Source: Candidatus Omnitrophota bacterium | Lineage (GTDB): Bacteria > Omnitrophota > Gorgyraeia > Gygaellales > JAQTUX01 | Length of the DNA stretch: 64,000 nucleotides | Direction: 5' to 3' | Assembly: GCA_028707125.1 (NCBI GenBank) | Contig: JAQTUX010000001.1 | Coordinates: 13,639 to 77,638, forward strand | Shown: in pieces, positions 1 through 64,000 of the stretch | How positions within the stretch are numbered: position 1 is the stretch's first letter | How the letters are laid out: each line of letters begins with the position of its first letter | Notes under the pieces: model-generated | Told to the model about the DNA's origin: nothing | What the model saw: the letters and a program-made list of their open reading frames with translations, nothing else | The model's database searches: none | Translations under genes and position numbers: made by a program

Positions 1-509
1 TTTAACTCGAACACAAGAGAGCGGGAAAGCAGCGCTGAAACGATGGAGAAAAACGGGTTATGCACCGTTGCCCCGATAAGTATTATATTACCGTCTTCCA
101 CATCCGGCATAAGCACATCCTGCTGGAGCTTGTTAAAACGGTGTATCTCGTCAATGAAAAGCACGGTCCTTTTAGGGGCGCTGCCAAGGCGCGCCTTGGC
201 GCGGGCGATTATCTTCCTGAGGTCATCAACCCCTGAGGTAGTGGCGTTAATTGAAACAAAGTCGCTTTTTGTGGCATTGCTTATGCAGTAGGCGAGGCTG
301 GTCTTGCCTACCCCGGGAGGGCCGTAAAGTATGATAGACACCAGCCGATCCGCCTCTATGGCGCGGCGCAGCAGCTTGTCCTTGCCCAGTATGTGGGACT
401 GCCCCGCGAATTCATCCAGCGACCTCGGCCGCATGCGCACTGAAAGGGGCTGCTTCCTGGATATCTTGGGGGCCTGTTCGAGGAATAAGTCGAATGTGTC
501 GGAAGGCAT
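1..509 (-). CDS. rarA: Replication-associated recombination protein RarA/MgsA (AAA+ ATPase), N-terminal ~170 aa; 3' end runs off window start
   Basis: Reverse-strand translation from ATG at 509..507 (RBS GGGGAT upstream) gives MPSDTFDLFLEQAPKISRKQPLSVRMRPRSLDEFAGQSHILGKDKLLRRAIEADRLVSIILYGPPGVGKTSLAYCISNATKSDF...LFIDEIHRFNKLQQDVLMPDVEDGNIILIGATV. This is the RarA N-terminal region with Walker A GPPGVGKT and Walker B FIDEIHRF. It is not in the ORF track because it has no stop inside the window. Confidence 0.8.
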   Translation of the reverse strand, partial: MPSDTFDLFLEQAPKISRKQPLSVRMRPRSLDEFAGQSHILGKDKLLRRAIEADRLVSIILYGPPGVGKTSLAYCISNATKSDFVSINATTSGVDDLRKIIARAKARLGSAPKRTVLFIDEIHRFNKLQQDVLMPDVEDGNIILIGATVHNPFFSIVSALLSRSLVFEL

Positions 510-885
510 GATGTTTATCCCCGTCTCGTAAGATGTGCCAAAATTTTCTTCGATAATTTTGGCACACTCGGCGGGATTAATTCGCACAGCGGCTTACGTC
601 ACTATAGTTCCGTAAGCCGCGTGCTCATTAAAAATCCCCGCACTGTGCCGTCGGGATGGAAGCGTTGAACCTGATCGTTTCAGGTGGGCGCTCTCTCAAC
701 AAACCCTCGGGCCTGCTGAAGTCTAAGCACCCTTTATGTTGGTGTTGGCTCAACTATTTTCCGCATCCCGGCGAACACGGCAGGGATTTATTTACTCTCC
801 TTTAATGTATCGCCATAGTAAGTATACCACATTCTAAGCAGAAATTCAATGCCCACGCCTATTTTACCGTCCCGCGGCCGAGCGG

Positions 886-3045
886 TCAAGAGAATAAATC
901 GCCTCCCGTCTTCGCGGCCATTGGCAGGTTTATTGTGAACAGGGTGCCCTGGCCGTATTCGCTTGAAACCCCTATCCGTCCCTTATGGGCGGCTATTATC
1001 TTCTGTATCGCGAATAACCCCAGGCCGCTGCCTTTCTGCGTGGTCGCCTTGGTGGTATAAAAAGGCAAAAAGATGTGTTTCTTCCTCTCTTCGTCCATCC
1101 CTATGCCGTTATCTTGTATCTGGATCGTTATATATTGATCCGACTTGAACATCCTTATGATTATCTTCCCTTTGTAATCGTTAAAACCCTTCAATTCATT
1201 CCTGGCTATGGCGCCCTGCTTTACCTTAAGCGCGTCCATCGCGTTATCTATAAGATTGAAGAGCGCGTCCTGAAATAAGGCGGGGTCGCCTTCGATCCGA
1301 GGAAGGCCGTTTTCTATATGCTTCTCTATGGTCTCAACTGTTACGACGGCCCTGATCCTGGCCATCTCAACGGCGCGTTCGATCGCCTCCCTCGGATCGA
1401 ATTCCCCCGCCTGCTTCAACTGCCGCGGCTGGGAGAAATCCAGGAAGTCGTTGATGATCTTTCCGCCGTGTTTGGCGTTATCCTGAATGCGGTTCAGGGC
1501 ATACGATATGTCTTCAAATATCTTCTTTAATTCGCTTTTGGTAGACCTTTCAAAGTTGGTGAGCTTTATCGTGTCTATCGTATCCGATGTCGCCAGCATT
1601 ATGGCGTGAAAGCGGTTATTGATCTGATGGCTCATCCCGCTGGCCATAACGCCCATTGAACGCATACGCTCGGCGGCGAACAACTGCGCCTGGCTCCTCT
1701 GCGATTCTTCTATAAACTCGGTATTCTCAATTGCCAAAGCCGTCTGATTGGCAAGCATGCCGAAAACCGTAATATCGTCCTGCGTGTAGATGGCCCCCGA
1801 TGCCTTGGGCCCCAACACAAGAAAACCAAGAGATTTGTTCTTTACGAAAGAAGGGACAATAAGCCCGCACCTGATGTTGAATTTACCGTCCATGTCTCTG
1901 TCTATCTCCTCGGCAAACAGGGGCCGGCGCCTGACCTGAAGGTATTTGATCAAAGGCGCCTCAAGCGGCAGTTCCCGCGGGAAATCGGGGAAAAACCCTT
2001 TGACCGTATAGGGGTATTTCTGAATAAACCGCCCTTCCTCTTCCTCTGCCAGGTATATGCAGGCAAAGTCCACCTTTACCGCCCTGGCAACCTTGTAAAC
2101 AATTACTTTAAGCAGGCGCTCTAAATCCTTTATCAGGGTCATCGTGGCGGACAGCCGCCTGAGAACTTCCTGATAGCGGTGCTGTTCTCTAAAGATAACT
2201 CCTTCCGCGTGGCGGCGAAAGCAAGTATAAACGAAGGGGCCGAGGGTGGCAAGAAACAACGTTACCCAGGCCGCCTGTTTCCATAAACCGTATCTATAAC
2301 CCAGCAAAAAAGGGATGCCAAGGACTAAAATATAGACAAACAGGAATATGCCGGCACGGGTAACAGCAATCCTGATATCCATAAGTTGATGGCGGAATAT
2401 AGCGTAAGACGTTATTATAATATAAATACTGGCTAAAATGTTTCCATAAGGCAATATTGGGATATCATACCAAAGCGGATAATTAGTCGCGCCGCCGCCC
2501 CATCCAATGGCGGTTGCCAATAAGAGATATTTTAGTTGATTCCGTTTAAACCCGGTGGCTGTCTTATAGGATTTTACTATTAGAGCTACGCCGTATAAAA
2601 CAATCGATATCCAGATGGCGAAAAATGGATGAAATAATATGCCGGCGTTCGGCCAAAATCGGAAAACAGTTTTTTCTTCCACGCCGGGGATAAAATACGG
2701 AGAAAAACATGCCGCCAGAGAAACAACGGCAAACATATAAGCAAGCTTGATAACCCTCCTTTTCTCGAGGGAAATCCCTATCAGCTCCAATATATAATGC
2801 AAATAAAATACAGGAATAAATAGTGCCCCTGCCATTAAACCGCGGCAATACATAAGCGCCCTTAATTCATTGTCGGCAATTTGCCAGGCAAAATAGAAAT
2901 AACTCCAGACGCTTATGCTGAAGCAAAATAAAGCGTAGGCGATCCTCAGGGTATCTTTTAGCGTTTTTATGCGGCTCAAAATAAAAAGCCCCAGAACAGT
3001 GCTGGTTATGCCGTTGATCAATCCGCTTAAAGCGAAGAAACTCAT
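886..3045 (-). CDS. Sensor histidine kinase with N-terminal 7TM (7TMR-DISM-like) region, GAF domain, HisKA (H-box MSHQINNRFHAI) and HATPase_c
   Basis: 719-aa ORF with ~7 hydrophobic helices in the first 300 aa. It has a GAF-like segment (FACIYLAEEEEGRF...LGFLVLGPKASGAIYTQDDITVFGMLANQTALAIEN). The H-box is SHQINN, the N box NLIDNAMDA and the G boxes DNGIGM/GSGLGL. Confidence 0.85.
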   Translation of the reverse strand: MSFFALSGLINGITSTVLGLFILSRIKTLKDTLRIAYALFCFSISVWSYFYFAWQIADNELRALMYCRGLMAGALFIPVFYLHYILELIGISLEKRRVIKLAYMFAVVSLAACFSPYFIPGVEEKTVFRFWPNAGILFHPFFAIWISIVLYGVALIVKSYKTATGFKRNQLKYLLLATAIGWGGGATNYPLWYDIPILPYGNILASIYIIITSYAIFRHQLMDIRIAVTRAGIFLFVYILVLGIPFLLGYRYGLWKQAAWVTLFLATLGPFVYTCFRRHAEGVIFREQHRYQEVLRRLSATMTLIKDLERLLKVIVYKVARAVKVDFACIYLAEEEEGRFIQKYPYTVKGFFPDFPRELPLEAPLIKYLQVRRRPLFAEEIDRDMDGKFNIRCGLIVPSFVKNKSLGFLVLGPKASGAIYTQDDITVFGMLANQTALAIENTEFIEESQRSQAQLFAAERMRSMGVMASGMSHQINNRFHAIMLATSDTIDTIKLTNFERSTKSELKKIFEDISYALNRIQDNAKHGGKIINDFLDFSQPRQLKQAGEFDPREAIERAVEMARIRAVVTVETIEKHIENGLPRIEGDPALFQDALFNLIDNAMDALKVKQGAIARNELKGFNDYKGKIIIRMFKSDQYITIQIQDNGIGMDEERKKHIFLPFYTTKATTQKGSGLGLFAIQKIIAAHKGRIGVSSEYGQGTLFTINLPMAAKTGGDLFS

Positions 3046-3051
3046 ATCAAA

Positions 3052-4068
3052 TTATTCATTTTTATTCAATGCGATTATGTATTGCATTATCCCCTGTTGT
3101 TCATACCGGATATCAAGATCGCTTTCTTCAAATCCCGCGCTAATGAATATCCTCTTGAATTCCTCCTCGTCGCGATAAACAAGATCCCAATCTCCTCCCC
3201 ATTCCATAAAATGCACGGATGGATTGCTGTATTTATCCCTCACATTCGCGATAACCATATTCCCTTTGGGTAAAAGAAACCTCTTGAGGCCCCGGACTAC
3301 ATATACAGCGGTCCTTTCGCTAAAGTAATCAAAAAGCCCCGCGGAATAAATAAGGTCGTATTTCCCGCGAACATCTTTATCTTTCCTGGCGGTTATCCTT
3401 AAGGCATTCTCCCTGAGAAAATTAACATTGGTAAATCCGCTTAAGGCATCCCTCGCGAAATGTATGGCATTGATATCATTGTCATAGCAATCGAATATCG
3501 CTTTCTTGCACAATCCCTCATTTGAAAACAGGATCTCTCTCAATTCACGGCACGGCCCGGAGGCAAGATCCATAATCCGCAGCTTACAATCCTGCCGTCT
3601 TTTAATAAAATCGATGATCAGCCGCTTAAAATCCTCCTTTCGGTTTCTTACCGCTACCGATATGGCCGACATTTGAAAATAGTTATCAAATAGGCGATCA
3701 AATCCGGTTGTGGCGGGATTATTCTCATAGATATCTTCTATGATCTTGAAATCTCCGGTATAGCCAAAAGGTTTCCTGATGCTCCAATCGCAATAAACCC
3801 CTCTTGCGAATATCTGCCTGAATCTCTTAATAAACAACCGCTTAAGCTTGTAAACTTTATCTTCATTTCCCGCGGCCAGATTGGATCTTTCAAAATTCAT
3901 GATATCCCGGAAAACCTTGTTGATCTCCGAGTTGAACTCGCTCTGAAACCTGCCCCATTCATTGGGGCGCAGGGATAGATACGACTCGATCTCCCGCGCC
4001 CTCTTTTTATAGAGCTTAACGCTTGCCCTGAACGGCATCTCTATTTCCGATCTCAAAACAAGGCTCAT
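3052..4068 (-). CDS. Class I SAM-dependent methyltransferase-like protein with ~170-aa N-terminal domain of unknown function
   Basis: 338-aa ORF. Motif I-like IMDLASGPCRELRE is followed by an acidic DCYDND and by LIYSAGLFDYF, typical of Rossmann-fold methyltransferases. The start codon overlaps the corrected response-regulator stop (ATGA), and the ORF ends 6 nt before the histidine kinase. Confidence 0.5.
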   Translation of the reverse strand: MSLVLRSEIEMPFRASVKLYKKRAREIESYLSLRPNEWGRFQSEFNSEINKVFRDIMNFERSNLAAGNEDKVYKLKRLFIKRFRQIFARGVYCDWSIRKPFGYTGDFKIIEDIYENNPATTGFDRLFDNYFQMSAISVAVRNRKEDFKRLIIDFIKRRQDCKLRIMDLASGPCRELREILFSNEGLCKKAIFDCYDNDINAIHFARDALSGFTNVNFLRENALRITARKDKDVRGKYDLIYSAGLFDYFSERTAVYVVRGLKRFLLPKGNMVIANVRDKYSNPSVHFMEWGGDWDLVYRDEEEFKRIFISAGFEESDLDIRYEQQGIMQYIIALNKNE

Positions 4069-4449
4069 TTCTCTAACCCTAACCCCAGGTTAACGGCGTC
4101 AAAAAAACTATCCAGGTCAAACGGCTTATGCAGGAAAGCGATACAACCCAGTTTTCCCGCTTCGCCCTCTGTCTTTTTATCCGTGAAACCCGTGATAAAA
4201 ATAACCGGGGGGGATATTCTTTCCCCGCCCCTTCAACGTATCCCTGATCTGGCTGACCGTATCAACGCCGCTCTGCCCCGGCATACGGATATCGGAAATG
4301 ATCAGGTCAAAATCGCTTTCTTCGGCAAGAATGAGGGCGTCGTCGTACCTCTTAGCGATCAGGACCTCCAGGCCGCTTTTCTCAAGCAATTTACAAAACG
4401 TCTTCGTGATCAGTTCCTCGTCATCGATCACCAGGATTTTCTTTCGCAT
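4065..4449 (-). CDS. Single-domain response regulator (CheY-like receiver), interrupted by a +1 frameshift in a G7/C7 homopolymer (4207-4213)
   Basis: The N-terminal 90 aa (MRKKILVIDDEELITKTFCKLLEKSGLEVLIAKRYDDALILAEESDFDLIISDIRMPGQSGVDTVSQIRD) is a classic receiver. Removing one G from the 7-G run restores ...KNIPPVIFITGFTDKKTEGEAGKLGCIAFLHKPFDLDSFFDAVNLGLGLEK*, the canonical receiver C-terminus. Its TGA overlaps the ATG of the next gene. The span 4065..4449 is 385 nt, which is 3n+1 and consistent with a 1-nt insertion. Confidence 0.7.
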
Positions 4450-4538
4450 CCGCGGGCCCTCCTTACCCTGTTCCTGCGGATATTATATCACCTTACTGGT
4501 AAGGTGTAAATAATATTTGTTTATGTTAGAGTAATAAT

Positions 4539-4754
4539 ATGGAAAGAGACATCAAGGCGAGTTATTCTCAGCGGCTGCGGTCGTTAAGAAAGCAATACGG
4601 CTACACCCAGCAGGAGCTTGCCGAGAAGGCAGACATAGAATATAAGCACATCCAGCGCCTGGAAAGCAAGAGGCCCTGCGACGTAAAACTCTCCACGCTG
4701 GAAAAGATAGCCAGGGCATTCAATATCTCCCTTCCTGAATTACTGGATTTTTAA
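4539..4754 (+). CDS. XRE-family helix-turn-helix transcriptional regulator
   Basis: 71 aa containing YTQQELAEKADIEYKHIQRLESKRPCDVKLSTLEKIARAFNISLPELL, a Cro/C1-type HTH. Confidence 0.8.
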   Translation: MERDIKASYSQRLRSLRKQYGYTQQELAEKADIEYKHIQRLESKRPCDVKLSTLEKIARAFNISLPELLDF

Positions 4755-4768
4755 CCGCCCCCGCCCCT

Positions 4769-5455
4769 TCAGAGCATTCCCTTATCCGCGAAACTGAAAT
4801 AAGCGTCCTTACCTATTATTATGTGGTCAAGCACCATGATCTGAAGCGCGGCGCCTGATTGCGCCAACCCCGACGTAAACTTCTTGTCTTCGCTGCTGGG
4901 ATTGACATGGCCTGAGGGGTGGTTATGCACGCAGATGATCGCCGCCGCGTAATGCTGCAGCGCCTTATGAAAAACCTCCCTTATCAGGGGCCGCACGTTA
5001 TTCACGGTGCCTTCCGCTATCTCCACAATGTCGGTTATACGGCTCTGCGAATTAAGGAATACGGCCTTGACCACCTCTTTTTTCAGGCTTCCCATGCGCG
5101 GCGTTAAAATATCCGCTATGTCTTTTGAAGACCTGATCTTAAGGCTGCTTCTGTCCGCCCCCTGCTCCTTAAACCTTCTGCCTATTTCGATCGCGGCTTT
5201 GATCCGCGCGATTTTGGCGGCACCCAGCCCTTTAAATTCCTTCCAGCGGGAAAAATCAACGTCGGCCATATCGCGGAATACGCCGAATTGCTTCAGGATC
5301 GCTCTTGCCAGGTCTATCGCGCTCTTCCCCTTCACCCCTGAGCCCAAAATGACGGCCAAAAGCTCTGTGTCGGTCAGTTTGTGTTCGCCGTAGCGCAAAA
5401 GCCGTTCCCGCGGCCGGTCGTCCTCAGGCCACGAGTTAATCCCCTGTTCAGCCAT
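4769..5455 (-). CDS. radC: DNA repair protein RadC (JAB/MPN domain, UPF0758)
   Basis: 228 aa. The N-terminal HhH region (ELLAVILGSGVKGKSAIDLARAIL) and the JAMM motif HNHPSGHVNPSSED are diagnostic of RadC. Confidence 0.85.
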   Translation of the reverse strand: MAEQGINSWPEDDRPRERLLRYGEHKLTDTELLAVILGSGVKGKSAIDLARAILKQFGVFRDMADVDFSRWKEFKGLGAAKIARIKAAIEIGRRFKEQGADRSSLKIRSSKDIADILTPRMGSLKKEVVKAVFLNSQSRITDIVEIAEGTVNNVRPLIREVFHKALQHYAAAIICVHNHPSGHVNPSSEDKKFTSGLAQSGAALQIMVLDHIIIGKDAYFSFADKGML

Positions 5456-5460
5456 TTTTA

Positions 5461-5510
5461 CCCTCTACTATATAGACGTAAAAAGCGGCGTTTTACTTGC
5501 AAAAAAGTTT
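5461..5510 (-). promoter_or_regulatory. Conserved promoter/leader cassette copy A (TTTTTTGCAAG-N-TTTACGTCTATATAGTAGAGGG) immediately upstream of radC
   Basis: The reverse complement reads AAACTTTTTTGCAAGTAAAACGCCGCTTTTTACGTCTATATAGTAGAGGGTAAAAATG. It is near-identical to the copies at 11058-11108 and ~51533-51585 and ends in the RBS of the downstream gene. Confidence 0.5.
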
Positions 5511-6918
5511 AAGAAAAATAGGCGTGGGGAATCCCTGATAGACAGGAGTTAAATATGAGGAGGGCTGATATCAGCAGCTCGCATGTCGCGGCTACGATGC
5601 CACAGAGGGCGGGGATCATAAAACTGAAGGCAAGAAGCAGGAATCCCGAGGCAACAACGATACTCAAATAAGGCACGACAACCATATTGGCAAAAATGGC
5701 TATGGGCGAGACAATGCCGAAATAATGCCAAACCGGCAGGGCAGTGCCCAGCCAGGCAGCCAGGGATACGCAAAACGCGAGTATTGGAAACTTCACTATC
5801 CTCTTCTTCAATAACACCTCCGGAAATAGCCGGCGTATCCTGGGAGACAGCCAGACAATGGAAAGCACGCTTATAAACGAGAGTTGAAACCCTATGTCAA
5901 ATAACTGGTTAGGATTTATAAGCAGTATGATAAACGCGGCGATGGCAAGGGAATTATAAATATTCACCTCCCGCTCCAGCACATAACCCAAAAGCATAAC
6001 CTCCGCCATCAGCGTTGCCCTGACAACCGAAACCCTGGCACCGGTAAGCAGGCAATAAAATGCCAGCAGGGACATCGTGATAATGAAACGCGGCTTTCTG
6101 GATATCCTAAGGGACTTAAGCAGCGATAAAAAGATGAAAGCGGCTATCCCTGTATGCAGGCCCGATACCGCGAGTATGTGGACTGTGCCGGTCCTCATAA
6201 ACAACTCATTGACCTGCCGCGGCGGCGCCCTTCTTTCGCCAAGCAGCATCGCGCTGTACAGATTGGCTGAGACCGGAGAAAGATAATCGTTCAATATAGC
6301 GATCAGCCTGTTTTTCAAAGATACGGCTGCCTGCTTTATAATGCTGCCCCGGTTATGTGAAATCACTTTGATCCCCGATCCCGTATTAACAGTCGCTATT
6401 GAATATATGCCATTCCGCCTCAGATACGCCCGGTAATCAAACCTTCCGTCACCGAAGTTATACGGCCAGTCGATCTTGCCTGTTATTGAGACCTCGTCGC
6501 CAAAACGCGCGTTCATATCGGCGGGCATCCTTACCAGAGCCTTGCCTGCGACAGCAAATTCCCTGCTATTGAATATAATCCTTTTAGCATCCAACACAAA
6601 GGCCTGCCTTTTATTGCCGATCTCGCGCGGCTCTTCCGCGACTATGCCTACTATATCTATGGCTTCGGTAACGTAATTAAAATTGCTGACGTGATTATGG
6701 GGCAGGACTTTTGTGTTGGCGTAAAGCAGCGCGCCCAGGAAGAAAAACAGCGCCTGCGCCGGAACGGCTGAATATGCCCGGCGCCTGAAGAACACGAAAT
6801 TAGCGGCTAAGGCGGCGGCTGTCAATATTAAGAACGCGGATAGAGGAAGGGGAAAAAAATGCGCGGCAAGAATACCGGCGATCAAAGAAACGGTTATGCC
6901 GATCAAGGGATACTTCAT
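5509..6918 (-). CDS. comEC: ComEC/Rec2-family competence (DNA internalization) membrane protein, no beta-lactamase domain
   Basis: 469-aa polytopic membrane protein with N-terminal DUF4131-like and ComEC-like regions. It overlaps comEA by 4 nt. Confidence 0.7.
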   Translation of the reverse strand: MKYPLIGITVSLIAGILAAHFFPLPLSAFLILTAAALAANFVFFRRRAYSAVPAQALFFFLGALLYANTKVLPHNHVSNFNYVTEAIDIVGIVAEEPREIGNKRQAFVLDAKRIIFNSREFAVAGKALVRMPADMNARFGDEVSITGKIDWPYNFGDGRFDYRAYLRRNGIYSIATVNTGSGIKVISHNRGSIIKQAAVSLKNRLIAILNDYLSPVSANLYSAMLLGERRAPPRQVNELFMRTGTVHILAVSGLHTGIAAFIFLSLLKSLRISRKPRFIITMSLLAFYCLLTGARVSVVRATLMAEVMLLGYVLEREVNIYNSLAIAAFIILLINPNQLFDIGFQLSFISVLSIVWLSPRIRRLFPEVLLKKRIVKFPILAFCVSLAAWLGTALPVWHYFGIVSPIAIFANMVVVPYLSIVVASGFLLLAFSFMIPALCGIVAATCELLISALLIFNSCLSGIPHAYFS

Positions 6919-7271
6919 TCCATTACGATAAGATCCTTGAACCTCGCGTACTTACCGGGCCCTACGCCTTTTACCTTTCTGATGTCCTCCTCAAAGAAAA
7001 ACGGCCCCTGCGATTTACGGTATTCGATTATCCTTTCTGCCAACGCCGGCCCTATGCCGGGCAAGGATATCAGCTGCTCCCTGGTGGCAATATTTATGTT
7101 TATCTTTTCCCGCGCGCGCTGTGTCCGCGACTCTGGCGGCTTTGAGAAGATCACGCCGCGGGGGATTTCAGGAGAGAGGCCCTTTACAAAAATACTTATC
7201 AGCAGCCCCGTCAAGATCACGGCGCCGATAAATAATAAAATTCCCCGTTCCTGGCGGGTAAGATTCAGCAT
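6915..7271 (-). CDS. comEA: ComEA-like helix-hairpin-helix DNA-binding competence protein
   Basis: 118 aa with one N-terminal TM helix and a tandem HhH (NINIATREQLISLPGIGPALAERIIEYR...GPFFFEEDIRKVKGVGPGKYARFKDLI). Confidence 0.85.
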   Translation of the reverse strand: MLNLTRQERGILLFIGAVILTGLLISIFVKGLSPEIPRGVIFSKPPESRTQRAREKININIATREQLISLPGIGPALAERIIEYRKSQGPFFFEEDIRKVKGVGPGKYARFKDLIVME

Positions 7272-7326
7272 ATCTGGTAATCTTCAAATATTTATGTTAT
7301 TATAACATACGCAACGGAGGAGAAAA

Positions 7327-7731
7327 ATGAAAATAAGGCGCGGTTTTACGCTAATCGAAGTTTTAATAGTTGTAATGGTCATTTCTATCGTGGCGGCGCT
7401 GGCCATACCCAATATACTAAGGTCAAAATTGACCGCCAATGAATCGGCCGCCCAGACAACGCTGAAGACCATCGCGGTTGCCTGCGAGAACTACGCGACG
7501 GCAAACAACGGCCTTTACCCCGCATCTGAAACACAACTCCTTGAAGCGGAGCCGCCATATCTGAACGGCTCATACGACGGGCAGACGATCCAGGGGTATA
7601 AATACGCCTTTAATCTCACGAACGCGAGTTATCTTGTCATTGCCTCGCCTGCCAGCTGCGGGGCGAACGGCTCAAAGACCTATACGATCGTAACCGGCGG
7701 GATCCTTACGGGGGCGGACTGCGGCGCCTAA
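7327..7731 (+). CDS. Prepilin-type N-terminal cleavage/methylation domain protein (type IV pilin / competence pseudopilin-like)
   Basis: MKIRRGFTLIEVLIVVMVISIVAALAIP is a class III signal (G^FTLIE) followed by a hydrophobic helix. The gene is divergent from comEA. Confidence 0.75.
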   Translation: MKIRRGFTLIEVLIVVMVISIVAALAIPNILRSKLTANESAAQTTLKTIAVACENYATANNGLYPASETQLLEAEPPYLNGSYDGQTIQGYKYAFNLTNASYLVIASPASCGANGSKTYTIVTGGILTGADCGA

Positions 7732-10175
7732 ACCACTATATTGACTAATTTTCCGGGGATAATTATAATCTTCTTGAGGGGGGAATCTTTGACCCACTGC
7801 CTTACCTTCTCATCAGATAAAACGGCTTTCCTTAAATCCTCTTCGCTGATATCCGGGCTCACTTCAACTTTAGAACGCACCTTGCCGTTCACCTGCACTA
7901 TTATCGCCGCGATATCCGCCTTAAGCATGCCTTCCTCATAGGAAGGCCAGCCCGACTTAAAAACACTGCCTTTCTCGCCTAGCATCTGCCACATCTCCTC
8001 TGCCAGATGCGGGATAAACGGCGCCAGCAGACATACCAGAGCCCTTACAGCGGCTGATTCTGTCTTGCTCTTTATCTCCACCTTATCGCCCACGCTTTTA
8101 TATATCTCATTGACCAGTTCCATGCAGGCGGCGATACAGGTGTTGAATTTAAAACCGCCCTCCATATCATCGGTTATCTTCTTTATTACGCTGTGCGTCT
8201 TGCGGGCCAGATCCTTGTTATCCGGTCCTGCCTTGACGCGCGCCTGGCTTGAGGCCTCGACTAATCTCCAGAGCCTGCTCACAAATCTGCTGGAACCTTC
8301 TATGCCCCTGTCATCCCACTCAAGCTCTGCCTCAGGAGGCGCGGCAAACAAAATGAATAGCCTTAAGGTATCTGCCCCGTATTTCCCGATCACTCCGTCG
8401 GGGTCAACAACGTTACCGCGCGACTTGGACATGACCTCGCCTTCTTTCAAGACCATGCCCTGCGTAAGCAAGTTAACGAACGGTTCATTAAAATCTATCA
8501 GCCCCAGGTCCTTGAAAAATTTAGTGAAAAAACGGGAATAAAGAAGATGCAGTATGGCATGCTCTATGCCTCCGATGTACTGGTCAACCGGCATCCAGTG
8601 TTTGGCCTCGCCCTTGTTGAATATCTCTTTTTTGTCTTTTGGCGAGCAAAACCTCAGGAAATACCAGGAAGAATCAAAGAATGTCGCCATTGTGTCGGTC
8701 TCGCGGCGGGCAGCCGATCCGCATTTGGGGCATTTTACCTCAACAAAACTCTTCACCTTTCCTAACGGCGAACCGCCCTCGCCGCTGATCTTGACCTTCC
8801 TGGGCAGCTCAACCGGCAGGTCCTTCTCGGGAACCGGTACAATGCCGCATTTTGAGCAGTATATAATCGGGATGGGCGTGCCCCAGTAGCGCTGGCGGGA
8901 GATCAGCCAGTCGCGCAGGCGCCAGTTTACCACGCGCCTGCCAATGCCTTTTTGTTCCATCCATTCCGCGATCTTTACCTTTGCCTCGTTGTTGGGCAGT
9001 CCGTCAAACTGCGCTGAATTTACCTGAACACCGTCGGCCTCGTATGCCTCAGAAAGATCTTCTGCTCTGATATTCTGATCCTCTGATCCTCTGATAACTA
9101 TCCGCATGGGCAGATTGTGTTCTTTAGCAAATAGAAAATCCCTCTGATCATGCGTAGGCACCGCCATGATCGCGCCTGTGCCGTATTCCATAAGCACATA
9201 ATCGGCGATCCATATAGGTATCTCCTCGTTGTTCACCGGATTTATGGCGTAGGCGCCTGTGAATACGCCTTCCTTTTTTACGTCCTGCGAGGCGCGCGCG
9301 ACCTTCGTCTCTTTGGCTACCTTACTAATAAAGTCAAGATCCTGCTTCTCCTGCTGCCTGCCTTTTATGAGCTGTTTTACCAATGGATGCTCCGGAGCAA
9401 GCACGATGTAGGTCGCGCCGAAAATAGTATCCACGCGCGTGGTAAATACCGGGATCGTCTGGCCGCTGTCTTTTGCCTTGAAATATATCTCAACCCCCTC
9501 TGAACGGCCGAGCCAGTTTTTCTGCATCGCCACAACCCGCTCCGGCCATCTGCTCAACTGGTTTAAATCCTCTAATAATCTCTCCTGATATTCGGTGATC
9601 TTCAGATACCACTGCTCAAGCTCCTTCTGCGCCACTTCATTCTTGCAGCGCCAGCATCCTCCGTCTATCACCTCTTCGTTGGCAAGGGTTGTCTCGCAGG
9701 ACGGGCACCAGTTTACGCTTGAGGCCTTCCTGTAGGCAAGCCCGCGCTCAAACATCTTCAGAAATATCCATTGGTTCCAACGGTAATATTCCGGCAGGCA
9801 GGTGGAGATCTCCCTGCCCCAATCGTAGGAGAAGCCCATGCGCTTAAGCTCCGCCTTCATCCACTCAATACATTTAAGCGTCCAGGCCTCCGCGTCGGTA
9901 TTGTTTTTTATGGCGGCGTTCTCCGCGGGCTGGCCAAAGGCGTCAAAGCCGACAGGATGCAGGACGTTAAAGCCGCGCATCATCTTGTAGCGGGCGATCA
10001 CGTCGGCAATGGTGTAGTTGCGCACGTGGCCCATATGGATCTTCCCCGACGGATAAGGAAACATCTCCAGGCAGTAATATTTCTTCCTTTTACTATCCGG
10101 CCTTACGGAATATGTCTTATCCCTCTGCCAGCGCCTCTGCCATTTTTCTTCGATCTTTTTAAAATCGTATTTCAT
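7728..10175 (-). CDS. leuS: Leucyl-tRNA synthetase
   Basis: 815 aa with the HIGH motif HMGHVRNYTIADVIARY, the KMSKS motif (VMSKSRGNVVDP), and editing and zinc regions typical of LeuS. Confidence 0.95.
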   Translation of the reverse strand: MKYDFKKIEEKWQRRWQRDKTYSVRPDSKRKKYYCLEMFPYPSGKIHMGHVRNYTIADVIARYKMMRGFNVLHPVGFDAFGQPAENAAIKNNTDAEAWTLKCIEWMKAELKRMGFSYDWGREISTCLPEYYRWNQWIFLKMFERGLAYRKASSVNWCPSCETTLANEEVIDGGCWRCKNEVAQKELEQWYLKITEYQERLLEDLNQLSRWPERVVAMQKNWLGRSEGVEIYFKAKDSGQTIPVFTTRVDTIFGATYIVLAPEHPLVKQLIKGRQQEKQDLDFISKVAKETKVARASQDVKKEGVFTGAYAINPVNNEEIPIWIADYVLMEYGTGAIMAVPTHDQRDFLFAKEHNLPMRIVIRGSEDQNIRAEDLSEAYEADGVQVNSAQFDGLPNNEAKVKIAEWMEQKGIGRRVVNWRLRDWLISRQRYWGTPIPIIYCSKCGIVPVPEKDLPVELPRKVKISGEGGSPLGKVKSFVEVKCPKCGSAARRETDTMATFFDSSWYFLRFCSPKDKKEIFNKGEAKHWMPVDQYIGGIEHAILHLLYSRFFTKFFKDLGLIDFNEPFVNLLTQGMVLKEGEVMSKSRGNVVDPDGVIGKYGADTLRLFILFAAPPEAELEWDDRGIEGSSRFVSRLWRLVEASSQARVKAGPDNKDLARKTHSVIKKITDDMEGGFKFNTCIAACMELVNEIYKSVGDKVEIKSKTESAAVRALVCLLAPFIPHLAEEMWQMLGEKGSVFKSGWPSYEEGMLKADIAAIIVQVNGKVRSKVEVSPDISEEDLRKAVLSDEKVRQWVKDSPLKKIIIIPGKLVNIVV

Positions 10176-11020
10176 AGCGAAACCAGCCTGCGCACCGCCT
10201 CTACGTTGCGCCTGTCTTCCCCTTCTTTTCTTTTTGGAGTTTCCAATATAAACGGCACATCTCTCAACTTGGGATGATTGACGATCCTGGCAAAGCCCTC
10301 CAGGCCTATCCTGCCCTTACCTATGTGCTCATGCCTGTCGTAATGAGAGCTCAGCTTATCCTTCGTATCGTTAAGGTGTATCAATTTTATCTTGCGCGGG
10401 CCTATCAGGGAATCAATTTCTGAAAGCATCATTTCCAACCCCTCTTCGCTGGCGATATCGTATCCGGCGCAATAAGCGTGACAGGTATCAACGCATAAGC
10501 CGACGCGGCTTTTCTGCGCCACAGATGATATAACCTCTGCCTGATGTATGAACTTATACCCCAGCCAGCTGCCTGAACCCGACGTGTTCTCGAGCAGTAT
10601 GGTTACGCCCGTATCCTCGGTGGACTCAAGTATCCTGTTTATGCCCCTGATAAGCCGCTTCAGGCCCCGCCTCTCCCCTGACTTCTTATGGCTGCCCATA
10701 TGCGTAACAAGATACTGCGCGCCCAGGGCCTCTGCTTCGCGAATATCCGCTATATATGTCTTTATCGACTCGTAAAAAAGCTTATTAAAAGGTGAGGCCA
10801 AATTCGCCAGATACGGTATATGCACAAAAACCGGCCTGATCCGGCTCTGCTTGACCCTCTTCCTGAACTCCTCTATATCCTCTTTAGCTATGCTGCCGCG
10901 GCGCCATTCGCGGGGCGAGCGGGAAAATATCTGCATCGTGTTGATTTTAAGCGCGTTGGCCCTGTCAACCGCCTCGTAAATCTTCCCCGCGATAGAAACG
11001 TGAACCCCCAGCCGCAGCAT
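10172..11020 (-). CDS. nfo: Endonuclease IV (AP endonuclease family 2)
   Basis: 282 aa. MLRLGVHVSIAGKIYEAVDRANALKINTMQIFSRSPREW and HIPYLANLASP are characteristic Nfo TIM-barrel motifs. Confidence 0.9.
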   Translation of the reverse strand: MLRLGVHVSIAGKIYEAVDRANALKINTMQIFSRSPREWRRGSIAKEDIEEFRKRVKQSRIRPVFVHIPYLANLASPFNKLFYESIKTYIADIREAEALGAQYLVTHMGSHKKSGERRGLKRLIRGINRILESTEDTGVTILLENTSGSGSWLGYKFIHQAEVISSVAQKSRVGLCVDTCHAYCAGYDIASEEGLEMMLSEIDSLIGPRKIKLIHLNDTKDKLSSHYDRHEHIGKGRIGLEGFARIVNHPKLRDVPFILETPKRKEGEDRRNVEAVRRLVSL

Positions 11021-11057
11021 TATGGAACAATTATATCACGCCGTCACAAGAAATCTT

Positions 11058-11108
11058 AAACTTTTTTGCAAGTAAAACGCTGATTCTTACGTCTTATATA
11101 GTAGAGGG
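11058..11108 (+). promoter_or_regulatory. Conserved promoter/leader cassette copy B upstream of the ORF6N gene
   Basis: AAACTTTTTTGCAAGTAAAACGCTGATTCTTACGTCTTATATAGTAGAGGGGGTGAAAAAATG, followed by the ATG at 11118. Confidence 0.5.
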
Positions 11109-11117
11109 GGTGAAAAA

Positions 11118-11684
11118 ATGGTTGATTATGCTACAGAGGCTGTTTCTGGAATGATCCTGGAAGCAAGAGGCCAAAAGGTAATGCTGGACAAGGATTTAGC
11201 GGTGCTTTATGGTGTAAAGACAAAAAGGCTGAATGAACAAGTCAGAAGAAACAAAGACAGATTTCCCGAAGATTTCATGTTTCAGCTTACAAAAGAAGAG
11301 GCCCTGAACTTGAAATCGCATTTTGCGACTTCAAGTTTAAGGTCGCAATTTGCGACCTTAAACAGTATTAAACCGGAGGACTCTAAAAGAGGCAAACATA
11401 TCAAGTACCTACCACTAGCCTTTACAGAACAGGGTATTGCTATGCTCTCAAGCGTGCTCAATAGCAAACGAGCAATACAGGTTAATATATTGATTATGAG
11501 GGCATTTGTTCAGTTGAGACGCGTGCTTCTAACTCATAAGGAATTGGCGGTAAAGATTGAGGCATTGGAAAGGAAATACGCGGAACATGATAAAACCATC
11601 AAATCAATATTTGAAGCAATTAAACAATTATTGGAACAACCTGGGGAGAAAGAGAAAAGAAGGATTGGTTTTCATGATACTTAA
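11118..11684 (+). CDS. ORF6N-domain protein (phage antirepressor-like DNA-binding family)
   Basis: 188 aa. The N-terminal segment ARGQKVMLDKDLAVLYGVKTKRLNEQVRRNKDRFPEDFMFQLTKEE matches the ORF6N/KilA-N-like fold family. The C-terminus is coiled-coil. Confidence 0.7.
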   Translation: MVDYATEAVSGMILEARGQKVMLDKDLAVLYGVKTKRLNEQVRRNKDRFPEDFMFQLTKEEALNLKSHFATSSLRSQFATLNSIKPEDSKRGKHIKYLPLAFTEQGIAMLSSVLNSKRAIQVNILIMRAFVQLRRVLLTHKELAVKIEALERKYAEHDKTIKSIFEAIKQLLEQPGEKEKRRIGFHDT

Positions 11685-11812
11685 CGAACCCGTTGCCTTG
11701 TGCGGATGAAAGGCACTACGCTCGCTATTTTGCTTGTTGGATAGGTCCTTCGTCGCTCGCTTACGCTCGTTCCTCAGGACCATTTTTCCCGATGGGTAAA
11801 CTAGAGGAAAAA

Positions 11813-11885
11813 TGGAGCTGGAGGGATTTGAACCCTCGACCCCTTGCATGCCATGCAAGTGCTCTCCCAGCTGAGCTACAGCCCC
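11813..11885 (-). tRNA. tRNA-Ala (anticodon GGC)
   Basis: Minus strand reads GGGGCTGTAGCTCAGCTGGGAGAGCACTTGCATGGCATGCAAGGGGTCGAGGGTTCAAATCCCTCCAGCTCCA and folds as a cloverleaf. The anticodon loop is AUGGCAU, and the G3:U70 Ala identity pair is present. CCA is not encoded. Confidence 0.85.
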
Positions 11886-11958
11886 AAAAATTCTACCTGT
11901 ATAAAATGCCGGAATTTTTGGATTAAATAAAGCGGAACTAAGATTTAAGAGCTAAGAA

Positions 11959-12381
11959 CTAAGATAAATTCAGATACTTTACCAGCTTGTCCCAGGTGCG
12001 GCTGCCCATTACTCCGTCGGCATTCAGGCCGTTTGCCTCCTGGAATTTCTTTATCGCCTCTTTGGTGGCCGTGCCTATCTGGCCGTCTATCGGGCCTGTA
12101 TAGAAGTTGGCGTTCTTTAATGCCTGCTGGATTTCCGCTGCCGTGGGCATTTTTATAACTACCTCCTTCTCTATTTTGGGCACGGCAGTCAATTCTTTCT
12201 CTATGGCCCCTATCTTGTCTTTTAAGGCGATATTCTCTGCTTCCATCTCTTTTATCCGCGCCTGCAGCGAGGCCATTTGCTCCGATTGCGCGGCAAGCTG
12301 CTCCTCTTTTTTATTATCCAAAGTAACACAACCAGACATCAATAAAGCCAAAATAAACAGGAAAAAAGCGCTCTTTTTCAT
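11959..12381 (-). CDS. Lipoprotein with coiled-coil and C-terminal peptidoglycan-binding (PG_binding_1) domain
   Basis: The likely start is MKKSAFFLFILALLMSGC (lipobox LMSGC). The long ORF-track start at 12540 overlaps tRNA-Leu, so that N-terminal extension was rejected. The C-terminus YTGPIDGQIGTATKEAIKKFQEANGLNADGVMGSRTWDKL is a PG-binding repeat. Confidence 0.65.
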   Translation of the reverse strand: MKKSAFFLFILALLMSGCVTLDNKKEEQLAAQSEQMASLQARIKEMEAENIALKDKIGAIEKELTAVPKIEKEVVIKMPTAAEIQQALKNANFYTGPIDGQIGTATKEAIKKFQEANGLNADGVMGSRTWDKLVKYLNLS

Positions 12382-12482
12382 CGATCTCCTTTCTTTGAAA
12401 AGCTTATTATATCTATTTTTTACCTGTTTGACAAACGGTATTTTCAATGCTATATTCCTATTTATCTCGTATATTTTATGTT

Positions 12483-12565
12483 GCCGAAGTGGCGGAATGG
12501 CAGACGCGGTAGCCTCAAAAGCTATTGAGGGCAACCTCATGAGAGTTCAAGTCTCTCCTTCGGCA
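12483..12565 (+). tRNA. tRNA-Leu (anticodon CAA), class II with long variable arm
   Basis: GCCGAAGTGGCGGAATGGCAGACGCGGTAGCCTCAAAAGCTATTGAGGGCAACCTCATGAGAGTTCAAGTCTCTCCTTCGGCA has a 7-bp acceptor stem, anticodon loop CUCAAAA, variable stem-loop GAGG-GCAA-CCTC and T-arm GAGAG-TTCAAGT-CTCTC. It closely resembles E. coli tRNA-Leu. Confidence 0.85.
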
Positions 12566-12578
12566 TTAACAAAATAAC

Positions 12579-13271
12579 ATGGCAGAAAATAAAACAACCT
12601 ACCAATGGAGCCCAGAATTAGCCTATATTGTAGGCCTGATAACTACTGACGGTTCCCTCTCTTGTGATAGGCGCCATATTACTATGGTATCGCGTGACTT
12701 ACAACTGCTTAAAACTTTTCGTAAGTGCCTCAACCTAAGAAACCGGATAAGCAAACGCAAACAATACAAAAACCGCCCAAACCCTAATTATCAAGTCACC
12801 TTCGGTAATGTATCTTTTTATCACTGGCTACAGAAAATTGGATTAATGCCTAATAAAACCTATAATCTCAAGGAACTTTTAGTGCCAAAAAATTACCTTG
12901 CAGATTATCTTCGCGGGTTTATAGATGGTGATGGTTCAATTTTTACTTATGCCGATCGATATATGTGCTATAAAGGAAAACACTATACATACAAACGCCT
13001 TTATGTCGCATTTAATTCCCTAAGTAAAATACATCTATCTTGGATAAAATCCAACTTAGAAGTACTGTTGGGATTGAAGGGCGGATTCGCTAAGTGGAGC
13101 AATAAACATAGCACCGCGCCTCTCTGGACTCTGCGGTATGCTAAAAATGATTCGCTTAAATTGCTTCCCTGGATTTATTATAAAGAGGATTTACCTTGCC
13201 TTAAACGCAAAAGAAAAATTGCCGACAGATTCTTAAGAAACTTGCGAGTTAATTCCGATTTACAAAATTAA
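12579..13271 (+). CDS. LAGLIDADG homing endonuclease (two-motif, single-chain)
   Basis: 230 aa with two LAGLIDADG motifs, LAYIVGLITTDGSL and LRGFIDGDGSI, about 100 aa apart. It starts 14 nt after the tRNA-Leu 3' end. Confidence 0.85.
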   Translation: MAENKTTYQWSPELAYIVGLITTDGSLSCDRRHITMVSRDLQLLKTFRKCLNLRNRISKRKQYKNRPNPNYQVTFGNVSFYHWLQKIGLMPNKTYNLKELLVPKNYLADYLRGFIDGDGSIFTYADRYMCYKGKHYTYKRLYVAFNSLSKIHLSWIKSNLEVLLGLKGGFAKWSNKHSTAPLWTLRYAKNDSLKLLPWIYYKEDLPCLKRKRKIADRFLRNLRVNSDLQN

Positions 13272-13320
13272 TCCTGATTCTCTCCCTCGGCACTAAATTG
13301 GGTAAGGCAGGCTGATAAAT

Positions 13321-13662
13321 TCATTTACCCTGGCTGTGTCTGTATTTTATTACTCTTACTTTCTCCAACGTAACCAGCCCCTCCGTTACCGCTTCATCAA
13401 GGAAAGGGATAAGTTTATTAAGGTTTTCTTCGGTATCTACCAGTTCAACGACTATCGGCAGATCTTCAGAGAGGCGTAATAGCTTTGCCGTATGCATGCG
13501 GCTGTCCGCGCCAAAACCCATAATTCCACGGATCACCGTAGCGCCTGCCAGATTAAGTTCCCTCGCCTTAAGGACGATCTGCTCATAGAGCGCTTTGCCC
13601 TTGTATTGATCCGTCTCTCCGACAAAGATACGCAATAACATCCCTTCTTCAGGCAGTTTCAT
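13321..13662 (-). CDS. DUF190/UPF0166 protein (CrcB-associated, PII-like fold)
   Basis: 113 aa (LLRIFVGETDQYKGKALYEQIVLKARELNLAGATVIRGIMGFG...) matching the DUF190 family that is routinely co-encoded with crcB. Confidence 0.75.
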   Translation of the reverse strand: MKLPEEGMLLRIFVGETDQYKGKALYEQIVLKARELNLAGATVIRGIMGFGADSRMHTAKLLRLSEDLPIVVELVDTEENLNKLIPFLDEAVTEGLVTLEKVRVIKYRHSQGK

Positions 13663-14058
13663 TTACGCCACCCCCTTCAGATTAGCCATCAGGAACCTGG
13701 CCGCCGCAAAACCGGCAAAGACCAAAGCTATGCCGATAATATTGGATGCCAGGATATTGATAACGGCGATCTTGAATTCGCCATCCCGGATCAGATTAAA
13801 ATTTTCCAAACTGAACGTTGAAAAAGTGGTGAACCCTCCGAGGATGCCGATAAATATGAACATTCTTACGGTCGGCGCGACTGCCAACCGCTCAAAAATA
13901 CCCCATAAGAATCCGATCACCAGAGAACCCGCGAGATTTACTACGAGCGTGCTTACGGGAAAGACTCCGTTTGAAAATCTGTAGTCAATGCCGGAAGCGA
14001 TATACCTGAGAAGCGTCCCCGCGGCTCCGCCTAAAGCGATAAAAAATAACCTCAACAT
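13663..14058 (-). CDS. crcB: Fluoride ion channel CrcB/FluC
   Basis: 131 aa with 4 TM helices. MLRLFFIALGGAAGTLLRY and GFTTFSTFSLE are CrcB signatures. Confidence 0.9.
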   Translation of the reverse strand: MLRLFFIALGGAAGTLLRYIASGIDYRFSNGVFPVSTLVVNLAGSLVIGFLWGIFERLAVAPTVRMFIFIGILGGFTTFSTFSLENFNLIRDGEFKIAVINILASNIIGIALVFAGFAAARFLMANLKGVA

Positions 14059-14077
14059 AAGTTGACCCCTCCTTCTT

Positions 14078-14136
14078 TATCCGGTAGGAGTTATCAGCCC
14101 TGTTGAGGCGGTTAAGAGGCAAACCCCATTGCCTGC
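14078..14136 (-). promoter_or_regulatory. Fluoride riboswitch (crcB RNA motif) in 5' leader of crcB
   Basis: Minus strand reads GGCAAUGGGGUUUGCCUCUUAACCGCCUCAACAGGGCUGAUAACUCCUACCGG. It aligns with the crcB-motif consensus and with the Thermotoga petrophila aptamer (GGCGAUGAGGCCCGCCCAAACUGCCCUGAAAAGGGCUGAUGGCCUCUAC). The P1 helix GGCAAUGGGGUUUGCC, AACCGCC, and GGCUGAU...CUCCUAC are all present. An RBS AAGGAGGGG and the crcB ATG follow. Confidence 0.8.
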
Positions 14137-14208
14137 TTTTGAATGCCTTGGAAAAAATCAGATATCGCTCATTATTATATTATTTCTTTTCCGGATCGCA
14201 ATACAAAT

Positions 14209-15297
14209 TTAACAACCTGTGGCAAACCACTCCCTTGTTCTAAGGCAGACCCTGACCAGCAACAACATGACAGGCACTTCTATAAGCACGCCGACTACGG
14301 TTGCCAGGGACGCCCCGGACGACAAGCCGAATAATACCGTAGACGTGGCTATAGCCACTTCAAAATGATTGCTGGCGCCGATAAGCGCGGACGGGGCAGC
14401 GTCCCGATATCCCAACTTCAGCCATTTCGCCAGCAGATATGTGATCGCGAATATCAGGCAGGTCTGTATGAGGAGCGGCACGGCGATAAGAAAAATAACC
14501 TGCGGCTGGCTGATAATCAAATCACCCTTAAATGAGAATAAAAGTATCAGCGTAACCAGCAGCGCTGCTATGGATACCTCTGTCAAATAATGTATAAATC
14601 TTTCCTCAAACCATTTAAATCCCTTTTTGGCAATAATCCATTTGCGCGAATAATACCCTAAAAGCAGGGGCAGGCCCACATAAATTACTACCGATAACAC
14701 TATTGTCTGCCAGGGTATGGGCATCTTATTCACCCCTAAAAGCCAGCCGCCCAGCGGGGCATAGAGGAAAAGCATGGTCAGCGAATTGATCGCCACCATA
14801 ACCAGCGTGTGGCCGCCGTTGCCTCTGGATAGATGGCCCCAAATAAGCACCATCGCGGTGCAGGGGGCGATGCCCAGCAGTATGCAGCCGGAGATATACG
14901 AACGGTAAAGTTCAACTCGCGAGCCGTCTTTGATAATTTCCAACCCGGGAAGCCAGCCCTTGAAGATCCCGCCTAAAAACAGCGTGGCGATGGCAAGCAT
15001 GGTAAACGGCTTGATGCACCAATTGACAAACAATGTCAATATAACCGGCTTCGGCGCCTTGCCTGCCTTGACAACCTCGGCAAAATCTATCTTTACCATG
15101 ATCGGGTACATCATAAAAAACAGGCATACCGCTATAGGGATGGATACCTGGTAAACAGAAAAACTGTCCAGCCGCACTGCCAAAGCCGGGAACAACCTTC
15201 CCAGCAGGATGCCCGCGCCGATACATCCGGCAACCCACAAGGTAAGATATTTCTCAAAAAAACTTAAACGGCGCTCTTCATGGATGATGTGCTCCAT
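14209..15297 (-). CDS. acr3: Arsenite efflux transporter, ACR3 family
   Basis: 362 aa with 10 TM helices. [29 protein letters not shown]...[13 protein letters not shown]...[12 protein letters not shown] closely matches Acr3/ArsB (BART superfamily) signatures. Confidence 0.85.
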
Positions 15298-15306
15298 AAG
15301 ACCTCC

Positions 15307-15996
15307 TTAGAAGAACTTTAATACGTAGGCCACCATATAATATACTCCCACTAACACGAATGTTAATCCGGTAACTATTCGCATATAATGCTCTAACCTT
15401 GTCAGCTTATGGAACCAATGGCTTAATGAAGTAACGCCCGCGGCAATGGCAACAGCAAAAATTAACACCGGAATTCCTGTGCCAATTCCATAAATAAAGG
15501 GCAACGTTACCCCAAATTTAGATTGAAGCGCAAGCGGAATGAGACTGCCGAAAAAAAGCGCCGCTGATACCGGACAAAACGCGAGGGCAAATATTGCTCC
15601 TAATAAGAATGCTCCCGGGACACCGGCTTCAACAAGTTTATTGTGATGCTTTTGGGACAGCGATAACCCCGGAAAATTTATCTTAATTACATCCAGCAAT
15701 ATTAACCCCGTAACAATCAGAATAGGCCCTAAGGCTTTGACCATATATTTCTGTAAGAACTGCGCTACCAGAGGAATACTCAAGATTGAGTTGATAAGAA
15801 TAAACCCGAGTATCGCATAGGTGATCATTCTCCCTAATGTATATGCGATACCGGAAAGTAAAACAAAAAAGGGGTGGGCTATCTTCTTGGATAAAAACGA
15901 TATGGCTGCCACATTGGCGGCTAAAGGACAAGGGCTGATAGATGTCAAAATCCCCAGCCACAATGCCGATGCAAAACCTATAAATATCTCTGTCAT
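15307..15996 (-). CDS. CcdA/DsbD-family transmembrane thiol-disulfide electron transporter (cytochrome c biogenesis transmembrane region)
   Basis: 229 aa with 6 TM helices. It has an SPCPL motif in TM1 and a second Cys in a later TM (FCPVSA), as in the DsbD_2/CcdA family. Confidence 0.65.
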   Translation of the reverse strand: MTEIFIGFASALWLGILTSISPCPLAANVAAISFLSKKIAHPFFVLLSGIAYTLGRMITYAILGFILINSILSIPLVAQFLQKYMVKALGPILIVTGLILLDVIKINFPGLSLSQKHHNKLVEAGVPGAFLLGAIFALAFCPVSAALFFGSLIPLALQSKFGVTLPFIYGIGTGIPVLIFAVAIAAGVTSLSHWFHKLTRLEHYMRIVTGLTFVLVGVYYMVAYVLKFF

Positions 15997-16421
15997 TCAG
16001 CTTCCTTCAAAAAAACGGCGACCCCGCTCTTTACATAATCTATAAATCTCTGCTTATTGCCGGCATACTCCCAAATCTTATCAAGATTTTTCCATTTAAT
16101 TTCCTTGCCGTCTTTGACTAGAGATAAAATAAGCGATTTGGTGTAAAGCTTGTATTCGCTCGCGTAATGCTCGTTGCCTTGGTTTTCTACATTTATAACC
16201 TTAAACTCCAGCTCCCCGGAGGAAAGAGCATCCTTAAAATTATCCTCTATGGCTTCCTTTGAATACTGTTCCAACTTATGGCAGGTAGGGCAGCGGAAGT
16301 CCCCATGGAAGTAATACGCGATAACGCGGCCGGCTGGTTTATCGCCGGCACCCTGCGCAAAAGCAGAACTACCGTAAAGAAAAACCGATAAAATAAAAAG
16401 TAGCGTGCAAATCTTGCGCAT
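15993..16421 (-). CDS. Secreted thioredoxin-like protein (CxxC = CPTC)
   Basis: It has a signal peptide MRKICTLLFILSVFLYGSSAFAQ followed by YYFHGDFRCPTCHKLE, a thioredoxin-type WCxxC region. It overlaps the ccdA-like gene by 4 nt. Confidence 0.5.
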   Translation of the reverse strand: MRKICTLLFILSVFLYGSSAFAQGAGDKPAGRVIAYYFHGDFRCPTCHKLEQYSKEAIEDNFKDALSSGELEFKVINVENQGNEHYASEYKLYTKSLILSLVKDGKEIKWKNLDKIWEYAGNKQRFIDYVKSGVAVFLKEAE

Positions 16422-16658
16422 TTAATTCACCGAGATCCATTTTTTTATTTCATCCGGAGCGGGAATCCTGCCCGCGGCTTTTATTTGGCCATCTATGGCA
16501 ATAGCCGGGGTTGACATAAGCCCGTAATCCGTAATTTTCTGTATGTCTTCTACTTTCACTACATCTGCCTGCGCATTTGCTTCTTTTACCGCGGTTTGCG
16601 CGTTCTCATAAAGTTTCTTGCATTTTGGGCAACCCATACCTAAAATTTCGATTTTCAT
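16422..16658 (-). CDS. Small thioredoxin-family protein (redox-active disulfide protein 2-like, CPKC)
   Basis: 78 aa, MKIEILGMGCPKCKKLYENAQ...MSTPAIAIDGQIK, a family frequently found in ars operons. Confidence 0.7.
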   Translation of the reverse strand: MKIEILGMGCPKCKKLYENAQTAVKEANAQADVVKVEDIQKITDYGLMSTPAIAIDGQIKAAGRIPAPDEIKKWISVN

Positions 16659-16671
16659 CTTATCCTCACTT

Positions 16672-17472
16672 CTATTTTTTCACTGCCGAGATTTTTATGC
16701 TTACTATCGCGTCTTGAGCAGATTCAAGATTATTAAACATTGCATCAACCGGATAACTTGACTCGCTCACTACCTTTATATCTTGAAATCCTGCCTGTTC
16801 GATAAAACGCAGATATTCGTCCTTCTTAATCGCTCCGGCAAGGCATCCCACATACGCCTCAACGGACTCTTTAATCTCCTTTGGTAAATCCTTTGCCAAC
16901 ACCAGATCTGAAACCATCATCCGGCCGCCCGATTTCAGCACTCTATGCGCCTCTCTGAATACCATCTCTTTATCCGGCGAAAGGTTAATAACACAATTTG
17001 ATATGATCACATCTATTGAATTATCCTCTACCGGCAGTTTCTCGATCTCTCCCAGCCGAAACTCCACATTGGCATAGCTGCCTTTCTTGGCATTCTCCTT
17101 GGCTTTAGCGATCATTTCAGGCGTCATGTCAACGCCGATGACCCTGCCGGTTTTGCCGACACGCTGAGCCGACAAAAACGCGTCAAACCCGGCGCCGCTT
17201 CCAAGATCCAAAACAATATCGCCTTTTCGTAATGAAGCCACGGCAACCGGATTCCCGCATCCGAATCCTAAATTCGCTCCTTCCGGAACAGTGTTCAATT
17301 CAACATCGCTATACCCCACTTTCTTACTGATATCTTTCGTCTGCGTTACGCCGCCACAGCAAGAACTTGAAGAACAGCATGAACCGGTCGGGCAGCAAGA
17401 TGTTCCCTGTTTGGCTGCTTTAGCATAGCCTTCTTTTACTATCCGCTTTATGCCCCTTGGCTTTCTTTCCAT
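16672..17472 (-). CDS. arsM: Arsenite S-adenosylmethionine methyltransferase
   Basis: It has a Cys-rich N-terminus (SCCPTGSCCSSSSCCGG) and a class I methyltransferase core VLDLGSGAGFDAFLSAQRVGKTGRVIGVDMTPEMI, a hallmark of ArsM. Confidence 0.85.
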   Translation of the reverse strand: MERKPRGIKRIVKEGYAKAAKQGTSCCPTGSCCSSSSCCGGVTQTKDISKKVGYSDVELNTVPEGANLGFGCGNPVAVASLRKGDIVLDLGSGAGFDAFLSAQRVGKTGRVIGVDMTPEMIAKAKENAKKGSYANVEFRLGEIEKLPVEDNSIDVIISNCVINLSPDKEMVFREAHRVLKSGGRMMVSDLVLAKDLPKEIKESVEAYVGCLAGAIKKDEYLRFIEQAGFQDIKVVSESSYPVDAMFNNLESAQDAIVSIKISAVKK

Positions 17473-17481
17473 CTCCCCTCG

Positions 17482-18588
17482 CTATTTAACGATAAATCCA
17501 AAAATCATACCACTAAGGGTTGCCATAACAATAACCAAGCCAGCATAGACAACGGTCTTTTTCGTCCCTATGATCCCCCGGATAACCAGCATGCTCGGTA
17601 AACTCAAGGAAGGGCCTGCAAGAAGAAGCGCGAGCGCAGGCCCCTTGCCCATGCCAGAGCCGATCAGCCCCTGTAAAATCGGCACTTCGGTTAAAGTGGC
17701 AAAATACATAAACGCGCCCACTATTGAAGAGAATAAATTGGCAAAAAGGGAATTGCCGCCCACCAACTCCGCTATAAACCGCGAGGGGATCATCCCCTCT
17801 TGACCCGGCCGGCCCAGCAGAAATCCCGAAGCCAGAACACCGAATAGAAGAAGCGGAAAAATTTGTAAGGCGAAATTCCAAGTAGCCGCTGCCCACTCTT
17901 TGATCTCGCCTTTTTTAAACCATCTGACAATGGTAAAAGCAAGCATCAGGAAAAAGAAACCGGTGATCCGCCATTTATGGATATAAATATCGGCCCAGAG
18001 ACCTGAACTGCCATCTAAGGGCTTCCCCCAATTGGCAAATACAAGTATGGCTACCATGGAGAAAAAATATATGATATTTTGCCATAAAGGATGCCTCTCC
18101 TTATCGTCTTCAAATTGCAGACAACCGCTTTCATGGCGCTCGCGCTCTTCCTTAAGAAAGATAAAGTGCATAATAACGCCTATAATAATACTGAACAGGA
18201 CCGAACCAACGGCGCGCGCCAGCCCTAACTGCCATCCCAGGACACGAGCGGTGAGTATTACAGCCAACACATTTATTGCCGGGCCTGAATAAAGAAAGGC
18301 GATGGCCGGGCCAAGCCCCGCGCCGCGCTTATATATCCCTGAGAACAGAGGCAAGACAGTGCAGGAACATACCGCTAAAATAGCGCCTGAAACAGAAGCA
18401 ACCCCGTAGGCAAGGGCCTTGTTTGCCTTGGCCCCGAAATACTTTATTACGGATGCCTGGCTTATAAAAACGGAAATGGCTCCGGCAATGAAAAAAGCCG
18501 GCACAAGGCATAAAAGCACATGCTCTCTCGCGTACCATTCCGTAAGCGCCAATGCCTCGAAAATCGCGTTATAAAAACGCGCTATCAT
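17482..18588 (-). CDS. DUF318-family permease, ArsP-like (putative organoarsenical efflux permease)
   Basis: 368 aa with 8-9 TM helices and an AVCSCTVLP motif that resembles the CSC-type vicinal thiol motif reported for ArsP. It is the first gene of the ars cluster. Confidence 0.65.
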   Translation of the reverse strand: MIARFYNAIFEALALTEWYAREHVLLCLVPAFFIAGAISVFISQASVIKYFGAKANKALAYGVASVSGAILAVCSCTVLPLFSGIYKRGAGLGPAIAFLYSGPAINVLAVILTARVLGWQLGLARAVGSVLFSIIIGVIMHFIFLKEERERHESGCLQFEDDKERHPLWQNIIYFFSMVAILVFANWGKPLDGSSGLWADIYIHKWRITGFFFLMLAFTIVRWFKKGEIKEWAAATWNFALQIFPLLLFGVLASGFLLGRPGQEGMIPSRFIAELVGGNSLFANLFSSIVGAFMYFATLTEVPILQGLIGSGMGKGPALALLLAGPSLSLPSMLVIRGIIGTKKTVVYAGLVIVMATLSGMIFGFIVK

Positions 18589-18609
18589 TGCCTGACTCCT
18601 TTCCTGAAA

Positions 18610-20196
18610 TTATCTCGTGCGGTAGACGCGGTAGTCAACTTCGGGGAAGAGATTGTAGTGCTCCATCCGCTCATTCAGCCACTCAACGTCAATGCTGTTG
18701 CCGTTGATCATATCATAGAGCGAATTGAAACTCTCTATGTGGTCCTTTATGCGCTGCGAGGCGTAGCCGATGAAGACGTTCGTCTTCATCATGAACGGCC
18801 AGTCGCTGGCGCCGGCAAGAAGCAGCTCGCGCGCCAGGTGATTCAGCGCCTTCTTCAGGTCGCCGGATGCGTGGGAAAACTTATTCGCCATTTCACTCAT
18901 CCGCTCGATCATCATATGTATGTGGGGATAGATCCAGTCATTAGATCCCTCAAGCCAGACCTCACTGTAACCCTTCCAGCCCCAGCTGGAGAAAGACGGC
19001 GTCACCACCTGGAACCTGTCGTATAACTTCAGGTATTCCGCGGGCGTGATCAGCTTAAAGACCTTCTGGTCATAACAGGTCTTGCGTATCACGAAATTAA
19101 GCCAGTCAATGCCCTCAAACCACCAGTGGCCGAACAGCTCCGCGTCATAAGGAGCGACTATGACGGGTTTCCTGCCTAACCTGCCGTGCAGGTATTCGAT
19201 CTGCTTCTCCCGGTTGAACACAAAATTACCGGCGTGAGAAGCGGCTGTTTCTCTCGCCCAACCGGTATCGTAAAGGTCTTTGGAATCTGTCTTGCCTGTG
19301 ATCCTGTGGTATTTGATCCCGGTATGCATCCTTGTGCCGTCGCCGTTGAGGTAGGGCCGGATATAGCCATAGTCCAGGTCGTAGCCGATATCCCTGTAAA
19401 AATCTCTGTAATTAGCATCTCCCGGGTATCCCTCTTTCGCGCTCCAGACCGCCTTGGATGTTTCCATGTCCCTGCCGAAGGCGGCAACTCCGGATTTGCA
19501 GAAATAGGGATTATACACGCCGAAACGCGGCCGCGGCCTGGCGAACAATATGCCGTGTGTGTCAAGGATAAAATACTTTATGCCGAACTCCTTCAGAATA
19601 TCATCCAGTCCGGGGTAATAACCGCATTCGGGCAGCCATACCCCGCGCGGATTGTGGCCAAAGATCCTGCTGTAAGTATCAACCGACGCCTTTACCTGCG
19701 CCCTTACCGCCTGCGGATACATCTCTATTGAAGGCAGGAAAGGATGCGTGCCGATGCAAGACATGATCTCCACTTTACCGCTTGAGTCAAACTTCTTGAA
19801 TGCCTCCAGCAGCCGGCCGTGGTATTTATCCTTGTAGATATATATGGAATCTTTAAATAAATCGTTATACATCCTCGCCAGGCGGTTAAGCCGGCTGTCG
19901 CCTTTTGTGCGCTCTATTTCCTTGTAAGAAAGATCGATCAGCGACTCAAGCTTATGTCTGTAGCGCTCGTTTAAGAGCGTGTCTTCCATCATTGACATAA
20001 GCGTGGGGCTTAAGGAGATCGTGAACCGGAAGTCAACGCCGTCCTGAAGAAGGCCGTCCAGCATCCTTATCAGGGGGATGTAGGTCTCGGTGATGCCTTC
20101 GTAAAACCAGCTCTCCTCCAGAAAGGACGCGTGCTCCGGATGCCTTACAAAAGGAAGGTGCGCGTGCAGTATGAATGATAAGTAACCCTTTTCCAT
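18610..20196 (-). CDS. Glycoside hydrolase family 57 protein, branching-enzyme type (GH57 + DUF1957-like C-terminus)
   Basis: 528 aa. MEKGYLSFILHAHLPFVRHPE...WFYEGITETYIPLI has the GH57 N-terminal catalytic signature HxHLP, and the length is typical of GH57 alpha-1,4-glucan branching enzymes. Confidence 0.7.
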   Translation of the reverse strand: MEKGYLSFILHAHLPFVRHPEHASFLEESWFYEGITETYIPLIRMLDGLLQDGVDFRFTISLSPTLMSMMEDTLLNERYRHKLESLIDLSYKEIERTKGDSRLNRLARMYNDLFKDSIYIYKDKYHGRLLEAFKKFDSSGKVEIMSCIGTHPFLPSIEMYPQAVRAQVKASVDTYSRIFGHNPRGVWLPECGYYPGLDDILKEFGIKYFILDTHGILFARPRPRFGVYNPYFCKSGVAAFGRDMETSKAVWSAKEGYPGDANYRDFYRDIGYDLDYGYIRPYLNGDGTRMHTGIKYHRITGKTDSKDLYDTGWARETAASHAGNFVFNREKQIEYLHGRLGRKPVIVAPYDAELFGHWWFEGIDWLNFVIRKTCYDQKVFKLITPAEYLKLYDRFQVVTPSFSSWGWKGYSEVWLEGSNDWIYPHIHMMIERMSEMANKFSHASGDLKKALNHLARELLLAGASDWPFMMKTNVFIGYASQRIKDHIESFNSLYDMINGNSIDVEWLNERMEHYNLFPEVDYRVYRTR

Positions 20197-20232
20197 ATTT
20201 ATTATACGAGTTTAAGAGGCAGGATGATCAAC

Positions 20233-20889
20233 CTATCTCAACATATGGCTTGCCAGGCTGAATACACCGCCGGAGGATATCCATTCCTCAATACGCTTAT
20301 GAAAAAGCTCTTGTAACTCAAGCGAACTCTTGCCCACCACGTCTATGCCGCAGGAGGCGCCGAAAAGCCGCATATATTCTTCTTCGGAGAGCATCCATTC
20401 TTCATCAAGCATGTCGGATATGCCGAAACGCGGCGTGTTTACGATGTTGGAACGCGCCAGCGCGTAAAAACCCCCTTCCCGGCTGACAATGCCTATTTCA
20501 ACCAACACCCGCCTTTCGGGGGCGCCGACATCCACGTACCAGTTACGCGCCATATTCTTGAGCGTTATATCAAAATATTTCGCCCTGGCTAAGGTATCAA
20601 GGCTGTCCAGGCCAGTGATGTCGTATACGCGGATAACAGACCGCTCAAAATGCTGGCCCTTTTTCTCGATCTCTTCCCTTACGGCCTTCTCCCTCTGAGG
20701 CGTTATCTCCCAGTAAGCAAAGATCCACCAGGGGTCCCTGACCATTGCCACGATCCTGTCCTTGCCGTATTCCCAGGGAAGATCGATCTTGCGCGAGATA
20801 TGCTTCTGTTTACGGAAGGTCTTGAATTTGGCGATCTCTACCTGCGTCTGATCCTGATTAAAGCCGTTTTGCTCAGCCATATTTATCAC
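20233..20889 (-). CDS. DUF4912-domain protein
   Basis: 218 aa. The WWIFAYWEITPQREKAV region is typical of DUF4912, which is commonly GH57-associated. Confidence 0.55.
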   Translation of the reverse strand: MINMAEQNGFNQDQTQVEIAKFKTFRKQKHISRKIDLPWEYGKDRIVAMVRDPWWIFAYWEITPQREKAVREEIEKKGQHFERSVIRVYDITGLDSLDTLARAKYFDITLKNMARNWYVDVGAPERRVLVEIGIVSREGGFYALARSNIVNTPRFGISDMLDEEWMLSEEEYMRLFGASCGIDVVGKSSLELQELFHKRIEEWISSGGVFSLASHMLR

Positions 20890-20895
20890 CCTCTC

Positions 20896-22923
20896 TCATT
20901 TAAGTATACACCATTTAACCCTTAAATTCCAGTCATTACCCCTGCTGAAGTCCGGCTTCCATCTGGGGAATATGCAGGAACACTGGTAGTTCAGCTCGTA
21001 TGCCTTCTCCGACTGAGAAACTGTCTCAACAGGAAAATACCAGACATCCAAGGGTTTCTGGGAAAACAATAAGCTGACGCTGAATCCTTCCTGAAAATCC
21101 TTAATGCCGAATCTCGCGGGCGCGTAGGCCGCGCCTGATGCCTTGATGCCCGCGCAGGCGTTATCGTCAGAAACATACTGATATCTGTCCGCGTTCAGAT
21201 AGGGCATGGTAAGGTTAAGCTCCAGGCCGAAAAGCGCGCCCACATCAAGATCCCCCGTCTTCTTAAGCGTATAGCAAACCTCTATTTCCGCTCCGGATCT
21301 GACCTCTATCCGCTTTGACAGATCTATCTTTGAAGACAACACATCTGACCCGCGCTTTAAGATAACTGCCCTGTCCTTCTTTACGACAGTATAGGCACCC
21401 CGGGCAAAATCCCCTAATTCCTCATAGTTAGAATTCATAAAATCGTTTAATCGAAGGCCGTCCCTGACAAAATAATTTCTCAGGGAGTATCTGGGGAATT
21501 TATCGTAAACAAGATGCTCTGTGACGCCCGCGTCGACTGTCTTGTAGTCCTCATGGATCGTCGCTACCTTAGCGCTGCCTTCCTTATGAAGCGCCTCCAA
21601 TATCTTATGATGATACGCCTCCTTCTTCCTTGAAAGCGTATTGAGCAGATTGAAGGAAAGCGGCTTATAATCCAGCTCCTTGATAACGGCTCCCTCGTCC
21701 GGGTCAAGGCAGACAAATAGATCCCTGTCTTCTATTATAACCTCCTTCTTCCCGTCTGAATCAAAATCTATCTGTTTAATATCAAGCCAGGGCGCGCCTT
21801 TCGGGTGCAGGATGCCGTCGGTGATCTTCTCCGCCGCTATAAGATGCTGGTATACGGCGCTCCTTAAATGATAGAGATAAAGCCCGCCGAACACGCCGTG
21901 CCAGTAGCCGCAGTTGCACTGGCCCTTATACAGTTCTTTCTTTGCCTCCTTCAACTGCCTGGCGGCATCGCCTTTGCATTTCTTCTCCAGGCCGTTGATC
22001 CTGGCGCTTACATAAAGCATCTTTTTGTGCATCTGGTTTGTCTCGGGATACTTGGAGAGAAAATTAAGCCAGGAGCCGCCCGACCACTCCATCATCTCCT
22101 CGTATGAACCAGGGTTGATCTTGAGCGCGCCCAACGGCTGATTGTTATTGAGGTGATCCGAGAGTTTTATCGTCTCTATCCAATCACGGTTCTGAAGAAG
22201 CGCCTTGAAAAAGTTTTCCAGCCAGAACTCTTCAAAAACCCATTTATGCGTGCCCGGCCATTCGCCGAATTTCTCGCCGTCATCTCCGTAGACAAAGATG
22301 ATCCCTTCTCTGCCCGCGGCTTTAGACCTGAAGTAATCTATCGCCTCCTGCGGAAGCCGGAAAGGTATCATATAACGCAGCTGTTTATCGGAGGGATAAA
22401 CGGCTATGGCTTCCTTTGCCCTGCCCGTCAAAAAGAACCCGAATGTATCTTCCTTGCCCACGCCTGAATTCAGGAAATGATTGTCGTCCAGGATAGAATA
22501 ACGTATGCCGGAATTATGGATAGGGCCGGCGAGCGACGGCTCCCATACGCGCTCCGGTATCCACATCCCCCGTGGATCCGTCCCGAACCTTGACTTTATA
22601 TAATCGGACATCATCCGTATCTGGCCGGTGATGTCTCTCTCGGGTATGGCCGTAAGTATGGGCTCGTAATATCCGCCCGACATCATCTCTATCTGCCCGG
22701 ATGAAACCATGCCCGCTATCAGGTCAAGGATCTCGCTGTGCTCCTCTTCAAAATAATCCAGGAGGCATCCGGAGATATGGAAAGTCATTTTTATCTCCGG
22801 ATAACGCGACAGGGTGTTTAAAAAAGGCGAGTAACAGAGCCGGTATGCCCTCTCGATAACATACTTAAAATTACCTGTCGGCTGATGGAAATGGACAGCC
22901 ATGCCGAGATAGACCTTAGCCAT
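20896..22923 (-). CDS. Glycoside hydrolase family 57 (alpha-amylase/4-alpha-glucanotransferase-like)
   Basis: 675 aa. MAKVYLGMAVHFHQPTGNF...TFHISGCLLDYFEEEH...MSGGYYEPIL is the GH57 catalytic domain signature. Confidence 0.8.
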   Translation of the reverse strand: MAKVYLGMAVHFHQPTGNFKYVIERAYRLCYSPFLNTLSRYPEIKMTFHISGCLLDYFEEEHSEILDLIAGMVSSGQIEMMSGGYYEPILTAIPERDITGQIRMMSDYIKSRFGTDPRGMWIPERVWEPSLAGPIHNSGIRYSILDDNHFLNSGVGKEDTFGFFLTGRAKEAIAVYPSDKQLRYMIPFRLPQEAIDYFRSKAAGREGIIFVYGDDGEKFGEWPGTHKWVFEEFWLENFFKALLQNRDWIETIKLSDHLNNNQPLGALKINPGSYEEMMEWSGGSWLNFLSKYPETNQMHKKMLYVSARINGLEKKCKGDAARQLKEAKKELYKGQCNCGYWHGVFGGLYLYHLRSAVYQHLIAAEKITDGILHPKGAPWLDIKQIDFDSDGKKEVIIEDRDLFVCLDPDEGAVIKELDYKPLSFNLLNTLSRKKEAYHHKILEALHKEGSAKVATIHEDYKTVDAGVTEHLVYDKFPRYSLRNYFVRDGLRLNDFMNSNYEELGDFARGAYTVVKKDRAVILKRGSDVLSSKIDLSKRIEVRSGAEIEVCYTLKKTGDLDVGALFGLELNLTMPYLNADRYQYVSDDNACAGIKASGAAYAPARFGIKDFQEGFSVSLLFSQKPLDVWYFPVETVSQSEKAYELNYQCSCIFPRWKPDFSRGNDWNLRVKWCILK

Positions 22924-22931
22924 AACACTCC

Positions 22932-24158
22932 CTACATAAAAAGCAATTTATCCCGTATTTTATCGGCGATATCCCTGGCGACAGGCACTTTGCGGTAGAG
23001 CCGTTTTTTGGTCTGCTCGGAGGCGTCTGAGGACTTTATGGCTTTGTAGGCGTTAAGGATGACCTCTTCCTGAAGCATAAGGCCCCTGTTGATCATATTG
23101 ATGTCCCACATGCCGCGGCCTCGGCTGGCCCACCAGAACTGACAGCTGTGCAGGGCCTTGTCCAGGACAGCCCTTGCCACCTCATAGAAACGCCTGCCGG
23201 CGTCCTTATCTGCCATGTCAAAGGCGCGCCCCGTTAATTCAAAGCATATCTTAAGGTGCTCCCACTGCAGTTCATGGACGGGATTATGATGGTCTTTCCA
23301 GAGGATATAATAATTCTTATGGTGCATGTCTTCCTTTGTCGTGCTCCAGGAAGACGGGTGAGGCGGCCTTGACTCCTTCGCGGGAAACTTCTCCATGACC
23401 TCGCTTACGCTGACGATCTTAACCTTATCTTTAGCGGCGCCTGACTCTGTCATGGCGAATACCTCCGACAAGAACAGCTTTTCCCAGTCGCGGATATGAT
23501 GGCCGAATGTCTCGGCGTCCATCGCTGTTATAACATAGGTATCTTCTTTATCTCCGGATAGATTGATCAGCTCGGCGATAAACCCCCCGGCATCCAGGTT
23601 GCGGAAGCTTATCTTATTGCTTATAATATCGTCCCTGTAAAACACGCTGATCTTAGACGGGCCAAAGCTAACCTCGGAGACAAAATCCATGGGCCACTCT
23701 CCCGGACAGGCGATGCCGCTGATCAGCATCCATTTATAATCCATGTCGCAAAGCAGTTCCGCGACCGCGTCAGAATAGCACATCTCCGGCGGGAAAAATC
23801 CGGCGGGACGGTATGACTCGCCGAACAACCTGAGGTTGGCGCTGTTGTTTAATTCTATCTGCCTTTGCGCTTCTTTGGGCGGGATGAGAGGAAGTATCGC
23901 GTGGTATTTTGACGAATCCACAAACTCGATCTGGCCCCGTTCGGCCAGGCGCCTTATGGCGGCTATGACGTCGGAGGCGCCGTGGTCATCCAGCATCTCT
24001 GTGAGCACGCCGCAGATATTTATCGTGAGTTTCGCGTGAGGGTGCGCCGCGAGCACCTTAAAAAGAGGCCGGTAGGACTCATCGCATATCCTTTTTAAGA
24101 CCTCATGGAATTGAGTAGGCGGCTGGTAAAGGTGCAAAAAGGGGGCCCAGTATATCAT
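22932..24158 (-). CDS. Glycoside hydrolase family 57-like protein (third paralog)
   Basis: 408 aa. WAPFLHLYQPPTQ...LTINICGVLTEML...VITAMDAETFGHH parallels GH57 motifs. Confidence 0.6.
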   Translation of the reverse strand: MIYWAPFLHLYQPPTQFHEVLKRICDESYRPLFKVLAAHPHAKLTINICGVLTEMLDDHGASDVIAAIRRLAERGQIEFVDSSKYHAILPLIPPKEAQRQIELNNSANLRLFGESYRPAGFFPPEMCYSDAVAELLCDMDYKWMLISGIACPGEWPMDFVSEVSFGPSKISVFYRDDIISNKISFRNLDAGGFIAELINLSGDKEDTYVITAMDAETFGHHIRDWEKLFLSEVFAMTESGAAKDKVKIVSVSEVMEKFPAKESRPPHPSSWSTTKEDMHHKNYYILWKDHHNPVHELQWEHLKICFELTGRAFDMADKDAGRRFYEVARAVLDKALHSCQFWWASRGRGMWDINMINRGLMLQEEVILNAYKAIKSSDASEQTKKRLYRKVPVARDIADKIRDKLLFM

Positions 24159-24203
24159 TTCTCCTGATACCTGTCTGATAGTATCAAAATATCCTGAAGG
24201 CCT

Positions 24204-24398
24204 TTACTTTATGGAAAGCTCTCTTTTGACCTGACGCTCGGCTTCTAACCAGTCCTTCATATCGTTGCCGTGGGTAAAGCCCCTTTTCTCATAGATCTGG
24301 TATGCCCTCTGCTGGATCTTTGAAAACAACTCGTTCTGGTTAGTGCTGCGGTTGTTCGTTTTGCTCCTTCCGAACATTCTTCTGTTACCCATATCCAT
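24204..24398 (-). CDS. DUF2934-domain small protein
   Basis: 64 aa with a QQRAYQIYEKRGFTHGNDMKDWLEAERQV core typical of DUF2934. Confidence 0.55.
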   Translation of the reverse strand: MDMGNRRMFGRSKTNNRSTNQNELFSKIQQRAYQIYEKRGFTHGNDMKDWLEAERQVKRELSIK

Positions 24399-24541
24399 TT
24401 CCCCCCTCCTTTTCCTCCAATGGCATTGATTATAATGCCACGCGCTGCTTGTTATACGACAATTTTACAGATTTATTATATCCCTAAGCGAAGTATTATC
24501 AAGTATTTTTTTAGGGATGAAACGCCATTATTTGCTACCGG

Positions 24542-24805
24542 TTAGCCCTTTTTTTCCTTCTTCTCCTTTATGTTGATAAAGGTCTGGCATTTATTATGGC
24601 CGCCTTTCTTGTATTTAAAATAAACCTCGCCGCTTGTCAAGGCATAAAGCGTATTCCTGCCGCTGACATTGATCCCGGCCTTCCATTTGTTCCCTTCGCG
24701 GGTGAGGATCGTCCCTGTTTTGACGAGCTGCCCGCTTGTGACCTTGAGCCCCTTTATATCCGTGTAATGCTGTGAATGTTTGGTCTTTCCGACTCCTATT
24801 GACAT
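24542..24805 (-). CDS. Ribosomal protein L27-like protein (divergent, stand-alone)
   Basis: 87 aa. KGLKVTSGQLVKTGTILTREGNKWKAGINVSGRNTLYALTSGEVYFKY aligns with the L27 core ([51 protein letters not shown]), but the N-terminus is atypical and there is no rplU neighbour. Confidence 0.5.
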   Translation of the reverse strand: MSIGVGKTKHSQHYTDIKGLKVTSGQLVKTGTILTREGNKWKAGINVSGRNTLYALTSGEVYFKYKKGGHNKCQTFINIKEKKEKKG

Positions 24806-24826
24806 CTTGATTGCTCCTTTCTTAGT

Positions 24827-25507
24827 TTACTTCGTTAAGCCCGGCTGCTCCCTCAAAATTATGTTCCTGTTCAACACCGGCCTTATGCCGCGGTAGACGC
24901 GCTCAGCTATCGCCTTATACCCCTGGGCGTTGGGATGGACAAAATCGCTTTTCAAAGACGGATCGGCGATTATCTTGTCTAAGATAGCGGATATAAGTAT
25001 GCAATTATGCTTCCTGGCAAGCTGCCTTATTTCCTGCGAATGCCTCTTCATAATGTTCCTTGTGCTCAATTCTACCAGCGCCACCATCGCGCCGGCGCCG
25101 TTTACCGCCTTTACCATATTTTCTATATTGGCGACCGTATTTTCGGGCGGCACGCTTCTTAAGAAATCATTGCCGCCGAATTCTATGATCACAAGCAGCG
25201 GGTCGCGGCTGAGCACATCGGAATAGATCCGGAACATCGCCTGGGTGGACGTATCCCCCTCAACTCCGGCATTGAGCACCGGTATGTCTATTTTCTGGGA
25301 GAGGAAATCCGGGTAACTTTGCCCTGCCGGCGCACCGAAGCCAAAGGTTATGCTGTCCCCGAAACAGATGATATTCTTTCCCCGCGAATTAATATTCGCG
25401 TAGTCCTGCCGGAAATACTCGGGGAGCACGGAGATCAAAAGCAGACATACCAGAATAAGCCCGATCACTGCCCCGCCCAACAATCTATGTTTTTTTGCCA
25501 TGCTCAT
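24827..25507 (-). CDS. SGNH/GDSL-family hydrolase (TesA/arylesterase-like), secreted
   Basis: It has a signal/TM segment, block I IICFGDSITFG, block III GGNDF and a C-terminal DxxHP-like region. Confidence 0.8.
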   Translation of the reverse strand: MSMAKKHRLLGGAVIGLILVCLLLISVLPEYFRQDYANINSRGKNIICFGDSITFGFGAPAGQSYPDFLSQKIDIPVLNAGVEGDTSTQAMFRIYSDVLSRDPLLVIIEFGGNDFLRSVPPENTVANIENMVKAVNGAGAMVALVELSTRNIMKRHSQEIRQLARKHNCILISAILDKIIADPSLKSDFVHPNAQGYKAIAERVYRGIRPVLNRNIILREQPGLTK

Positions 25508-25541
25508 CCTTTAGCCCGGCCACTATTATAGCAATATTTTG

Positions 25542-27002
25542 CTAAATATGCACCTCTCCTTTTGTCGCCCCTGCCTCCCATTTACCGACCCCCGCCATAA
25601 CGTCCTGGAAACACAACTTGGCGAGTATATCAAAATTGCTCTCCATGATACGGTTAATGCGCCCGGGTTTGGAGAAGAACTCGCGCATGCACCAAGAACC
25701 CAAACGGCCCAACTCTTCAATAGAAAGGTGGTCTGTGGGAATGACCGGATGAAGGAAATCCCAGGTGCTGAAGTCCACCTTCCTGGGGTCTATCCAGTTT
25801 TTCTTTAACGCTATCTTCCACATCGGAGAATTCGGAGCGGGGGTGACATATCCGACCCATAAGACATCCGGGTCAACTTCGTCGGTAAATTCATACCTTT
25901 GCTTGATTATCGCCTCCGTGTCATAGTCAAACCCCATCATGATATCGGCGACGATCGCGATATCGTTCTTGCGCAGTATCTCAATGGTCTTTTTGATCTG
26001 ATCTATCGTCGTGCCTTTAGCGATCCTCTTGAGCTCTTCCTGCGTGGTAACCTCTATCCCGAATACGCCCATAAACAGGCCCGTCTCTTTCATCAAAGGA
26101 AGGATAGATTCGCAATTCACCCAATCAACAGCCCTGCCTAAAGAGACCCATTTAATCGGTATGTTCTTTTTCTTCTTTAATTCACAGAACCTTTTTACGC
26201 GCGCGGGGTCAACATTAAAATTATCGTCCTGTATGACCACGACTTTAACGCCGTATTCTTTGTGCAAAACCTCCAGCTCTTCAATGACCCTCTCCGGGCT
26301 CTTGGCGCGCCATTTCAGGAAATCAGACGGCGAGCGCGGGTCGAACTGGTCCCATTCATAGCAGAAAGTACAGGCAGAAGGGCATCCCCGCGAAGTGATC
26401 ATATCGACAAACGGCTTCCAGTGGGTGTGGCCCACGTATTTATCCATGGGGAACAGATCGTATGCCGGAAGCGGCAGCTTATCCAGGTCAGCCATCAGCG
26501 CCTTATGCGGGCCCATTACGATCTTGCCGTTAATACGCGAGGTGACCCCGCCCACGCCTGACGGATCTTTTTTCTTATCTATAGCTTCGAGCAGATCCGC
26601 GAACGACTCCTCTTCACCCATAACCACAAAATCCACGGCGGAATTCTCCTCAAGCGTGGGAACAGGCATAGCCGAATACCATAATCCACCCAATATTATC
26701 TTTACATCGGGGAGCGCGGCCTTTATTCTTTGGGCTGCTTCTTTGAAGTGGCGTAAAACGCCGTAGCCGCCATAGCCATGTATCTGTTCGCCCATGACCA
26801 CAACATCGGGTTTCTTGGCCTTCACCTGTTCGATCAACTGGTCCATGGGTATTTCCAGGGCCCTGCCGTCAATAACCGCGACATCGCTGTATCCGCGCTC
26901 ACGCGCGAAACTGGCCCAATGCGCGTAGAGTTGATTCGGCGACCTGTGGATCCCGTGCGTTGCCCATGCCCCGACCTTCGGCATAACGAATAATATTTTC
27001 AT
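25542..27002 (-). CDS. B12-binding domain radical SAM protein (class B radical SAM, putative methyltransferase/tailoring enzyme)
   Basis: 486 aa with an N-terminal cobalamin-binding Rossmann domain (MKILFVMPKVGAW...VVVMGEQ) and a radical SAM CxxxCxxC motif (SRGCPSACTFC). Confidence 0.85.
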   Translation of the reverse strand: MKILFVMPKVGAWATHGIHRSPNQLYAHWASFARERGYSDVAVIDGRALEIPMDQLIEQVKAKKPDVVVMGEQIHGYGGYGVLRHFKEAAQRIKAALPDVKIILGGLWYSAMPVPTLEENSAVDFVVMGEEESFADLLEAIDKKKDPSGVGGVTSRINGKIVMGPHKALMADLDKLPLPAYDLFPMDKYVGHTHWKPFVDMITSRGCPSACTFCYEWDQFDPRSPSDFLKWRAKSPERVIEELEVLHKEYGVKVVVIQDDNFNVDPARVKRFCELKKKKNIPIKWVSLGRAVDWVNCESILPLMKETGLFMGVFGIEVTTQEELKRIAKGTTIDQIKKTIEILRKNDIAIVADIMMGFDYDTEAIIKQRYEFTDEVDPDVLWVGYVTPAPNSPMWKIALKKNWIDPRKVDFSTWDFLHPVIPTDHLSIEELGRLGSWCMREFFSKPGRINRIMESNFDILAKLCFQDVMAGVGKWEAGATKGEVHI

Positions 27003-27019
27003 ATTCTTGATCCTCCTCC

Positions 27020-27940
27020 CTATTTAAGGTTCAATATATCCGAAAAATTTTTGGACAAAACCTTCTCTTTTTCTTCTTCTTGTAATCCTGAATTTCGAAC
27101 AACATCAATAGAGCCCTGCAGGGCCCTGTTCGCCGGCCAGTCAGAGCCGAAAAGCATACGAGCGCTGCCTGACATTTCTAAGGCGCATTGTAAAACAGAG
27201 GCCGACTTGCAGCCGGATGTATCAATATAAATCCTGCTCAATATCTCAGAAGGCATCCCGCCTAAATCCTTAACGAGATTAATCCCGCGCAGCATATTGT
27301 AGGTCGTATCAAACCTCTCCTTGATAAACGGCAGCACCCCGCCAAAATGGGCAAATACGAATTTCAAGTCGGGGAATTTTGTAAATACCCCGGACATCAT
27401 AAGTTTACCCGCGCACATTGTCAGGTCAAAAACATATTCAATAACAGGGCCAAGCAGCGGGTCGTTAACGCGCTCTGAGCCGATGGGCTCTATGATCTGT
27501 GAATGCACAAAGATGGGTATCCTGTTCTTCCGGCAAAACTCATACACGCCAAAGAATATCTCCTCATCCAGATAAGCGCCGTTATAACTGGAGGCAAGAG
27601 ACAGGGCCTTCAGGCCCAGTTCCTTATACGCGCGCCTGCATTCCTTAAGCATCAACTCCGGCTCGCCGAAAGGCAGGATAAATGAGCCGATAAACCTGTC
27701 CGGATATTTCTTTACTATATCCGATACGCCGTTATTAAAAATAGCGGCTATACCCTGCCAGCCGCCTTCCGTATGCAGGTGCGCGTCCGTGGTAGGATAG
27801 GTAAGCAACGCCTTTTCTATGCCGGCTGCGCCCATCGCCTTGATCTGCGTCCCGATGTCTGACCAGGCAGGATGAAAGAACGAGGCGTTCTCTACTATCT
27901 CTTTCGGCAGCCAGTGCGAGTGGCCATCGTTTATGCTCAT
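27020..27940 (-). CDS. Amidohydrolase-2 family (TIM-barrel metal-dependent hydrolase/decarboxylase-like)
   Basis: 306 aa. The N-terminal HSHW metal-binding motif, internal VHSQ and C-terminal FGSDWP are typical of Amidohydro_2 (ACMSD-like decarboxylases/lactonases). Confidence 0.7.
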   Translation of the reverse strand: MSINDGHSHWLPKEIVENASFFHPAWSDIGTQIKAMGAAGIEKALLTYPTTDAHLHTEGGWQGIAAIFNNGVSDIVKKYPDRFIGSFILPFGEPELMLKECRRAYKELGLKALSLASSYNGAYLDEEIFFGVYEFCRKNRIPIFVHSQIIEPIGSERVNDPLLGPVIEYVFDLTMCAGKLMMSGVFTKFPDLKFVFAHFGGVLPFIKERFDTTYNMLRGINLVKDLGGMPSEILSRIYIDTSGCKSASVLQCALEMSGSARMLFGSDWPANRALQGSIDVVRNSGLQEEEKEKVLSKNFSDILNLK

Positions 27941-28719
27941 TTATCGGGATGCTCCTGCTTAAACGGTATCACCGGAGCGGTCCAGGGCGTCTGCTGGTTT
28001 ATCACCGCGATCTCCAGCGGACAGACGTTTGCCGGCACAGTCAGCGCAAACCTCACCGCGTTTTCTATGGCTTCGGTAGTCATAAGCCGCGAGGTATTGG
28101 CGGTCACCTCTTTCAGTTTACCGGTAAGGTCTGTGTCGGTCACGCCCGGCAGTATTGAGGTTATCTTGATGCCGTGGTCGCGCAGCTCCCAGAATAACCC
28201 CTTGGAGAACGCGCGCAGGCCTACCTTAAGCGAACTATAAACCAGAAAGTTCCTCGGCAAAGGGTCGCAGAGCGTTGAGCCGGATACCATGTTAATGATG
28301 GCGCCGGATTTATTTTTAATCATATCGTTGATAACTAAACGGATCATCCGTACATAACCTAAATAATTCGTGTGCACCAGGCGCTCAAAGTCCTCAAAGG
28401 GCTGTTTTTCAAAGGGGTATTGGCTGGAAACCCCGGCGTTGTTTATCAGGATATCTATCTTGCCGAATTTCTCTTTTGTCTTGTTCACCAGATTTTCCAG
28501 GTCCTCTAATTTAGTCACATCGCAAGGCACGGCCAGGACCTCTACCTTGTATTTCTTCGCCAGTTCCGCGGCGGTTTCCTTAAGCGGCCCCTCTCCGCGG
28601 GCGGCGAGGGCTAAATTAACGCCTAAACTTGCCGCGGTTGAGGCCAGTGCCTTACCTATGCCGCGGCTTGAGCCGGTAACTATGGCTGTCTTTCCTTTCA
28701 ACTCTGCGCTCATATTCAT
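27937..28719 (-). CDS. SDR-family oxidoreductase (3-ketoacyl-ACP/polyketide ketoreductase-like)
   Basis: It carries TGSSRGIG (TGxxxGIG), NNAG and the catalytic YxxxK (YSSLK). It overlaps its neighbours by 4 nt on both sides. Confidence 0.85.
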   Translation of the reverse strand: MNMSAELKGKTAIVTGSSRGIGKALASTAASLGVNLALAARGEGPLKETAAELAKKYKVEVLAVPCDVTKLEDLENLVNKTKEKFGKIDILINNAGVSSQYPFEKQPFEDFERLVHTNYLGYVRMIRLVINDMIKNKSGAIINMVSGSTLCDPLPRNFLVYSSLKVGLRAFSKGLFWELRDHGIKITSILPGVTDTDLTGKLKEVTANTSRLMTTEAIENAVRFALTVPANVCPLEIAVINQQTPWTAPVIPFKQEHPDK

Positions 28720-29162
28720 CTCCTGACTTTGGCTTCCTTTTCTATGACATCTTTAAATATCAGCAGGTTATCTTTGGAATGCTTATTAATAAAGCCCTCC
28801 ACCTGCTCATCGTTGAACTTCGCCTTATCGTCCATCTCAAAATGCTGTATCCAGGTCAGCAGGGTGCCTGCCTGCTTCGGCGTATAAAGCCAGACGATCT
28901 TCATATATTTAAAAGGGAATTTCGGCTCTTCTCTCTCGGAATAGGTAAAGTATTCATCTTTGAACAACAGCCGCCAGGACTGCCAGGACTTGCCTTCGTC
29001 ATCGGTAAGCCGGAAGGTGATCTTATTGCCTTCTCTTTTGAGCACCTCTGCCTTCTTGTATTCTCCTCCAAACAGCTCTGTCCAGCGTTCAATGTCGTTG
29101 GAGATCTCGAATATCCTGTCATAAGGCGCGTTGATCACGATCGAATTGCATGTATGCCCCAT
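28716..29162 (-). CDS. SRPBCC (Polyketide_cyc2/START-like) domain protein, putative polyketide cyclase/aromatase-like
   Basis: 148 aa with helix-grip-fold-like pattern (IVINAPYDRIFEISNDIERWTELF...), similar in size and organization to TcmN-type ARO/CYC domains. Confidence 0.55.
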   Translation of the reverse strand: MGHTCNSIVINAPYDRIFEISNDIERWTELFGGEYKKAEVLKREGNKITFRLTDDEGKSWQSWRLLFKDEYFTYSEREEPKFPFKYMKIVWLYTPKQAGTLLTWIQHFEMDDKAKFNDEQVEGFINKHSKDNLLIFKDVIEKEAKVRR

Positions 29163-29179
29163 AATTGTCCTCCTATGTT

Positions 29180-29977
29180 TTATAATATCGCTACGACGCG
29201 CGCCCAGGCAGCGCCGGCGTCTTTGATCTTAACCGGAAAACACGCCACCTTAAAACCCGACGCCGGCAATTCATCCAAATTGGCCAGCCGCTCAATGTGC
29301 GCGTATTCCCGTTTTCTGCCGAAAAAGTGCGCCGGCCATAAATGCCTCGCGTCATGGGTGCGCGTAAAATCAGCCATCATGAATTTATACGGCCGGTCAA
29401 AGCCCAAAGTGTCGATGCCCACTATCTTCACTCCCGCGTCCAATAAATACCCTATGGCCGCGGGATCTACTCCGGGATAATTCGTCAAATATTCTTTTGA
29501 GCCGAAAAATTTATCCGCCCCCGTATGCAGCAATACGATATCGCCGGACTTAAGTTGATAATTTATCTTTTCCAGGGCAAAACGCGCGTCGTTCTTGGAT
29601 ATGACCTCTCCCGGTTTCTTGTCGGTGAAATCCAGGACCACCCCGTCGGAAAGGCACCATTCCAAAGGAAGCTCATTTATTGTCTTTGACGGCCTTCCCT
29701 GCGACTGGCTGCCGTAATGGAACGAGTAATCAATGTGCGTGCCGATATGCACCGGAGAATGCACTGTCTCAAGCGAGAGGAATTCTCCATCAGGCAGGTC
29801 TGATGGCTTTATGACCCTTTTGCCGAAAAGAAAATCCAGACGGCCCTTAAGCGTCCTTTTCATCATTACCCAGTTAAGATGGCGCACCCCGGGCTTATGC
29901 CCCAGCCGCTCGATCCAGAAAGGATGGACCTCGGGAGCGCTGTCGTCAATGGATATGCTTAAATCTATTATGTTCAT
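29180..29977 (-). CDS. Cyclase-family protein (pfam04199; kynurenine formamidase/polyketide cyclase-like)
   Basis: It has the HxGTHxDxxxH metal-binding motif (VHSPVHIGTHIDYSFHY) typical of the putative-cyclase family. Confidence 0.75.
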   Translation of the reverse strand: MNIIDLSISIDDSAPEVHPFWIERLGHKPGVRHLNWVMMKRTLKGRLDFLFGKRVIKPSDLPDGEFLSLETVHSPVHIGTHIDYSFHYGSQSQGRPSKTINELPLEWCLSDGVVLDFTDKKPGEVISKNDARFALEKINYQLKSGDIVLLHTGADKFFGSKEYLTNYPGVDPAAIGYLLDAGVKIVGIDTLGFDRPYKFMMADFTRTHDARHLWPAHFFGRKREYAHIERLANLDELPASGFKVACFPVKIKDAGAAWARVVAIL

Positions 29978-29980
29978 TGC

Positions 29981-30214
29981 CTATGCCTTTTTTGAGCCAA
30001 TTATGGCGGCGATGTCCTTGATGGACTGGAATTTGCTGATCTCCTTCTCATCCAATTTTACACCAAACTCCTTCTCTAAAGCAATACGTATCTCCACCAT
30101 TTCGGTTGAGTCAACTCCGATGCCTTCGTAAAGTTTCGCGCCTGTGTCAATATTGGCGTTCCTGAGCCCCAGCAATTTTACTATCATGTCTTTTACTTGC
30201 GTCTCAATCTCCAT
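29981..30214 (-). CDS. Acyl carrier protein
   Basis: 77 aa. GVDSTEMVEIRIALEKEFGV has the phosphopantetheine-attachment Ser in a DSx motif at the start of helix II. Confidence 0.8.
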   Translation of the reverse strand: MEIETQVKDMIVKLLGLRNANIDTGAKLYEGIGVDSTEMVEIRIALEKEFGVKLDEKEISKFQSIKDIAAIIGSKKA

Positions 30215-30224
30215 AGATACCCTC

Positions 30225-31460
30225 CTATGCCTTCTTTAATATCAATGCCGAGTTGATGCCGCCCCTGCCGCGGGAAATAACCAGGGCGTTATTGATCTCC
30301 CGGGCAACGCCTTTATCTCTGATAAAATTCAGGTCCGCTCCCTTAACCGGCTCCTTCAGGTTTACCATCGGAGGAAGCATGCTGTTTTCCATGGCCAGTA
30401 TGGTGATTATAATGTCAACCGCGCCGGAGGCGCCCAGAAGATTACCCAGCATGGTCTTTGGCGCGCTTACCGGAATGGTTGCCGCTTTCTCGGCGAATAC
30501 ATCCTTTATGGCATTGATCTCGCTTGTGTCGCCGTCAACAGTAGCCGCTCCGTCAAGGCAAATGTAATCTATTTCCCGCGGCTTGATGCCGGCGCCTTGA
30601 AGCGCTATCTTTATGGCGCGCGCAAGCTGCCTGCCTGAGGCGTCCGCCTTTATCCTGTCTACCCCGTCGCAGGTCGCCCCGTATCCGGACACATACGCGC
30701 TGATATGCGCTCCTCTTTTTCTGGCGCGCTCTTCGCTTTCCATGATCATAATGCCGGCGCCCTCGCCTATGACAAAACCGTCCCGCTTTTCATCAAACGG
30801 CCTGTATGCCGCCTGCGGATCGGCGTTATTCGCGCTTAAGGCGCCGTAGCTGTTGCAGCATAACAGCGCGTAAGGCGTAACCGGCGCCTCCATTCCTCCG
30901 GCGAGGATAAAATCCAGCCGGTCTTTTTCCAGCGTCTTTTTGGCATAGCCGATGGCCATGAGGGAGGAGGCGCGGTCAGAGACGACCGTCTTGGAAAACC
31001 CCTTTATGCCGTAATAGATGGAAACCTGCCCCTGCGGCGCGGCAGGGAACCAGGCAGATGCCATATACGGGCTGACGCCTTCGCGGCCCTCCATATACAG
31101 ATCGCGCAGCTCTGTTTCGGCGTAAAGCCAGCCGCCGATGGCGTTGCCCATGAATATCCCTATATTATTGGGGTTTTCCTTTTGCACGTCTATCTTCGCG
31201 TCCTGAAGCGCCTGTTCTGAGGCGATCAGGGCAAGATGGGAAAAGGTGTCTATTTTTTTCAGCAGGCGTTCCGATAGATGAGAATAGGCATCCAGGTCTT
31301 CGATCTGCCCGGCGATACGCGAGGGATATTTTGAGGCGTCAAACCTGGTGATGGCGCGCACGAATGAACGGCCGTTCTTGATATTCGCCCAGAAAGGCCG
31401 CTTGCCCGTGCCTGCGGGCGCGACAATACCTATGCCTGTAACCACTATCCTCTTCATCAT
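30225..31460 (-). CDS. Ketosynthase beta / chain-length-factor-like subunit (KS fold lacking catalytic Cys and His residues)
   Basis: 411 aa with a thiolase/KAS fold. At the active-site position the sequence is VVSDRASSLMAIGYA instead of TGC(T/S)SGLDA. The HGT and GH motifs are replaced by DGAAT and GN. The start overlaps the upstream KS gene by 4 nt. Confidence 0.8.
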   Translation of the reverse strand: MMKRIVVTGIGIVAPAGTGKRPFWANIKNGRSFVRAITRFDASKYPSRIAGQIEDLDAYSHLSERLLKKIDTFSHLALIASEQALQDAKIDVQKENPNNIGIFMGNAIGGWLYAETELRDLYMEGREGVSPYMASAWFPAAPQGQVSIYYGIKGFSKTVVSDRASSLMAIGYAKKTLEKDRLDFILAGGMEAPVTPYALLCCNSYGALSANNADPQAAYRPFDEKRDGFVIGEGAGIMIMESEERARKRGAHISAYVSGYGATCDGVDRIKADASGRQLARAIKIALQGAGIKPREIDYICLDGAATVDGDTSEINAIKDVFAEKAATIPVSAPKTMLGNLLGASGAVDIIITILAMENSMLPPMVNLKEPVKGADLNFIRDKGVAREINNALVISRGRGGINSALILKKA

Positions 31461-32719
31461 TTACTCCATCTTTTTAACACAAGCGAAGAATGTATGCCGG
31501 AAAAGCCGCTTGCGGTTTTTAAAATAGTATCCACCCTTTTTTCCATCGCCTTATTGGGAATATAATTCAGGTCGCACTGCGGGTCCGGCTCCTCCTGATT
31601 TATCGTCGGAGGCAGGATATTCTTTTCAAATATCTGCGCGCATACCGTCAACTCCACGGCGTTGGCCGCCGCCAGAGGATGCCCGATCATCGATTTGAAC
31701 GAACTGATGGGAAGTTTATACGCGTAATCGCCGAATATCGTCTTGTAGGCTCCGGTCTCAAAGATATCGTTCATCCTTGTGGATGAGCCGTGGGCGTTTA
31801 TGTAGTCGATCTCCCGCGGCTTGACCTTCGCGTCCTTCAGCGCCATCTTTATGCAAGTAGACATCGCCTCCCCGTCTTGGGGCAGGTCGGTCATATGAAA
31901 GGCGTTGCAGCTTGAGCCGAATCCCGTGATCTCGCAGTATATATGTGCCCCGCGGTTTTTGGCGTGTTCCAGTTCTTCCAGTATCAAAACCCCGGCGCCC
32001 TCTGAAAGCACGAACCCGTCGCGCTTGTTATCAAACGGCCGCGACGCCTTTTCCGGCTGGTCATTGCGGTTGGACAATACGCTGACCACGTCAAAGGCCC
32101 CGAACGTAATAGGGGTAAGCGGCGCCTCTGCCGCGCCGGCGATCAAGACATCCGCTTCGCCGTCCCTTATCGCCTCAAAGGCAAAACCCACCGCGTCCGT
32201 GCCGGCGGTGCAGCCGGTAGAAAGGGTTTCACACAAGCCGTTCAGATGATAGCGCGCCGATATCTCGCTTGAAGGCGTATTGAACATCGCCGCGTCGTAG
32301 AGAACGTCGCTTGCCTTGGCAGGGTCGATCGGCTCTTTGCCGTGGTTTGTCACGCGCAGGAACTCCTCTTCCATATATTTGGTGCCGCAGATGGCGTTTG
32401 CCAGAACCACGCCTATCTGCTCAAGATTTTCTTTCTTAAAGTCCAGTTCTGAATCCTCAACCGCCATTTTGGCGCAGGTTACGCCGAACTGCACGTAGCG
32501 GTCCATCCTCGCCGCCTCCTGCCTGGTCAACCCCAGCTTTACGGGGTCAAATTCGTAGCAATATGCCGCGATCCGGGAATGGAACATTGAGACGTCAAAC
32601 ATGTCCACCTTTCTCACGGCGGACTTTCCCCGCGACATACCCTGCCAGACCCCGTCCTTGCCTATGCCGTTGGGTGATATGCAGCCGATGCCTGTAACAA
32701 CTACGCGCCTATTCTTCAT
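31457..32719 (-). CDS. Beta-ketoacyl synthase, type II PKS KS-alpha-like (active)
   Basis: 420 aa. The active-site LSTGCTAGTDAVGFA resembles the type II PKS KS-alpha TGCTSGLDA motif. His-His (NAHGSST ... KSMIGHPLAAA) is conserved. Confidence 0.85.
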   Translation of the reverse strand: MKNRRVVVTGIGCISPNGIGKDGVWQGMSRGKSAVRKVDMFDVSMFHSRIAAYCYEFDPVKLGLTRQEAARMDRYVQFGVTCAKMAVEDSELDFKKENLEQIGVVLANAICGTKYMEEEFLRVTNHGKEPIDPAKASDVLYDAAMFNTPSSEISARYHLNGLCETLSTGCTAGTDAVGFAFEAIRDGEADVLIAGAAEAPLTPITFGAFDVVSVLSNRNDQPEKASRPFDNKRDGFVLSEGAGVLILEELEHAKNRGAHIYCEITGFGSSCNAFHMTDLPQDGEAMSTCIKMALKDAKVKPREIDYINAHGSSTRMNDIFETGAYKTIFGDYAYKLPISSFKSMIGHPLAAANAVELTVCAQIFEKNILPPTINQEEPDPQCDLNYIPNKAMEKRVDTILKTASGFSGIHSSLVLKRWSK

Positions 32720-32725
32720 GTCTGC

Positions 32726-33310
32726 CTACTCCACTCTGGTTGCCCTGAACCTGACATTGCCTCCGTCAGGGCAGGTAATGGTGTTCAAAGAGTTCTCATC
32801 TTCCATAAAGGAAAATTTTGCCCCGAAATTAAGCGCGAACAAAACGGGAAACAGGGTATGGAACGCCGCCCCGCAGAAATTCGGAATGGTGCGCAGGCCC
32901 GTGGTCTCCCATTTATCTCCCGCCTTATAACCATAGAAGCATTTGCCGGTGACCTCCTCCACGCTGATTATCATTTTCCTGGGGCTGGGGCCTTTGTGAT
33001 CGGGATTCTTAGGCACAACCTCAACCTTGCCCGCGTCATCAAGGACCTCGGTAAAAAACTCCAGTTTCCCGCCGTCGGGGCAGGTCGTATGCATAGAACG
33101 TTGGTTCTGCTCAAAAGGGAATTTAGCGCCAAAAGTCAAGGCGTAGCAGGGCGCGAACACCGAATGCGCCATCCCCAGGCAAAAATGCTTGGGCGGATGC
33201 GTGAAATCATCAAGTATCAGCTGGTCGCCGACCTTATAATTATGGTAACAATACCCGCCTTGTTTGGTAACGGTCAATCTTAACTTGGGAAACTTTACCC
33301 TGCTTTCCAT
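32726..33310 (-). CDS. Tandem-duplicated Cys-rich protein of unknown function (2 x ~95-aa repeat ending in TCPDGG)
   Basis: 194 aa. Repeat 1 (GGYCYHNYKVGD...FCLGMAHSVFAPCYALTFGAKFPF...TCPDGGKLEF) and repeat 2 (GKCFYGYKAGD...FCGAAFHTLFPVLFALNFGAKFSF...TCPDGGNVRF) share conserved Cys/His positions. Confidence 0.4.
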   Translation of the reverse strand: MESRVKFPKLRLTVTKQGGYCYHNYKVGDQLILDDFTHPPKHFCLGMAHSVFAPCYALTFGAKFPFEQNQRSMHTTCPDGGKLEFFTEVLDDAGKVEVVPKNPDHKGPSPRKMIISVEEVTGKCFYGYKAGDKWETTGLRTIPNFCGAAFHTLFPVLFALNFGAKFSFMEDENSLNTITCPDGGNVRFRATRVE

Positions 33311-34296
33311 ATCTTCTCCTTGATCTGCTCTTTGGTGAGAAATCCGCCTGTCTTCTCTACCCTATGCACAAGTTCAACTAATTTTTTATTCAGCGGCGCG
33401 GGAACGCCGGTTTTCTCTGCTACGTCCGCTATCTGGCCGTTGATATAGTCAATTTCAGACGGCCTGCCCCGTTTAATGCTCTGCAATATTGAGCCATGGA
33501 GCGGCTCACTGCTCAATTTGGTCATAATGCCGGAAAATATCGCGGCTGCCTTATCAACAGGCATAAACGCGAGGCCGCGCGCCTTGTCAATATCAAAACC
33601 AGGCAGCGCGCCAGGTTTTATGCCTGCCCTGTCAACTGCCTCAAACGCTTCTTTCTGAAGCGCCAGCGCGAGCTTACACATCTCAATATCGGAAAACACC
33701 TCCTGCATACTCAGGCCGCAGAGCGCGGGAACGCAATTGTTGAGATTCACGAATAATTTTGTCCACTTCTGCGCCACAATATCGCTGCTCTGAACAATCT
33801 CAAAAGCAGAAGACAGCTCATCGGTTATTGTCTGTACTATTGTGCCGTTGGCGCCATAGGGTTTACCAACTATCCACTTGCCTTCAAAATTATGCACGAT
33901 CGCGCCGGCTTTAAGATATGTCGCTCCGAACATAACTATGCTTGATATGATGTTATCCCGGCCGATGAACCCCGAAATAATTTCGTCCGCCTTTACGCCG
34001 TTTTGCGTAGTCAGAACGGTTGTGTCTCTGAAATAATCTTTGTTCTGGCTATATGCCTCTTCTATATCCTGCGTCTTTGTGGCAAGGATGATCAGGTCCG
34101 CGCGGCTGCCAAGGCGTGTGCCTGCATCAAGATCGATCCGTAGGTCTCCGCGCGCGCCGCTTACCTTCAGGCCGCCATTCTTGATCGCCTCAACCTGGTC
34201 AGCCCGTCCGATCAAACAGACGTCTTTGCCCTTCTGCTTAAGATAGGCGGCAACCAGCCCGCCGATCGCTCCTGCCCCTATTACGGCTATTTTCAT
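33295..34296 (-). CDS. Ketopantoate reductase (ApbA/PanE)-family NAD(P)-dependent oxidoreductase
   Basis: N-terminal Rossmann motif MKIAVIGAGAIGGLVAAYL and a C-terminal ApbA_C-like helical domain. Confidence 0.75.
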   Translation of the reverse strand: MKIAVIGAGAIGGLVAAYLKQKGKDVCLIGRADQVEAIKNGGLKVSGARGDLRIDLDAGTRLGSRADLIILATKTQDIEEAYSQNKDYFRDTTVLTTQNGVKADEIISGFIGRDNIISSIVMFGATYLKAGAIVHNFEGKWIVGKPYGANGTIVQTITDELSSAFEIVQSSDIVAQKWTKLFVNLNNCVPALCGLSMQEVFSDIEMCKLALALQKEAFEAVDRAGIKPGALPGFDIDKARGLAFMPVDKAAAIFSGIMTKLSSEPLHGSILQSIKRGRPSEIDYINGQIADVAEKTGVPAPLNKKLVELVHRVEKTGGFLTKEQIKEKIWKAG

Positions 34297-34769
34297 CTCT
34301 TCTCGCTATACGCCTTAAGATTATCTAAAATGTTTTCCAGATTCCTGTCGTGTAATCCGCGAAAGACAAGTTTCCATAAGATCTTATTGGCCCATCCCCT
34401 GACCTTAAACAGCATCTCGTATTCCACCTTTACCTTATGGCAGCACATCTGCTTTAAAGAAACTGTTTCCATGCCCTCTAAAAATCCGTCTTTAAATTTG
34501 CGCGTTATGCTTTCGCCTTGCTTGATCTCAGAGACCGCTGCTTTCCACGACGGGCCGAACGGAAGCGCTACCTTCTGTATATACTCGCTGCCTTCTCGAA
34601 CAGGGCCGTCCGTGGTTTTGCTGAACCTCATCAAGGAATTCTCAGGCCACCATCCGGCCTCTCCCCACCTGACTATTTCAAGGAACAGCCCTTCAATCCC
34701 CGCCTCAATTATCCTGGCGTGATAATTGGAATAATATTTATTTGCCGAAACCATATTTAGCGTAATCAA
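34293..34769 (-). CDS. SRPBCC/Polyketide_cyc2-like domain protein
   Basis: 158 aa with a helix-grip-like pattern; weaker match than 28716..29162. Confidence 0.45.
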   Translation of the reverse strand: MITLNMVSANKYYSNYHARIIEAGIEGLFLEIVRWGEAGWWPENSLMRFSKTTDGPVREGSEYIQKVALPFGPSWKAAVSEIKQGESITRKFKDGFLEGMETVSLKQMCCHKVKVEYEMLFKVRGWANKILWKLVFRGLHDRNLENILDNLKAYSEKR

Positions 34770-35007
34770 TGCCTACCGCATCAAGTATCTTCTTCATCGG
34801 GGCGGCAAACGCCGCCGGCACGCCCATAAACATCGCCTTGACCACATCAACCTCCTCTATCAGCGCGCTGCCGCGCTCCGTAGCGTAAAGTTGCGCGCTT
34901 TCCCTGATGGATCCTTCGGCAATGCTCCTGTGGAACAGGGATATCTTATTGATGATCTGCCTGAATTTATCTTCTATGCCTTTTTCCCAAACCAGCTTAT
35001 CAGCCAT
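34738..35007 (-). CDS. Small PCP_red-like domain protein (hypothetical)
   Basis: 89 aa. LVWEKGIEDKFRQIINKISLFHRSIAEGSIRESAQLYATERGSALIEEVDVVKAM resembles the stand-alone C-terminal domain of protochlorophyllide reductase subunit B (PCP_red). Confidence 0.35.
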   Translation of the reverse strand: MADKLVWEKGIEDKFRQIINKISLFHRSIAEGSIRESAQLYATERGSALIEEVDVVKAMFMGVPAAFAAPMKKILDAVGIDYAKYGFGK

Positions 35008-35016
35008 AAACCCTCC

Positions 35017-36453
35017 TTAAACGCTGAACCAATTTGCCACCAAAGGCCTGCCTGACAGATCCGTATTAATATGCTTCAGGTTCGTATATTCCAACAGCCC
35101 CTCCCTGCCCAGCTCTTTTCCGAAGCCGCTCTGCTTGAACCCGCCGTAAGGCGCCTGAGGATAAAACATGCCGTATGTATTAATCCAGACCGTGCCGGCG
35201 TTGATCTGACCGGCTAATCTTTGCGCCTTTGTTAAATCCCTGGCCCATATGCTGGCAGCCAAACCAAAAGCAGAGTTGTTAGCCAGGCCCGCTGCTTCAT
35301 CAAGAGAAGAAAACGTGGATACGCCTGTAACCGGGCCGAACACCTCTTCCTGGAATATGTCCATTTCCGGCCTGACATCGGCAAACACCGTCGGCTCAAA
35401 GAAAAATCCCTGTTTCAGATCCGCGGGTATCTTGCCTCCGCAAACAAGATGGGCTCCCTGTTTTTCAGCCCGCTCAACGAAGGACATAACTTTTTTTCTC
35501 TGTTCCTTGCTTATCAACGGCCCCATCTGGGTTTCAGGATCAAGGCCGTCGCCTAATTTTAACGCCTTTGCCTTGCTCACAAAGGCATCTAAGAATTTAT
35601 CCGCGATCTTCTTATCAATTAAAAGCCGCGACATTGCCGTGCACATCTGCCCCTGATTTAAAAATATACCGCAAAGCAGGCCGCTGGAAACGGTTTCTAT
35701 ATCACAATCATCCAATACCACTGCCGCTGACTTTCCCCCTAACTCCATAACCAGTTTCTTGGTATTGGCTGAAGCCAATTTCATTATTTCTTTGCCAACC
35801 TCATTGCTGCCGGTAAAAGAGATCATGTCCACAGCTTTATGCGCGGCCAATGCCGCGCCGACAGTGCTGCCCGCGCCGGTAACGATGTTAAAGACGCCTT
35901 TAGGCAGGCCTGCCGCCTCTATAATACGGCCGAGTTCCAGCGCGCTTAAAGGCGTTAAGCTCGCCGGCTTAAGCACTATAGTATTGCCCGCGGCAAGGGC
36001 GAAGGCCGTCTTCCAGCAGGCGATCAACAACGGATAATTCCAGGGGACGATCAAACCAACTACGCCTATTGGCTGGCGCGTAAGCGCGCTTCTTGCCTCT
36101 GCCGGCAGTTTTATTTCTTCATCCTTAAGCCATTCCTGTGATAAATTGGCAGCGTCCTCAAACACCTGCGCTGCCGACGGGATGTCCATAAAGGTGGTTT
36201 CCTTTATCGGCTTGCCGGTATTCAATGACTCAATCTCAATTAACTTGGAGGCATTTTCTCTTATGCCTTCCGCGATCTTGAAAAGACAGGCGGCGCGCTC
36301 CTTTGGAGACATCTTCGGCCAGGGCCCGTTATCAAAGGCATTTCTTGCCGATGAAACAGCCCGCTCCAGGTCATCGAGCGCGGCTTCCGGCACCTGCGCG
36401 ATCACTTTTTCGTTACAAGGATTAATTATTTCTCTTTTTTTATTAACGTTCAT
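35017..36453 (-). CDS. NAD(P)-dependent aldehyde dehydrogenase
   Basis: 478 aa with ELGGKSAAVV (catalytic Glu region), a catalytic Cys in GQMCTA and GxGxxG/FTGS motifs. Confidence 0.9.
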   Translation of the reverse strand: MNVNKKREIINPCNEKVIAQVPEAALDDLERAVSSARNAFDNGPWPKMSPKERAACLFKIAEGIRENASKLIEIESLNTGKPIKETTFMDIPSAAQVFEDAANLSQEWLKDEEIKLPAEARSALTRQPIGVVGLIVPWNYPLLIACWKTAFALAAGNTIVLKPASLTPLSALELGRIIEAAGLPKGVFNIVTGAGSTVGAALAAHKAVDMISFTGSNEVGKEIMKLASANTKKLVMELGGKSAAVVLDDCDIETVSSGLLCGIFLNQGQMCTAMSRLLIDKKIADKFLDAFVSKAKALKLGDGLDPETQMGPLISKEQRKKVMSFVERAEKQGAHLVCGGKIPADLKQGFFFEPTVFADVRPEMDIFQEEVFGPVTGVSTFSSLDEAAGLANNSAFGLAASIWARDLTKAQRLAGQINAGTVWINTYGMFYPQAPYGGFKQSGFGKELGREGLLEYTNLKHINTDLSGRPLVANWFSV

Positions 36454-36487
36454 TAGCGGTAATTAGCTTTTTACAAATTAGCGGCAA

Positions 36488-37483
36488 TTAGCGTATTTTC
36501 ACCTGCTTAAATAATTCAAACAGCCGGCCAAACGGCACATACCAGCGGGAAAGTTTACCTAATTCGCCTTTCAACTTCATTTTACCCTGCATAGTAGCCA
36601 CAAACGGCTCGATCTTACCTAAAAATACCGACTGCCAGACATCTGCCGGAGCCGATATGATAAAAGGCGCCTCATCATCAAATTCCAGCTTTGCTATCCT
36701 TCCCTTCTCAAAATTGAATTTATATGCCTTATTATGCCCGTCCATCTTGATCGCCAGTTTCAAGGTCAGGTCCAATTCCCCGCCTTTCTTCGCGATAAAC
36801 TCGTCCTTATTCACCAGGTCCACGATCGCCTGGATATGCTCCGGGGAAAACATCAAATACGACTTATCAGAAGCCAGGTTTTCTTTAAGCGCCTTATCCA
36901 GATCATCCAGTATATCCTTCTTAAACAGCCGCGCCACAGAAGCGGTCTTTACCGCCTCTTCCAATTCCTCAATAAGATACAACGCGTCTATGAATTTGTC
37001 CGCCATAGAGACCACGCCGTGATTCCTGATAAACGCTATATTGCTGTTTTTCAGGGCCTCGATCACCAGTTCCGGTTTTGTGATGGAAGGGGTATCCTGC
37101 GACACAGCGCTAATGTTGCCCAGATAGAGCCTGGTCTCAAAGGTCAGGGTCTTCAGTTCCGGATACACGGCAAAGTAGGCGTTGGCGAGCGGCGGATGGC
37201 AATGGATCACCGCTTTGCAGGGAAAATTCTTATAAATGGACTGGTGCAAAGGAAACTCCGAAGACAGGTTTTTTGCTTCTTGGGGCCTGCTCAAATCCAC
37301 TTTAATGATATCTTCGGCGGTTAAATTGCCCAGGCATGTTCCGCTGGCAGTGATAAGTATATTGTTATCGTCTATGCGGCAGCTCAAATTACCGCCGCGC
37401 GCGGCCACAAGGCGCAAAGCGGATAATTTCTTTCCGATATTGATCATCTCATCCCTTAAGGCCTTGTCTTTGCCGAATATCAT
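36488..37483 (-). CDS. Class II aldolase/adducin-family protein fused to C-terminal SCP2-like domain
   Basis: The N-terminal ~215 aa (LVAARGGNLSCRIDDNNILITASGT...HCHPPLA) is a FucA/MtnB-like class II aldolase. The C-terminal ~110 aa is an SCP2 sterol-carrier-like fold. Confidence 0.75.
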   Translation of the reverse strand: MIFGKDKALRDEMINIGKKLSALRLVAARGGNLSCRIDDNNILITASGTCLGNLTAEDIIKVDLSRPQEAKNLSSEFPLHQSIYKNFPCKAVIHCHPPLANAYFAVYPELKTLTFETRLYLGNISAVSQDTPSITKPELVIEALKNSNIAFIRNHGVVSMADKFIDALYLIEELEEAVKTASVARLFKKDILDDLDKALKENLASDKSYLMFSPEHIQAIVDLVNKDEFIAKKGGELDLTLKLAIKMDGHNKAYKFNFEKGRIAKLEFDDEAPFIISAPADVWQSVFLGKIEPFVATMQGKMKLKGELGKLSRWYVPFGRLFELFKQVKIR

Positions 37484-38421
37484 CTGCCGATCTCCAGAAT
37501 AAAATGTTTACTGATGAATTTATCGGGCGTAATATCAAACGCCGGATAATATCCTTTTACGCCGTAAGGGGCGAGCCGCAACCCCTTATATTCCAGCATC
37601 TCTTTTTCAGGGCGGACCTCTATTTTGATGTCCTTGCCTGTTTTCGCCTTTGAGGCAGGCGGGCATAAAACATAAAAAGGTATCTTAAAATGCCTTGCCA
37701 ATACCGCGATCTGATAAGTGCCGATCTTGTTGGCGACGTCGCCGTTTCGCGCCAGCTGGTCGCATCCCACAATAACCTTATTCACCTTTCCCTGGGATAT
37801 GACGCTGGCTGTCATATTATCGGTTATCAGGGTTACGGGAACCTTTGCGCGCTGTAATTCCCAGGCGGTAAGGCGGCTGCCCTGAAAATAGGGACGGGTC
37901 TCTGTGGCGTAAAACCCTATTTTCTTGCCCTGCTTCCGGCAGAACTGCGCGATAAGCGGCAGTTCACCGCTGACATTGCAATGGGTAAGTATGCTGTCGC
38001 CGTCTTTTAGATGATCAGCCACTTCCTCTGCCCGCTTAATCCGCTTATGCCTCAACATCTCTAAAAATCCATGGATCATCTTTTCTAAATCTTTTCCTTG
38101 CGCCTGCCAGCCAAGGACCATATCAGTAAGGAATTTGAACGGCAATGTAGGACGAGTGGCATTAAGCGTATCAGCTACCTTCTTGAGAACTTTGCCTGTA
38201 TTTTTACCGCCCCTGTTCTGCCTCAAAACCAGCAGAAAAGTATAGAAAACCAGGATCACCTGGCCAAAGGCGCGCGTCTTCATTGCCTTGATCGCCCTTG
38301 CCGCCTGCTGGTATGTCCTTACCTTTATATATGTGAGTTTCTGCGGCAGCGCTGTCTCATCAAGCACATAGATCGTGTCACCCTTCAATTCTATCGGCCA
38401 AAATAATGGTGAAAATGTCAT
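37480..38421 (-). CDS. mtnA: eIF-2B alpha/beta/delta-family isomerase (methylthioribose-1-phosphate isomerase MtnA / ribose-1,5-bisphosphate isomerase-like)
   Basis: 313 aa. IELKGDTIYVLDETALPQKLTYIKVRTYQ...VGCDQLARNGDVANKIGTYQIAVLARHFKIPFYV matches the MtnA/e2b2 family. It overlaps the aldolase gene by 4 nt. Confidence 0.8.
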   Translation of the reverse strand: MTFSPLFWPIELKGDTIYVLDETALPQKLTYIKVRTYQQAARAIKAMKTRAFGQVILVFYTFLLVLRQNRGGKNTGKVLKKVADTLNATRPTLPFKFLTDMVLGWQAQGKDLEKMIHGFLEMLRHKRIKRAEEVADHLKDGDSILTHCNVSGELPLIAQFCRKQGKKIGFYATETRPYFQGSRLTAWELQRAKVPVTLITDNMTASVISQGKVNKVIVGCDQLARNGDVANKIGTYQIAVLARHFKIPFYVLCPPASKAKTGKDIKIEVRPEKEMLEYKGLRLAPYGVKGYYPAFDITPDKFISKHFILEIGR

Positions 38422-38442
38422 AATTAACTCCGAAGCAGTTTA

Positions 38443-38796
38443 TTATTTATGATTATTCAGCGACTTCCTTACCTTTAATACCAGAGGCCTGACTTCGGGC
38501 AACTCCTGCTTTATTAAATTCCAGACTATCTCGAGATCAACACCAGAATATTCATGGATAAGCTTATCGCGCATGCCCGCCATTGCCTTCCATGGTACAC
38601 CGGGATGTTTCTCTTTTATGGCCGCCGGAATATTTTTTGCCGCCTCGCCCATCACCTCAACGCTTCTTAAAACTGCGTTTTGAGTTTTCTTGTCCTTTTT
38701 GAACTGCGCTAAACTCATCTCACCCACAAAATCATAAATCTCGCTTATGCAATCAACAATGTCCTGCACATAATCACGATAATCCCTTTTTACCAT
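38443..38796 (-). CDS. hepT: HepT-like (DUF86) RNase toxin of HepT/MntA toxin-antitoxin pair
   Basis: 117 aa with an Rx4HxY motif (RDKLIHEY). Confidence 0.8.
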   Translation of the reverse strand: MVKRDYRDYVQDIVDCISEIYDFVGEMSLAQFKKDKKTQNAVLRSVEVMGEAAKNIPAAIKEKHPGVPWKAMAGMRDKLIHEYSGVDLEIVWNLIKQELPEVRPLVLKVRKSLNNHK

Positions 38797-39089
38797 AGCG
38801 GCACCGCCTCTTTCAGTATGCTCCTGCCCATAATCGGCTTCAGGGCCTTTTTGGATACCAGATCAATCTTCCTGACCTTCAGTAAATGTCTTAAATATTC
38901 CTCTAATTCCATAAACGCCAGAAATCCCACGGGGCCGGAGAATTCAACCAGCATGTCCAGATCGCTGGTTTTCTTGTTTTCTCCTCTGACATATGAGCCG
39001 AAGACGGCCAATTCCTTTACTTTAAATTTGCTGTATAAAACCGGCTTGTGCTTGGAAATGACATCCCCTATTTTCTGCAATTTTGTCAC
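38790..39089 (-). CDS. mntA: MntA-like nucleotidyltransferase antitoxin
   Basis: 99 aa with the minimal nucleotidyltransferase motif GSYVRGENKKTSDLDMLVEF (GSx9-13DxD). It overlaps hepT by 7 nt. Confidence 0.8.
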   Translation of the reverse strand: MTKLQKIGDVISKHKPVLYSKFKVKELAVFGSYVRGENKKTSDLDMLVEFSGPVGFLAFMELEEYLRHLLKVRKIDLVSKKALKPIMGRSILKEAVPLW

Positions 39090-39105
39090 GCCAAACCACC
39101 TCCTT

Positions 39106-39200
39106 TATTAGTGAAAAATGCCCCCTCGCCCACAATACAACTACCCACTTTCCTCTTCAGCTCCGAAACAGTTTCTTGTTCCGCCAAACTTTGTGGCGGG
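39106..39200. repeat. Solo copy of IS200-end/REP-like repeat containing GAAACAGTTTC palindrome and CCGCCA-N7-TGGCGG hairpin
   Basis: 39130-39175 (CAATACAACTACCCACTTTCCTCTTCAGCTCCGAAACAGTTTCTTGTT) is ~80% identical to 54370-54410, immediately downstream of the IS200-like tnpA. Confidence 0.5.
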
Positions 39201-39238
39201 TCACCCGCTACGATACCCTCACCCCTTGCCCTAAATGT

Positions 39239-40093
39239 TTACTTTTCTATAGTAGGTTGCTTAGAGGAACGGGCACTATTTTCCACTCTCTTCTGATTCT
39301 GCGCATCAAAAGGAGTTATTACTCTAAGCACATCTTGACTCCTTATCTTGAATAATTGTTTGGTTTCCGAATCTAAAAATATGGTTCCCGTCTTTAATGT
39401 TTGAAATCCTTTAAGTTTATTCAGATATCCGAATGGGGTTTTCTTTTCATTCGCTAAATTCAGTGGTATTGCGGTCAATACTTCTGAATCTTGATCCTTC
39501 AAAATATCCTCCGAACACATTCCCATTAATACCCACAGATCAGCAACGCATATTGGGAATACAATAAGAAAGACAACTAATGGAATTGTAATTAGAGCAT
39601 AAAAACTTCTATTCTTAATGTATTTTAATATAGGAGATGATGGCAGATGCGCTAATGTCCATATTATATTGGTAAGAAAAATAAGGAAAACTAACACAAT
39701 GGTCCAAACACTTAATGAGTCGACAAAAATTCCAGACAAAAGACGAATTATTAACATTGCTAAAAATACAACAATTAATACGTTAACTACCTGAGCTAAT
39801 ATGGTAATTGTCAATTTTTTAAATAAAGAGTATATCATTTTATCTAGAAATCTGATGAATTCGTGTAGACAAATATTAAGATTTATTAATATAAAAAAGA
39901 GGAGGAAGCTAACTATGCCATAAAAAACATTCATGGACAAAATCGGTTCCTTAAAAACATAACCATGATAAATACCATTTAAAATTTTAAGGGAAGCTAG
40001 ATATCCCGCATAATAAAAATAAAAGACCAAACCAATAAATATCTGAACAAAATGCTTCATTAAAATTTGTTTCCAATATGCTTTATCAAACAT
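39239..40093 (-). CDS. Hypothetical polytopic membrane protein in an AT-rich segment
   Basis: The start was re-assigned to the ATG preceded by GGAGGA at 40093, because the longer ORF-track start overlaps the MITE-like element. The protein has multiple hydrophobic helices and an Ile/Leu/Phe-rich, low-GC composition. Confidence 0.45.
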   Translation of the reverse strand: MFDKAYWKQILMKHFVQIFIGLVFYFYYAGYLASLKILNGIYHGYVFKEPILSMNVFYGIVSFLLFFILINLNICLHEFIRFLDKMIYSLFKKLTITILAQVVNVLIVVFLAMLIIRLLSGIFVDSLSVWTIVLVFLIFLTNIIWTLAHLPSSPILKYIKNRSFYALITIPLVVFLIVFPICVADLWVLMGMCSEDILKDQDSEVLTAIPLNLANEKKTPFGYLNKLKGFQTLKTGTIFLDSETKQLFKIRSQDVLRVITPFDAQNQKRVENSARSSKQPTIEK

Positions 40094-40125
40094 AATTCCT
40101 CCAGAAAATGGAGTACACTCGTAAA

Positions 40126-40354
40126 TGAACCCGCTGGCTTTCGAGCGAATTTGAGGTTTTAGGCAAAGCAGCTCGAGCAGCGAGGGAACTTTGTGGCCTA
40201 TAAGGCCCAAAGTGCGAGGACTGTCTGAGCAGTATTTGCGTATAGCGCAAATACTGCGAGTTCCGCAAGCACCGAGCTGCGAGAGACCTTTGCCGGCCCT
40301 CTTTGAATGCCATTAGGGGCAAAACCGATATGAGCGAGGAAGCCAGCGGGTTCA
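40126..40354. mobile_element. MITE-like non-coding element with 16-bp perfect terminal inverted repeats (ATGAACCCGCTGGCTT) and internal hairpins
   Basis: The left end is ATGAACCCGCTGGCTTtcgagcg and the right end, reverse-complemented, is ATGAACCCGCTGGCTTcctcgct. The interior has perfect hairpins GCAGTATTTGCG-TATA-CGCAAATACTGC and GGCCTATAAGGCC, with no credible ORF. Confidence 0.45.
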
Positions 40355-40363
40355 TAGATTAGG

Positions 40364-41113
40364 CTATTTCCCCTCTAACTTCTTCACAGTTGCCAGGGCG
40401 ATCTCGATCAGCTTTGATTCTGCCATATAATAAAGCGGGTTCATAAAGCCCATTTCGCCGGTAATCACGTTGTCGCTGACCGATAAAATTGAGCCGGCCT
40501 TGATCTTATATGTCTGCGCAATCGTTAAAAGCGCGGATGAGACCATATCCACGGCAATCGCGCCCTGCTTTCTCTTTGCCTCAACGATCTCTCTGGTCTC
40601 CCGCAGGAGCGCGTCGGTTGTCCAGCAGGTGCCGCGATGGATATTGACACCCATGCCTTTGGCGACTTCGTATAAAGTATCAGCGATCTTCTTATCGGCA
40701 AGCGTCTCAAAACCCTCATCCACATAATACGGCGTCACCCCGTCCCCGCGCAGCACCTTATCCACCACGATCAAATCCCCTACTTTGATATTCTCGTCAA
40801 GCGCTCCGCAGGTGCCGATACGGATAATGTTCTGTATTTCGGCGTTGCACATTACCTCGGAGGTGATCGCCGTATCCGCTGAAAACCTTCCGCCGTTTAT
40901 GGCGCTCACCCTTATGCCGTCAATCGCGCCGGTATACATCGTATATTCCATAAAGGAAAAATTCCTTATCGGGCTTTCTAATTTCTTTATCAGGACCTCT
41001 AACCTGTCCCTGGGCCCGGGCACGATCGCGTATTTACCCACATCCTGCGGCCGTAACTGCACCATCTGCGTCAAATCCCTGCCCGTCAAATGAACCTCTT
41101 TTTGCATTTGCAT
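40364..41113 (-). CDS. PNP/UDP phosphorylase family 1 protein (purine/uridine or MTA phosphorylase-like)
   Basis: 249 aa. RIGTCGALDENIKVGDLIV and VDMVSSAL are consistent with DeoD/Udp/MtnP-type nucleoside phosphorylases. Confidence 0.75.
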   Translation of the reverse strand: MQMQKEVHLTGRDLTQMVQLRPQDVGKYAIVPGPRDRLEVLIKKLESPIRNFSFMEYTMYTGAIDGIRVSAINGGRFSADTAITSEVMCNAEIQNIIRIGTCGALDENIKVGDLIVVDKVLRGDGVTPYYVDEGFETLADKKIADTLYEVAKGMGVNIHRGTCWTTDALLRETREIVEAKRKQGAIAVDMVSSALLTIAQTYKIKAGSILSVSDNVITGEMGFMNPLYYMAESKLIEIALATVKKLEGK

Positions 41114-41123
41114 AATCGTCTCC

Positions 41124-42560
41124 TTATTTCCTCAATGCTTCCTTATCCACTTTGCCCGTTCTATTCTTAGGCAGCGAGTCCACGAAATTTATATGATGCG
41201 GGATCTTGAAGTGCGCCAGATGCTGGCGGGAGAACTGCCTGATATCCGCCTCTTTTAATTCCGCCCCGTCCTTTGCCACAATGAACGCCGCCACTGCCTC
41301 TCCCCTTAATTCATCGGCCACGCCTATCACAGCCGCCTCTTTAACCAGCGGATGCCGCATAAGCGCTGCTTCAACTTCAGGCGAATAAACGATCTCGCCG
41401 CTTACCTTGATCATCTCTTTCTTGCGGCCGATTATATAATATAGACCTTCCTCATCCTGCCTGACAATATCCCCGGTCTTAAACCATCCGTCTTCGCTAA
41501 GGACCTCGCGGGTCAGCTGCGGCTCTTTATAATATTCCTTCATCACCGCGTCGCCCCTGATCCAAAGCTCGCCATCCACGATCTTTGCCTCTATTTCAAA
41601 ATCTAATTTTCCTATACTGGATAATTTATTGATATCCTTGGGCGAATAGGCGTTAGGAGCGGCGGTCTCGGTCAGGCCCCAGCCGTTAAGCAGACAGGCG
41701 TTAGGGTATGCCTTGTGAAACCTGTTTAACAATTCCGGCGAGGAAGGCGCGCCGAAGACAACGGCATATTTCAAATGAGAAAAATCAAATTTATCGTATT
41801 CCTTTAACGATAAGATCGCCACATACATCGCCGGGACGATGCAAAAGATGGTTACTTTATGCTTTTCCGTATTCCTCAGGAACTCCAAAGGATGGAATCT
41901 TTCCATCAACACCAGGGTTGAGCCAAAATACAGCATAAACAGGGCGTAATCAAAGCCGCCAAGATGCGAGAACGGCACTCCGCCGCATAAATATATGTCA
42001 TCGCAAGAGGCGCCCAAAAAATGCTCTATTGTCTTTACCGGGCTGTCAAAATGCTTATGCGTCAAGACCACTCCCTTGGGATGGCCGGTTGAGCCGGAGG
42101 TATAAAAAATGGAAGAGATATCTTGTTCATTGATTTCTATATCTGGCCTCGCGGAACTTGCCCCTATGTTATCGTTAAGTATGACGACCTGTTTCAGGCG
42201 GAGGCAGCGGGTTTGGATGGATTGCGCGTCTATGTCTTTTTTGGGCTGGGCGATCAGGAGTTTCGCGTCGCTGTGATTGATGAAATTAACGATCTCTTCC
42301 TGCGTTAACATAAAATCCAGGGGCACGCACACCGCGCCTGCGCTGAATACGGCAAAATAACTGTAGATATACTGGGGGATATTGGGAAGGAACACGGCCA
42401 CCTTATCCCCTTTTTGAATGCCCTGCTCAATGAGGAAGTTGGCGAGCTTAAAGGAGTTATCGCGCAAGTCCTTGAAGCTGACAGAGCTGTCGCGGAAGAT
42501 AAGCGCCGGCTTATCAGGCCGCTCTTTTGCCTGCTTTTCCAGTAATACGGTAATATTCAT
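41124..42560 (-). CDS. AMP-dependent synthetase/ligase (acyl-CoA synthetase family)
   Basis: 478 aa with the AMP-binding motif YTSGSTGHPKGVVLTH, GWGLTE and the C-terminal K of the ANL superfamily. Confidence 0.85.
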   Translation of the reverse strand: MNITVLLEKQAKERPDKPALIFRDSSVSFKDLRDNSFKLANFLIEQGIQKGDKVAVFLPNIPQYIYSYFAVFSAGAVCVPLDFMLTQEEIVNFINHSDAKLLIAQPKKDIDAQSIQTRCLRLKQVVILNDNIGASSARPDIEINEQDISSIFYTSGSTGHPKGVVLTHKHFDSPVKTIEHFLGASCDDIYLCGGVPFSHLGGFDYALFMLYFGSTLVLMERFHPLEFLRNTEKHKVTIFCIVPAMYVAILSLKEYDKFDFSHLKYAVVFGAPSSPELLNRFHKAYPNACLLNGWGLTETAAPNAYSPKDINKLSSIGKLDFEIEAKIVDGELWIRGDAVMKEYYKEPQLTREVLSEDGWFKTGDIVRQDEEGLYYIIGRKKEMIKVSGEIVYSPEVEAALMRHPLVKEAAVIGVADELRGEAVAAFIVAKDGAELKEADIRQFSRQHLAHFKIPHHINFVDSLPKNRTGKVDKEALRK

Positions 42561-42668
42561 AATATAGTAAAATTTTACTAATTAAATTGTATTATATAAA
42601 ATATCCCCTGAATGTCAAGGTTTTTTTAGAGATAAAACTGATTGGCTTAATTGAAGATACGGCGTGAA

Positions 42669-42965
42669 TTAAGTGGCGTCTTCCAAAGGCAGGAGGAATG
42701 CCTTAACACCTTCGCGGCCCAACTCTTTACGCAGCTGCCTGATGCAGTCAAGTAGCTGTTTAGCCTGCTGATCTTCACAGGCGATATACAAAAGATCGTT
42801 CTTCCCCGGCCAGATATCAGTCCCAAAATGCGTGCCGGAACTGCTGCCGCTGCCAAAAACACCGGTTACTTTAGTATAATTCTTCAAGCCGCAGCCCTCC
42901 AAGGTTTCCATTACCTCGGCATCTATGGCTTCGTTGTAAATGACCATCACCATTTTCCGGCTCAC
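42669..42965 (-). CDS. PII-like (GlnB-superfamily, DUF3240-like) small protein associated with RND efflux operon
   Basis: 98 aa with a beta-alpha-beta pattern (MVMVIYNEAIDAEVMETLEGCGLKNYTKV). Its start overlaps the RND pump stop by 4 nt. Confidence 0.45.
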   Translation of the reverse strand: MSRKMVMVIYNEAIDAEVMETLEGCGLKNYTKVTGVFGSGSSSGTHFGTDIWPGKNDLLYIACEDQQAKQLLDCIRQLRKELGREGVKAFLLPLEDAT

Positions 42966-45900
42966 TTCTTATGGCCTCCATTTCTCCTGATCCTGGCTTC
43001 GAATATGGCATACAACGTCGGAACGAACAGCATCGTAACCAGGGTAGACACGGTCAAGCCGCCGATCATCGTGATCCCCAGCGGCTGCCAGGTTTCAGAA
43101 CCCTCGCCTCTTGATAAAGCCAACGGCATAAGCCCCGCCAGAGTGGTAATGGTGGTCATTAAAACCGGCCTCAAGCGGTCCCTGCCTCCCCGCGTTACCG
43201 CCTGAAGCATTGAAAGGCCCCTAGCGCGCAGAATATTTATGTAGCTGATAAGCACTATGGCGTTATTAACCACGATGCCCATAAGCATAATGATGCCTAA
43301 AAAGGTGACCACGCTTAATGTCGTCCCGGTCACAAGAAATGCCAGGAATACTCCCGTAAAGGTAAAGGGCACGGCAAACATAACGATGAAAGGGTCTAAT
43401 AACGACTCAAACTGGGCGGCCATGATCATATACACAAGCACAAGGCCCAGGGCCAAAAGGAACGTTAAGTCACGGAACGCCTTCTTCTGCTCTTCTGCCT
43501 CCCCGCCGAAATTCAGCATTATGTCGGCGGGCAGGATCAGCTTCCGCAATTCCTTCTTTACGTCTTCTATGACTTTTCCCGCCGAGCGTTTATAGGTATT
43601 GCATTCTACCCTGACTACTCTTTCGCGGTTCTGGCGCTCGATATTGATGGGCCCGGCCGTCTCGTAGACCCTGGCAAAATTAGACAGGCGTATCTGCTTG
43701 CCGGTTACCAGAGAGACAAGCGAAAGGTTCTCTATATCTTCTATTTTTGAGCGCGACGACTCCTCCAACCGCACATAAATATCGTATGTCTCGCCCTTCT
43801 CGCGGTATTTTGTGGCGGTAGAGCCCTCAATAAATGTCTTAACGCTGCTTGCTACCGTGTTCATATTAAGGCCCAGTGCCGCCGCCTTTTCCCTGTCCAC
43901 CTCGATCCTCAACTCCGGGCGGCTTATATCCCGCGAGATGCTCGTATCAACAGCTCCGGGGACCTTCTCCATAACCCCTTTTATCTTCGCTGCCAACGCG
44001 TTGGTATCTTCAAAAGAGTGGCCGATGATCTCCAGCTGTATCGCCTTCCCGCCTGCCCCGGTGATCATCCTGCCGAGGGGGTTGCCGGTAGAGATATCGA
44101 CCTTTAACACCCCGGGAATGCGCCAGATCTCCTCCCTGAGCTTCTGTCCGACCTCAAATACCGAACGCCGTCTTTCTGTTTTCGGCACCAGCTTTGCCCC
44201 GCAAACCACAACGTGCGGCCCGGAGTCGCCCGCGCCCATTGCCCTGCCGCTGCCCGTGGTAGTGCCGGCCCTGGCATAAAAAAACTTCGCCTCGGGGACG
44301 CTCTTTTCCAGAATATCCTCGATCCTGCCGGCTACCTTATCCGTTTCTTCAAACCTCGTGCCCAAAGCAAGCTGAACGGTAATGCGCACGTCGCCGCTGT
44401 CCTCTTCGGGGATGAATTCATTGCCTATGAAACGGGTGGAAAACAGGCTCGTTATAAAGGCCGCCAGAAAACCGAAGATCACCAGTTTTTTATGGCCGAG
44501 GCACCAGGCAAGGCAGCGGCCGTAAAAATCTTCCCATGACTTGAACAATCTCTCTGAAAAATCATAAAGTTTGGCCAGCGCCCCGCTCTGTTTCCTCAAT
44601 CTCAGCAGTTTTGAACAAAGCATCGGCGAGAACGTGGCGGCGGTAAAAAGAGAAGCCAGGAGCGTTACGGTCACGATCATGGCCAATTCCCCGAACATGA
44701 TGCCGACGACGCCGGTGATAAAGAGCATCGGCAAAAATACGACCACTGTGGTAAAGGTAGAGGCGGCAATAGAGAGGAACATTTCGGAAGCGCCGAATAT
44801 CGCGGCCTCCTGAGGCCTGCGGCCTTTCTCCAAAGAGCGGTAAACGTTGTCCACTACCACGATGGCGTTATCCACCACCATACCGCAGGCGATCGCCAGC
44901 GAAGAAAGTCCGATGACGTTTATGGTCTTTCCGCTCAAGAAGAGATAGATAAAGGCGATCAGCAGCGAAAAAGGCAATGTCAAGGCGATGATGAGGCTGC
45001 CGAAAAACTGCCGCAGGAAGAACCATACCACCAGTATGACCAGGATAATGGCCAGCCAAAGCGCCGACTTGAGGTTCTGGAGAGAATTGATGATATCCTG
45101 CGAAGTATCAAATATGAGGAACATCTTTACGTCGGCGGGAAGCGTCTTTTGGAATTCCTTTAATTTATTCTTTATCCGCGCGGCCACCTCCACCGTATTG
45201 GTGCCGGTCTGCTTCTGCACCATCATCATCAGGCCCGGATGCCGGTTGATCCTCACGTTCATCGTTACTTCCTTGAAACTGTCCTCCACTTTGGCGACAT
45301 CCTTAAGATAAACGGACTTCCCGTCGCGCTTGCCGAGGATGACCAGGTTTATCTCTTCGGGCGAGGCGAACTCGCCGGGAAGGCGCAGGAGATAATCGCT
45401 TAATCCCGTCTTTATGCCTCCCATCGGCTGGGTGACATTCTCCTGCTTTAAGGCGTTCTGTATATCAAGCACGGAAAAACCGTAGCCCTCCAGCCGCTGC
45501 CTGTTTATCCAGATATTGATCTGCCGCTCCAGGCCGCCAAACAACTGCACGGTGCCCACGCCCGCAAGCTGCCTTAAGCTGTCGCCCACCCTTTTATCAA
45601 TCAGATCATACAGCCCGGCGTAGCTCTGCTCGGCGGTTATCCCCGTGAATATGATGGGAATATTGGCGGTGTTAAATTTATATATAAAAGGGTTGTCCAT
45701 CTCATCGGGGATATCCGGAAGGAAGCGCTTTGCCAGGTCAATGCGGTCGCGGATATCATTTGAGGCCTCATCGATGTTGGTCCCCCACTTGAATTTTATG
45801 CTGATCAAAGAGAGCCCTTCAAGAGAATTGGAAGTCATCTTTTCCAGGCCGGGGGTAGTAGAGAGCTGGTTCTCCAGCGGCTCGGTAACCTTTATCTCCA

Positions 45901-46075
45901 CGTCTTCGGGGCTGGCTCCGGAATAAGAAGACACCACCGTGATCACCGGCGGCTCGATCTCCGGCATCATATCTATGCCTAACCTTGACATACTGTAAAA
46001 GGCAACGACGAGGATCGCCGAAAAGATCATCAAATTTGTTACCGGCCTTTTTACGCCGAACTCAGGAAGCAACAT
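42962..46075 (-). CDS. RND-family efflux transporter permease (AcrB/CzcA family)
   Basis: 1037 aa with 12 TM helices and two large periplasmic loops, typical of RND pumps. Confidence 0.9.
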   Translation of the reverse strand: MLLPEFGVKRPVTNLMIFSAILVVAFYSMSRLGIDMMPEIEPPVITVVSSYSGASPEDVEIKVTEPLENQLSTTPGLEKMTSNSLEGLSLISIKFKWGTNIDEASNDIRDRIDLAKRFLPDIPDEMDNPFIYKFNTANIPIIFTGITAEQSYAGLYDLIDKRVGDSLRQLAGVGTVQLFGGLERQINIWINRQRLEGYGFSVLDIQNALKQENVTQPMGGIKTGLSDYLLRLPGEFASPEEINLVILGKRDGKSVYLKDVAKVEDSFKEVTMNVRINRHPGLMMMVQKQTGTNTVEVAARIKNKLKEFQKTLPADVKMFLIFDTSQDIINSLQNLKSALWLAIILVILVVWFFLRQFFGSLIIALTLPFSLLIAFIYLFLSGKTINVIGLSSLAIACGMVVDNAIVVVDNVYRSLEKGRRPQEAAIFGASEMFLSIAASTFTTVVVFLPMLFITGVVGIMFGELAMIVTVTLLASLFTAATFSPMLCSKLLRLRKQSGALAKLYDFSERLFKSWEDFYGRCLAWCLGHKKLVIFGFLAAFITSLFSTRFIGNEFIPEEDSGDVRITVQLALGTRFEETDKVAGRIEDILEKSVPEAKFFYARAGTTTGSGRAMGAGDSGPHVVVCGAKLVPKTERRRSVFEVGQKLREEIWRIPGVLKVDISTGNPLGRMITGAGGKAIQLEIIGHSFEDTNALAAKIKGVMEKVPGAVDTSISRDISRPELRIEVDREKAAALGLNMNTVASSVKTFIEGSTATKYREKGETYDIYVRLEESSRSKIEDIENLSLVSLVTGKQIRLSNFARVYETAGPINIERQNRERVVRVECNTYKRSAGKVIEDVKKELRKLILPADIMLNFGGEAEEQKKAFRDLTFLLALGLVLVYMIMAAQFESLLDPFIVMFAVPFTFTGVFLAFLVTGTTLSVVTFLGIIMLMGIVVNNAIVLISYINILRARGLSMLQAVTRGGRDRLRPVLMTTITTLAGLMPLALSRGEGSETWQPLGITMIGGLTVSTLVTMLFVPTLYAIFEARIRRNGGHKK

Positions 46076-46078
46076 ATT

Positions 46079-46948
46079 TTACTCCGTTTCCACGCTTACC
46101 TTAGCGTTCTCGTAGAGCCGCTGCTGGCCCATGATCACCACCAGGTCGCCCGGTTTTATTCCGTCGTCAACGGCATAATAGGGCCCCTGGCGGACGCCTA
46201 ACTTTACTTTCTTTAACAGAACTTTATTATCTTCTATCACATATATATAGGTATCCGGCTCCTTACCTACAACCGCCTCTTTTAAGATTACCGGCACATT
46301 TTTATATTCCTCAATAAACAAATTTACCTTGGCGAACATCCCGGGCTTAAGGAGCTGTCCCTCCTGATTATCTATGGTTATCTCAATGGGCGCGGTCCTG
46401 GTCTCCAGGTCAACCATCGGGCTGAACTTGGTCACCTTGCCGCTGAATTCCCTGTCAGGATAGGCGTCTACCTTGATCTTCGCTATCTTCCCCAGTGAGA
46501 CCCTCGGCAGGTATTTTTCCGGCAGGCCCAGATCAATAAGCATACTGTCCATATTGACCACCAGCGCTACCGGGTCTTGAGGACTTACGTTTGAGCCGAT
46601 GTCCACGTACACCCTGCCGACAACGCCGTCCAGAGGGCTTTCTACCGGCGCCTTCTCGAACTTCAGGCCGACCTCATCCCTGTCAATGTAGACGATCGCC
46701 TCTCCCTTGTTCACCGGGCTGTTATCCTCTTTGACCTTCCGCATTATCTTGCCGCCTACCTTGGGATAGACCAGCACTTCGTCTTCGGCCTTGATGTTGC
46801 CCACGTATTCCAGGGACTCAAACAGGTCGCGCAGCTCCACCTTCATTACCTTTACCGGGATGGCCTCTTCAGGCGCTGTCTCGGGCCCTTTCTGCGAGCA
46901 TCCCGCCAACATTAAAACGCAAAACAGCAAAATAACTAACGGTCTCAT
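46079..46948 (-). CDS. RND efflux periplasmic adaptor (membrane fusion protein, HlyD family)
   Basis: 289 aa with a lipoprotein signal (LAGCS) and biotinyl/lipoyl-like plus beta-barrel adaptor domains. Confidence 0.85.
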   Translation of the reverse strand: MRPLVILLFCVLMLAGCSQKGPETAPEEAIPVKVMKVELRDLFESLEYVGNIKAEDEVLVYPKVGGKIMRKVKEDNSPVNKGEAIVYIDRDEVGLKFEKAPVESPLDGVVGRVYVDIGSNVSPQDPVALVVNMDSMLIDLGLPEKYLPRVSLGKIAKIKVDAYPDREFSGKVTKFSPMVDLETRTAPIEITIDNQEGQLLKPGMFAKVNLFIEEYKNVPVILKEAVVGKEPDTYIYVIEDNKVLLKKVKLGVRQGPYYAVDDGIKPGDLVVIMGQQRLYENAKVSVETE

Positions 46949-48240
46949 CAGATACCCCCTGTTGCCTTGTCAAAACTCGCCTTGGCGATTATGTAGTCGT
47001 ATATCGCCTGTTTTTTATTAAAGGCGGTTATGTCGTATTTCACGGCGGAATCGTCCACGTCCAGGGCGCTGGCTATGCCCTCTTCATATTTTTCTTCCGC
47101 CGTTTCCAGATTATCCTTATATAAGGCCGTATCGGATTCTACCGCCTGGATCTTTGATATCGCGTCCTGTAAAGCAAGATAGGCGTTCCTTAATTCCAGC
47201 ACGATATCCTTAACGGCCTTTTCTTTGGTCAACTGCGTCTGTTTCAGGCCTATCAGCGCCTGCCCTACCCTGGCCTTTGCCGCCCAGCCGTCAAAGACCG
47301 GCCAGGAAAAAGTAAGCCCGATGATGTTGTAGTCCTGCCAGCCCTTTCCTGGACTGAAGGTCAAAGATGCGGTGGAACGGCTATAGTAATCCCAGGAGGC
47401 GTAAATCGAAGGCCGGTTATCCGCCTTGGCGATCTCTACCGCGTTTTTATCCGCCTTGAGCTGCGCTTCATACTGCCGTATCTCCGGCCTGGCGGAAATC
47501 GCCTTTAATAACGCCAGGTCATAAGCGATCTCTTGCGGTTCATAGCCGAACTCCGCGTCGGGCCTGATCCGGGCTTCCTTCTCTAAATATAGCAGATTTT
47601 TCAAAAGCTCCTCCGCTGCCTCCGCCTGATTAAGCGATGCCTCGTACTCCTGCCGGGCGCTGCTTAAAGACGCTTCCATATTAAGTATATCTGATTCTGA
47701 CGCCTGGCCGTTTTTATAGCGCTCTTTGGCCACGGCCAGATGCACCCTTATGTTCTCCAATATCTTTTGATTTACATAAGCGAATTCATCGGCTAAGGCC
47801 AGAGTATAAAATGACTTATTTATATCCAGCGCCAGCTCCAGCTTTTCTTTATCCAATAACGCCTGGGAGACCTCGAATTCGTTCTCTTTTTGTTTTATGG
47901 TATTGATCGTCTTGCCGCCTTTGTAGAGGTATTGCTTAAGAGTGGTTTGCGTGGTGGTCTGGGCTATGTCTTTGGCGTAATAACCCCGCGTATCGTTCCA
48001 TGTGCCGGTAAAACTTAACGCCGGCAGCAGTCCTGAACGCGCCTCAGCGATCTTTAGCTTCGCGTTTTCAACGTCCTGCGCTTTAAGGCGTATATCGCGG
48101 TTATCTCTTAAGGCGATGGCCAGCGCTTCATCCAGAGTCAAGACAATGGCCTTGCCCTCAGCGGCTGCCGCGGCCATACAGCGGGCGCTGCCGCAACAGA
48201 AGAATGTAAAAATCATATATAATATAATGTAATTGCGCAT
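46948..48240 (-). CDS. TolC-family outer-membrane efflux protein
   Basis: 430 aa with a signal peptide and two OEP repeats rich in coiled-coil. Confidence 0.8.
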   Translation of the reverse strand: MRNYIILYMIFTFFCCGSARCMAAAAAEGKAIVLTLDEALAIALRDNRDIRLKAQDVENAKLKIAEARSGLLPALSFTGTWNDTRGYYAKDIAQTTTQTTLKQYLYKGGKTINTIKQKENEFEVSQALLDKEKLELALDINKSFYTLALADEFAYVNQKILENIRVHLAVAKERYKNGQASESDILNMEASLSSARQEYEASLNQAEAAEELLKNLLYLEKEARIRPDAEFGYEPQEIAYDLALLKAISARPEIRQYEAQLKADKNAVEIAKADNRPSIYASWDYYSRSTASLTFSPGKGWQDYNIIGLTFSWPVFDGWAAKARVGQALIGLKQTQLTKEKAVKDIVLELRNAYLALQDAISKIQAVESDTALYKDNLETAEEKYEEGIASALDVDDSAVKYDITAFNKKQAIYDYIIAKASFDKATGGI

Positions 48241-48241
48241 T

Positions 48242-48691
48242 TTATTTTTCGCCGGCCTTCAAGTGGCTGTGTATCTTGGTCAGGATCTCAAGGTACTTGT
48301 CGCGGTCTGAAACGCTCAGATTGCCGAACGCCTCCATTATCATCCTTCGCCTTGCCTCGTTTATCCTTACAATAACGCCCTTGCCCTTCGGAGTAACGCT
48401 GACTTTGACTACGCGCCTGTCGTCGGGCAGGCTCTCGCGCGCGACAAGGCCTTCTCTTACCAGTTTATCTACAAGCCCTGTGGCCCCTGCCATGCTTACG
48501 GACAGGTCCTTGGCCAGTTCGCTCATGCGCATTGATTCCTCTTCTTTCAGGATATCAAGTATGATCGCCTGCGCGAAAGAGATATTCGCCGCTGCCAGCC
48601 ATTTTCTGTGCCTCTTCAGGAACTGGCGCATGACAGCCGGCAGGAGCCGGCAGACACCGTGGGAAAATTGGACGAGATCGTTGTCAGACAT
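48242..48691 (-). CDS. MarR-family transcriptional regulator
   Basis: 149 aa with the winged-HTH SMRMSELAKDLSVSMAGATGLVDKLVREGLVARESLPDDRRVVKV. Confidence 0.85.
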   Translation of the reverse strand: MSDNDLVQFSHGVCRLLPAVMRQFLKRHRKWLAAANISFAQAIILDILKEEESMRMSELAKDLSVSMAGATGLVDKLVREGLVARESLPDDRRVVKVSVTPKGKGVIVRINEARRRMIMEAFGNLSVSDRDKYLEILTKIHSHLKAGEK

Positions 48692-48699
48692 ATTTAATC

Positions 48700-48740
48700 T
48701 ACCTGATATTTAGGTTACTTAAATATTCACTAGATGAAGT
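48700..48740 (-). promoter_or_regulatory. Putative MarR operator/promoter (inverted repeat ATATTTAG-N5-TTAAATAT plus TATAAT)
   Basis: TGATATTTAGGTTACTTAAATATTCAC lies just upstream of the marR-like start; TATAAT is at 48750-48755. Confidence 0.3.
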
Positions 48741-48780
48741 ATAATATATCTTTGCCATCCTGTCAAGAAAAAATAAGGAG

Positions 48781-49293
48781 TTATTGAGCGGCCAGGCGCG
48801 TGAGGAATTTTATCTCGGCGTCAAGCAGCTGCTGGTTATGCTCTATGATAGTAATAAGATTAGGGGGGGCGTCGGGGGCGAGGGTGTTTTTAAGTTTCTG
48901 GAGCCCTCTTTCCAGGCGCTCCAGAAGTTTCAGGCGTATCTTTAAATAGCGCCGCCTTGGCTGCGGCGGTATATGGTTCAGGAAATACAGCGACAGGTCA
49001 ATGCTGAAATACGGCCTTTCGATCCTTAAGATGTTCTCCAGGAGCAGCCTGCTGAACTCCTCCCTGCCCCTGGAGGTGATCTTGTAGGTCTGCCTTGCCG
49101 GCCGCCTGCCTGCCTTGGTCAGGGCCTGCGTGACCAGGCCCCGGGACAGCATCTTTCGCAGAGGATAATATATGGAATCCGTGTCAAACCCCGCGAAAGT
49201 GGAAGAAACCTCCCGCATTATCTTCTTTAATTGATAGCCGTGTTTAGGGCCGTCGCTAAGAAGACCTAAGAAAAGCAATTCCTGTTCTTTCAT
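48781..49293 (-). CDS. PadR-family transcriptional regulator
   Basis: The N-terminal [49 protein letters not shown] is a PadR winged helix. Confidence 0.8.
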
Positions 49294-50240
49294 TGCTGAA
49301 ATACGCCGATTTTTCTGAATTTATTGTAGCGCTTCTCCAGCAGTTCATCTATGGGGACTGCCTTGCATTCTTTTATATTGCGAAGCACCGCTTCCTTCAG
49401 GGCCCGCGCCATCTTTTCCGGCTCGCGGTGGGCGCCGCCTAACGGCTCCGGCACAATTTCATCTATGATGCCGCGCTGCTTAAGGTCTGCCGCGGTCAGC
49501 TTCAGCGCCTCGCAGGCATCCTGCGCGCGGCTTCCGCTTTTCCAGAGTATCGCGGCGCAGCCTTCAGGCGAGATCACCGAATAATAGGCGTTTTCCAGCA
49601 CGCCGATCCTGTCGGCAACGCCTATGCCTAAGGCGCCGCCTGAGCCGCCCTCCCCTATCACAAAGGCAACTATTGGCGTGGCGATCAGCGACATCTCCAT
49701 CATATTAAGGGCTATTGCCTGCGCCTGGCCGCGCTCTTCAGCCCCTATGCCCGGATACGCGCCCGGCGTATCAATAAATATCACGATGGGGATCTTGAAT
49801 TTTTCCGCCAGTTTCATAAGGCGGAGCGCCTTGCGGTAGCCCTCCGGATGCGCGCAGCCGAAGTTGCGCACCAGGTTCTCCTTTGTATCGCGCCCCTTCT
49901 GATGGCCTATGACCATGACCTTTTCGCCGTCTATCCTTGCCAGTCCGCCTACCATCGCCTTATCATCCGCGAATGAGCGCTCTCCGTGCAGCTGGACAAA
50001 ATCCGACATGATCGCGTTTATGTAATCAAGGGTATAGGGCCTCTGGGGATGGCGGGCAAGCTGCACTCTCTGCCAGGCGGTAAGGTTGGAATAGACCTCC
50101 TTCCTGAGTTGCTGCAGCCGGGTTTCCAGCCGTTTGATCTCGCTGGACAGGTCTATCTTCTTCTCGTCTGTAAATGAGACCAGTTCCTTGATCTTTCTTT
50201 CCAGCTCTAAAATGGGCTTCTCAAAATCAAGTCCGCTCAT
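49290..50240 (-). CDS. accA: Acetyl-CoA carboxylase carboxyltransferase subunit alpha
   Basis: 316 aa. [55 protein letters not shown] is the AccA signature. Confidence 0.9.
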
Positions 50241-50244
50241 TTCT

Positions 50245-51054
50245 CTAATCTATGATGGTGACTTCCGTGCTCACGGGCACAATAGTGTAGAGTTCCTCTA
50301 CTTCCTGATTGGCCATACGCACGCAGCCCTGGGTGACCTGCTTGCCCAGGTTCTGCGGCTCGGTTGTGCCGTGTATGCCGTAACCGGCTAAATTAAAACC
50401 CAGCCAGCGGCTGCCTAAGATGTTCTCGGCGCTTTCAGGAGGGACGACCGCGCCTGCCTTAAACCAGGTAGGATTCATAAGCTTATTCACTATCTTGAAG
50501 GTGCCTACCGGGGTAGAGTTGTCCTTTCCGGTAGAGACAACATAGGTCTTTATTATTTCGTCTTTTATCTTCAGCATTAAGACGTTCTGGGACTTGTCCA
50601 CAAGGATGTTGAACGGCACATTTATGACTTTAAGCTTCTTCCCCGGGACGATCATGTCTCCCGTGATCCCGTTCATCTTCTTCAGCAGTTCAACCGTGGT
50701 ATTGTAGCCGGCGGCTATCTTCGTCAAGCTGTCCCCGGGTTTTACCTCGTACATAACGCTGTAGGGGCCGGGCTGATTAGAAAAAAGCAGCTGCGTATTT
50801 ATCGCTTCAACCTTCTTCTGCCAGGCGGATACCTCTTTTGAAGCGGGGTAATCGTTTATAAGCCGAGCGTAAACCGTCTTTGCCTCAAGCAGAGCGCCTT
50901 TTTCCTCCATGCCCTTGGCGCTGCTTATGAGCTGATTGAGGGAATCAGCGGCCTGCCGGGATTTATTGGCGCTGCCCAGCCCGCGCATTAAAAAAACGCC
51001 TGCGATCAAAGCCAGAATGACCGCCGCCGCCATAAATACTATTTGCTTTTTCAT
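50245..51054 (-). CDS. LysM-domain L,D-transpeptidase (YkuD family)
   Basis: It has a signal peptide, a LysM domain ([29 protein letters not shown]) and a YkuD catalytic region [20 protein letters not shown]. Confidence 0.85.
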
Positions 51055-51062
51055 ATCTCTCC

Positions 51063-51509
51063 TTATCTGAATGCCAGCGCAGTTAATATGCCTATTATGG
51101 AGCCGATGATCACCTGCAGGGGCGTATGGCCGATCAGTTCCCAGAGGCGCTTCTCCTGGATCCTGCCCTTCCAGTATATATCCTCCATTACCTTATTCAG
51201 GATCTCTGCCTGCTTTCCTGCCGAACGCCTCACCCCTTGCGCGTCAAACATGGTTACAAAGGCAAAAACCGCTGCCAGCGCGAAAAGCCCTGATTCAAAC
51301 CCATATTCTATGCCTGTGATCACTGCCAGGGCAGACGCGCCTGAGGCATGGCTTGAGGGCATGCCGCCGGTGCCTACGAACCAGCGGAAATTGAATCTTT
51401 TCTCCCTGATTATACCCAGAGCAACCTTGGTCAGCTGGGCAACCACCCAGGCAATAATAGTGACCCTGAGCAGATTATTCTGCAAAAAACCCTGAAAGAA
51501 TCCCGGCAT
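51063..51509 (-). CDS. Divergent PAP2 (DUF212) membrane protein
   Basis: 148 aa. GGMPSSHASGASALAVITG matches the divergent PAP2 family. Confidence 0.8.
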   Translation of the reverse strand: MPGFFQGFLQNNLLRVTIIAWVVAQLTKVALGIIREKRFNFRWFVGTGGMPSSHASGASALAVITGIEYGFESGLFALAAVFAFVTMFDAQGVRRSAGKQAEILNKVMEDIYWKGRIQEKRLWELIGHTPLQVIIGSIIGILTALAFR

Positions 51510-51532
51510 AGTATCTAATTATAATAAATTTT

Positions 51533-51585
51533 TAAGTTTTTTGCAAGAATTTCCCTCACTTTTACGTCTTATATAGTAGAAGGAG
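51533..51585 (+). promoter_or_regulatory. Conserved promoter/leader cassette copy C upstream of spoVG
   Basis: TAAGTTTTTTGCAAGAATTTCCCTCACTTTTACGTCTTATATAGTAGAAGGAGGTGATAACGATG. Coordinates are approximate (+/-2 nt). Confidence 0.5.
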
Positions 51586-51861
51586 GTGATAACGATGAAT
51601 AGCCAGGATATTCAAGTAAAGCGGCTGCATAAGCTGGATAAGGCAGAGGGCAAGCTAAAGGGCTTTGTGGACATTGCCGTGCAAGGGGCGCTGCTGATCA
51701 AGGGGCTGCGCATTATGGACGGCAGGAACGGGCTGTTCGTGGGCATGCCCTGCGAGCAGGGCAAGAACGGCCAATGGTATCCCACTGTGCTGCCTTTAAA
51801 CAAGGAGGTCAAGCAGCAGATCAACGAATTGATATTGCAGGCGTATGAGGAACAGGTATAG
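51586..51861 (+). CDS. spoVG: Septation protein SpoVG
   Basis: IKGLRIMDGRNGLFVGMPCEQGKNGQWYPTVLP aligns with the SpoVG core ([30 protein letters not shown]). The likely true start is the ATG (MNSQDIQ...) 9 nt inside the listed GTG start. Confidence 0.85.
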   Translation: MITMNSQDIQVKRLHKLDKAEGKLKGFVDIAVQGALLIKGLRIMDGRNGLFVGMPCEQGKNGQWYPTVLPLNKEVKQQINELILQAYEEQV

Positions 51862-52201
51862 GCAGGACCTGGGCAGAAAAGGCGAGGATATCGCCGAAGG
51901 GTTTCTGCGCCGCAGGGGCTGCAAAATAATTGTCCGGAATTTTTCCTGCAGATCAGGAGAAATAGATATTATTGCCGGCCAGGGGAACACCACGGTATTT
52001 ATAGAGGTCAAAACCAGGTGCTCCGATGAGTTCGGGCTTCCCGAGGAATCGCTGACTCCGGACAAGATAAGCCGCCTGCGGCGCTCTGCCCAGTTCTATA
52101 TAAAAAACCACGCGGACCCTGAAGGCAATTTCAGGTTTGACGTTATCTCAATCACTTTAAGAGATAACTATGAGATCAGGCTGATCGAAGACGCATTTTA
52201 A
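51845..52201 (+). CDS. yraN: YraN-family (UPF0102) predicted endonuclease
   Basis: GEDIAEGFLRRRGCKIIVRNFSCRSGEIDIIAGQGNTTVFIEVKTR is the YraN signature. It overlaps spoVG by 17 nt. Confidence 0.8.
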   Translation: MRNRYRQDLGRKGEDIAEGFLRRRGCKIIVRNFSCRSGEIDIIAGQGNTTVFIEVKTRCSDEFGLPEESLTPDKISRLRRSAQFYIKNHADPEGNFRFDVISITLRDNYEIRLIEDAF

Positions 52202-52212
52202 AGGAGGGTGGT

Positions 52213-53745
52213 ATGTTAGCCAAGGTGATTTCCAGCACGGTCGTAGGGATAGAAGCGGAAGAGGTCGTTGTTGAGGTTGATGTTTCCGGCGGGCTGCCGG
52301 GTTTTTCCATTGTAGGGCTGCCTGATACGGCTGTGAAGGAGAGCATCAACAGGGTCAAGGCGGCGATCAAGAACTGCGGGTTTGAATTCCCCGGAAGAAA
52401 AATAACGGTCAACCTCGCTCCGGGAGATATCAAAAAACACGGCCCCAGCTTTGACCTGCCCATTGCCCTGGGGATCATGACCGCTACCGGGCAGATCCAT
52501 CCCGACTCTTTTCACGGCAAGGTGATCTGCGGCGAGCTGTCTTTAGACGGCAAGCTGCGGCCCATTGCCGGATCGCTCGCTCTTGCCTTGGCGTTTAAGA
52601 ATAAGCGCTTGAGCAACCTGTTACTGCCGCAAGACAACAGCGCTGAAGCGGCAATAGCGCGGGGAATAGAAGTCCTGCCGCTGGTTGACCTCAGGCAGGC
52701 CGTGGGCTTCCTGAGAAAGGAAGTAGAGATACTGCCTCAAAAAGTGGACCTGCGCCGGATATGGAAAGACAGCGGCCACTGTCATTTGGATATGAGCGAC
52801 GTTAAAGGCCAGACATACATTAAGAGAGCGCTTGAGATCGCCGCCTGCGGCAGGCACAACATTCTGATGATGGGCCCGGCAGGCAGCGGAAAGTCAATGC
52901 TGGCAAAACGCCTGCCCACGATCATGCCGGAAATGACTTTGGAAGAGGCGCTTGAGGCCACAAAGATCCATTCGGTAAGCGGCCTTTTGACCAACAAGGC
53001 GCCGATCGTAACTGAAAGGCCTTTTCGCGCGCCTCATCACACCATATCCGACGTGGCGCTGGTAGGCGGCGGCTCCATACCGCAGCCGGGAGAAATAAGC
53101 ATGGCGCATAACGGCGTGTTGTTCTTGGATGAGCTGCCTGAATTCCACAGGGACGCGCTGGAGGCGCTAAGGCAGCCGCTTGAGGACGGCGTGATCAGGA
53201 TCGCGCGGGTAAATAAATATATAGAGTTACCCTGCAATTTTATGCTGGTCTGCGCCATGAACCCCTGCCCCTGCGGACGGCTTGGCCAAAAAAGGCATCC
53301 CTGCAGCTGCTCAACCACTCAGGTATACCGCTACCGTTCCAAGATCTCCTCTCCGCTATTGGACAGGATAGATATCCATATAGACGTGAAACCGCTGAAA
53401 TACCCCGACCTGAAAAATAACGAGCCGTGCGAAAGCTCAAAGGATATAAAAATGAGGGTGAAACGCGCGCACAAGACCCAAAAGGCGCGCTTCAGGCGCG
53501 AAGGCATACTTTTCAATTCCGCCATGTCGTCAAGGCAGATCAAAAAATACTGTATTCTTGATGAAAATGCCGCCAATCTGCTGAGGGCGGCGATGGAAAA
53601 ATACGAGATTTCAGCGCGCGGCTATGACAAGATACTGAAGGTAGCCAGGACGATCGCGGACGCGTCCCAAAGCGGCGAAATAAGGGCGGAGCATCTTTCA
53701 GAGGCAATTCAATATAGAAGCTTAGATAGGGATGTCTTTGTCTAA
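52213..53745 (+). CDS. comM: Mg-chelatase-like AAA+ ATPase YifB/ComM
   Basis: 510 aa with an N-terminal Lon-like ChlI domain, Walker A GPAGSGKSM, Walker B VLFLDELPEF and a C-terminal Mg_chelatase_C. Confidence 0.9.
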   Translation: MLAKVISSTVVGIEAEEVVVEVDVSGGLPGFSIVGLPDTAVKESINRVKAAIKNCGFEFPGRKITVNLAPGDIKKHGPSFDLPIALGIMTATGQIHPDSFHGKVICGELSLDGKLRPIAGSLALALAFKNKRLSNLLLPQDNSAEAAIARGIEVLPLVDLRQAVGFLRKEVEILPQKVDLRRIWKDSGHCHLDMSDVKGQTYIKRALEIAACGRHNILMMGPAGSGKSMLAKRLPTIMPEMTLEEALEATKIHSVSGLLTNKAPIVTERPFRAPHHTISDVALVGGGSIPQPGEISMAHNGVLFLDELPEFHRDALEALRQPLEDGVIRIARVNKYIELPCNFMLVCAMNPCPCGRLGQKRHPCSCSTTQVYRYRSKISSPLLDRIDIHIDVKPLKYPDLKNNEPCESSKDIKMRVKRAHKTQKARFRREGILFNSAMSSRQIKKYCILDENAANLLRAAMEKYEISARGYDKILKVARTIADASQSGEIRAEHLSEAIQYRSLDRDVFV

Positions 53746-53753
53746 AAGAAAAC

Positions 53754-53786
53754 TGAACTGGTGCCAATTTGGCACCAGTTTTAGAA
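53754..53786 (+). terminator. Rho-independent terminator-like hairpin after comM
   Basis: AACTGGTGCC-AATTT-GGCACCAGTT is a perfect 10-bp stem followed by TTTAG. Confidence 0.55.
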
Positions 53787-54425
53787 ACAGTTTCTCTCCC
53801 GATTAGGAAACTGTTTTAAAACTACACAGGAAACTGCTTTAAGGAAATCAGAAAAGGAGAAATCGATGTCGAAAACGCGAGTATTAATAGAAAATGCGTG
53901 TTATCATCTTTTTGTAAGAGGCAACCACAAACAAAATGTCTTTAGAGAATTGAGCGATTATAGATTCTATCTTCTCCAACTTAGGAGATATAAAAGAAAA
54001 CATTCATTTTTATTATACGGTTATTGTTTGATGCCTAACCATATCCACCTAATTGGTCAACCCAAAGATTCCAAAAAGCTTTCCAAATTTATGCAGGGAT
54101 TACATCGCTCTTATACTGCTTATTATAATAAAAAATACAATAAAGTAGGACATCTATGGCAAAACCGATTCAAAAGTAAAGCAATAAATAAAGATGAATA
54201 TCTAATAGATTGCATTGCTTATATAGAACAGAATCCAGTAAGGGCAAATATGGTCAGTAGCCCAAAGGAATATACATTTAGCAGCTATTTAGAAAGAGAA
54301 TGTAATATTGATGAAGATTTGGATATTAATCTATTGGATAATCTTCTAATCTAAAACAAATATACCCTCAATACCCACTTTGCTATTCAGCTTCGAAACA
54401 GTTTCCTATTAAGAAGTGAAACAGT
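53787..54425 (+). mobile_element. tnpA: IS200/IS605-family element: Y1 (HuH) transposase TnpA flanked by GAAACAGTTTC-type palindromic repeats
   Basis: The CDS 53866..54354 (162 aa) has the HuH motif NHIHLI and a catalytic Tyr region AYIEQNP. Upstream it carries GAAACAGTTTC, GGAAACTGTTTT and GGAAACTGCTTT. Downstream it carries CGAAACAGTTTCC and TGAAACAGTTTCT. Confidence 0.8.
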
Positions 54426-55443
54426 TTCTTAATTTTAATTGGCCGCAGGAGGCAAGGATGTCCTCTCCCCGCTGCTTGCGTAAAGTAACGGGTATCCCCT
54501 GTTTTAAGAGATGATTCTTAAATAAAAGGATTTCCTTCGCAGGGGGCGGCTCTATGTTCAATTCCTTGATGTGATTGGCAGGTATCAGATTGACTTTGGA
54601 TAATCTTATTGTCTTTAAAAGCGCGCTCAACTTTTTGGCGTTCTCCAAAGCGGAATTCAGGCCTTTGATCAAGATATATTCAAATGTAACCTGGCGCTTT
54701 GTTTCTTCCGCGTAGCGGCGGCAGGCAGAAATGAGTTCTGGCAGAGGGTATTTTTTATTTACAGGCATCAGGCGCGTTCTTAAGGCGCTGTCCGCGGCGT
54801 GCAGGGATACGGACAGCTCGATCTGCAGGCCCTCGCCTGCTAATCTTTTGATACCCGGGATGATCCCGCTGGTAGAAATGGTAATGCGCCTTGCCCCGAT
54901 ATTCAGCCCTTCGGGAGAATTTATAACCCTGATCGCCTTTAAGACATTATCGTAGTTATCCAGCGGCTCTCCGATACCCATAAACACAATATGCGTAACC
55001 TTCTTTGCCGCGGAATAGGCCTTGAGGCAAAGTACCTCTTCAATGATCTCAGCGCAGGTCAAATTCCTTTTAAAGCCTGCCAGGCCGCTGGCGCAGAAAG
55101 CGCAGGCGAATGGACAGCCGACTTGAGAAGAAACGCAGCCCGTGACCCTTTTGCCCGCGGGGATACTTACCGCCTCAATGATATTCCTGTCCCGCAATTC
55201 AAAAAGGAATTTTTCTGTTCCATCGCGGGACTCAAACTGCCGCGGCAGGCGCGAAGCGGAAAGCGTGAAATTATCCTTTAGCCGGTTTCTTAAATCCAAA
55301 GGCAGATCGCTCATCCGGCTGAAATCAGGAGCGCCCTTCTTGTAGAGCCAGGAAAATACCTGGCGGCTATGGAAGGCGCCATAGCCCCATTTTTTAAAAA
55401 CTTCCCCTAATTCAGCCAGGGTTAAATTCTTTATGTCGTCCAT
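54409..55443 (-). CDS. rlmN: 23S rRNA/tRNA (adenine-C2)-methyltransferase RlmN (radical SAM)
   Basis: It has the radical SAM cluster VSSQVGCPFACAFCASG and RlmN N-terminal and C-terminal conserved regions. Confidence 0.9.
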   Translation of the reverse strand: MDDIKNLTLAELGEVFKKWGYGAFHSRQVFSWLYKKGAPDFSRMSDLPLDLRNRLKDNFTLSASRLPRQFESRDGTEKFLFELRDRNIIEAVSIPAGKRVTGCVSSQVGCPFACAFCASGLAGFKRNLTCAEIIEEVLCLKAYSAAKKVTHIVFMGIGEPLDNYDNVLKAIRVINSPEGLNIGARRITISTSGIIPGIKRLAGEGLQIELSVSLHAADSALRTRLMPVNKKYPLPELISACRRYAEETKRQVTFEYILIKGLNSALENAKKLSALLKTIRLSKVNLIPANHIKELNIEPPPAKEILLFKNHLLKQGIPVTLRKQRGEDILASCGQLKLRNCFTS

Positions 55444-55449
55444 AGGGTA

Positions 55450-56895
55450 TTAAGGGAGGCGCGCCGATATTGCTTTGCTGTCTGTAACAAACAGGTGCTC
55501 TTTGTAGCGGCAGAGGATGGTTAAACCGCGCCTTAGGCCTTCCGGGATCTTCCGGAACTCCGCGTCCGGCAGATAGATGAAACGCGCCTTTAGCGAAGGG
55601 GCGCTCAAGGCCTGCTCTAAAGACGGCGCATCTTTGAAATACCTGTAATTATCCGTCGACAGGTAAAAAAACGCGGAGCCCCTGTCTACCCTGCATATCA
55701 TCAATTCGTGATCGCCGGCTTGTTTTAAAGCGGCATTGATCGCCGGCGCCATCTTAAACACCTCTTCAAAACGCGGCTTGTAAAGTTTAAGCGGCAGGCA
55801 TAACATAAGCAGGGTCATGGCTATGATTATATATTTTACCGCTTTGGCAAATTTAAATTTGGCCCCCTCGCTTAATAACCTGTTGAGGGAAAGCCCGGCA
55901 AGCAGGGCAGAGGCCGGATACATAGGCAGGATAAAATAGTGCAGTTTCTGGGCGCCGAAAGAAAAGACAAAAGGGAAAAATACCGCCCATATTACCGGTA
56001 TAAGCCAGCCGTTGTTACCCCCTTTAAACTCCTCCTTTATCGCCAGATACCCGCCGTGTAAGGCAAACGGCAGAAAATACCAGTATTTATCCAGCAATGC
56101 CCTTATATAATAATACCAGGGAACATCAAACCTGTCCGCGAAACTGGGTGAAAAGGCGACGTGTTTAAAATTCCAGGCATACCATTTCTCAAACAGCGTG
56201 CTGCCGTAGAGTTTATGCTCCAGAAAGATCCAACCCAGCACCGGGACAACCGCGATAAGGCAGCCGGCTAAAAATAAAGGGTGGAACAGCTCTTTAAATC
56301 TGAACCTGATTAACAAATATAGAACCGCTATCACAAGAGGCGCCGTGCCTACAATATCCTTGGAGAATATGGCGAGGCAGCTTGCCAGGCCGAACAACAG
56401 GTAATAACCGCGCCTGCCTTTCTGCGCCAGATAAAACGCGAACATGGCAAGCGCTATGAAAAACGTGACCGGCAGATCCATACGGCATTGCCGGCTCAGC
56501 CGCGCGACATGATTGGTCAAAAGAAAGCTCCATGCCGCGAAAAAACCTACCCAGATATTCTTAAGCCGCCTGCCGAAATAGAATATCAGGACAGCGGCAA
56601 AAAGCGCGCTCGCCATTGAGAGCAGCTTGGCGGTAAAGAGCCCTGTTCCGAAGAATTTAAAAAGCAGGGCGGTCAGCCAGATCACAAGGGGGAAGTGATA
56701 ATAAAACTGTCCGTCGTAACTTGGATCGTAGATATTAAGCCACTGCCCCGTAGCCGCGACATGCCTGGCTGTAGCCGCGTACATGTAGGAATCGCCGTCC
56801 AATGTAGCTGTATTCCAGGAAAAGGCGAATATCATCATCAGGGCCATGCAGATGATGTAAGCGAGAAGAAAGGCGTGGTTATTTTTTACCGGCAT
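55450..56895 (-). CDS. Glycosyltransferase family 39 (ArnT/PMT-like) polytopic membrane protein
   Basis: 481 aa with ~11 TM helices. The N-terminal loop contains a DGDSYMY-type acidic motif, as in ArnT/PMT_2. Confidence 0.65.
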   Translation of the reverse strand: MPVKNNHAFLLAYIICMALMMIFAFSWNTATLDGDSYMYAATARHVAATGQWLNIYDPSYDGQFYYHFPLVIWLTALLFKFFGTGLFTAKLLSMASALFAAVLIFYFGRRLKNIWVGFFAAWSFLLTNHVARLSRQCRMDLPVTFFIALAMFAFYLAQKGRRGYYLLFGLASCLAIFSKDIVGTAPLVIAVLYLLIRFRFKELFHPLFLAGCLIAVVPVLGWIFLEHKLYGSTLFEKWYAWNFKHVAFSPSFADRFDVPWYYYIRALLDKYWYFLPFALHGGYLAIKEEFKGGNNGWLIPVIWAVFFPFVFSFGAQKLHYFILPMYPASALLAGLSLNRLLSEGAKFKFAKAVKYIIIAMTLLMLCLPLKLYKPRFEEVFKMAPAINAALKQAGDHELMICRVDRGSAFFYLSTDNYRYFKDAPSLEQALSAPSLKARFIYLPDAEFRKIPEGLRRGLTILCRYKEHLFVTDSKAISARLP

Positions 56896-56976
56896 ATCGG
56901 CTTTATTATATTCATTTCCCTTCCGGAATTCAATAACAACTTGAGTATTGATGTATTTAATATATAATATTAGAAA

Positions 56977-58188
56977 ATGGCACCCATAAACAAAAAAATA
57001 ACCGTATTTTCCTGGGCGCTGTATGATTTTGCCAATACGATATTCTCAATGAATATCGTATCGCTGTATTTTGCCCTGTGGGTAACGGTCACAAAAGGCG
57101 CGCAGGATATCACCTACAGCATCGCCCTTTCCCTGTCAATGCTTATCGCCGCGTTCCTTGAGCCCCTTCTGGGGACCATCTCCGATATCCGCCAGAATAA
57201 AATGCGGCTGCTTATGGGATTCACAGCCGCCTGCTGCGTATTTACGGTATTTATGGGGTTCTCCGGCGGGTTGTATACGGGGCTGATTTTTTTCATCGCG
57301 GCAAACGCGGCATACCAGATAGCATCTATATTCTATAACGCGATGTTATCCCATATTGCCGAAAAAAGCGACGTGGGAAGGGTCTCAGGCATGGGGGTCA
57401 GCCTCGGGTATGTGGGCACGCTTGTCGGGCTTTTCACCATAAAGCCGTTCGTGCTAAAAAGCGGCTATCAAGCCGCCTTTATACCTACGGCGCTGCTTTT
57501 CTTCGCCTTCTCCCTGCCCTGCTTTATTTTCGTGAAGGAAACAAAACTCGCGAAAGGCACATTTGAGCTCCCCAGCGTCAAGAACGCCTTCTTAAGGATC
57601 AAACGGACGTTTACGGAAAACACGGAATTACAGGGGGTAAAGTATTTTCTTATCGCCGCCTTCCTGTTTATGAATGCCGTAAACACCGTGATAATCTTTA
57701 TGTCGGTATACATAAAAAAAGTCGTCGGCTTCAGCGATTCGGAGATCGTCACCTTCTACGTCATCTCTACATCCTTCACCATAATAAGCTCTTTTCTTTA
57801 CGGCTTTGTAACCGACAGGGTAGGGCCGTACAAGGCGCTGGGATGGGTTTTAAAGACCTGGTGCGTAGGCATGGCGCTTGTAATGCTCAACTTCAGCAAG
57901 ACGCTGTTCTGGTTTATAGGCCCCATAGCGGGCGCGGCGCTGGGAGCGACCTGGGTTTCTTCGCGCGCGCTGGCAATACACCTGGCCCCCAAAGAAAAAA
58001 TGGGAGAGATATTCGGGATGTTCGGCCTGACCGGCAAGGCCTCCAGCATAATCGGGCCGCTATTATGGGGGCTGGCCATCCTTGTATTTACGCCGCTTGG
58101 GCTGTGGCGCTACAGGATAGCGATCCTAACCCAGCTTCTCCTGGTGATATTAAGCATGCGCTTCTTCAAAAAAATCAATGGAATATAA
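56977..58188 (+). CDS. MFS transporter, LplT-like (lysophospholipid transporter)
   Basis: 403 aa with 12 TM helices. It is directly upstream of, and overlapping, the Aas-like gene, as in lplT-aas operons. Confidence 0.65.
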   Translation: MAPINKKITVFSWALYDFANTIFSMNIVSLYFALWVTVTKGAQDITYSIALSLSMLIAAFLEPLLGTISDIRQNKMRLLMGFTAACCVFTVFMGFSGGLYTGLIFFIAANAAYQIASIFYNAMLSHIAEKSDVGRVSGMGVSLGYVGTLVGLFTIKPFVLKSGYQAAFIPTALLFFAFSLPCFIFVKETKLAKGTFELPSVKNAFLRIKRTFTENTELQGVKYFLIAAFLFMNAVNTVIIFMSVYIKKVVGFSDSEIVTFYVISTSFTIISSFLYGFVTDRVGPYKALGWVLKTWCVGMALVMLNFSKTLFWFIGPIAGAALGATWVSSRALAIHLAPKEKMGEIFGMFGLTGKASSIIGPLLWGLAILVFTPLGLWRYRIAILTQLLLVILSMRFFKKINGI

Positions 58189-60865
58189 AACACTGCCGCA
58201 AATATTCAAAGAGACCGCGTCAAAATTCCGGGGAAACGTCGCCATCCAGGACAAAGACGGCGGAAAATTAAAGGCCTATACCTTCGGAGAGATCAGGGAT
58301 TCAGCCGGAAAAATAGGCGATTTTCTTCTCCATAGCGGAATATGCAAAAATAACGTGTCCCTGATCTGCCCTAACGGCGCGCAGTGGGTAGCGGCGTATT
58401 TCGGTATCCTGGAATCCGGTTCGACCGTTGTCCCCATAGATTACACTCTCACGGCGGAAGAGATCGCCAATATCATATCGGATTCGCAAAGCAAGGCGCT
58501 GTTCTGCTCAAAAGAAGTCCTGCGTAAAATTGAGAGCGCCCTGGGCAAGCTGCCCCACGTCAAGCTCGTGGTCCTGACCAACGCCCAAGCGCAAAAAGAA
58601 GGCATGGCGGGGCTGCGCCAGATAGAAGAACAGGATATCCCCCGTCAAGATATACGGCCGGAAATAAACATAGACGCTGTCGCCTCGCTGCTTTACACAT
58701 CCGGCACGACTGCCAGGCCGAAAGGCGTGATGTTGACGCATAAGAACCTGTGCGCGAATTTCCAGAGTTTAAACGAACTTAAGATATGTTCTTCTAAAGA
58801 CAATGTGCTCTCCATACTCCCCCTGCACCATGCCTACGCCTTTACCGTCACGCTGCTTCTGCCCTTGTTTTCCGGAGCGCGCATAACTTATATACACTCT
58901 TTAAGGACAGACGCCATACTCTCTATAATGAAAGAAACAAAAGTCACGATGCTGGTAGCGGTCCCGGAAATGTTAAATGCCATCCTGAATTCCATAGAGG
59001 ATAACATAAAGCGCCTGGTCCTGCCCTTAAGAATCGGGGTAGCCCTGGCAAGAAAATCCTGCCTGATCATTTATAACGCCAGCGGCCTTAACTGCGCGAA
59101 GGCATTATTCGCGAATATACACTCACGCTTCGGAGGGCATTTAAGGTTCCTGGTAAGCGGAGGCGCCCGGCTTGAACCCAGGGTATCTCTCGGGCTTATG
59201 AGCTTTGGGTTCACTATTTTTGAGGGCTACGGCCTCACCGAAACCTCGCCGGTGGTCGCGCTGGCTAAAAAGGAAATAAAGAAAGCGGCGGCTGTGGGCA
59301 GGGCGATAAACGGCGTGAACATCAGGATAGAAAGCGACAACAAGGGCTCTACCGGAGAGATACTGATCTACGGAGACAATGTGATGAAGGGTTACTACCG
59401 GCGGGATGAAGACACATCCGCGGTAATAAAAAACGGCTGGTTCTATTCCGGCGACCTGGGGTTCATTGATGTTGACGGATACCTCTACATAACCGGCAGG
59501 GCAAAAGACGTGATAGTTTTGAGTTCCGGAAAGAATATTTATCCCGAAGAAATAGAAGAACACTATAAGAAGAGCCCGTTCATCAAAGACATATGCGTCA
59601 TTGATATAACGCAAGGCGGCGTTATAGGGCTCTACGCGGTGATCGCCCCGGATTATGACCACTTCAAGAAGGCGCGGGAGATCAACATAGCGCATAAGAT
59701 AAAATGGGAGGTGGAAAACCTCGCCAAAAACGCCCCCTCATTCCGCCGCCTGCTGGGCTTTACTATCGCCAAGGAAGACCTGCCCAAGACCGCCCTGGGA
59801 AAAGTCAAACGCTACGAAGTCCGGTCAAAATATAAGGACGCGGTCCTGCAGAAAACAAGCGCTGAAGGGACAAATGACGAGCTGCCGCCGGACAAAGAAA
59901 TACTCAAAGATGAAATGGCGCTGGATATCCTGGGTTGCCTCAAAAAGGAATTCAAAAAGGGCGTGGCCCTTGGCGATCATCTGGAGCTGGATCTGGGCGT
60001 GGACTCGCTTATGCGGGTAAACCTGGCGGCCTGCCTGGAAAAGACGCTCAACCGCAATATACCCGACGAGGCAATGTCTTCCGCCTATACTGTCAGGGAA
60101 CTTATAGAAAACATCAAAGGCCTCTCTACCGCGGAAGCCCCTGGCCGGGCGCCTGAGGCAGCGGATTGGGGAAAAATACTGCGGGCTGATCCGGGCAAAG
60201 AGATAATGGAGAAGATCCGCACGCGCGCCAACCTCCTGGAAAAGGGGTTGATATTTTCAGGGACGTTTTTCATAAAGCTGCTCTGCGGCAGCCTGTTTTT
60301 GCTTAAATCCCGCGGCAGGCAGAACCTCCCTTCCAGGGCACCCTATATCATCTGCCCAAACCACACCAGTTTCCTCGACGGCCTTCTCATCAAGGCGTCC
60401 CTGCCGTATTCCCTGGCGGGAAAGATATTCTTTCTCGGGTTCGATTTCAAGTTCTACCGGCTGGCACTGGTGCGCCCCATTATCAAATTGGCCGGCATAA
60501 TACCGCTGGCCCCTTCGGAAAATCTGGTTGAGGCGATGCAGGCCTGCGCCTTTCTGCTTAAACAGGGTAAGATTCTCTGTATCTTTCCTGAAGGCTCGCG
60601 CGGCATAGAAGAAAGGCCCCAGGAATTCAAAAAGGGTGTTGGTATACTGACGCGGGAACTGAATGTTCCTGCTGTTCCCACCTATATTAAGGGCGCTCTT
60701 GCTGCCTGGCCAAGGACGCAAAGATTCCCCAAGCCCCACCCTACCAAAGTGACCTTCGGCAAAGCGGTCTATTCTGAAGAAATTAAAGAACCTCGGGATA
60801 ACAGCGCCTATGAGGCGATCGCTAAGACGCTGCGCGATAGAGTGGAAGGGTTGCTTAAAACTTGA
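58178..60865 (+). CDS. Aas-like tri-domain protein: acyl-AMP ligase (AMP-binding) + ACP-like phosphopantetheine-binding domain + PlsC-type lysophospholipid acyltransferase
   Basis: 895 aa with the AMP-binding motif [16 protein letters not shown]. An internal [19 protein letters not shown] is a carrier-protein DSL Ser motif. The C-terminal [10 protein letters not shown] is the HX4D acyltransferase motif. Confidence 0.8.
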
Positions 60866-61412
60866 TCAGATCAAGAGTTTCCGAGCGGGTCTTCTGATTT
60901 TCCTTAAATATCCCCCTGACAGCGGAAGTCACTGTAAGCGTGCCGGGCTTGCGTATGCCGCGCATTGACATGCAAAGATGTTCTGCCTCGATCACGACCA
61001 TCACCCCCAGCGGCTTAAGCTTGCCCATTATCATATCGGCGATCTGGGTAGTCAGCCGTTCCTGCACCTGAGGCCGTTTAGACAGCATATCCACGACGCG
61101 CGCTAATTTGCTCAGGCCCGTGACCCTGCCTCCTTTCGGGATGTAAGCGATATGAGCCCTGCCGAAGAAGGGCAGCAGGTGGTGCTCGCACACGGAATAA
61201 AGCGGTATGCCCTTAAGCAGGACTATCTCGTTGTGCTTCTGGTCCAGTATTACCTCAAGCTCTTTTCTGGGGTCATCTTTAAATCCGGAAAATATTTCTT
61301 CATACATCTCTGCCACGCGCCTGGGCGTATCCTTTAAGTCCTTTCTCTCGGGATCTTCGCCTATGGCCTCGAGGATCATCCTTACAGCTTTCTCGATTTT
61401 CTTCAAATCCAT
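60855..61412 (-). CDS. folE: GTP cyclohydrolase I
   Basis: 185 aa with the conserved CEHHLLPF and the zinc-binding Cys/His of FolE. Confidence 0.9.
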
Positions 61413-61424
61413 ATTTTATCCCCC

Positions 61425-62789
61425 TTATTTTCCAATACAAAACTGACTAAATATATTCTCCAATATATCGTCGCTGAAATTCTCCCCCGTTATCATGCCG
61501 AGATCATCCAGAGCGCGCCTTAGATCAAAGGCGGCAAGCTCCAAATCCCGCGAAGATGCCGCGGCCCTTTTTACTCCGGCAAGCGCGTCCGCCATAAGCC
61601 CGGCATGCCTGGCGTTGGCCATGATCGTAAAATTATCCGCGGATACTTTTCCGTCAAGGACAATGCCGGCGACCGCCTCTTCTACCCTGTCCAGCCCTTC
61701 GTCCTTCAGGGCCGAAACCCTGCGGGCGATCATGCCTTTATGCCCCGGCAAACTTAATCTCTGTTTCAGGTCGGATTTATTTATTACGACGACCGCGTTC
61801 CTGCCTTTAAGTTTTTTAAGCAATCGCTTATCCTCAGCCGCGGCCGGCTTTGAGCCGTCCAGAACAAGCAGGATAATATCCGCCTCTTTGAAATATTTCC
61901 TGGTTTTGCTCAGGGCCTTTCTCTCAAGCAGGTCTTTGGGCTCAACTATGCCGGCAGTATCGATTATTCTCACAGGTATGCCCCTGATATCCATTATATC
62001 CTCGATCGCGTCCCTGGTTGTACCCGGGATATGCGTGACGATCGCCCGTTCCTTTTTAAGCAGGGCGTTAAGCAGGGACGATTTGCCCACATTAGGCCTG
62101 CCGAATATGCAGATGCTTACTCCTTCCCTGAATATCCTGCTGTTTGAGGCGCCCTTAAGCAAACCTTCCAAATGGCGCTGTATTTGCAGAATATCTTTAT
62201 CTAAACCATCCTTGCCGCGCGCCTCTATGCCTTCCTCGGGAAAATCTATCTCCGCTTCAATACGGCTTAACAGGGAAGTGAGCGCCTGCCTGATCTTCTT
62301 GATCTTGCCTGAAAATGCCCCTCTTAACTGGCTGACGCTGATGGAAAGCGCCTTGTCTGTCTTTGATCTTATGATATCCAATACGGATTCTGCCTGCGCC
62401 AGGTCTATCCTGCCGTTCAAGAACGCCCTTAAGGTAAACTCTCCCGGTTCAGCCAGGCGCGCTCCGCTGCCGACGGAAATATCCAGTATCCGCCTTAAAG
62501 GCACGATGCCGCCGTGGCAGCCTATCTCAACTATATCTTCTCTGGTGTAGGTCTTGGGCTTGCGCATAACTGTGAGCAAAACCTCGTCCACGGCATTTTC
62601 ATCGTTGTCCCTGACCCAGCCGTAATGGACTGTGTGGGTCTTATAATTTGAGGGCTTGCCGCCGTCTTTGGCGGAAAAGATCTTATCGGCTATGGCCAGC
62701 GCGCCTTCTCCGCTTAAGCGCACGATCCCTATGCCGCCCTCTCCCATCGGCGTAGATATCGCGACTATCGTATCTGTTGGATTATACAT
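61425..62789 (-). CDS. mnmE: tRNA modification GTPase MnmE/TrmE
   Basis: The N-terminal DTIVAISTPMGEGGIGIVRLSG, the G-domain GRPNVGKSSLLNAL and the C-terminal CIGK are MnmE hallmarks. The start was taken at the internal Met MYNPTD. Confidence 0.85.
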   Translation of the reverse strand: MYNPTDTIVAISTPMGEGGIGIVRLSGEGALAIADKIFSAKDGGKPSNYKTHTVHYGWVRDNDENAVDEVLLTVMRKPKTYTREDIVEIGCHGGIVPLRRILDISVGSGARLAEPGEFTLRAFLNGRIDLAQAESVLDIIRSKTDKALSISVSQLRGAFSGKIKKIRQALTSLLSRIEAEIDFPEEGIEARGKDGLDKDILQIQRHLEGLLKGASNSRIFREGVSICIFGRPNVGKSSLLNALLKKERAIVTHIPGTTRDAIEDIMDIRGIPVRIIDTAGIVEPKDLLERKALSKTRKYFKEADIILLVLDGSKPAAAEDKRLLKKLKGRNAVVVINKSDLKQRLSLPGHKGMIARRVSALKDEGLDRVEEAVAGIVLDGKVSADNFTIMANARHAGLMADALAGVKRAAASSRDLELAAFDLRRALDDLGMITGENFSDDILENIFSQFCIGK

Positions 62790-62833
62790 AATTCCCTCTA
62801 CACACTTACGTGTGTAGAATCCCTTGGCTATGC

Positions 62834-64000
62834 TTATAATCGCAATTCCCCACACGTAAGTGTGGGGTGTCTTCCCTTTCTTATAACATATTCCCTTGCT
62901 TCTGCCGCGACGAACAATGAGCCGCAGACAAGGATCAAATCATCTTTGCCGGCCGATGAGATCGCTTTATCCATCGCCTCTTGCACGCTGCCCGTGGTAA
63001 CCGATGCCGCGCCTTTCAAATATTTTAAGAATACCTCGGGTTTTGCCGCCCGCGCGTGACCCGAACGCGTCAGTATGAATGCGGGTGTCAGTCCCTGCAA
63101 CTCCAGCGTTATCCCCTCTATGTCCTTATCCGAAGAAGCGCCAAGCACTACAATAACCTTCTTACGCGGAAAGTACCTCTTTATCGCGTTCTTTAAGGCG
63201 AGGGCTGATGCCCTGTTTTGCGCTCCATCCAGGATAATATGCGGATTCTTAGAGATCACTTCACATCTCACCGGCCACAGGCATTTAAGCAGCCCGCCCC
63301 TGATCGCCTTTTCTGATATTGATATCCCCTGCCCTGCCAACTGCTCAATAATGCCGACGGCAACAGCGGCATTCACGATCTGGTGTTCGCCCAACAATCG
63401 TATTTCCAGGCCGCTGTATTCACCGTTAACGCCTCGCAGATCAAACCTCTGCGTATCCTCTGTGAAATCCGACTCTTTATACAAAATATCCCTGCCGGCT
63501 TCAAGAAACCCTACACCTATACTCGCGCATCTCTGCTGTAAAACAGCCCTTGCCTGTTGTTCCTGCGGGGCGCTTATAACCGCGGCTGTTAAGCCGTTTT
63601 TTATAATGCCCGCCTTTTCCCCCGCGATCTGTTCCAATGTCTTTCCCAGCTTATCGGTATGCTCAAGGCTTATAGGCGTTATGCCGCAGGCAAGGGCGTC
63701 GGCGGTATTAGTAGCGTCAAGCCGCCCACCCATCCCCGTCTCAAGCACGACAAGATCCGCTCCCTTCTCTTGAAAATACTTAAAGGCAAGCGCTGTATAT
63801 ACCTCAAAAAATGACAGCGCTCCGTCGGGGCAGTCCCGGTTATACCGTTCGGCCGCCGGCTTTATCTCTGTGACCAACCGCGCTAATCTATGCTCGGGGA
63901 TCATGCCTTCGAAATCCCTGCCGTCAGGCGCGCCTTCTTCATTATCCAACAGCCGTATCCGCTCTCTGAAATCGTTCAGATGCGGAGAGGTGTAAAGCCC
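62834..64000 (-). CDS. folC: Folylpolyglutamate synthase/dihydrofolate synthase, 5' end beyond window
   Basis: The reading frame is open to the window edge and contains GLYTSPHLNDFRERIRL (the FolC GxYTSPHL motif), VLETGMGGRLDATN and the Mur-ligase C domain. Confidence 0.8.
   Translation of the reverse strand, partial: GLYTSPHLNDFRERIRLLDNEEGAPDGRDFEGMIPEHRLARLVTEIKPAAERYNRDCPDGALSFFEVYTALAFKYFQEKGADLVVLETGMGGRLDATNTADALACGITPISLEHTDKLGKTLEQIAGEKAGIIKNGLTAAVISAPQEQQARAVLQQRCASIGVGFLEAGRDILYKESDFTEDTQRFDLRGVNGEYSGLEIRLLGEHQIVNAAVAVGIIEQLAGQGISISEKAIRGGLLKCLWPVRCEVISKNPHIILDGAQNRASALALKNAIKRYFPRKKVIVVLGASSDKDIEGITLELQGLTPAFILTRSGHARAAKPEVFLKYLKGAASVTTGSVQEAMDKAISSAGKDDLILVCGSLFVAAEAREYVIRKGRHPTLTCGELRL

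Follow-up and report, generated by a model that had tools for sequence, protein, structure and literature searches.

The window analyzed here, a stretch of 64,000 nucleotides from the uncultured phylum Candidatus Omnitrophota, carries a series of genes on the reverse strand that together look like a biosynthetic cluster (Table 1). One of them, which we call KS-beta, matches PF00109 (E=1e-46) and PF02801 (E=1e-27) in Pfam and is full-length, with both domains of the thiolase fold. The gene before it, KS-alpha, shares four nucleotides with it (ATGA), the stop codon of one overlapping the start codon of the other, an arrangement that points to translational coupling. The active-site stretch of KS-alpha, STGCTAGTDAVGFA, includes Cys170, and both His310 and His347 are also present; in a neighbor joining tree of 52 sequences, the protein groups with Streptomyces KS-alpha proteins (98% bootstrap). 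An earlier, sequence-only reading of this DNA recognized a chain-length-factor-like KS-beta beside a catalytic KS-alpha, and the domains, the clade of KS-beta described below, and the intact triad of KS-alpha all bear this out. That reading overlooked the acyl carrier protein (ACP) encoded directly after KS-beta, which completes a minimal polyketide synthase (PKS) and has PP-binding orthologs at loci L011, L012, L019, L023, and L024.

Table 1. Features of the gene cluster in the window. Well-covered loci are the 19 related loci with at least 9 kb on both sides, for which flanks of up to 10 kb were considered.
Feature	Positions	Strand	Basis or occurrence
GDSL/TesA-like hydrolase, candidate thioesterase	24827..25507	-	closest relatives only; 1/19 well-covered loci
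B12-binding radical SAM protein, BchE-like	25542..27002	-	TIGR02026 207 bits, sub-cutoff; 19/19 loci, mean identity 82%
Amidohydro_2 protein, candidate decarboxylase (putative function)	27020..27940	-	17/19 well-covered loci
SDR ketoreductase	27937..28719	-	17/19 well-covered loci, mean identity 85%
SRPBCC (TcmN-type) polyketide cyclase/aromatase, single domain	28716..29162	-	Pfam; 19/19 well-covered loci
PF04199 cyclase (OxyN/ActIV-type)	29180..29977	-	Pfam; 19/19 well-covered loci
Acyl carrier protein, 77 aa, GVDST motif	29981..30214	-	directly downstream of KS-beta
KS-beta (chain-length-factor-like subunit), 411 aa	30225..31460	-	Pfam, alignments, AF2, tree; NCBI MDD4909109.1
Asn340 codon, second catalytic His position (Arg in canonical CLFs)	30441..30443	-	alignments
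Asp303 codon, first catalytic His position	30552..30554	-	alignments
Asp162-Arg163, codons GAC-CGC, site of KS Cys/CLF Gln	30972..30977	-	Arg163 codon CGC at 30972-30974
KS-alpha, 420 aa, Cys170/His310/His347 intact	31457..32719	-	Pfam, alignment; stop overlaps KS-beta start
Tandem TIGR04076-family protein	32726..33310	-	19/19 well-covered loci
ApbA/PanE-type NAD(P)H oxidoreductase	33295..34296	-	19/19 well-covered loci
Conserved small protein, 89 aa	34738..35007	-	no family match; 18/19 well-covered loci
Aldehyde dehydrogenase (ALDH), last gene of four-gene module	35017..36453	-	domain search
Class II aldolase fused to SCP2 domain	36488..37483	-	domain search
IF-2B family sugar-1-phosphate isomerase, MtnA-like	37480..38421	-	TIGR00524 210 bits, cutoff 186
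PNP_UDP_1 nucleoside phosphorylase (PNP)	40364..41113	-	domain search
Acyl-CoA/ACP ligase, class I adenylate-forming	41124..42560	-	first gene of predicted operon; accessory across relatives
Promoter-like site TTGACA-16-TATAAT, 12/12	42591..42618	-	consensus match only

The entire cluster is conserved in Candidatus Omnitrophota. The cluster ORFs scanned, those from 22.9 to 46 kb, include no FabH-type KSIII, acyltransferase, or second ACP, nor do they include a dehydratase or enoyl reductase, and no PPTase was found in the Omnitrophota cluster.

Upstream of these genes lies a module of four, encoding the phosphorylase, isomerase, aldolase, and ALDH. Of the 26 loci covered for 8.5 kb or more downstream, 23 have the phosphorylase, with the isomerase, aldolase, and ALDH after it wherever the locus reaches. 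ALDH comes after the aldolase in L011, L024, L035, L057, L064, and L100; in L019, AFOR enzymes take its place. The module looks like generic salvage of 5'-deoxyadenosine or MTA, a route that would yield acetate or methylthioacetate. The ALDH gene had been said to head the operon, but the co-directional array runs on upstream of it to the ligase, and directly ahead of the ligase is the sole 12/12 match to the sigma-70 consensus in 19.5 kb. The ligase resembles those acting on aromatic and medium-chain acids (4-coumarate-, feruloyl-, and fatty-acyl-CoA ligases). It adjoins the cluster in only four lineages (the window, L011, L024, and L027) and was detected in 2 of the 19 well-covered loci, given flanks of 10 kb searched; in 5 of the 19, RND efflux genes lie upstream of the cluster instead.

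The AF2 model of KS-beta is confident (pLDDT 93.7) and close to FabF (TM 0.97), and the top Foldseek matches in the PDB are all FabF (TM 0.96-0.97), so comparison of folds cannot tell a chain-length factor (CLF) from a KS. Single-sequence scores in HMMER (FabF about 300 bits) lie slightly above that with the actinorhodin (act) CLF (270 bits). In NCBIfam, no CLF-specific model matches the protein, and the best matches are FabF models below their equivalog cutoff (403 bits with TIGR03150, against a cutoff of 493.75), so membership amongst CLFs is not decidable by that collection. The same sub-cutoff score and the lack of a Cys-His-His triad nonetheless rule out FabF (KAS II) itself. Nor is the protein a CLF of the aryl-polyene ApeC type, which is half-size with one thiolase domain (PMC8358021), where KS-beta has 411 residues and both domains. 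It also falls outside the KSQ or chain initiation factor class, which needs Gln and both His, where KS-beta has Arg163, Asp303, and Asn340. In the neighbor joining tree (a simple distance method applied with 100 bootstraps to a query-biased sample), all KS-beta proteins lacking Cys, including the act CLF and Streptomyces CLFs, form a single clade with 100% bootstrap, although most deep nodes inside it fall below 50. The reading frame is a real, full-length KS-beta, or chain-length factor, and most likely belongs to a type II aromatic PKS. KS-beta subunits without canonical active-site residues are on record (PMC9006962). This one is a known subunit with an apparently new set of residues at its dead active site; within the literature collection searched, nothing was found on an Arg-type CLF or on the CLF residue Gln161.

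In the textbook view, the glutamine that CLFs carry in place of the active-site cysteine is both a diagnostic residue and a priming decarboxylase. The sequence-only reading had placed a serine here. Four independent alignments (HMMER against FabF structures, two with MAFFT, and a profile against the act CLF, 1TQY_B) instead align Arg163 with the Cys of KS and the Gln of CLFs; in the last of these, Gln161 of the act CLF aligns to the Arg of the profile. The earlier register was wrong, and a serine nucleophile variant is thereby dismissed: within residues 159-173, VVSDRASSLMAIGYA, the serines sit at -2 (Ser161), +2 (Ser165), and +3 (Ser166) relative to Arg163. The corrected alignments do show neither Cys nor Gln at the nucleophile position, as had been maintained, and both catalytic His are indeed gone (HGT replaced by DGAAT and GH by GN), their places taken by Asp303 within LDGAAT (302-307) and Asn340 within LGN (338-340). 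The loss of both is not a special trait, however, but generic to CLFs: the act CLF and five other CLFs from Streptomyces and Pseudonocardia share it, with Asp and Arg at the two positions.

The act CLF (ActI-ORF2, 1TQY chain B) and other actinobacterial CLFs resemble KS-beta in most respects. They too have the full-length double thiolase fold without the triad and are encoded right after KS-alpha and before an ACP. Common to all are an acidic residue (D/E) just ahead of Gln/Arg, an Asp in place of the first His (His1), and the motifs AWF and RGxGGxNS (SRGRGGxNS). Where FabF has Phe in its GFGG motif, KS-beta has Arg, as do inactive canonical CLFs. KS-beta differs from them in its gate positions (Trp111/Ala114/Leu118 versus Phe109/Thr112/Phe116 in the act CLF), in its anaerobic, uncultured host phylum, and in overall sequence (about 36-39% identity to the five plasmid-borne CLFs). 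A further difference lies in the pocket, where Arg163 stands against Gln161 of the act CLF and Asn340 against Arg at the second His position (His2). At the Cys, His1, and His2 sites, including the residue before the first, the act CLF reads Glu-Gln/Asp/Arg, four from Streptomyces read Asp-Gln/Asp/Arg, and that from Pseudonocardia (L015) reads Asp-His/Asp/Arg; the canonical Gln/Asp/Arg is here Arg/Asp/Asn. Arg at His2 is seen only alongside a residue other than Arg at the Cys position (7 sequences), and Arg at the Cys position is never found together with Arg at His2 (18 sequences). From these residues we infer that the pocket of KS-beta may be a version of the canonical CLF pocket in which two residues have traded places, and most likely Arg and Asp would form a salt bridge buried there, partnered by an amide.

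D162-R163, D303, and N340 are unchanged in all of the 120 closest protein homologs, and Lys335 is also absolutely conserved. Amongst 86 metagenomic loci, D-R is found in 83/83 that are readable at that point, while Asp stands at His1 (68/68) and Asn at His2 (79/79). In uncultured Omnitrophota the Arg variant is fixed, with hundreds of relatives carrying it. The codon for Arg163 in the window, CGC, is one transition from TGC (Cys), as a sequencing error or a decaying pseudogene might present, but the chance of either is practically nil. All six Arg codons (CGG, AGG, CGC, AGA, CGT, and CGA) are in use at this position in the metagenomic loci, so the residue is selected and not an error, and this variety together with the invariance of the amino acid refutes the idea. 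Moreover, the frame is intact, its model is confident, and the adjacent Asp162 and both His positions are likewise of the KS-beta type. The architecture had been called uncommon, which is doubtful: relatives are encoded at no fewer than 418 metagenomic loci, and at least 15 KS-beta clusters further afield likewise have Arg at the Cys position. A scan of a genome collection with the single protein gave one true relative (an Omnitrophota MAG, 70% identity) and nine FabF genes from Bacteroidota, used purely as an outgroup.

Amongst the more distant proteins, the KS-betas of a type II PKS on a Bacillus bombysepticus plasmid (L018) and of P0124 (L021/L022) also have D-R at the Cys position and also pair with KS-alpha, an ACP, a PF04199 cyclase, and an SRPBCC cyclase. 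They differ in keeping one or both His (DR/H/H or DR/E/H), at 43-46% identity, and in their tailoring genes, which encode methyltransferases along with an FAD oxidoreductase in L018 and FabH plus PPTases in L021. Other type II PKSs are also found outside of actinobacteria: the Photorhabdus anthraquinone PKS AntD/AntE/AntF (PDB 6SMO/6SMP) and its relatives, the dendrubin and pyxidicycline PKSs. Clusters of the Ant type share with that of Omnitrophota KS-CLF-ACP, cyclases of the TcmN and OxyN/PF04199 types, a ketoreductase, and a gene for a CoA ligase; the Omnitrophota cluster has in addition the B12 radical-SAM, TIGR04076, ApbA-like reductase, and Amidohydro_2 genes and the four-gene module. 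It matches the "ancestral" non-actinomycete aromatic PKS in having KS-CLF-ACP plus cyclases of the TcmN and OxyN types (PMC7693217), a core that all 19 well-covered loci possess. The CLF of the Ant system also lacks Gln, having Asp where KS-beta has Arg, and expression of antDEFBG in E. coli yielded compounds tentatively assigned as the expected acetyl-primed octaketides, SEK4/SEK4b (PMC6638757). AQ256 is built from eight malonyl-CoA (PMC12538586).

The reading we lean towards, with fair rather than strong confidence, is that KS-beta is a non-catalytic subunit of a type II aromatic PKS, primed most likely through decarboxylation of malonyl-ACP by KS-alpha. KS-beta would pair with the adjacent KS-alpha, and by homology, acyl transfer, malonyl-ACP decarboxylation, and Claisen condensation would all take place on the intact triad of the latter, while KS-beta would contribute half of the tunnel at the dimer interface and in this way set the chain length. 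Its own vestigial pocket would be filled by Arg163, Asp303, and Asn340. Priming may resemble that by AntDE, with its CLF that also lacks Gln. The resulting poly-beta-ketone would be reduced by the ketoreductase, cyclized by the SRPBCC and PF04199 enzymes, then probably decarboxylated by the Amidohydro_2 protein and modified by the B12 radical-SAM enzyme, giving a small aromatic compound.

The sequence-only reading had argued that a KS-beta with neither Gln nor His calls for an external starter, with the ALDH and the ligase as candidate suppliers. The conclusion does not follow. Canonical CLFs also lack both His, so the rule would apply equally to the acetate-primed act system, and the system of AntE, with its Asp, is acetate-primed as well. 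The Arg variant does not show a need for an unusual starter. Perhaps, even so, an aldehyde from the module is oxidized by ALDH and the acid loaded by the ligase, as with EncN in enterocin biosynthesis. The recurrence of the module (with AFOR in L019), the kind of acids the ligase seems to act on, and its position as first gene behind the best promoter-like site would fit. ALDH has indeed proved a conserved component of the cluster, and since the ligase adjoins it in four lineages, a link to priming may yet exist. We nevertheless consider this unlikely. Type II PKSs primed by something other than acetate (of the R1128, daunorubicin, and enterocin types) employ KSIII, an acyltransferase, and a second ACP, or else a starter acid:ACP ligase; the ORFs scanned from 22.9 to 46 kb supply none of the first three, and a ligase is present but adjoins the cluster in four lineages only. 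The module itself looks like generic salvage, and a CoA ligase may have no part in supplying a starter: loss of AntG cuts SEK4/SEK4b about 13-fold (PMC6638757).

Two further possibilities concern what the Cys site does and what the pair of ketosynthases makes. Arg163 might be catalytic, its guanidinium group replacing the Gln amide so that KS-beta decarboxylates malonyl-ACP as a chain initiation factor. Its absolute conservation, along with that of Asp162, Asp303, Asn340, and Lys335, is what a catalyst would show, and some distant Arg-type KS-betas (P0142, P0237, and that of Bacillus L018) retain both His, so in some lineages Arg may have, or may have had, a catalytic context. In KS and KSQ enzymes, though, it is the two His that drive decarboxylation, and KS-beta has neither. 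Its Phe-to-Arg changes in the GFGG motif are those of inactive CLFs, and literature searches found no Arg-dependent decarboxylase of the KS type. A catalytic Arg163 is very improbable here. We give equally little credence to a heterodimer dedicated to a modified lipid instead of an aromatic polyketide, on the pattern of amxFabF2/amxFabFmut of the anammox ladderane clusters. The protein amxFabFmut (PDB 9S5H/9S5I are presumably its structures) is an inactive KS that pairs with an active one in the manner of a CLF, has its triad replaced, and is encoded near a B12 radical-SAM gene, as is KS-beta in every well-covered locus. The very FabF-like fold of KS-beta and its best NCBIfam match agree with such a role, inactive FabF partners whose Cys is replaced by Val or Thr do exist (bioRxiv 10.64898/2026.05.19.726425), and "ladderane" clusters have been called in Omnitrophota MAGs (PMC9902471). 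However, amxFabFmut has Val/Thr at the Cys position, its gene lies upstream of that of the active KS, the opposite of the order here, and it belongs to a lipid pathway with FabZ and without polyketide cyclases. In the Omnitrophota cluster, two families of polyketide cyclase occur at all 19 well-covered loci, with no dehydratase or enoyl reductase in the 22.9-46 kb scanned; both KS subunits fall within clades of type II PKSs, and the score with the fabF model falls short of its cutoff.

The Arg family is large and strongly constrained, and KS-betas of this type turn up in several phyla besides Omnitrophota, so Gln is a feature of the actinobacterial branch and not of the subunit as a whole. The prediction of starter units from this residue is accordingly weakened, and the Arg-type proteins offer a natural test of whether the Cys site is a structural plug or a catalyst. 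For Omnitrophota, an uncultured and largely anaerobic phylum, the cluster is among few biosynthetic clusters that are conserved throughout. It is constantly linked to a salvage module of the kind that handles SAM by-products. It is a long shot, but the Arg-type KS-beta might mark a distinct pathway, present throughout the phylum, that joins a type II PKS to a nucleoside-trimming module. Possibly the module makes a starter acid from a SAM by-product. Or possibly the polyketide is adenosylated by the radical-SAM enzyme and the module trims the ribose to a -CH2-COOH side chain, by analogy with HpnH/HpnG and MqnE/MqnB, where radical-SAM enzymes adenosylate their substrates. Either version, if true, would represent a new biosynthetic logic for aromatic polyketides. 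The conserved cluster surrounding KS-beta is a better lead than the residue variant itself.

Arg163 of the window KS-beta occupies the position of the ketosynthase cysteine in all four alignments made: with FabF structures (HMMER), with KS-alpha and 120 homologues (MAFFT), with five annotated actinobacterial chain-length factors (CLFs) and their KS-alphas (MAFFT), and by profile with the actinorhodin (act) CLF structure 1TQY_B, where act Gln161 (VAEQAGG) is matched to the Arg of VSDRASS. The sequence-only reading had placed Ser here; the motif strings it quoted are present, but its register was wrong, serines lying nearby at -2, +2, and +3. Alignment to KS-alpha and CLF sets, the check it proposed, does bear out the absence of Cys and Gln at the nucleophile position, and also the replacement of both catalytic histidines, the first (His1) by Asp303 (LDGAAT) and the second (His2) by Asn340 (LGN).

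At these three positions, the act CLF carries Glu-Gln/Asp/Arg, four Streptomyces CLFs Asp-Gln/Asp/Arg, and one Pseudonocardia CLF Asp-His/Asp/Arg. Since canonical CLFs likewise lack both histidines in the same alignments, in accord with the literature, the double loss is a trait of the family and no peculiarity of the window KS-beta. The latter departs from the canonical pattern only in having Arg for Gln and Asn for Arg at His2, and it shares with CLFs the specific motifs AWF, SRGRGGxNS, and Asp at His1. The act gate residues Phe109/Thr112/Phe116 align with Trp111/Ala114/Leu118, which are invariant in the Omnitrophota KS-beta family. In a neighbor-joining tree of 52 sequences (100 bootstraps, with sampling biased toward the query), all Cys-less proteins, including the act and Streptomyces CLFs, fall into a single clade (100%), within which deep nodes lack resolution but the Omnitrophota KS-betas form a subclade (92-100%). 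The window KS-alpha groups with other KS-alphas, three actinobacterial ones included (98%). The AF2 model of KS-beta (pLDDT 93.7; TM 0.97 upon superposition on FabF) shows an intact predicted fold, a match that does not separate CLF from KS. By every feature tested except Gln at the Cys position, which it lacks, the window protein is a KS-beta/CLF, as had been proposed.

The Pseudonocardia protein, encoded on plasmid pBCI1-2 (locus L015, 2953-4170) and annotated as a canonical actinobacterial 'ketosynthase chain-length factor', has His at the hallmark position (VVTDHAGGLD), so Gln is not universal even within Actinomycetota. Among the library representatives there are also natural proteins in which a KS-alpha-like half (Cys-His-His) and a KS-beta-like half are fused in one chain (P0122, P0126, P0132, P0135, P0137, P0155, and similar proteins); their dead triads are highly varied, e.g., DT/D/H, DR/S/D, and GG/A/D.

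All 120 of the nearest database clusters (69-95% identity) have D162-R163, D303, and N340 without variation; for many of them the source name is Candidatus Omnitrophota or Omnitrophica. Metagenome contigs, when scanned, yielded at least 418 loci with genes for relatives. Of 86 loci examined, all 83 readable ones have D-R; His1 is Asp in 68/68 and His2 is Asn in 79/79, and Arg is encoded variously by CGG, AGG, CGC, AGA, CGT, and CGA. Sequencing error or decay might have produced an isolated Arg, but this constancy across loci using six codons excludes both. When 50%-identity representatives are searched exhaustively with HMMER, the entire Omnitrophota family collapses to about one (P0121, 59% identity), and Arg at the Cys position recurs in at least 15 more distant clusters (37-47% identity), with His-position residues H/H, D/H, E/H, A/N, D/N, D/D, or A/S; the type II PKS on a Bacillus bombysepticus plasmid, for example, has DR/H/H. 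In the literature searched, no account of a CLF with Arg in place of the Gln turned up. As a subunit, the window KS-beta is of a known, non-catalytic kind; the residue variant is new, and a large environmental family is fixed for it.

What might the Arg do? In the sample, the 7 sequences with Arg at His2 all have Gln, His, or Ala at the Cys position, and the 18 with Arg at the Cys position never have Arg at His2; Asp or Glu at His1 is shared by both groups. This mutual exclusion, with the common acid, suggests that one buried Arg-acid pair plus an amide would plug the dead pocket, Arg and amide trading places between Arg-type and canonical lineages. The residues do not imply an external starter unit, which had earlier been deduced from the missing Gln. 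In AntE of Photorhabdus, the Gln position is Asp, according to a figure legend (PMC6638757, S2 Fig), and the products of antDEFBG in E. coli have been putatively assigned as SEK4/SEK4b, octaketides primed with acetyl (PMC6638757); AQ256 is made from eight malonyl-CoA (PMC12538586). Current reviews credit acetate priming to a KS/CLF decarboxylation that follows transfer onto the KS cysteine (PMC12664062). The operon ORFs scanned contain no KSIII, acyltransferase, or second ACP.

Features of the gene array, in minus-strand order, with its flanks
Feature	Coordinates	Strand	Remarks
MFS transporter, then 895-aa AMP-binding + PP-binding + PlsC-acyltransferase protein	56977-60865	plus	
AccA (acetyl-CoA carboxylase carboxyltransferase alpha), PadR regulator, RND efflux set (OEP, membrane-fusion protein, AcrB), PG0541-family transporter-associated protein	42669-50240	minus	upstream of array
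TTGACA-16-TATAAT	42618-42591		directly before ligase
Acyl-CoA ligase		minus	
PNP_UDP_1 phosphorylase (PNP)		minus	
Orphan ORF	39239-40210	minus	323 aa
HepT/MNT toxin-antitoxin pair	38443-39089	minus	
IF-2B/MtnA-like isomerase		minus	
Class II aldolase fused to SCP2		minus	
ALDH		minus	
89-aa protein	34738-35007	minus	no family match
158-aa protein		minus	
ApbA-like reductase		minus	
Tandem TIGR04076 protein	32726-33310	minus	two Cys-rich repeats
KS-alpha	31457-32719	minus	420 aa; ketosynthase; directly upstream of KS-beta
KS-beta	30225-31460	minus	411 aa; ketosynthase domains PF00109 (E=1e-46) and PF02801 (E=1e-27)
Arg163 codon	30972-30974		CGC
Acyl carrier protein (ACP)	29981-30214	minus	77 aa; GVDST
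PF04199 cyclase		minus	
SRPBCC cyclase		minus	
KR		minus	
Amidohydro_2		minus	
BchE-like B12 radical SAM	25542-27002	minus	BchE best family match, below cutoff
GDSL hydrolase		minus	
Second-best sigma-70 match	24502-24475		11/12; past end of array

KS-alpha carries STGCTAGTDAVGFA, with the triad Cys170/His310/His347 intact, and its stop overlaps the KS-beta start in ATGA, such translational coupling being the usual arrangement (PMC9006962). The exact KS proteins are MDD4909109.1 and MDD4909110.1 at NCBI (1.26-Mb contig of a Candidatus Omnitrophota MAG). Because KS-alpha and KS-beta are joined by an ACP, in a gap previously left unannotated, the minimal type II PKS is complete at this locus. 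Within 19.5 kb, just one site matches the sigma-70 consensus perfectly, and it immediately precedes the ligase; ALDH, formerly taken as the operon head, is therefore internal to the predicted operon. Also within it, the toxin-antitoxin pair and orphan ORF (38443-40210) lie in a stretch of low GC (0.40 versus about 0.50); since L011 and L024, which are syntenic, have neither, this looks like a recent insertion. Relatives of the cluster have AccA-PadR (L023) or AcrB-PG0541 (L012, L030, L033, L034, L061) upstream. The plus-strand pair resembles the ordinary LplT/Aas pair of lysophospholipid recycling and is unrelated to the PKS.

The 19 related loci that extend 9 kb or more to either side all have ApbA, TIGR04076, the KS-alpha/KS-beta pair, ACP, the two cyclases, and the radical SAM enzyme, whereas KR, Amidohydro_2, and PNP are each present in 17; the 89-aa protein is found in 18, so that it and TIGR04076 are kept to the same degree as the PKS genes. 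Apart from the window, only L011, L024, and L027 have the ligase adjoining the cluster. The radical SAM protein is among the most conserved (82% mean identity), and one might speculate that in an anaerobe it could stand in for oxygen-dependent tailoring, e.g., anthrone oxidation. KS-CLF-ACP with TcmN/OxyN cyclases agrees with the 'ancestral' non-actinomycete aromatic PKS layout (PMC7693217), and a type II PKS cluster catalogue counts Candidatus Omnitrophica among phyla with KS-CLF pairs (PMC10132072). The 'Ladderane' BGC calls made in Omnitrophota MAGs (PMC9902471) may correspond to this cluster.

PNP is present in 23 of the 26 loci with at least 8.5 kb downstream, followed in most by isomerase, aldolase, and ALDH, usually after the PKS genes but sometimes upstream. 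This four-gene module, at 35017-41113 in the window, occurs also in L011, L012, L019, L023, L024, L030, L035, L057, L064, L078, L093, and L100; in L019 (59% identity), aldehyde:ferredoxin oxidoreductases (AFOR) replace ALDH. By its gene families, the module resembles the DHAP shunt for 5'-deoxyadenosine/MTA salvage. On the simplest reading, it would remove the 5'-deoxyadenosine produced by the radical SAM enzyme. More novel, it may supply a starter or trim an adenosylated intermediate. The conserved Omnitrophota cluster, with its linked nucleoside-trimming module, is a more promising lead than the residue variant of KS-beta.

Follow-up and report, generated by a model that had tools for sequence, protein, structure and literature searches.

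A tandem TIGR04076-family protein as a probable accessory subunit of type II polyketide synthases in Omnitrophota

The window, by which is meant the whole stretch of 64,000 nucleotides analysed here, carries on its minus strand a polyketide operon in which a gene for a tandem TIGR04076-family protein (hereafter T4076x2) is inserted between an ApbA-like reductase gene and the gene for the ketosynthase KS-alpha. This is the position given by the first-pass annotation, and the 16-nt overlap with the ApbA gene that it had reported agrees with the coordinates as well. The features of the locus are the following.

34738..35007, minus strand: orf89, a small protein without a family match, which immediately precedes ApbA in almost every related locus
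34293..34769, minus strand: orf158, without a Pfam or NCBIfam match, recurring in a subset of the related clusters (tblastn, approximately 10 loci)
33295..34296, minus strand: ApbA/PanE-family NAD(P)H reductase (Pfam ApbA and ApbA_C; TIGR00745, 183.9 bits)
33316..33321, minus strand: Shine-Dalgarno sequence AAGGAG, read from the sequence, 5 nt 5' of the T4076x2 ATG and within the end of the ApbA gene
32726..33310, minus strand: T4076x2, a tandem TIGR04076 protein of 194 aa (ORF call, ATG start; stop codon included)
33014..33292, minus strand: N-terminal TIGR04076 repeat, approximately residues 7-99, with Cys21, Cys44 and Cys77
32729..33013, minus strand: C-terminal TIGR04076 repeat, residues 100-194, with Cys124, Cys146 and Cys180
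31457..32719, minus strand: KS-alpha, with an intact Cys-His-His triad
30225..31460, minus strand: KS-beta/chain-length-factor-like subunit, the triad changed to Arg/Asp/Asn
29981..30214, minus strand: acyl carrier protein of 77 aa with a DS(T) phosphopantetheine motif; its tblastn orthologs in loci L001 and L002 are annotated as PP-binding
29180..29977, minus strand: PF04199 (OxyN/DpsY-type) cyclase (Pfam)
28716..29162, minus strand: SRPBCC (TcmN-type) polyketide cyclase/aromatase (Pfam)
27937..28719, minus strand: SDR ketoreductase (Pfam)
27020..27940, minus strand: Amidohydro_2-family enzyme (Pfam)
25542..27002, minus strand: B12-binding radical SAM enzyme

The order of the operon is orf89-(orf158)-ApbA-T4076x2-KSalpha-KSbeta-ACP-cyclase-SRPBCC-SDR-amidohydrolase-B12 radical SAM, followed by a GDSL hydrolase gene, with all genes on the minus strand. 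Upstream of it lie genes for an aldehyde dehydrogenase, a class II aldolase-SCP2 fusion, an MtnA-like isomerase, a HepT toxin, a PNP-family phosphorylase, an AMP-ligase, an RND efflux system, MarR and PadR regulators and AccA. For orf89, a resemblance to PCP_red was considered and dropped; the protein gives no Pfam match even at E ≤ 1.

The nearest relatives of solved structure of the KS-alpha are the anthraquinone KS AntD (6SMO_B, 4.7e-113) and the actinorhodin KS (1TQY_A), which come ahead of FabF, and since the KS-beta lacks the catalytic triad, the cluster in the window is a genuine type II PKS and belongs to the "ancestral" kind with the architecture KS-CLF-ACP-OxyN-TcmN, which has been reported in anaerobes (PMC7693217). 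With the AQ-256/Ant cluster of Photorhabdus, the dendrubin cluster den and the clostrubin cluster clr it has in common the KSalpha, KSbeta and ACP genes followed by the OxyN-type (PF04199) and TcmN-type (SRPBCC) cyclases, whereas the T4076, ApbA, orf89, B12 radical SAM and Amidohydro_2 genes are additions of the window-type clusters relative to these three. The gene list of the Dendrosporobacter den cluster, as described (PMC7693217), contains no T4076-like gene, so T4076 is not universal in the type II PKSs of anaerobes. As for Omnitrophota, the literature searched holds catalogues only of their type II PKSs: KS/CLF pairs in "Candidatus Omnitrophica" were catalogued without the clusters being dissected (PMC10132072), and antiSMASH-based surveys list "ladderane-like" BGCs in the phylum (PMC9902471).

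The T4076x2 gene is tightly packed into the operon, its 5' end overlapping the ApbA gene by 16 nt and its stop codon being separated from the start of KS-alpha by 6 nt, and it is the sole TIGR04076 gene within the 64-kb window. The two plus-strand ORFs at 32601..32930 and 32858..33283 are shadows of the T4076x2 ORF. In a BLASTP comparison, its two halves (residues 1-99 versus 100-194) are 38% identical over 78 residues, with E=3e-18 and one small gap, which is well above chance and makes the internal duplication genuine; together with the TIGR04076 match in two separate stretches, this bears out the two repeats of approximately 95 aa that had been noticed before. The motifs given for them at that time were essentially right, TCPDGG being present in both halves, apart from two one-residue slips in register: the first motif should read G-(Y/K)-C-(Y/F)-x-x-Y-K-x-G-D in place of G(G/K)xC, and the "AH" of the second is (A/F)H in repeat 2. 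The probability that the ORF is spurious or a decayed gene is negligible, as it has more than 850 homologs at E ≤ 1e-3 (with orthologs 63-91% identical), a confident AlphaFold2 (AF2) model, a strong Shine-Dalgarno sequence and kept synteny, and nothing was found in favour of decay.

The first-pass annotation had recognized no described domain in this protein. That has to be revised, as T4076x2 matches the NCBIfam model TIGR04076 with 82.6 bits (against a cutoff of 33; E=2.2e-23), in two stretches that cover both halves, and its orthologs bear the IMG label "uncharacterized repeat protein (TIGR04076 family)". The domain and its tendency to repeat are therefore already catalogued and do not constitute a new domain. 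TIGR04076 has neither a Pfam model nor a solved structure; a Pfam scan of T4076x2 and 64 family members returned noise only, and sequence searches of the PDB with T4076x2 and with the family profile gave nothing below E=0.3. The literature searched holds no functional work on TIGR04076 beyond guesses at its role, one paper having an entry for it among tabulated genes, with "redox or iron cluster" as the supposed role, and another guessing in its discussion that it is "putative fimbriae-associated". An HMM search of 1.84 billion representative proteins placed 373 clusters in the family at E ≤ 1e-3; among the best 150 of these, most have a single domain of approximately 90 aa, around 30 have two copies and 16 have three or four. 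The named members come from anaerobes (Omnitrophota, Anaerolineae, Bilophila, Methanobrevibacter and Thorarchaeota). The bulk of the family belongs to a generic clade, 25-35% identical to the PKS-associated one, whose members are orphan genes with unrelated neighbours, which suggests that the PKS role is a specialisation of a more general function of the family.

The signature of the family reads v....G.C..g.k.GD....p...C..a.....P....l..G..fpw....CPD, and its three cysteine columns are occupied by Cys in 155, 154 and 154 of the 155 domains aligned. The other family-invariant columns in these domains are glycines and one proline, and a conserved acid/base set is absent. Cys21, Cys44 and Cys77 of the first repeat of T4076x2 and Cys124, Cys146 and Cys180 of the second align with the invariant columns, with the spacing C-x22/23-C-x33/34-C, while His23, His38 (in DFTHPP) and His49 of repeat 1 and His151 of repeat 2 are kept among the orthologs and not family-wide. 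T4076x2 thus has in common with the family the unit of approximately 90 aa, the three Cys, the G-x-C...K-x-G-D...C-x-x-A...P...G-x-x-F-P...C-P-D signature and the arrangement in one to four tandem copies. It differs from the common orphan clade in belonging to a PKS-associated clade with the motif FCGAA(Y/F)H..FP..ALNFG, at 25-35% identity between the two.

The AF2 model of the two-domain protein, made with 64 orthologs, has a pLDDT of 89 and a pTM of 0.83, and that of the C-terminal repeat alone, made with 84 diverse family members, has a pLDDT of 91. In these models, the repeat is predicted to fold as beta-beta-alpha-beta-beta with a very hydrophobic helix of 15 residues, and the three Cys are placed in the beta1-beta2 loop, at the helix N-cap and directly after beta3; from these loop and helix-end positions we infer that they would lie close together in space. 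The comparison of an AlphaFold model with known folds, suggested earlier as a check, was run with Foldseek against the PDB, and neither the two-domain nor the single-domain model found a match with E<0.3. The top match of both models, weak and to be read as a lead only (E 0.8-1.2), is to molybdenum-cofactor insertion chaperones of the XdhC/CoxI family, 3on5_B (probability 0.54, TM 0.55 on a 95-aa query) and 2we7_A; none of 64 TIGR04076 family members has an XdhC_CoxI Pfam match. A hot-dog-like fold, considered for the long hydrophobic helix wrapped by a sheet, and an IscU-like scaffold, considered for the three distant Cys, were set aside, the former being backed by no fold match and the latter by no HMM or fold match.

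The three invariant Cys of each domain probably hold a metal ion or an Fe-S cluster, a putative site suggested by their distance in sequence, the anaerobic origin of the named members and the fusions to redox domains described below. Furthermore, the single-domain TIGR04076 proteins would act as homodimers, which the tandem protein, as a pseudo-dimer, probably mimics.

Orthologs of T4076x2 are present in 231 genomes of a scan that used one genome per GTDB species, the best 80 of which are nearly all Omnitrophota MAGs, some carrying placeholder "Planctomycetales" labels. In tblastn searches with the window proteins, ApbA immediately precedes T4076x2 in 75 of the 75 genome loci with enough flank, KS-alpha immediately follows it in 77 of 78, and a B12 radical SAM gene is found within 10 kb in all 44 Omnitrophota loci with enough flank. 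More than 60 further metagenome loci all show the order ApbA-T4076x2-KSa-KSb-ACP-cyclase-SRPBCC, some of them with a KS-alpha that is only 57-60% identical. Across the genome loci, the identity is 63-72% for T4076x2, 68-76% for KS-alpha, 43-55% for ApbA and 41-58% for the ACP, so that the conservation of T4076x2 is comparable to that of KS-alpha and far above that of ApbA or ACP. Taken at the level of sequence and synteny, this indicates that T4076x2 is an obligately co-inherited subunit of an Omnitrophota-wide, non-actinobacterial type II PKS operon.

Of the two repeats of T4076x2, the C-terminal one is the closer, at 40-55% identity, to a clade of single-domain TIGR04076 proteins that has the motif FCGAA(Y/F)H..FP..ALNFG in common with it, and all members of this clade that were looked up sit in type II PKS clusters, the architectures of which differ from that of the window:

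L084: KS-KS-T4076-ACP-cyclase-SRPBCCx2-MFS-PPTase
L154: cyclase-PALP-cupin-SRPBCC-KS-KS-T4076-ACP-three B12 radical SAM
L155: KS-KS-...-B12 radical SAM-Rce1-T4076-cyclase-SRPBCC
L156: ApbA-T4076(N-type)-T4076(C-type), each T4076 unit having a gene of its own, followed by KS-KS-ACP-cyclase-SRPBCC

In L155, the T4076 gene adjoins the cyclase gene and is approximately 5 kb away from KS/CLF, so its adjacency to the minimal PKS is not absolute. These clusters of other lineages, together with the neighbours kept in the genome and metagenome loci, uphold the first-pass proposal of a dedicated cluster component. The co-occurrence with KS/CLF pairs in other genomes, which that annotation had suggested searching for, was found, and the result named there as counter-evidence, namely a well-characterized unrelated family whose homologs have no association with KS genes, did not emerge.

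Gene fusions add a further kind of evidence. Two representative proteins of the PKS clade, P0154 and P0160, are fusions of T4076 to an ACP. P0154, from a Bacillota MAG, provides the ACP in the cassette KS-KS-[T4076::ACP]-cyclase-SRPBCC-PPTase (locus L157), which has neither an ApbA nor a radical SAM gene within 8 kb on either side. Full-length fusions of ApbA to the tandem T4076 protein have two representatives, P0423 (536 aa) and P0424 (543 aa), from two diverged lineages of Omnitrophota; the latter is found on 5 contigs, and in 3 samples it has the same operon position, orf90-[fusion]-KSa-KSb, so that an assembly artefact can be discounted. Fusion partners of T4076 beyond the PKS clade are of other kinds: it is joined to Flavin_Reduct in a protein with 28 members in its 90% cluster, to DUF362 and a 4Fe-4S ferredoxin domain (T4076x3-DUF362-Fer4), to Cupin_2 and to a DUF5679 zinc ribbon. 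DUF362 is also a neighbour of T4076 in locus L086 and is present within the cluster in L157. Rubredoxins fused to a flavin reductase constitute the so-called high-molecular-weight rubredoxins, and in the Flavin_Reduct fusion T4076 takes the place of their Cys-ligated iron domain; it differs from the rubredoxin in having three rather than four putative ligating Cys and no CxxC knuckles.

Taken together, the sequence data indicate that a subclade of TIGR04076 serves type II PKSs as a dedicated component, in Omnitrophota and Bacillota at least, and, from the Rosetta-stone fusions (T4076::ACP and ApbA::T4076x2) and the invariant adjacency, that T4076 of this clade is coupled in function to both the ACP and the ApbA reductase. 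It is thus very probable that T4076x2 is a TIGR04076-family accessory dedicated to the type II PKS, with the ACP and ApbA as its partners. The fuller explanation that we prefer, in which it would be a Cys3 accessory subunit of an anaerobe-type type II PKS, probably with a metal or Fe-S centre, and would be in physical partnership with the ACP and ApbA, appears to us evenly balanced between right and wrong, and the specific adaptor mechanism set out here is tentative. In this mechanism, T4076x2 would assist the minimal PKS as a small auxiliary or adaptor subunit. Its C-terminal repeat, being orthologous to the single-domain and ACP-fused forms, would engage the ACP and its diverged N-terminal repeat the ApbA-type NAD(P)H reductase. 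In this way, starter or poly-beta-keto intermediates tethered to the ACP would be brought to the reductase or, in lineages without ApbA, to KS/CLF or the cyclases instead. The Cys3 centre would either have a structural task or host a redox or Lewis-acid step that is independent of O2. Against the preferred explanation stand the Flavin_Reduct and DUF362-ferredoxin fusions, which point to electron transfer and not docking, the orphan genes in unrelated contexts that make up most of the family, the distance of approximately 5 kb between T4076 and KS/CLF in L155 and the description of the den cluster without T4076.

An alternative that takes up the fusions to redox domains, and which we consider unlikely, holds that T4076x2 is a small Fe-S or iron redox protein, ferredoxin- or rubredoxin-like, which feeds the B12 radical SAM enzyme or an O2-independent redox tailoring step, with ApbA as part of an NAD(P)H-linked reductase system. 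Such a role would agree with the three invariant Cys per domain, the anaerobic origin of the named members, the Flavin_Reduct::T4076 fusion with its 28-member 90% cluster and its architecture as in high-molecular-weight rubredoxins, the T4076x3-DUF362-Fer4 fusion and the presence of DUF362 near T4076 in L086 and L157, and also with the B12 radical SAM gene within 10 kb in 44 of 44 Omnitrophota loci and in L154 and L155. However, no radical SAM gene lies within 8 kb on either side in L157, and none is present in the stretches of L084 and L156 analysed; a ferredoxin-like donor dedicated to the radical SAM enzyme is down-weighted because it is the T4076::ACP cluster, L157, that has no such gene nearby. 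Neither does the fusion of an electron carrier to an ACP have an obvious logic, and T4076x2 and the family members have no CxxC or CxxCxxC motifs and no Fer4 or rubredoxin HMM matches. Moreover, ApbA/PanE enzymes are flavin-free hydride-transfer enzymes, so the reductase cannot alone feed one-electron centres. A catalytic role on ACP-bound intermediates, be it malonyl-ACP decarboxylation and priming, cyclisation, dehydration or release, by way of a Cys3 Lewis-acid metal with an open coordination site or of a catalytic Cys, would agree with the fusion to the ACP, with the position between KSbeta and ACP in L084 and L154 and next to the cyclase in L155, and with a conservation on par with that of KS. 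The Gln that performs decarboxylative priming in actinomycete CLFs is replaced by Arg, Met or Ile in every KSbeta compared, a set that comprises T4076-containing clusters only, and these KSbeta would accordingly need another priming route. Such catalysis nonetheless appears quite improbable, given that the family-invariant residues are three Cys, glycines and a proline with no conserved acid/base set, that the clusters are already equipped with two cyclase types, a KR, hydrolases and an AMP-ligase, and that the family lies mostly outside PKS clusters. T4076x2 has, in addition, no Pfam or Foldseek match to cyclases or aromatases (SRPBCC, PF04199, cupin, SnoaL/ABM) and no HMM or fold match to hot-dog or thioesterase families.

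It is also conceivable that the protein performs no chemistry and no ACP docking and serves purely as a structural chaperone or solubility factor for KSalpha/KSbeta or ApbA, similar to MbtH or, with zinc stabilisation, to DUF35. MbtH-like and DUF35 proteins are small partners encoded within the cluster, in some cases as a fusion with the enzyme or carrier that they assist, and the DUF35 zinc-ribbon/OB scaffolds of thiolase-HMG-CoA synthase complexes have a Cys-ligated zinc and bind thiolase-fold enzymes; the likeness of T4076x2 to the MbtH-like proteins of NRPS clusters and to DUF35 proteins is an analogy in function, with no relationship in sequence or fold. T4076x2 resembles these partners in being small, cluster-encoded and now and then fused to partner enzymes, it is translationally coupled to ApbA and KSalpha, and its top, non-significant Foldseek matches are to cofactor-insertion chaperones of the XdhC/CoxI family. 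This purely structural role is, however, hard to credit, as the ACP fusions speak for a connection with the carrier protein and not with the KS only, an identity of 63-72% across the phylum is high for a mere solubility factor, and the generic TIGR04076 members stand alone. Of the roles put forward in the first-pass annotation, i.e. cyclase, chaperone or metal-binding factor, a metal-binding or chaperone-like partner fits best with the three invariant Cys and the fusions to ACP and ApbA, and a cyclase has found no specific support.

With the family itself already catalogued, what is new here is a type II PKS with an additional, conserved and uncharacterised subunit. The association of a TIGR04076 clade with type II PKSs across phyla, the fusions to ACP and ApbA and the absence of a structural relative were not found in the literature searched. 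The textbook "minimal PKS" of type II systems consists of KSalpha, CLF and ACP. To this is added a Cys3 domain family that is conserved like a ketosynthase, has a fixed position across Omnitrophota, recurs in Bacillota and other MAGs and is sometimes fused to an ACP or a reductase. It may be speculated, although we would sooner expect this broad proposal to fail than to hold, that the minimal type II PKS of anaerobic, non-actinobacterial lineages has one more component than has been recognised, namely PKS-clade TIGR04076, which would be a Cys3 metal or Fe-S domain of new fold, work on or with the ACP and supply a function that actinomycetes obtain differently. If that were true, candidate functions would be chain priming, the partner CLFs having no decarboxylating Gln, or an O2-independent redox step on the nascent aromatic polyketide coupled to the flavin-free NAD(P)H reductase. 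The association gives a testable functional handle on TIGR04076 as an orphan family, it hints at an accessory function, so far unexplored, in the making of aromatic polyketides by anaerobes, and it may matter for the heterologous expression of "ancestral" PKSs. It also flags a phylum-wide and probably important metabolite of the uncultured Omnitrophota.

The gene lying directly 5' of the ApbA reductase gene in nearly all of the related loci encodes an 89-residue protein (orf89), for which searches of Pfam and NCBIfam returned no match even at E<=1. Because orf89 adjoins ApbA in almost all of these loci, it is an obligate member of the module formed with ApbA and the tandem TIGR04076 protein (T4076x2), and the second member of it to be uncharacterised. 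In the window an additional gene, orf158, is positioned between orf89 and ApbA and overlaps both of its neighbours; it likewise has no family match in Pfam or NCBIfam. Homologs of orf158 occupy the same position in about 10 metagenome loci and are missing from most of the Omnitrophota genome loci.

34738..35007 (-), orf89, 89-aa protein
34293..34769 (-), orf158

In every TIGR04076-containing cluster examined, the catalytic Cys position of the CLF-like subunit is taken by Arg, Met or Ile, as judged from the window protein (30225..31460, minus strand), the related locus L002 and five PKS clusters of other architectures (L084, L154, L155, L156 and L157). In actinomycete CLFs, a Gln at this position carries out decarboxylative priming, whereas none of the CLFs examined here has Gln at that site. 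The two catalytic His residues are mostly gone from these subunits as well, with the second His being kept in L154 and L157.

TIGR04076 is found repeatedly together with DUF362, another uncharacterised family that is often fused to ferredoxin, as a fusion, as neighbours and within the PKS cluster carrying a TIGR04076::ACP fusion (representative protein P0206, a TIGR04076-DUF362 fusion; locus L086, 6542..7426; and the Bacillota MAG cluster L157, 10561..11643).

A cluster of the Omnitrophota type is also borne by a 12.8-kb contig (L050, JAIWAR010000044.1) from a MAG labelled as a Methanosarcinales archaeon, in the order AMP-ligase, PNP, orf89, ApbA, T4076x2, KS-alpha, KS-beta, ACP, cyclase and SRPBCC, at 54-66% identity. 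This is probably a case of misbinning, and it is relevant to the archaeal type II PKSs hinted at in PMC10132072.

The block upstream of the PKS looks like a 5'-deoxyadenosine/MTA "DHAP shunt" combined with acid activation. Such a gene set recurs next to the PKS, on either side, in many loci, and in L158-L160 its place is taken by a DeoC aldolase and a Zn-ADH; it may serve in the salvage of radical SAM by-products or in starter unit synthesis. The block also holds a HepT-type toxin gene, around which the GC content falls to 0.40, and a small upstream gap could accommodate its MntA antitoxin.

35017..42560 (-), aldehyde dehydrogenase, class II aldolase-SCP2 fusion, MtnA-like (IF-2B) isomerase, PNP-family phosphorylase and AMP-ligase
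38443..38796 (-), HepT-type toxin, flanked by the genes for the isomerase and the phosphorylase

At lower window coordinates than the PKS operon lie a short ORF that may encode an L27-like paralog, a GH57 block that looks like glycogen or alpha-glucan metabolism, and an arsenic-resistance-like block.

24542..24805 (-), 87-aa ORF just downstream of the operon, which matches Ribosomal_L27 at a below-par level (E=3e-9)
18610..24158 (-), three GH57-family genes (branching enzyme, 4-alpha-glucanotransferase type and a third GH57) and a DUF4912 protein
14209..18588 (-), SBF/ACR3-type transporter, DsbD-like membrane protein, ArsM-like SAM methyltransferase and ArsP_1 permease
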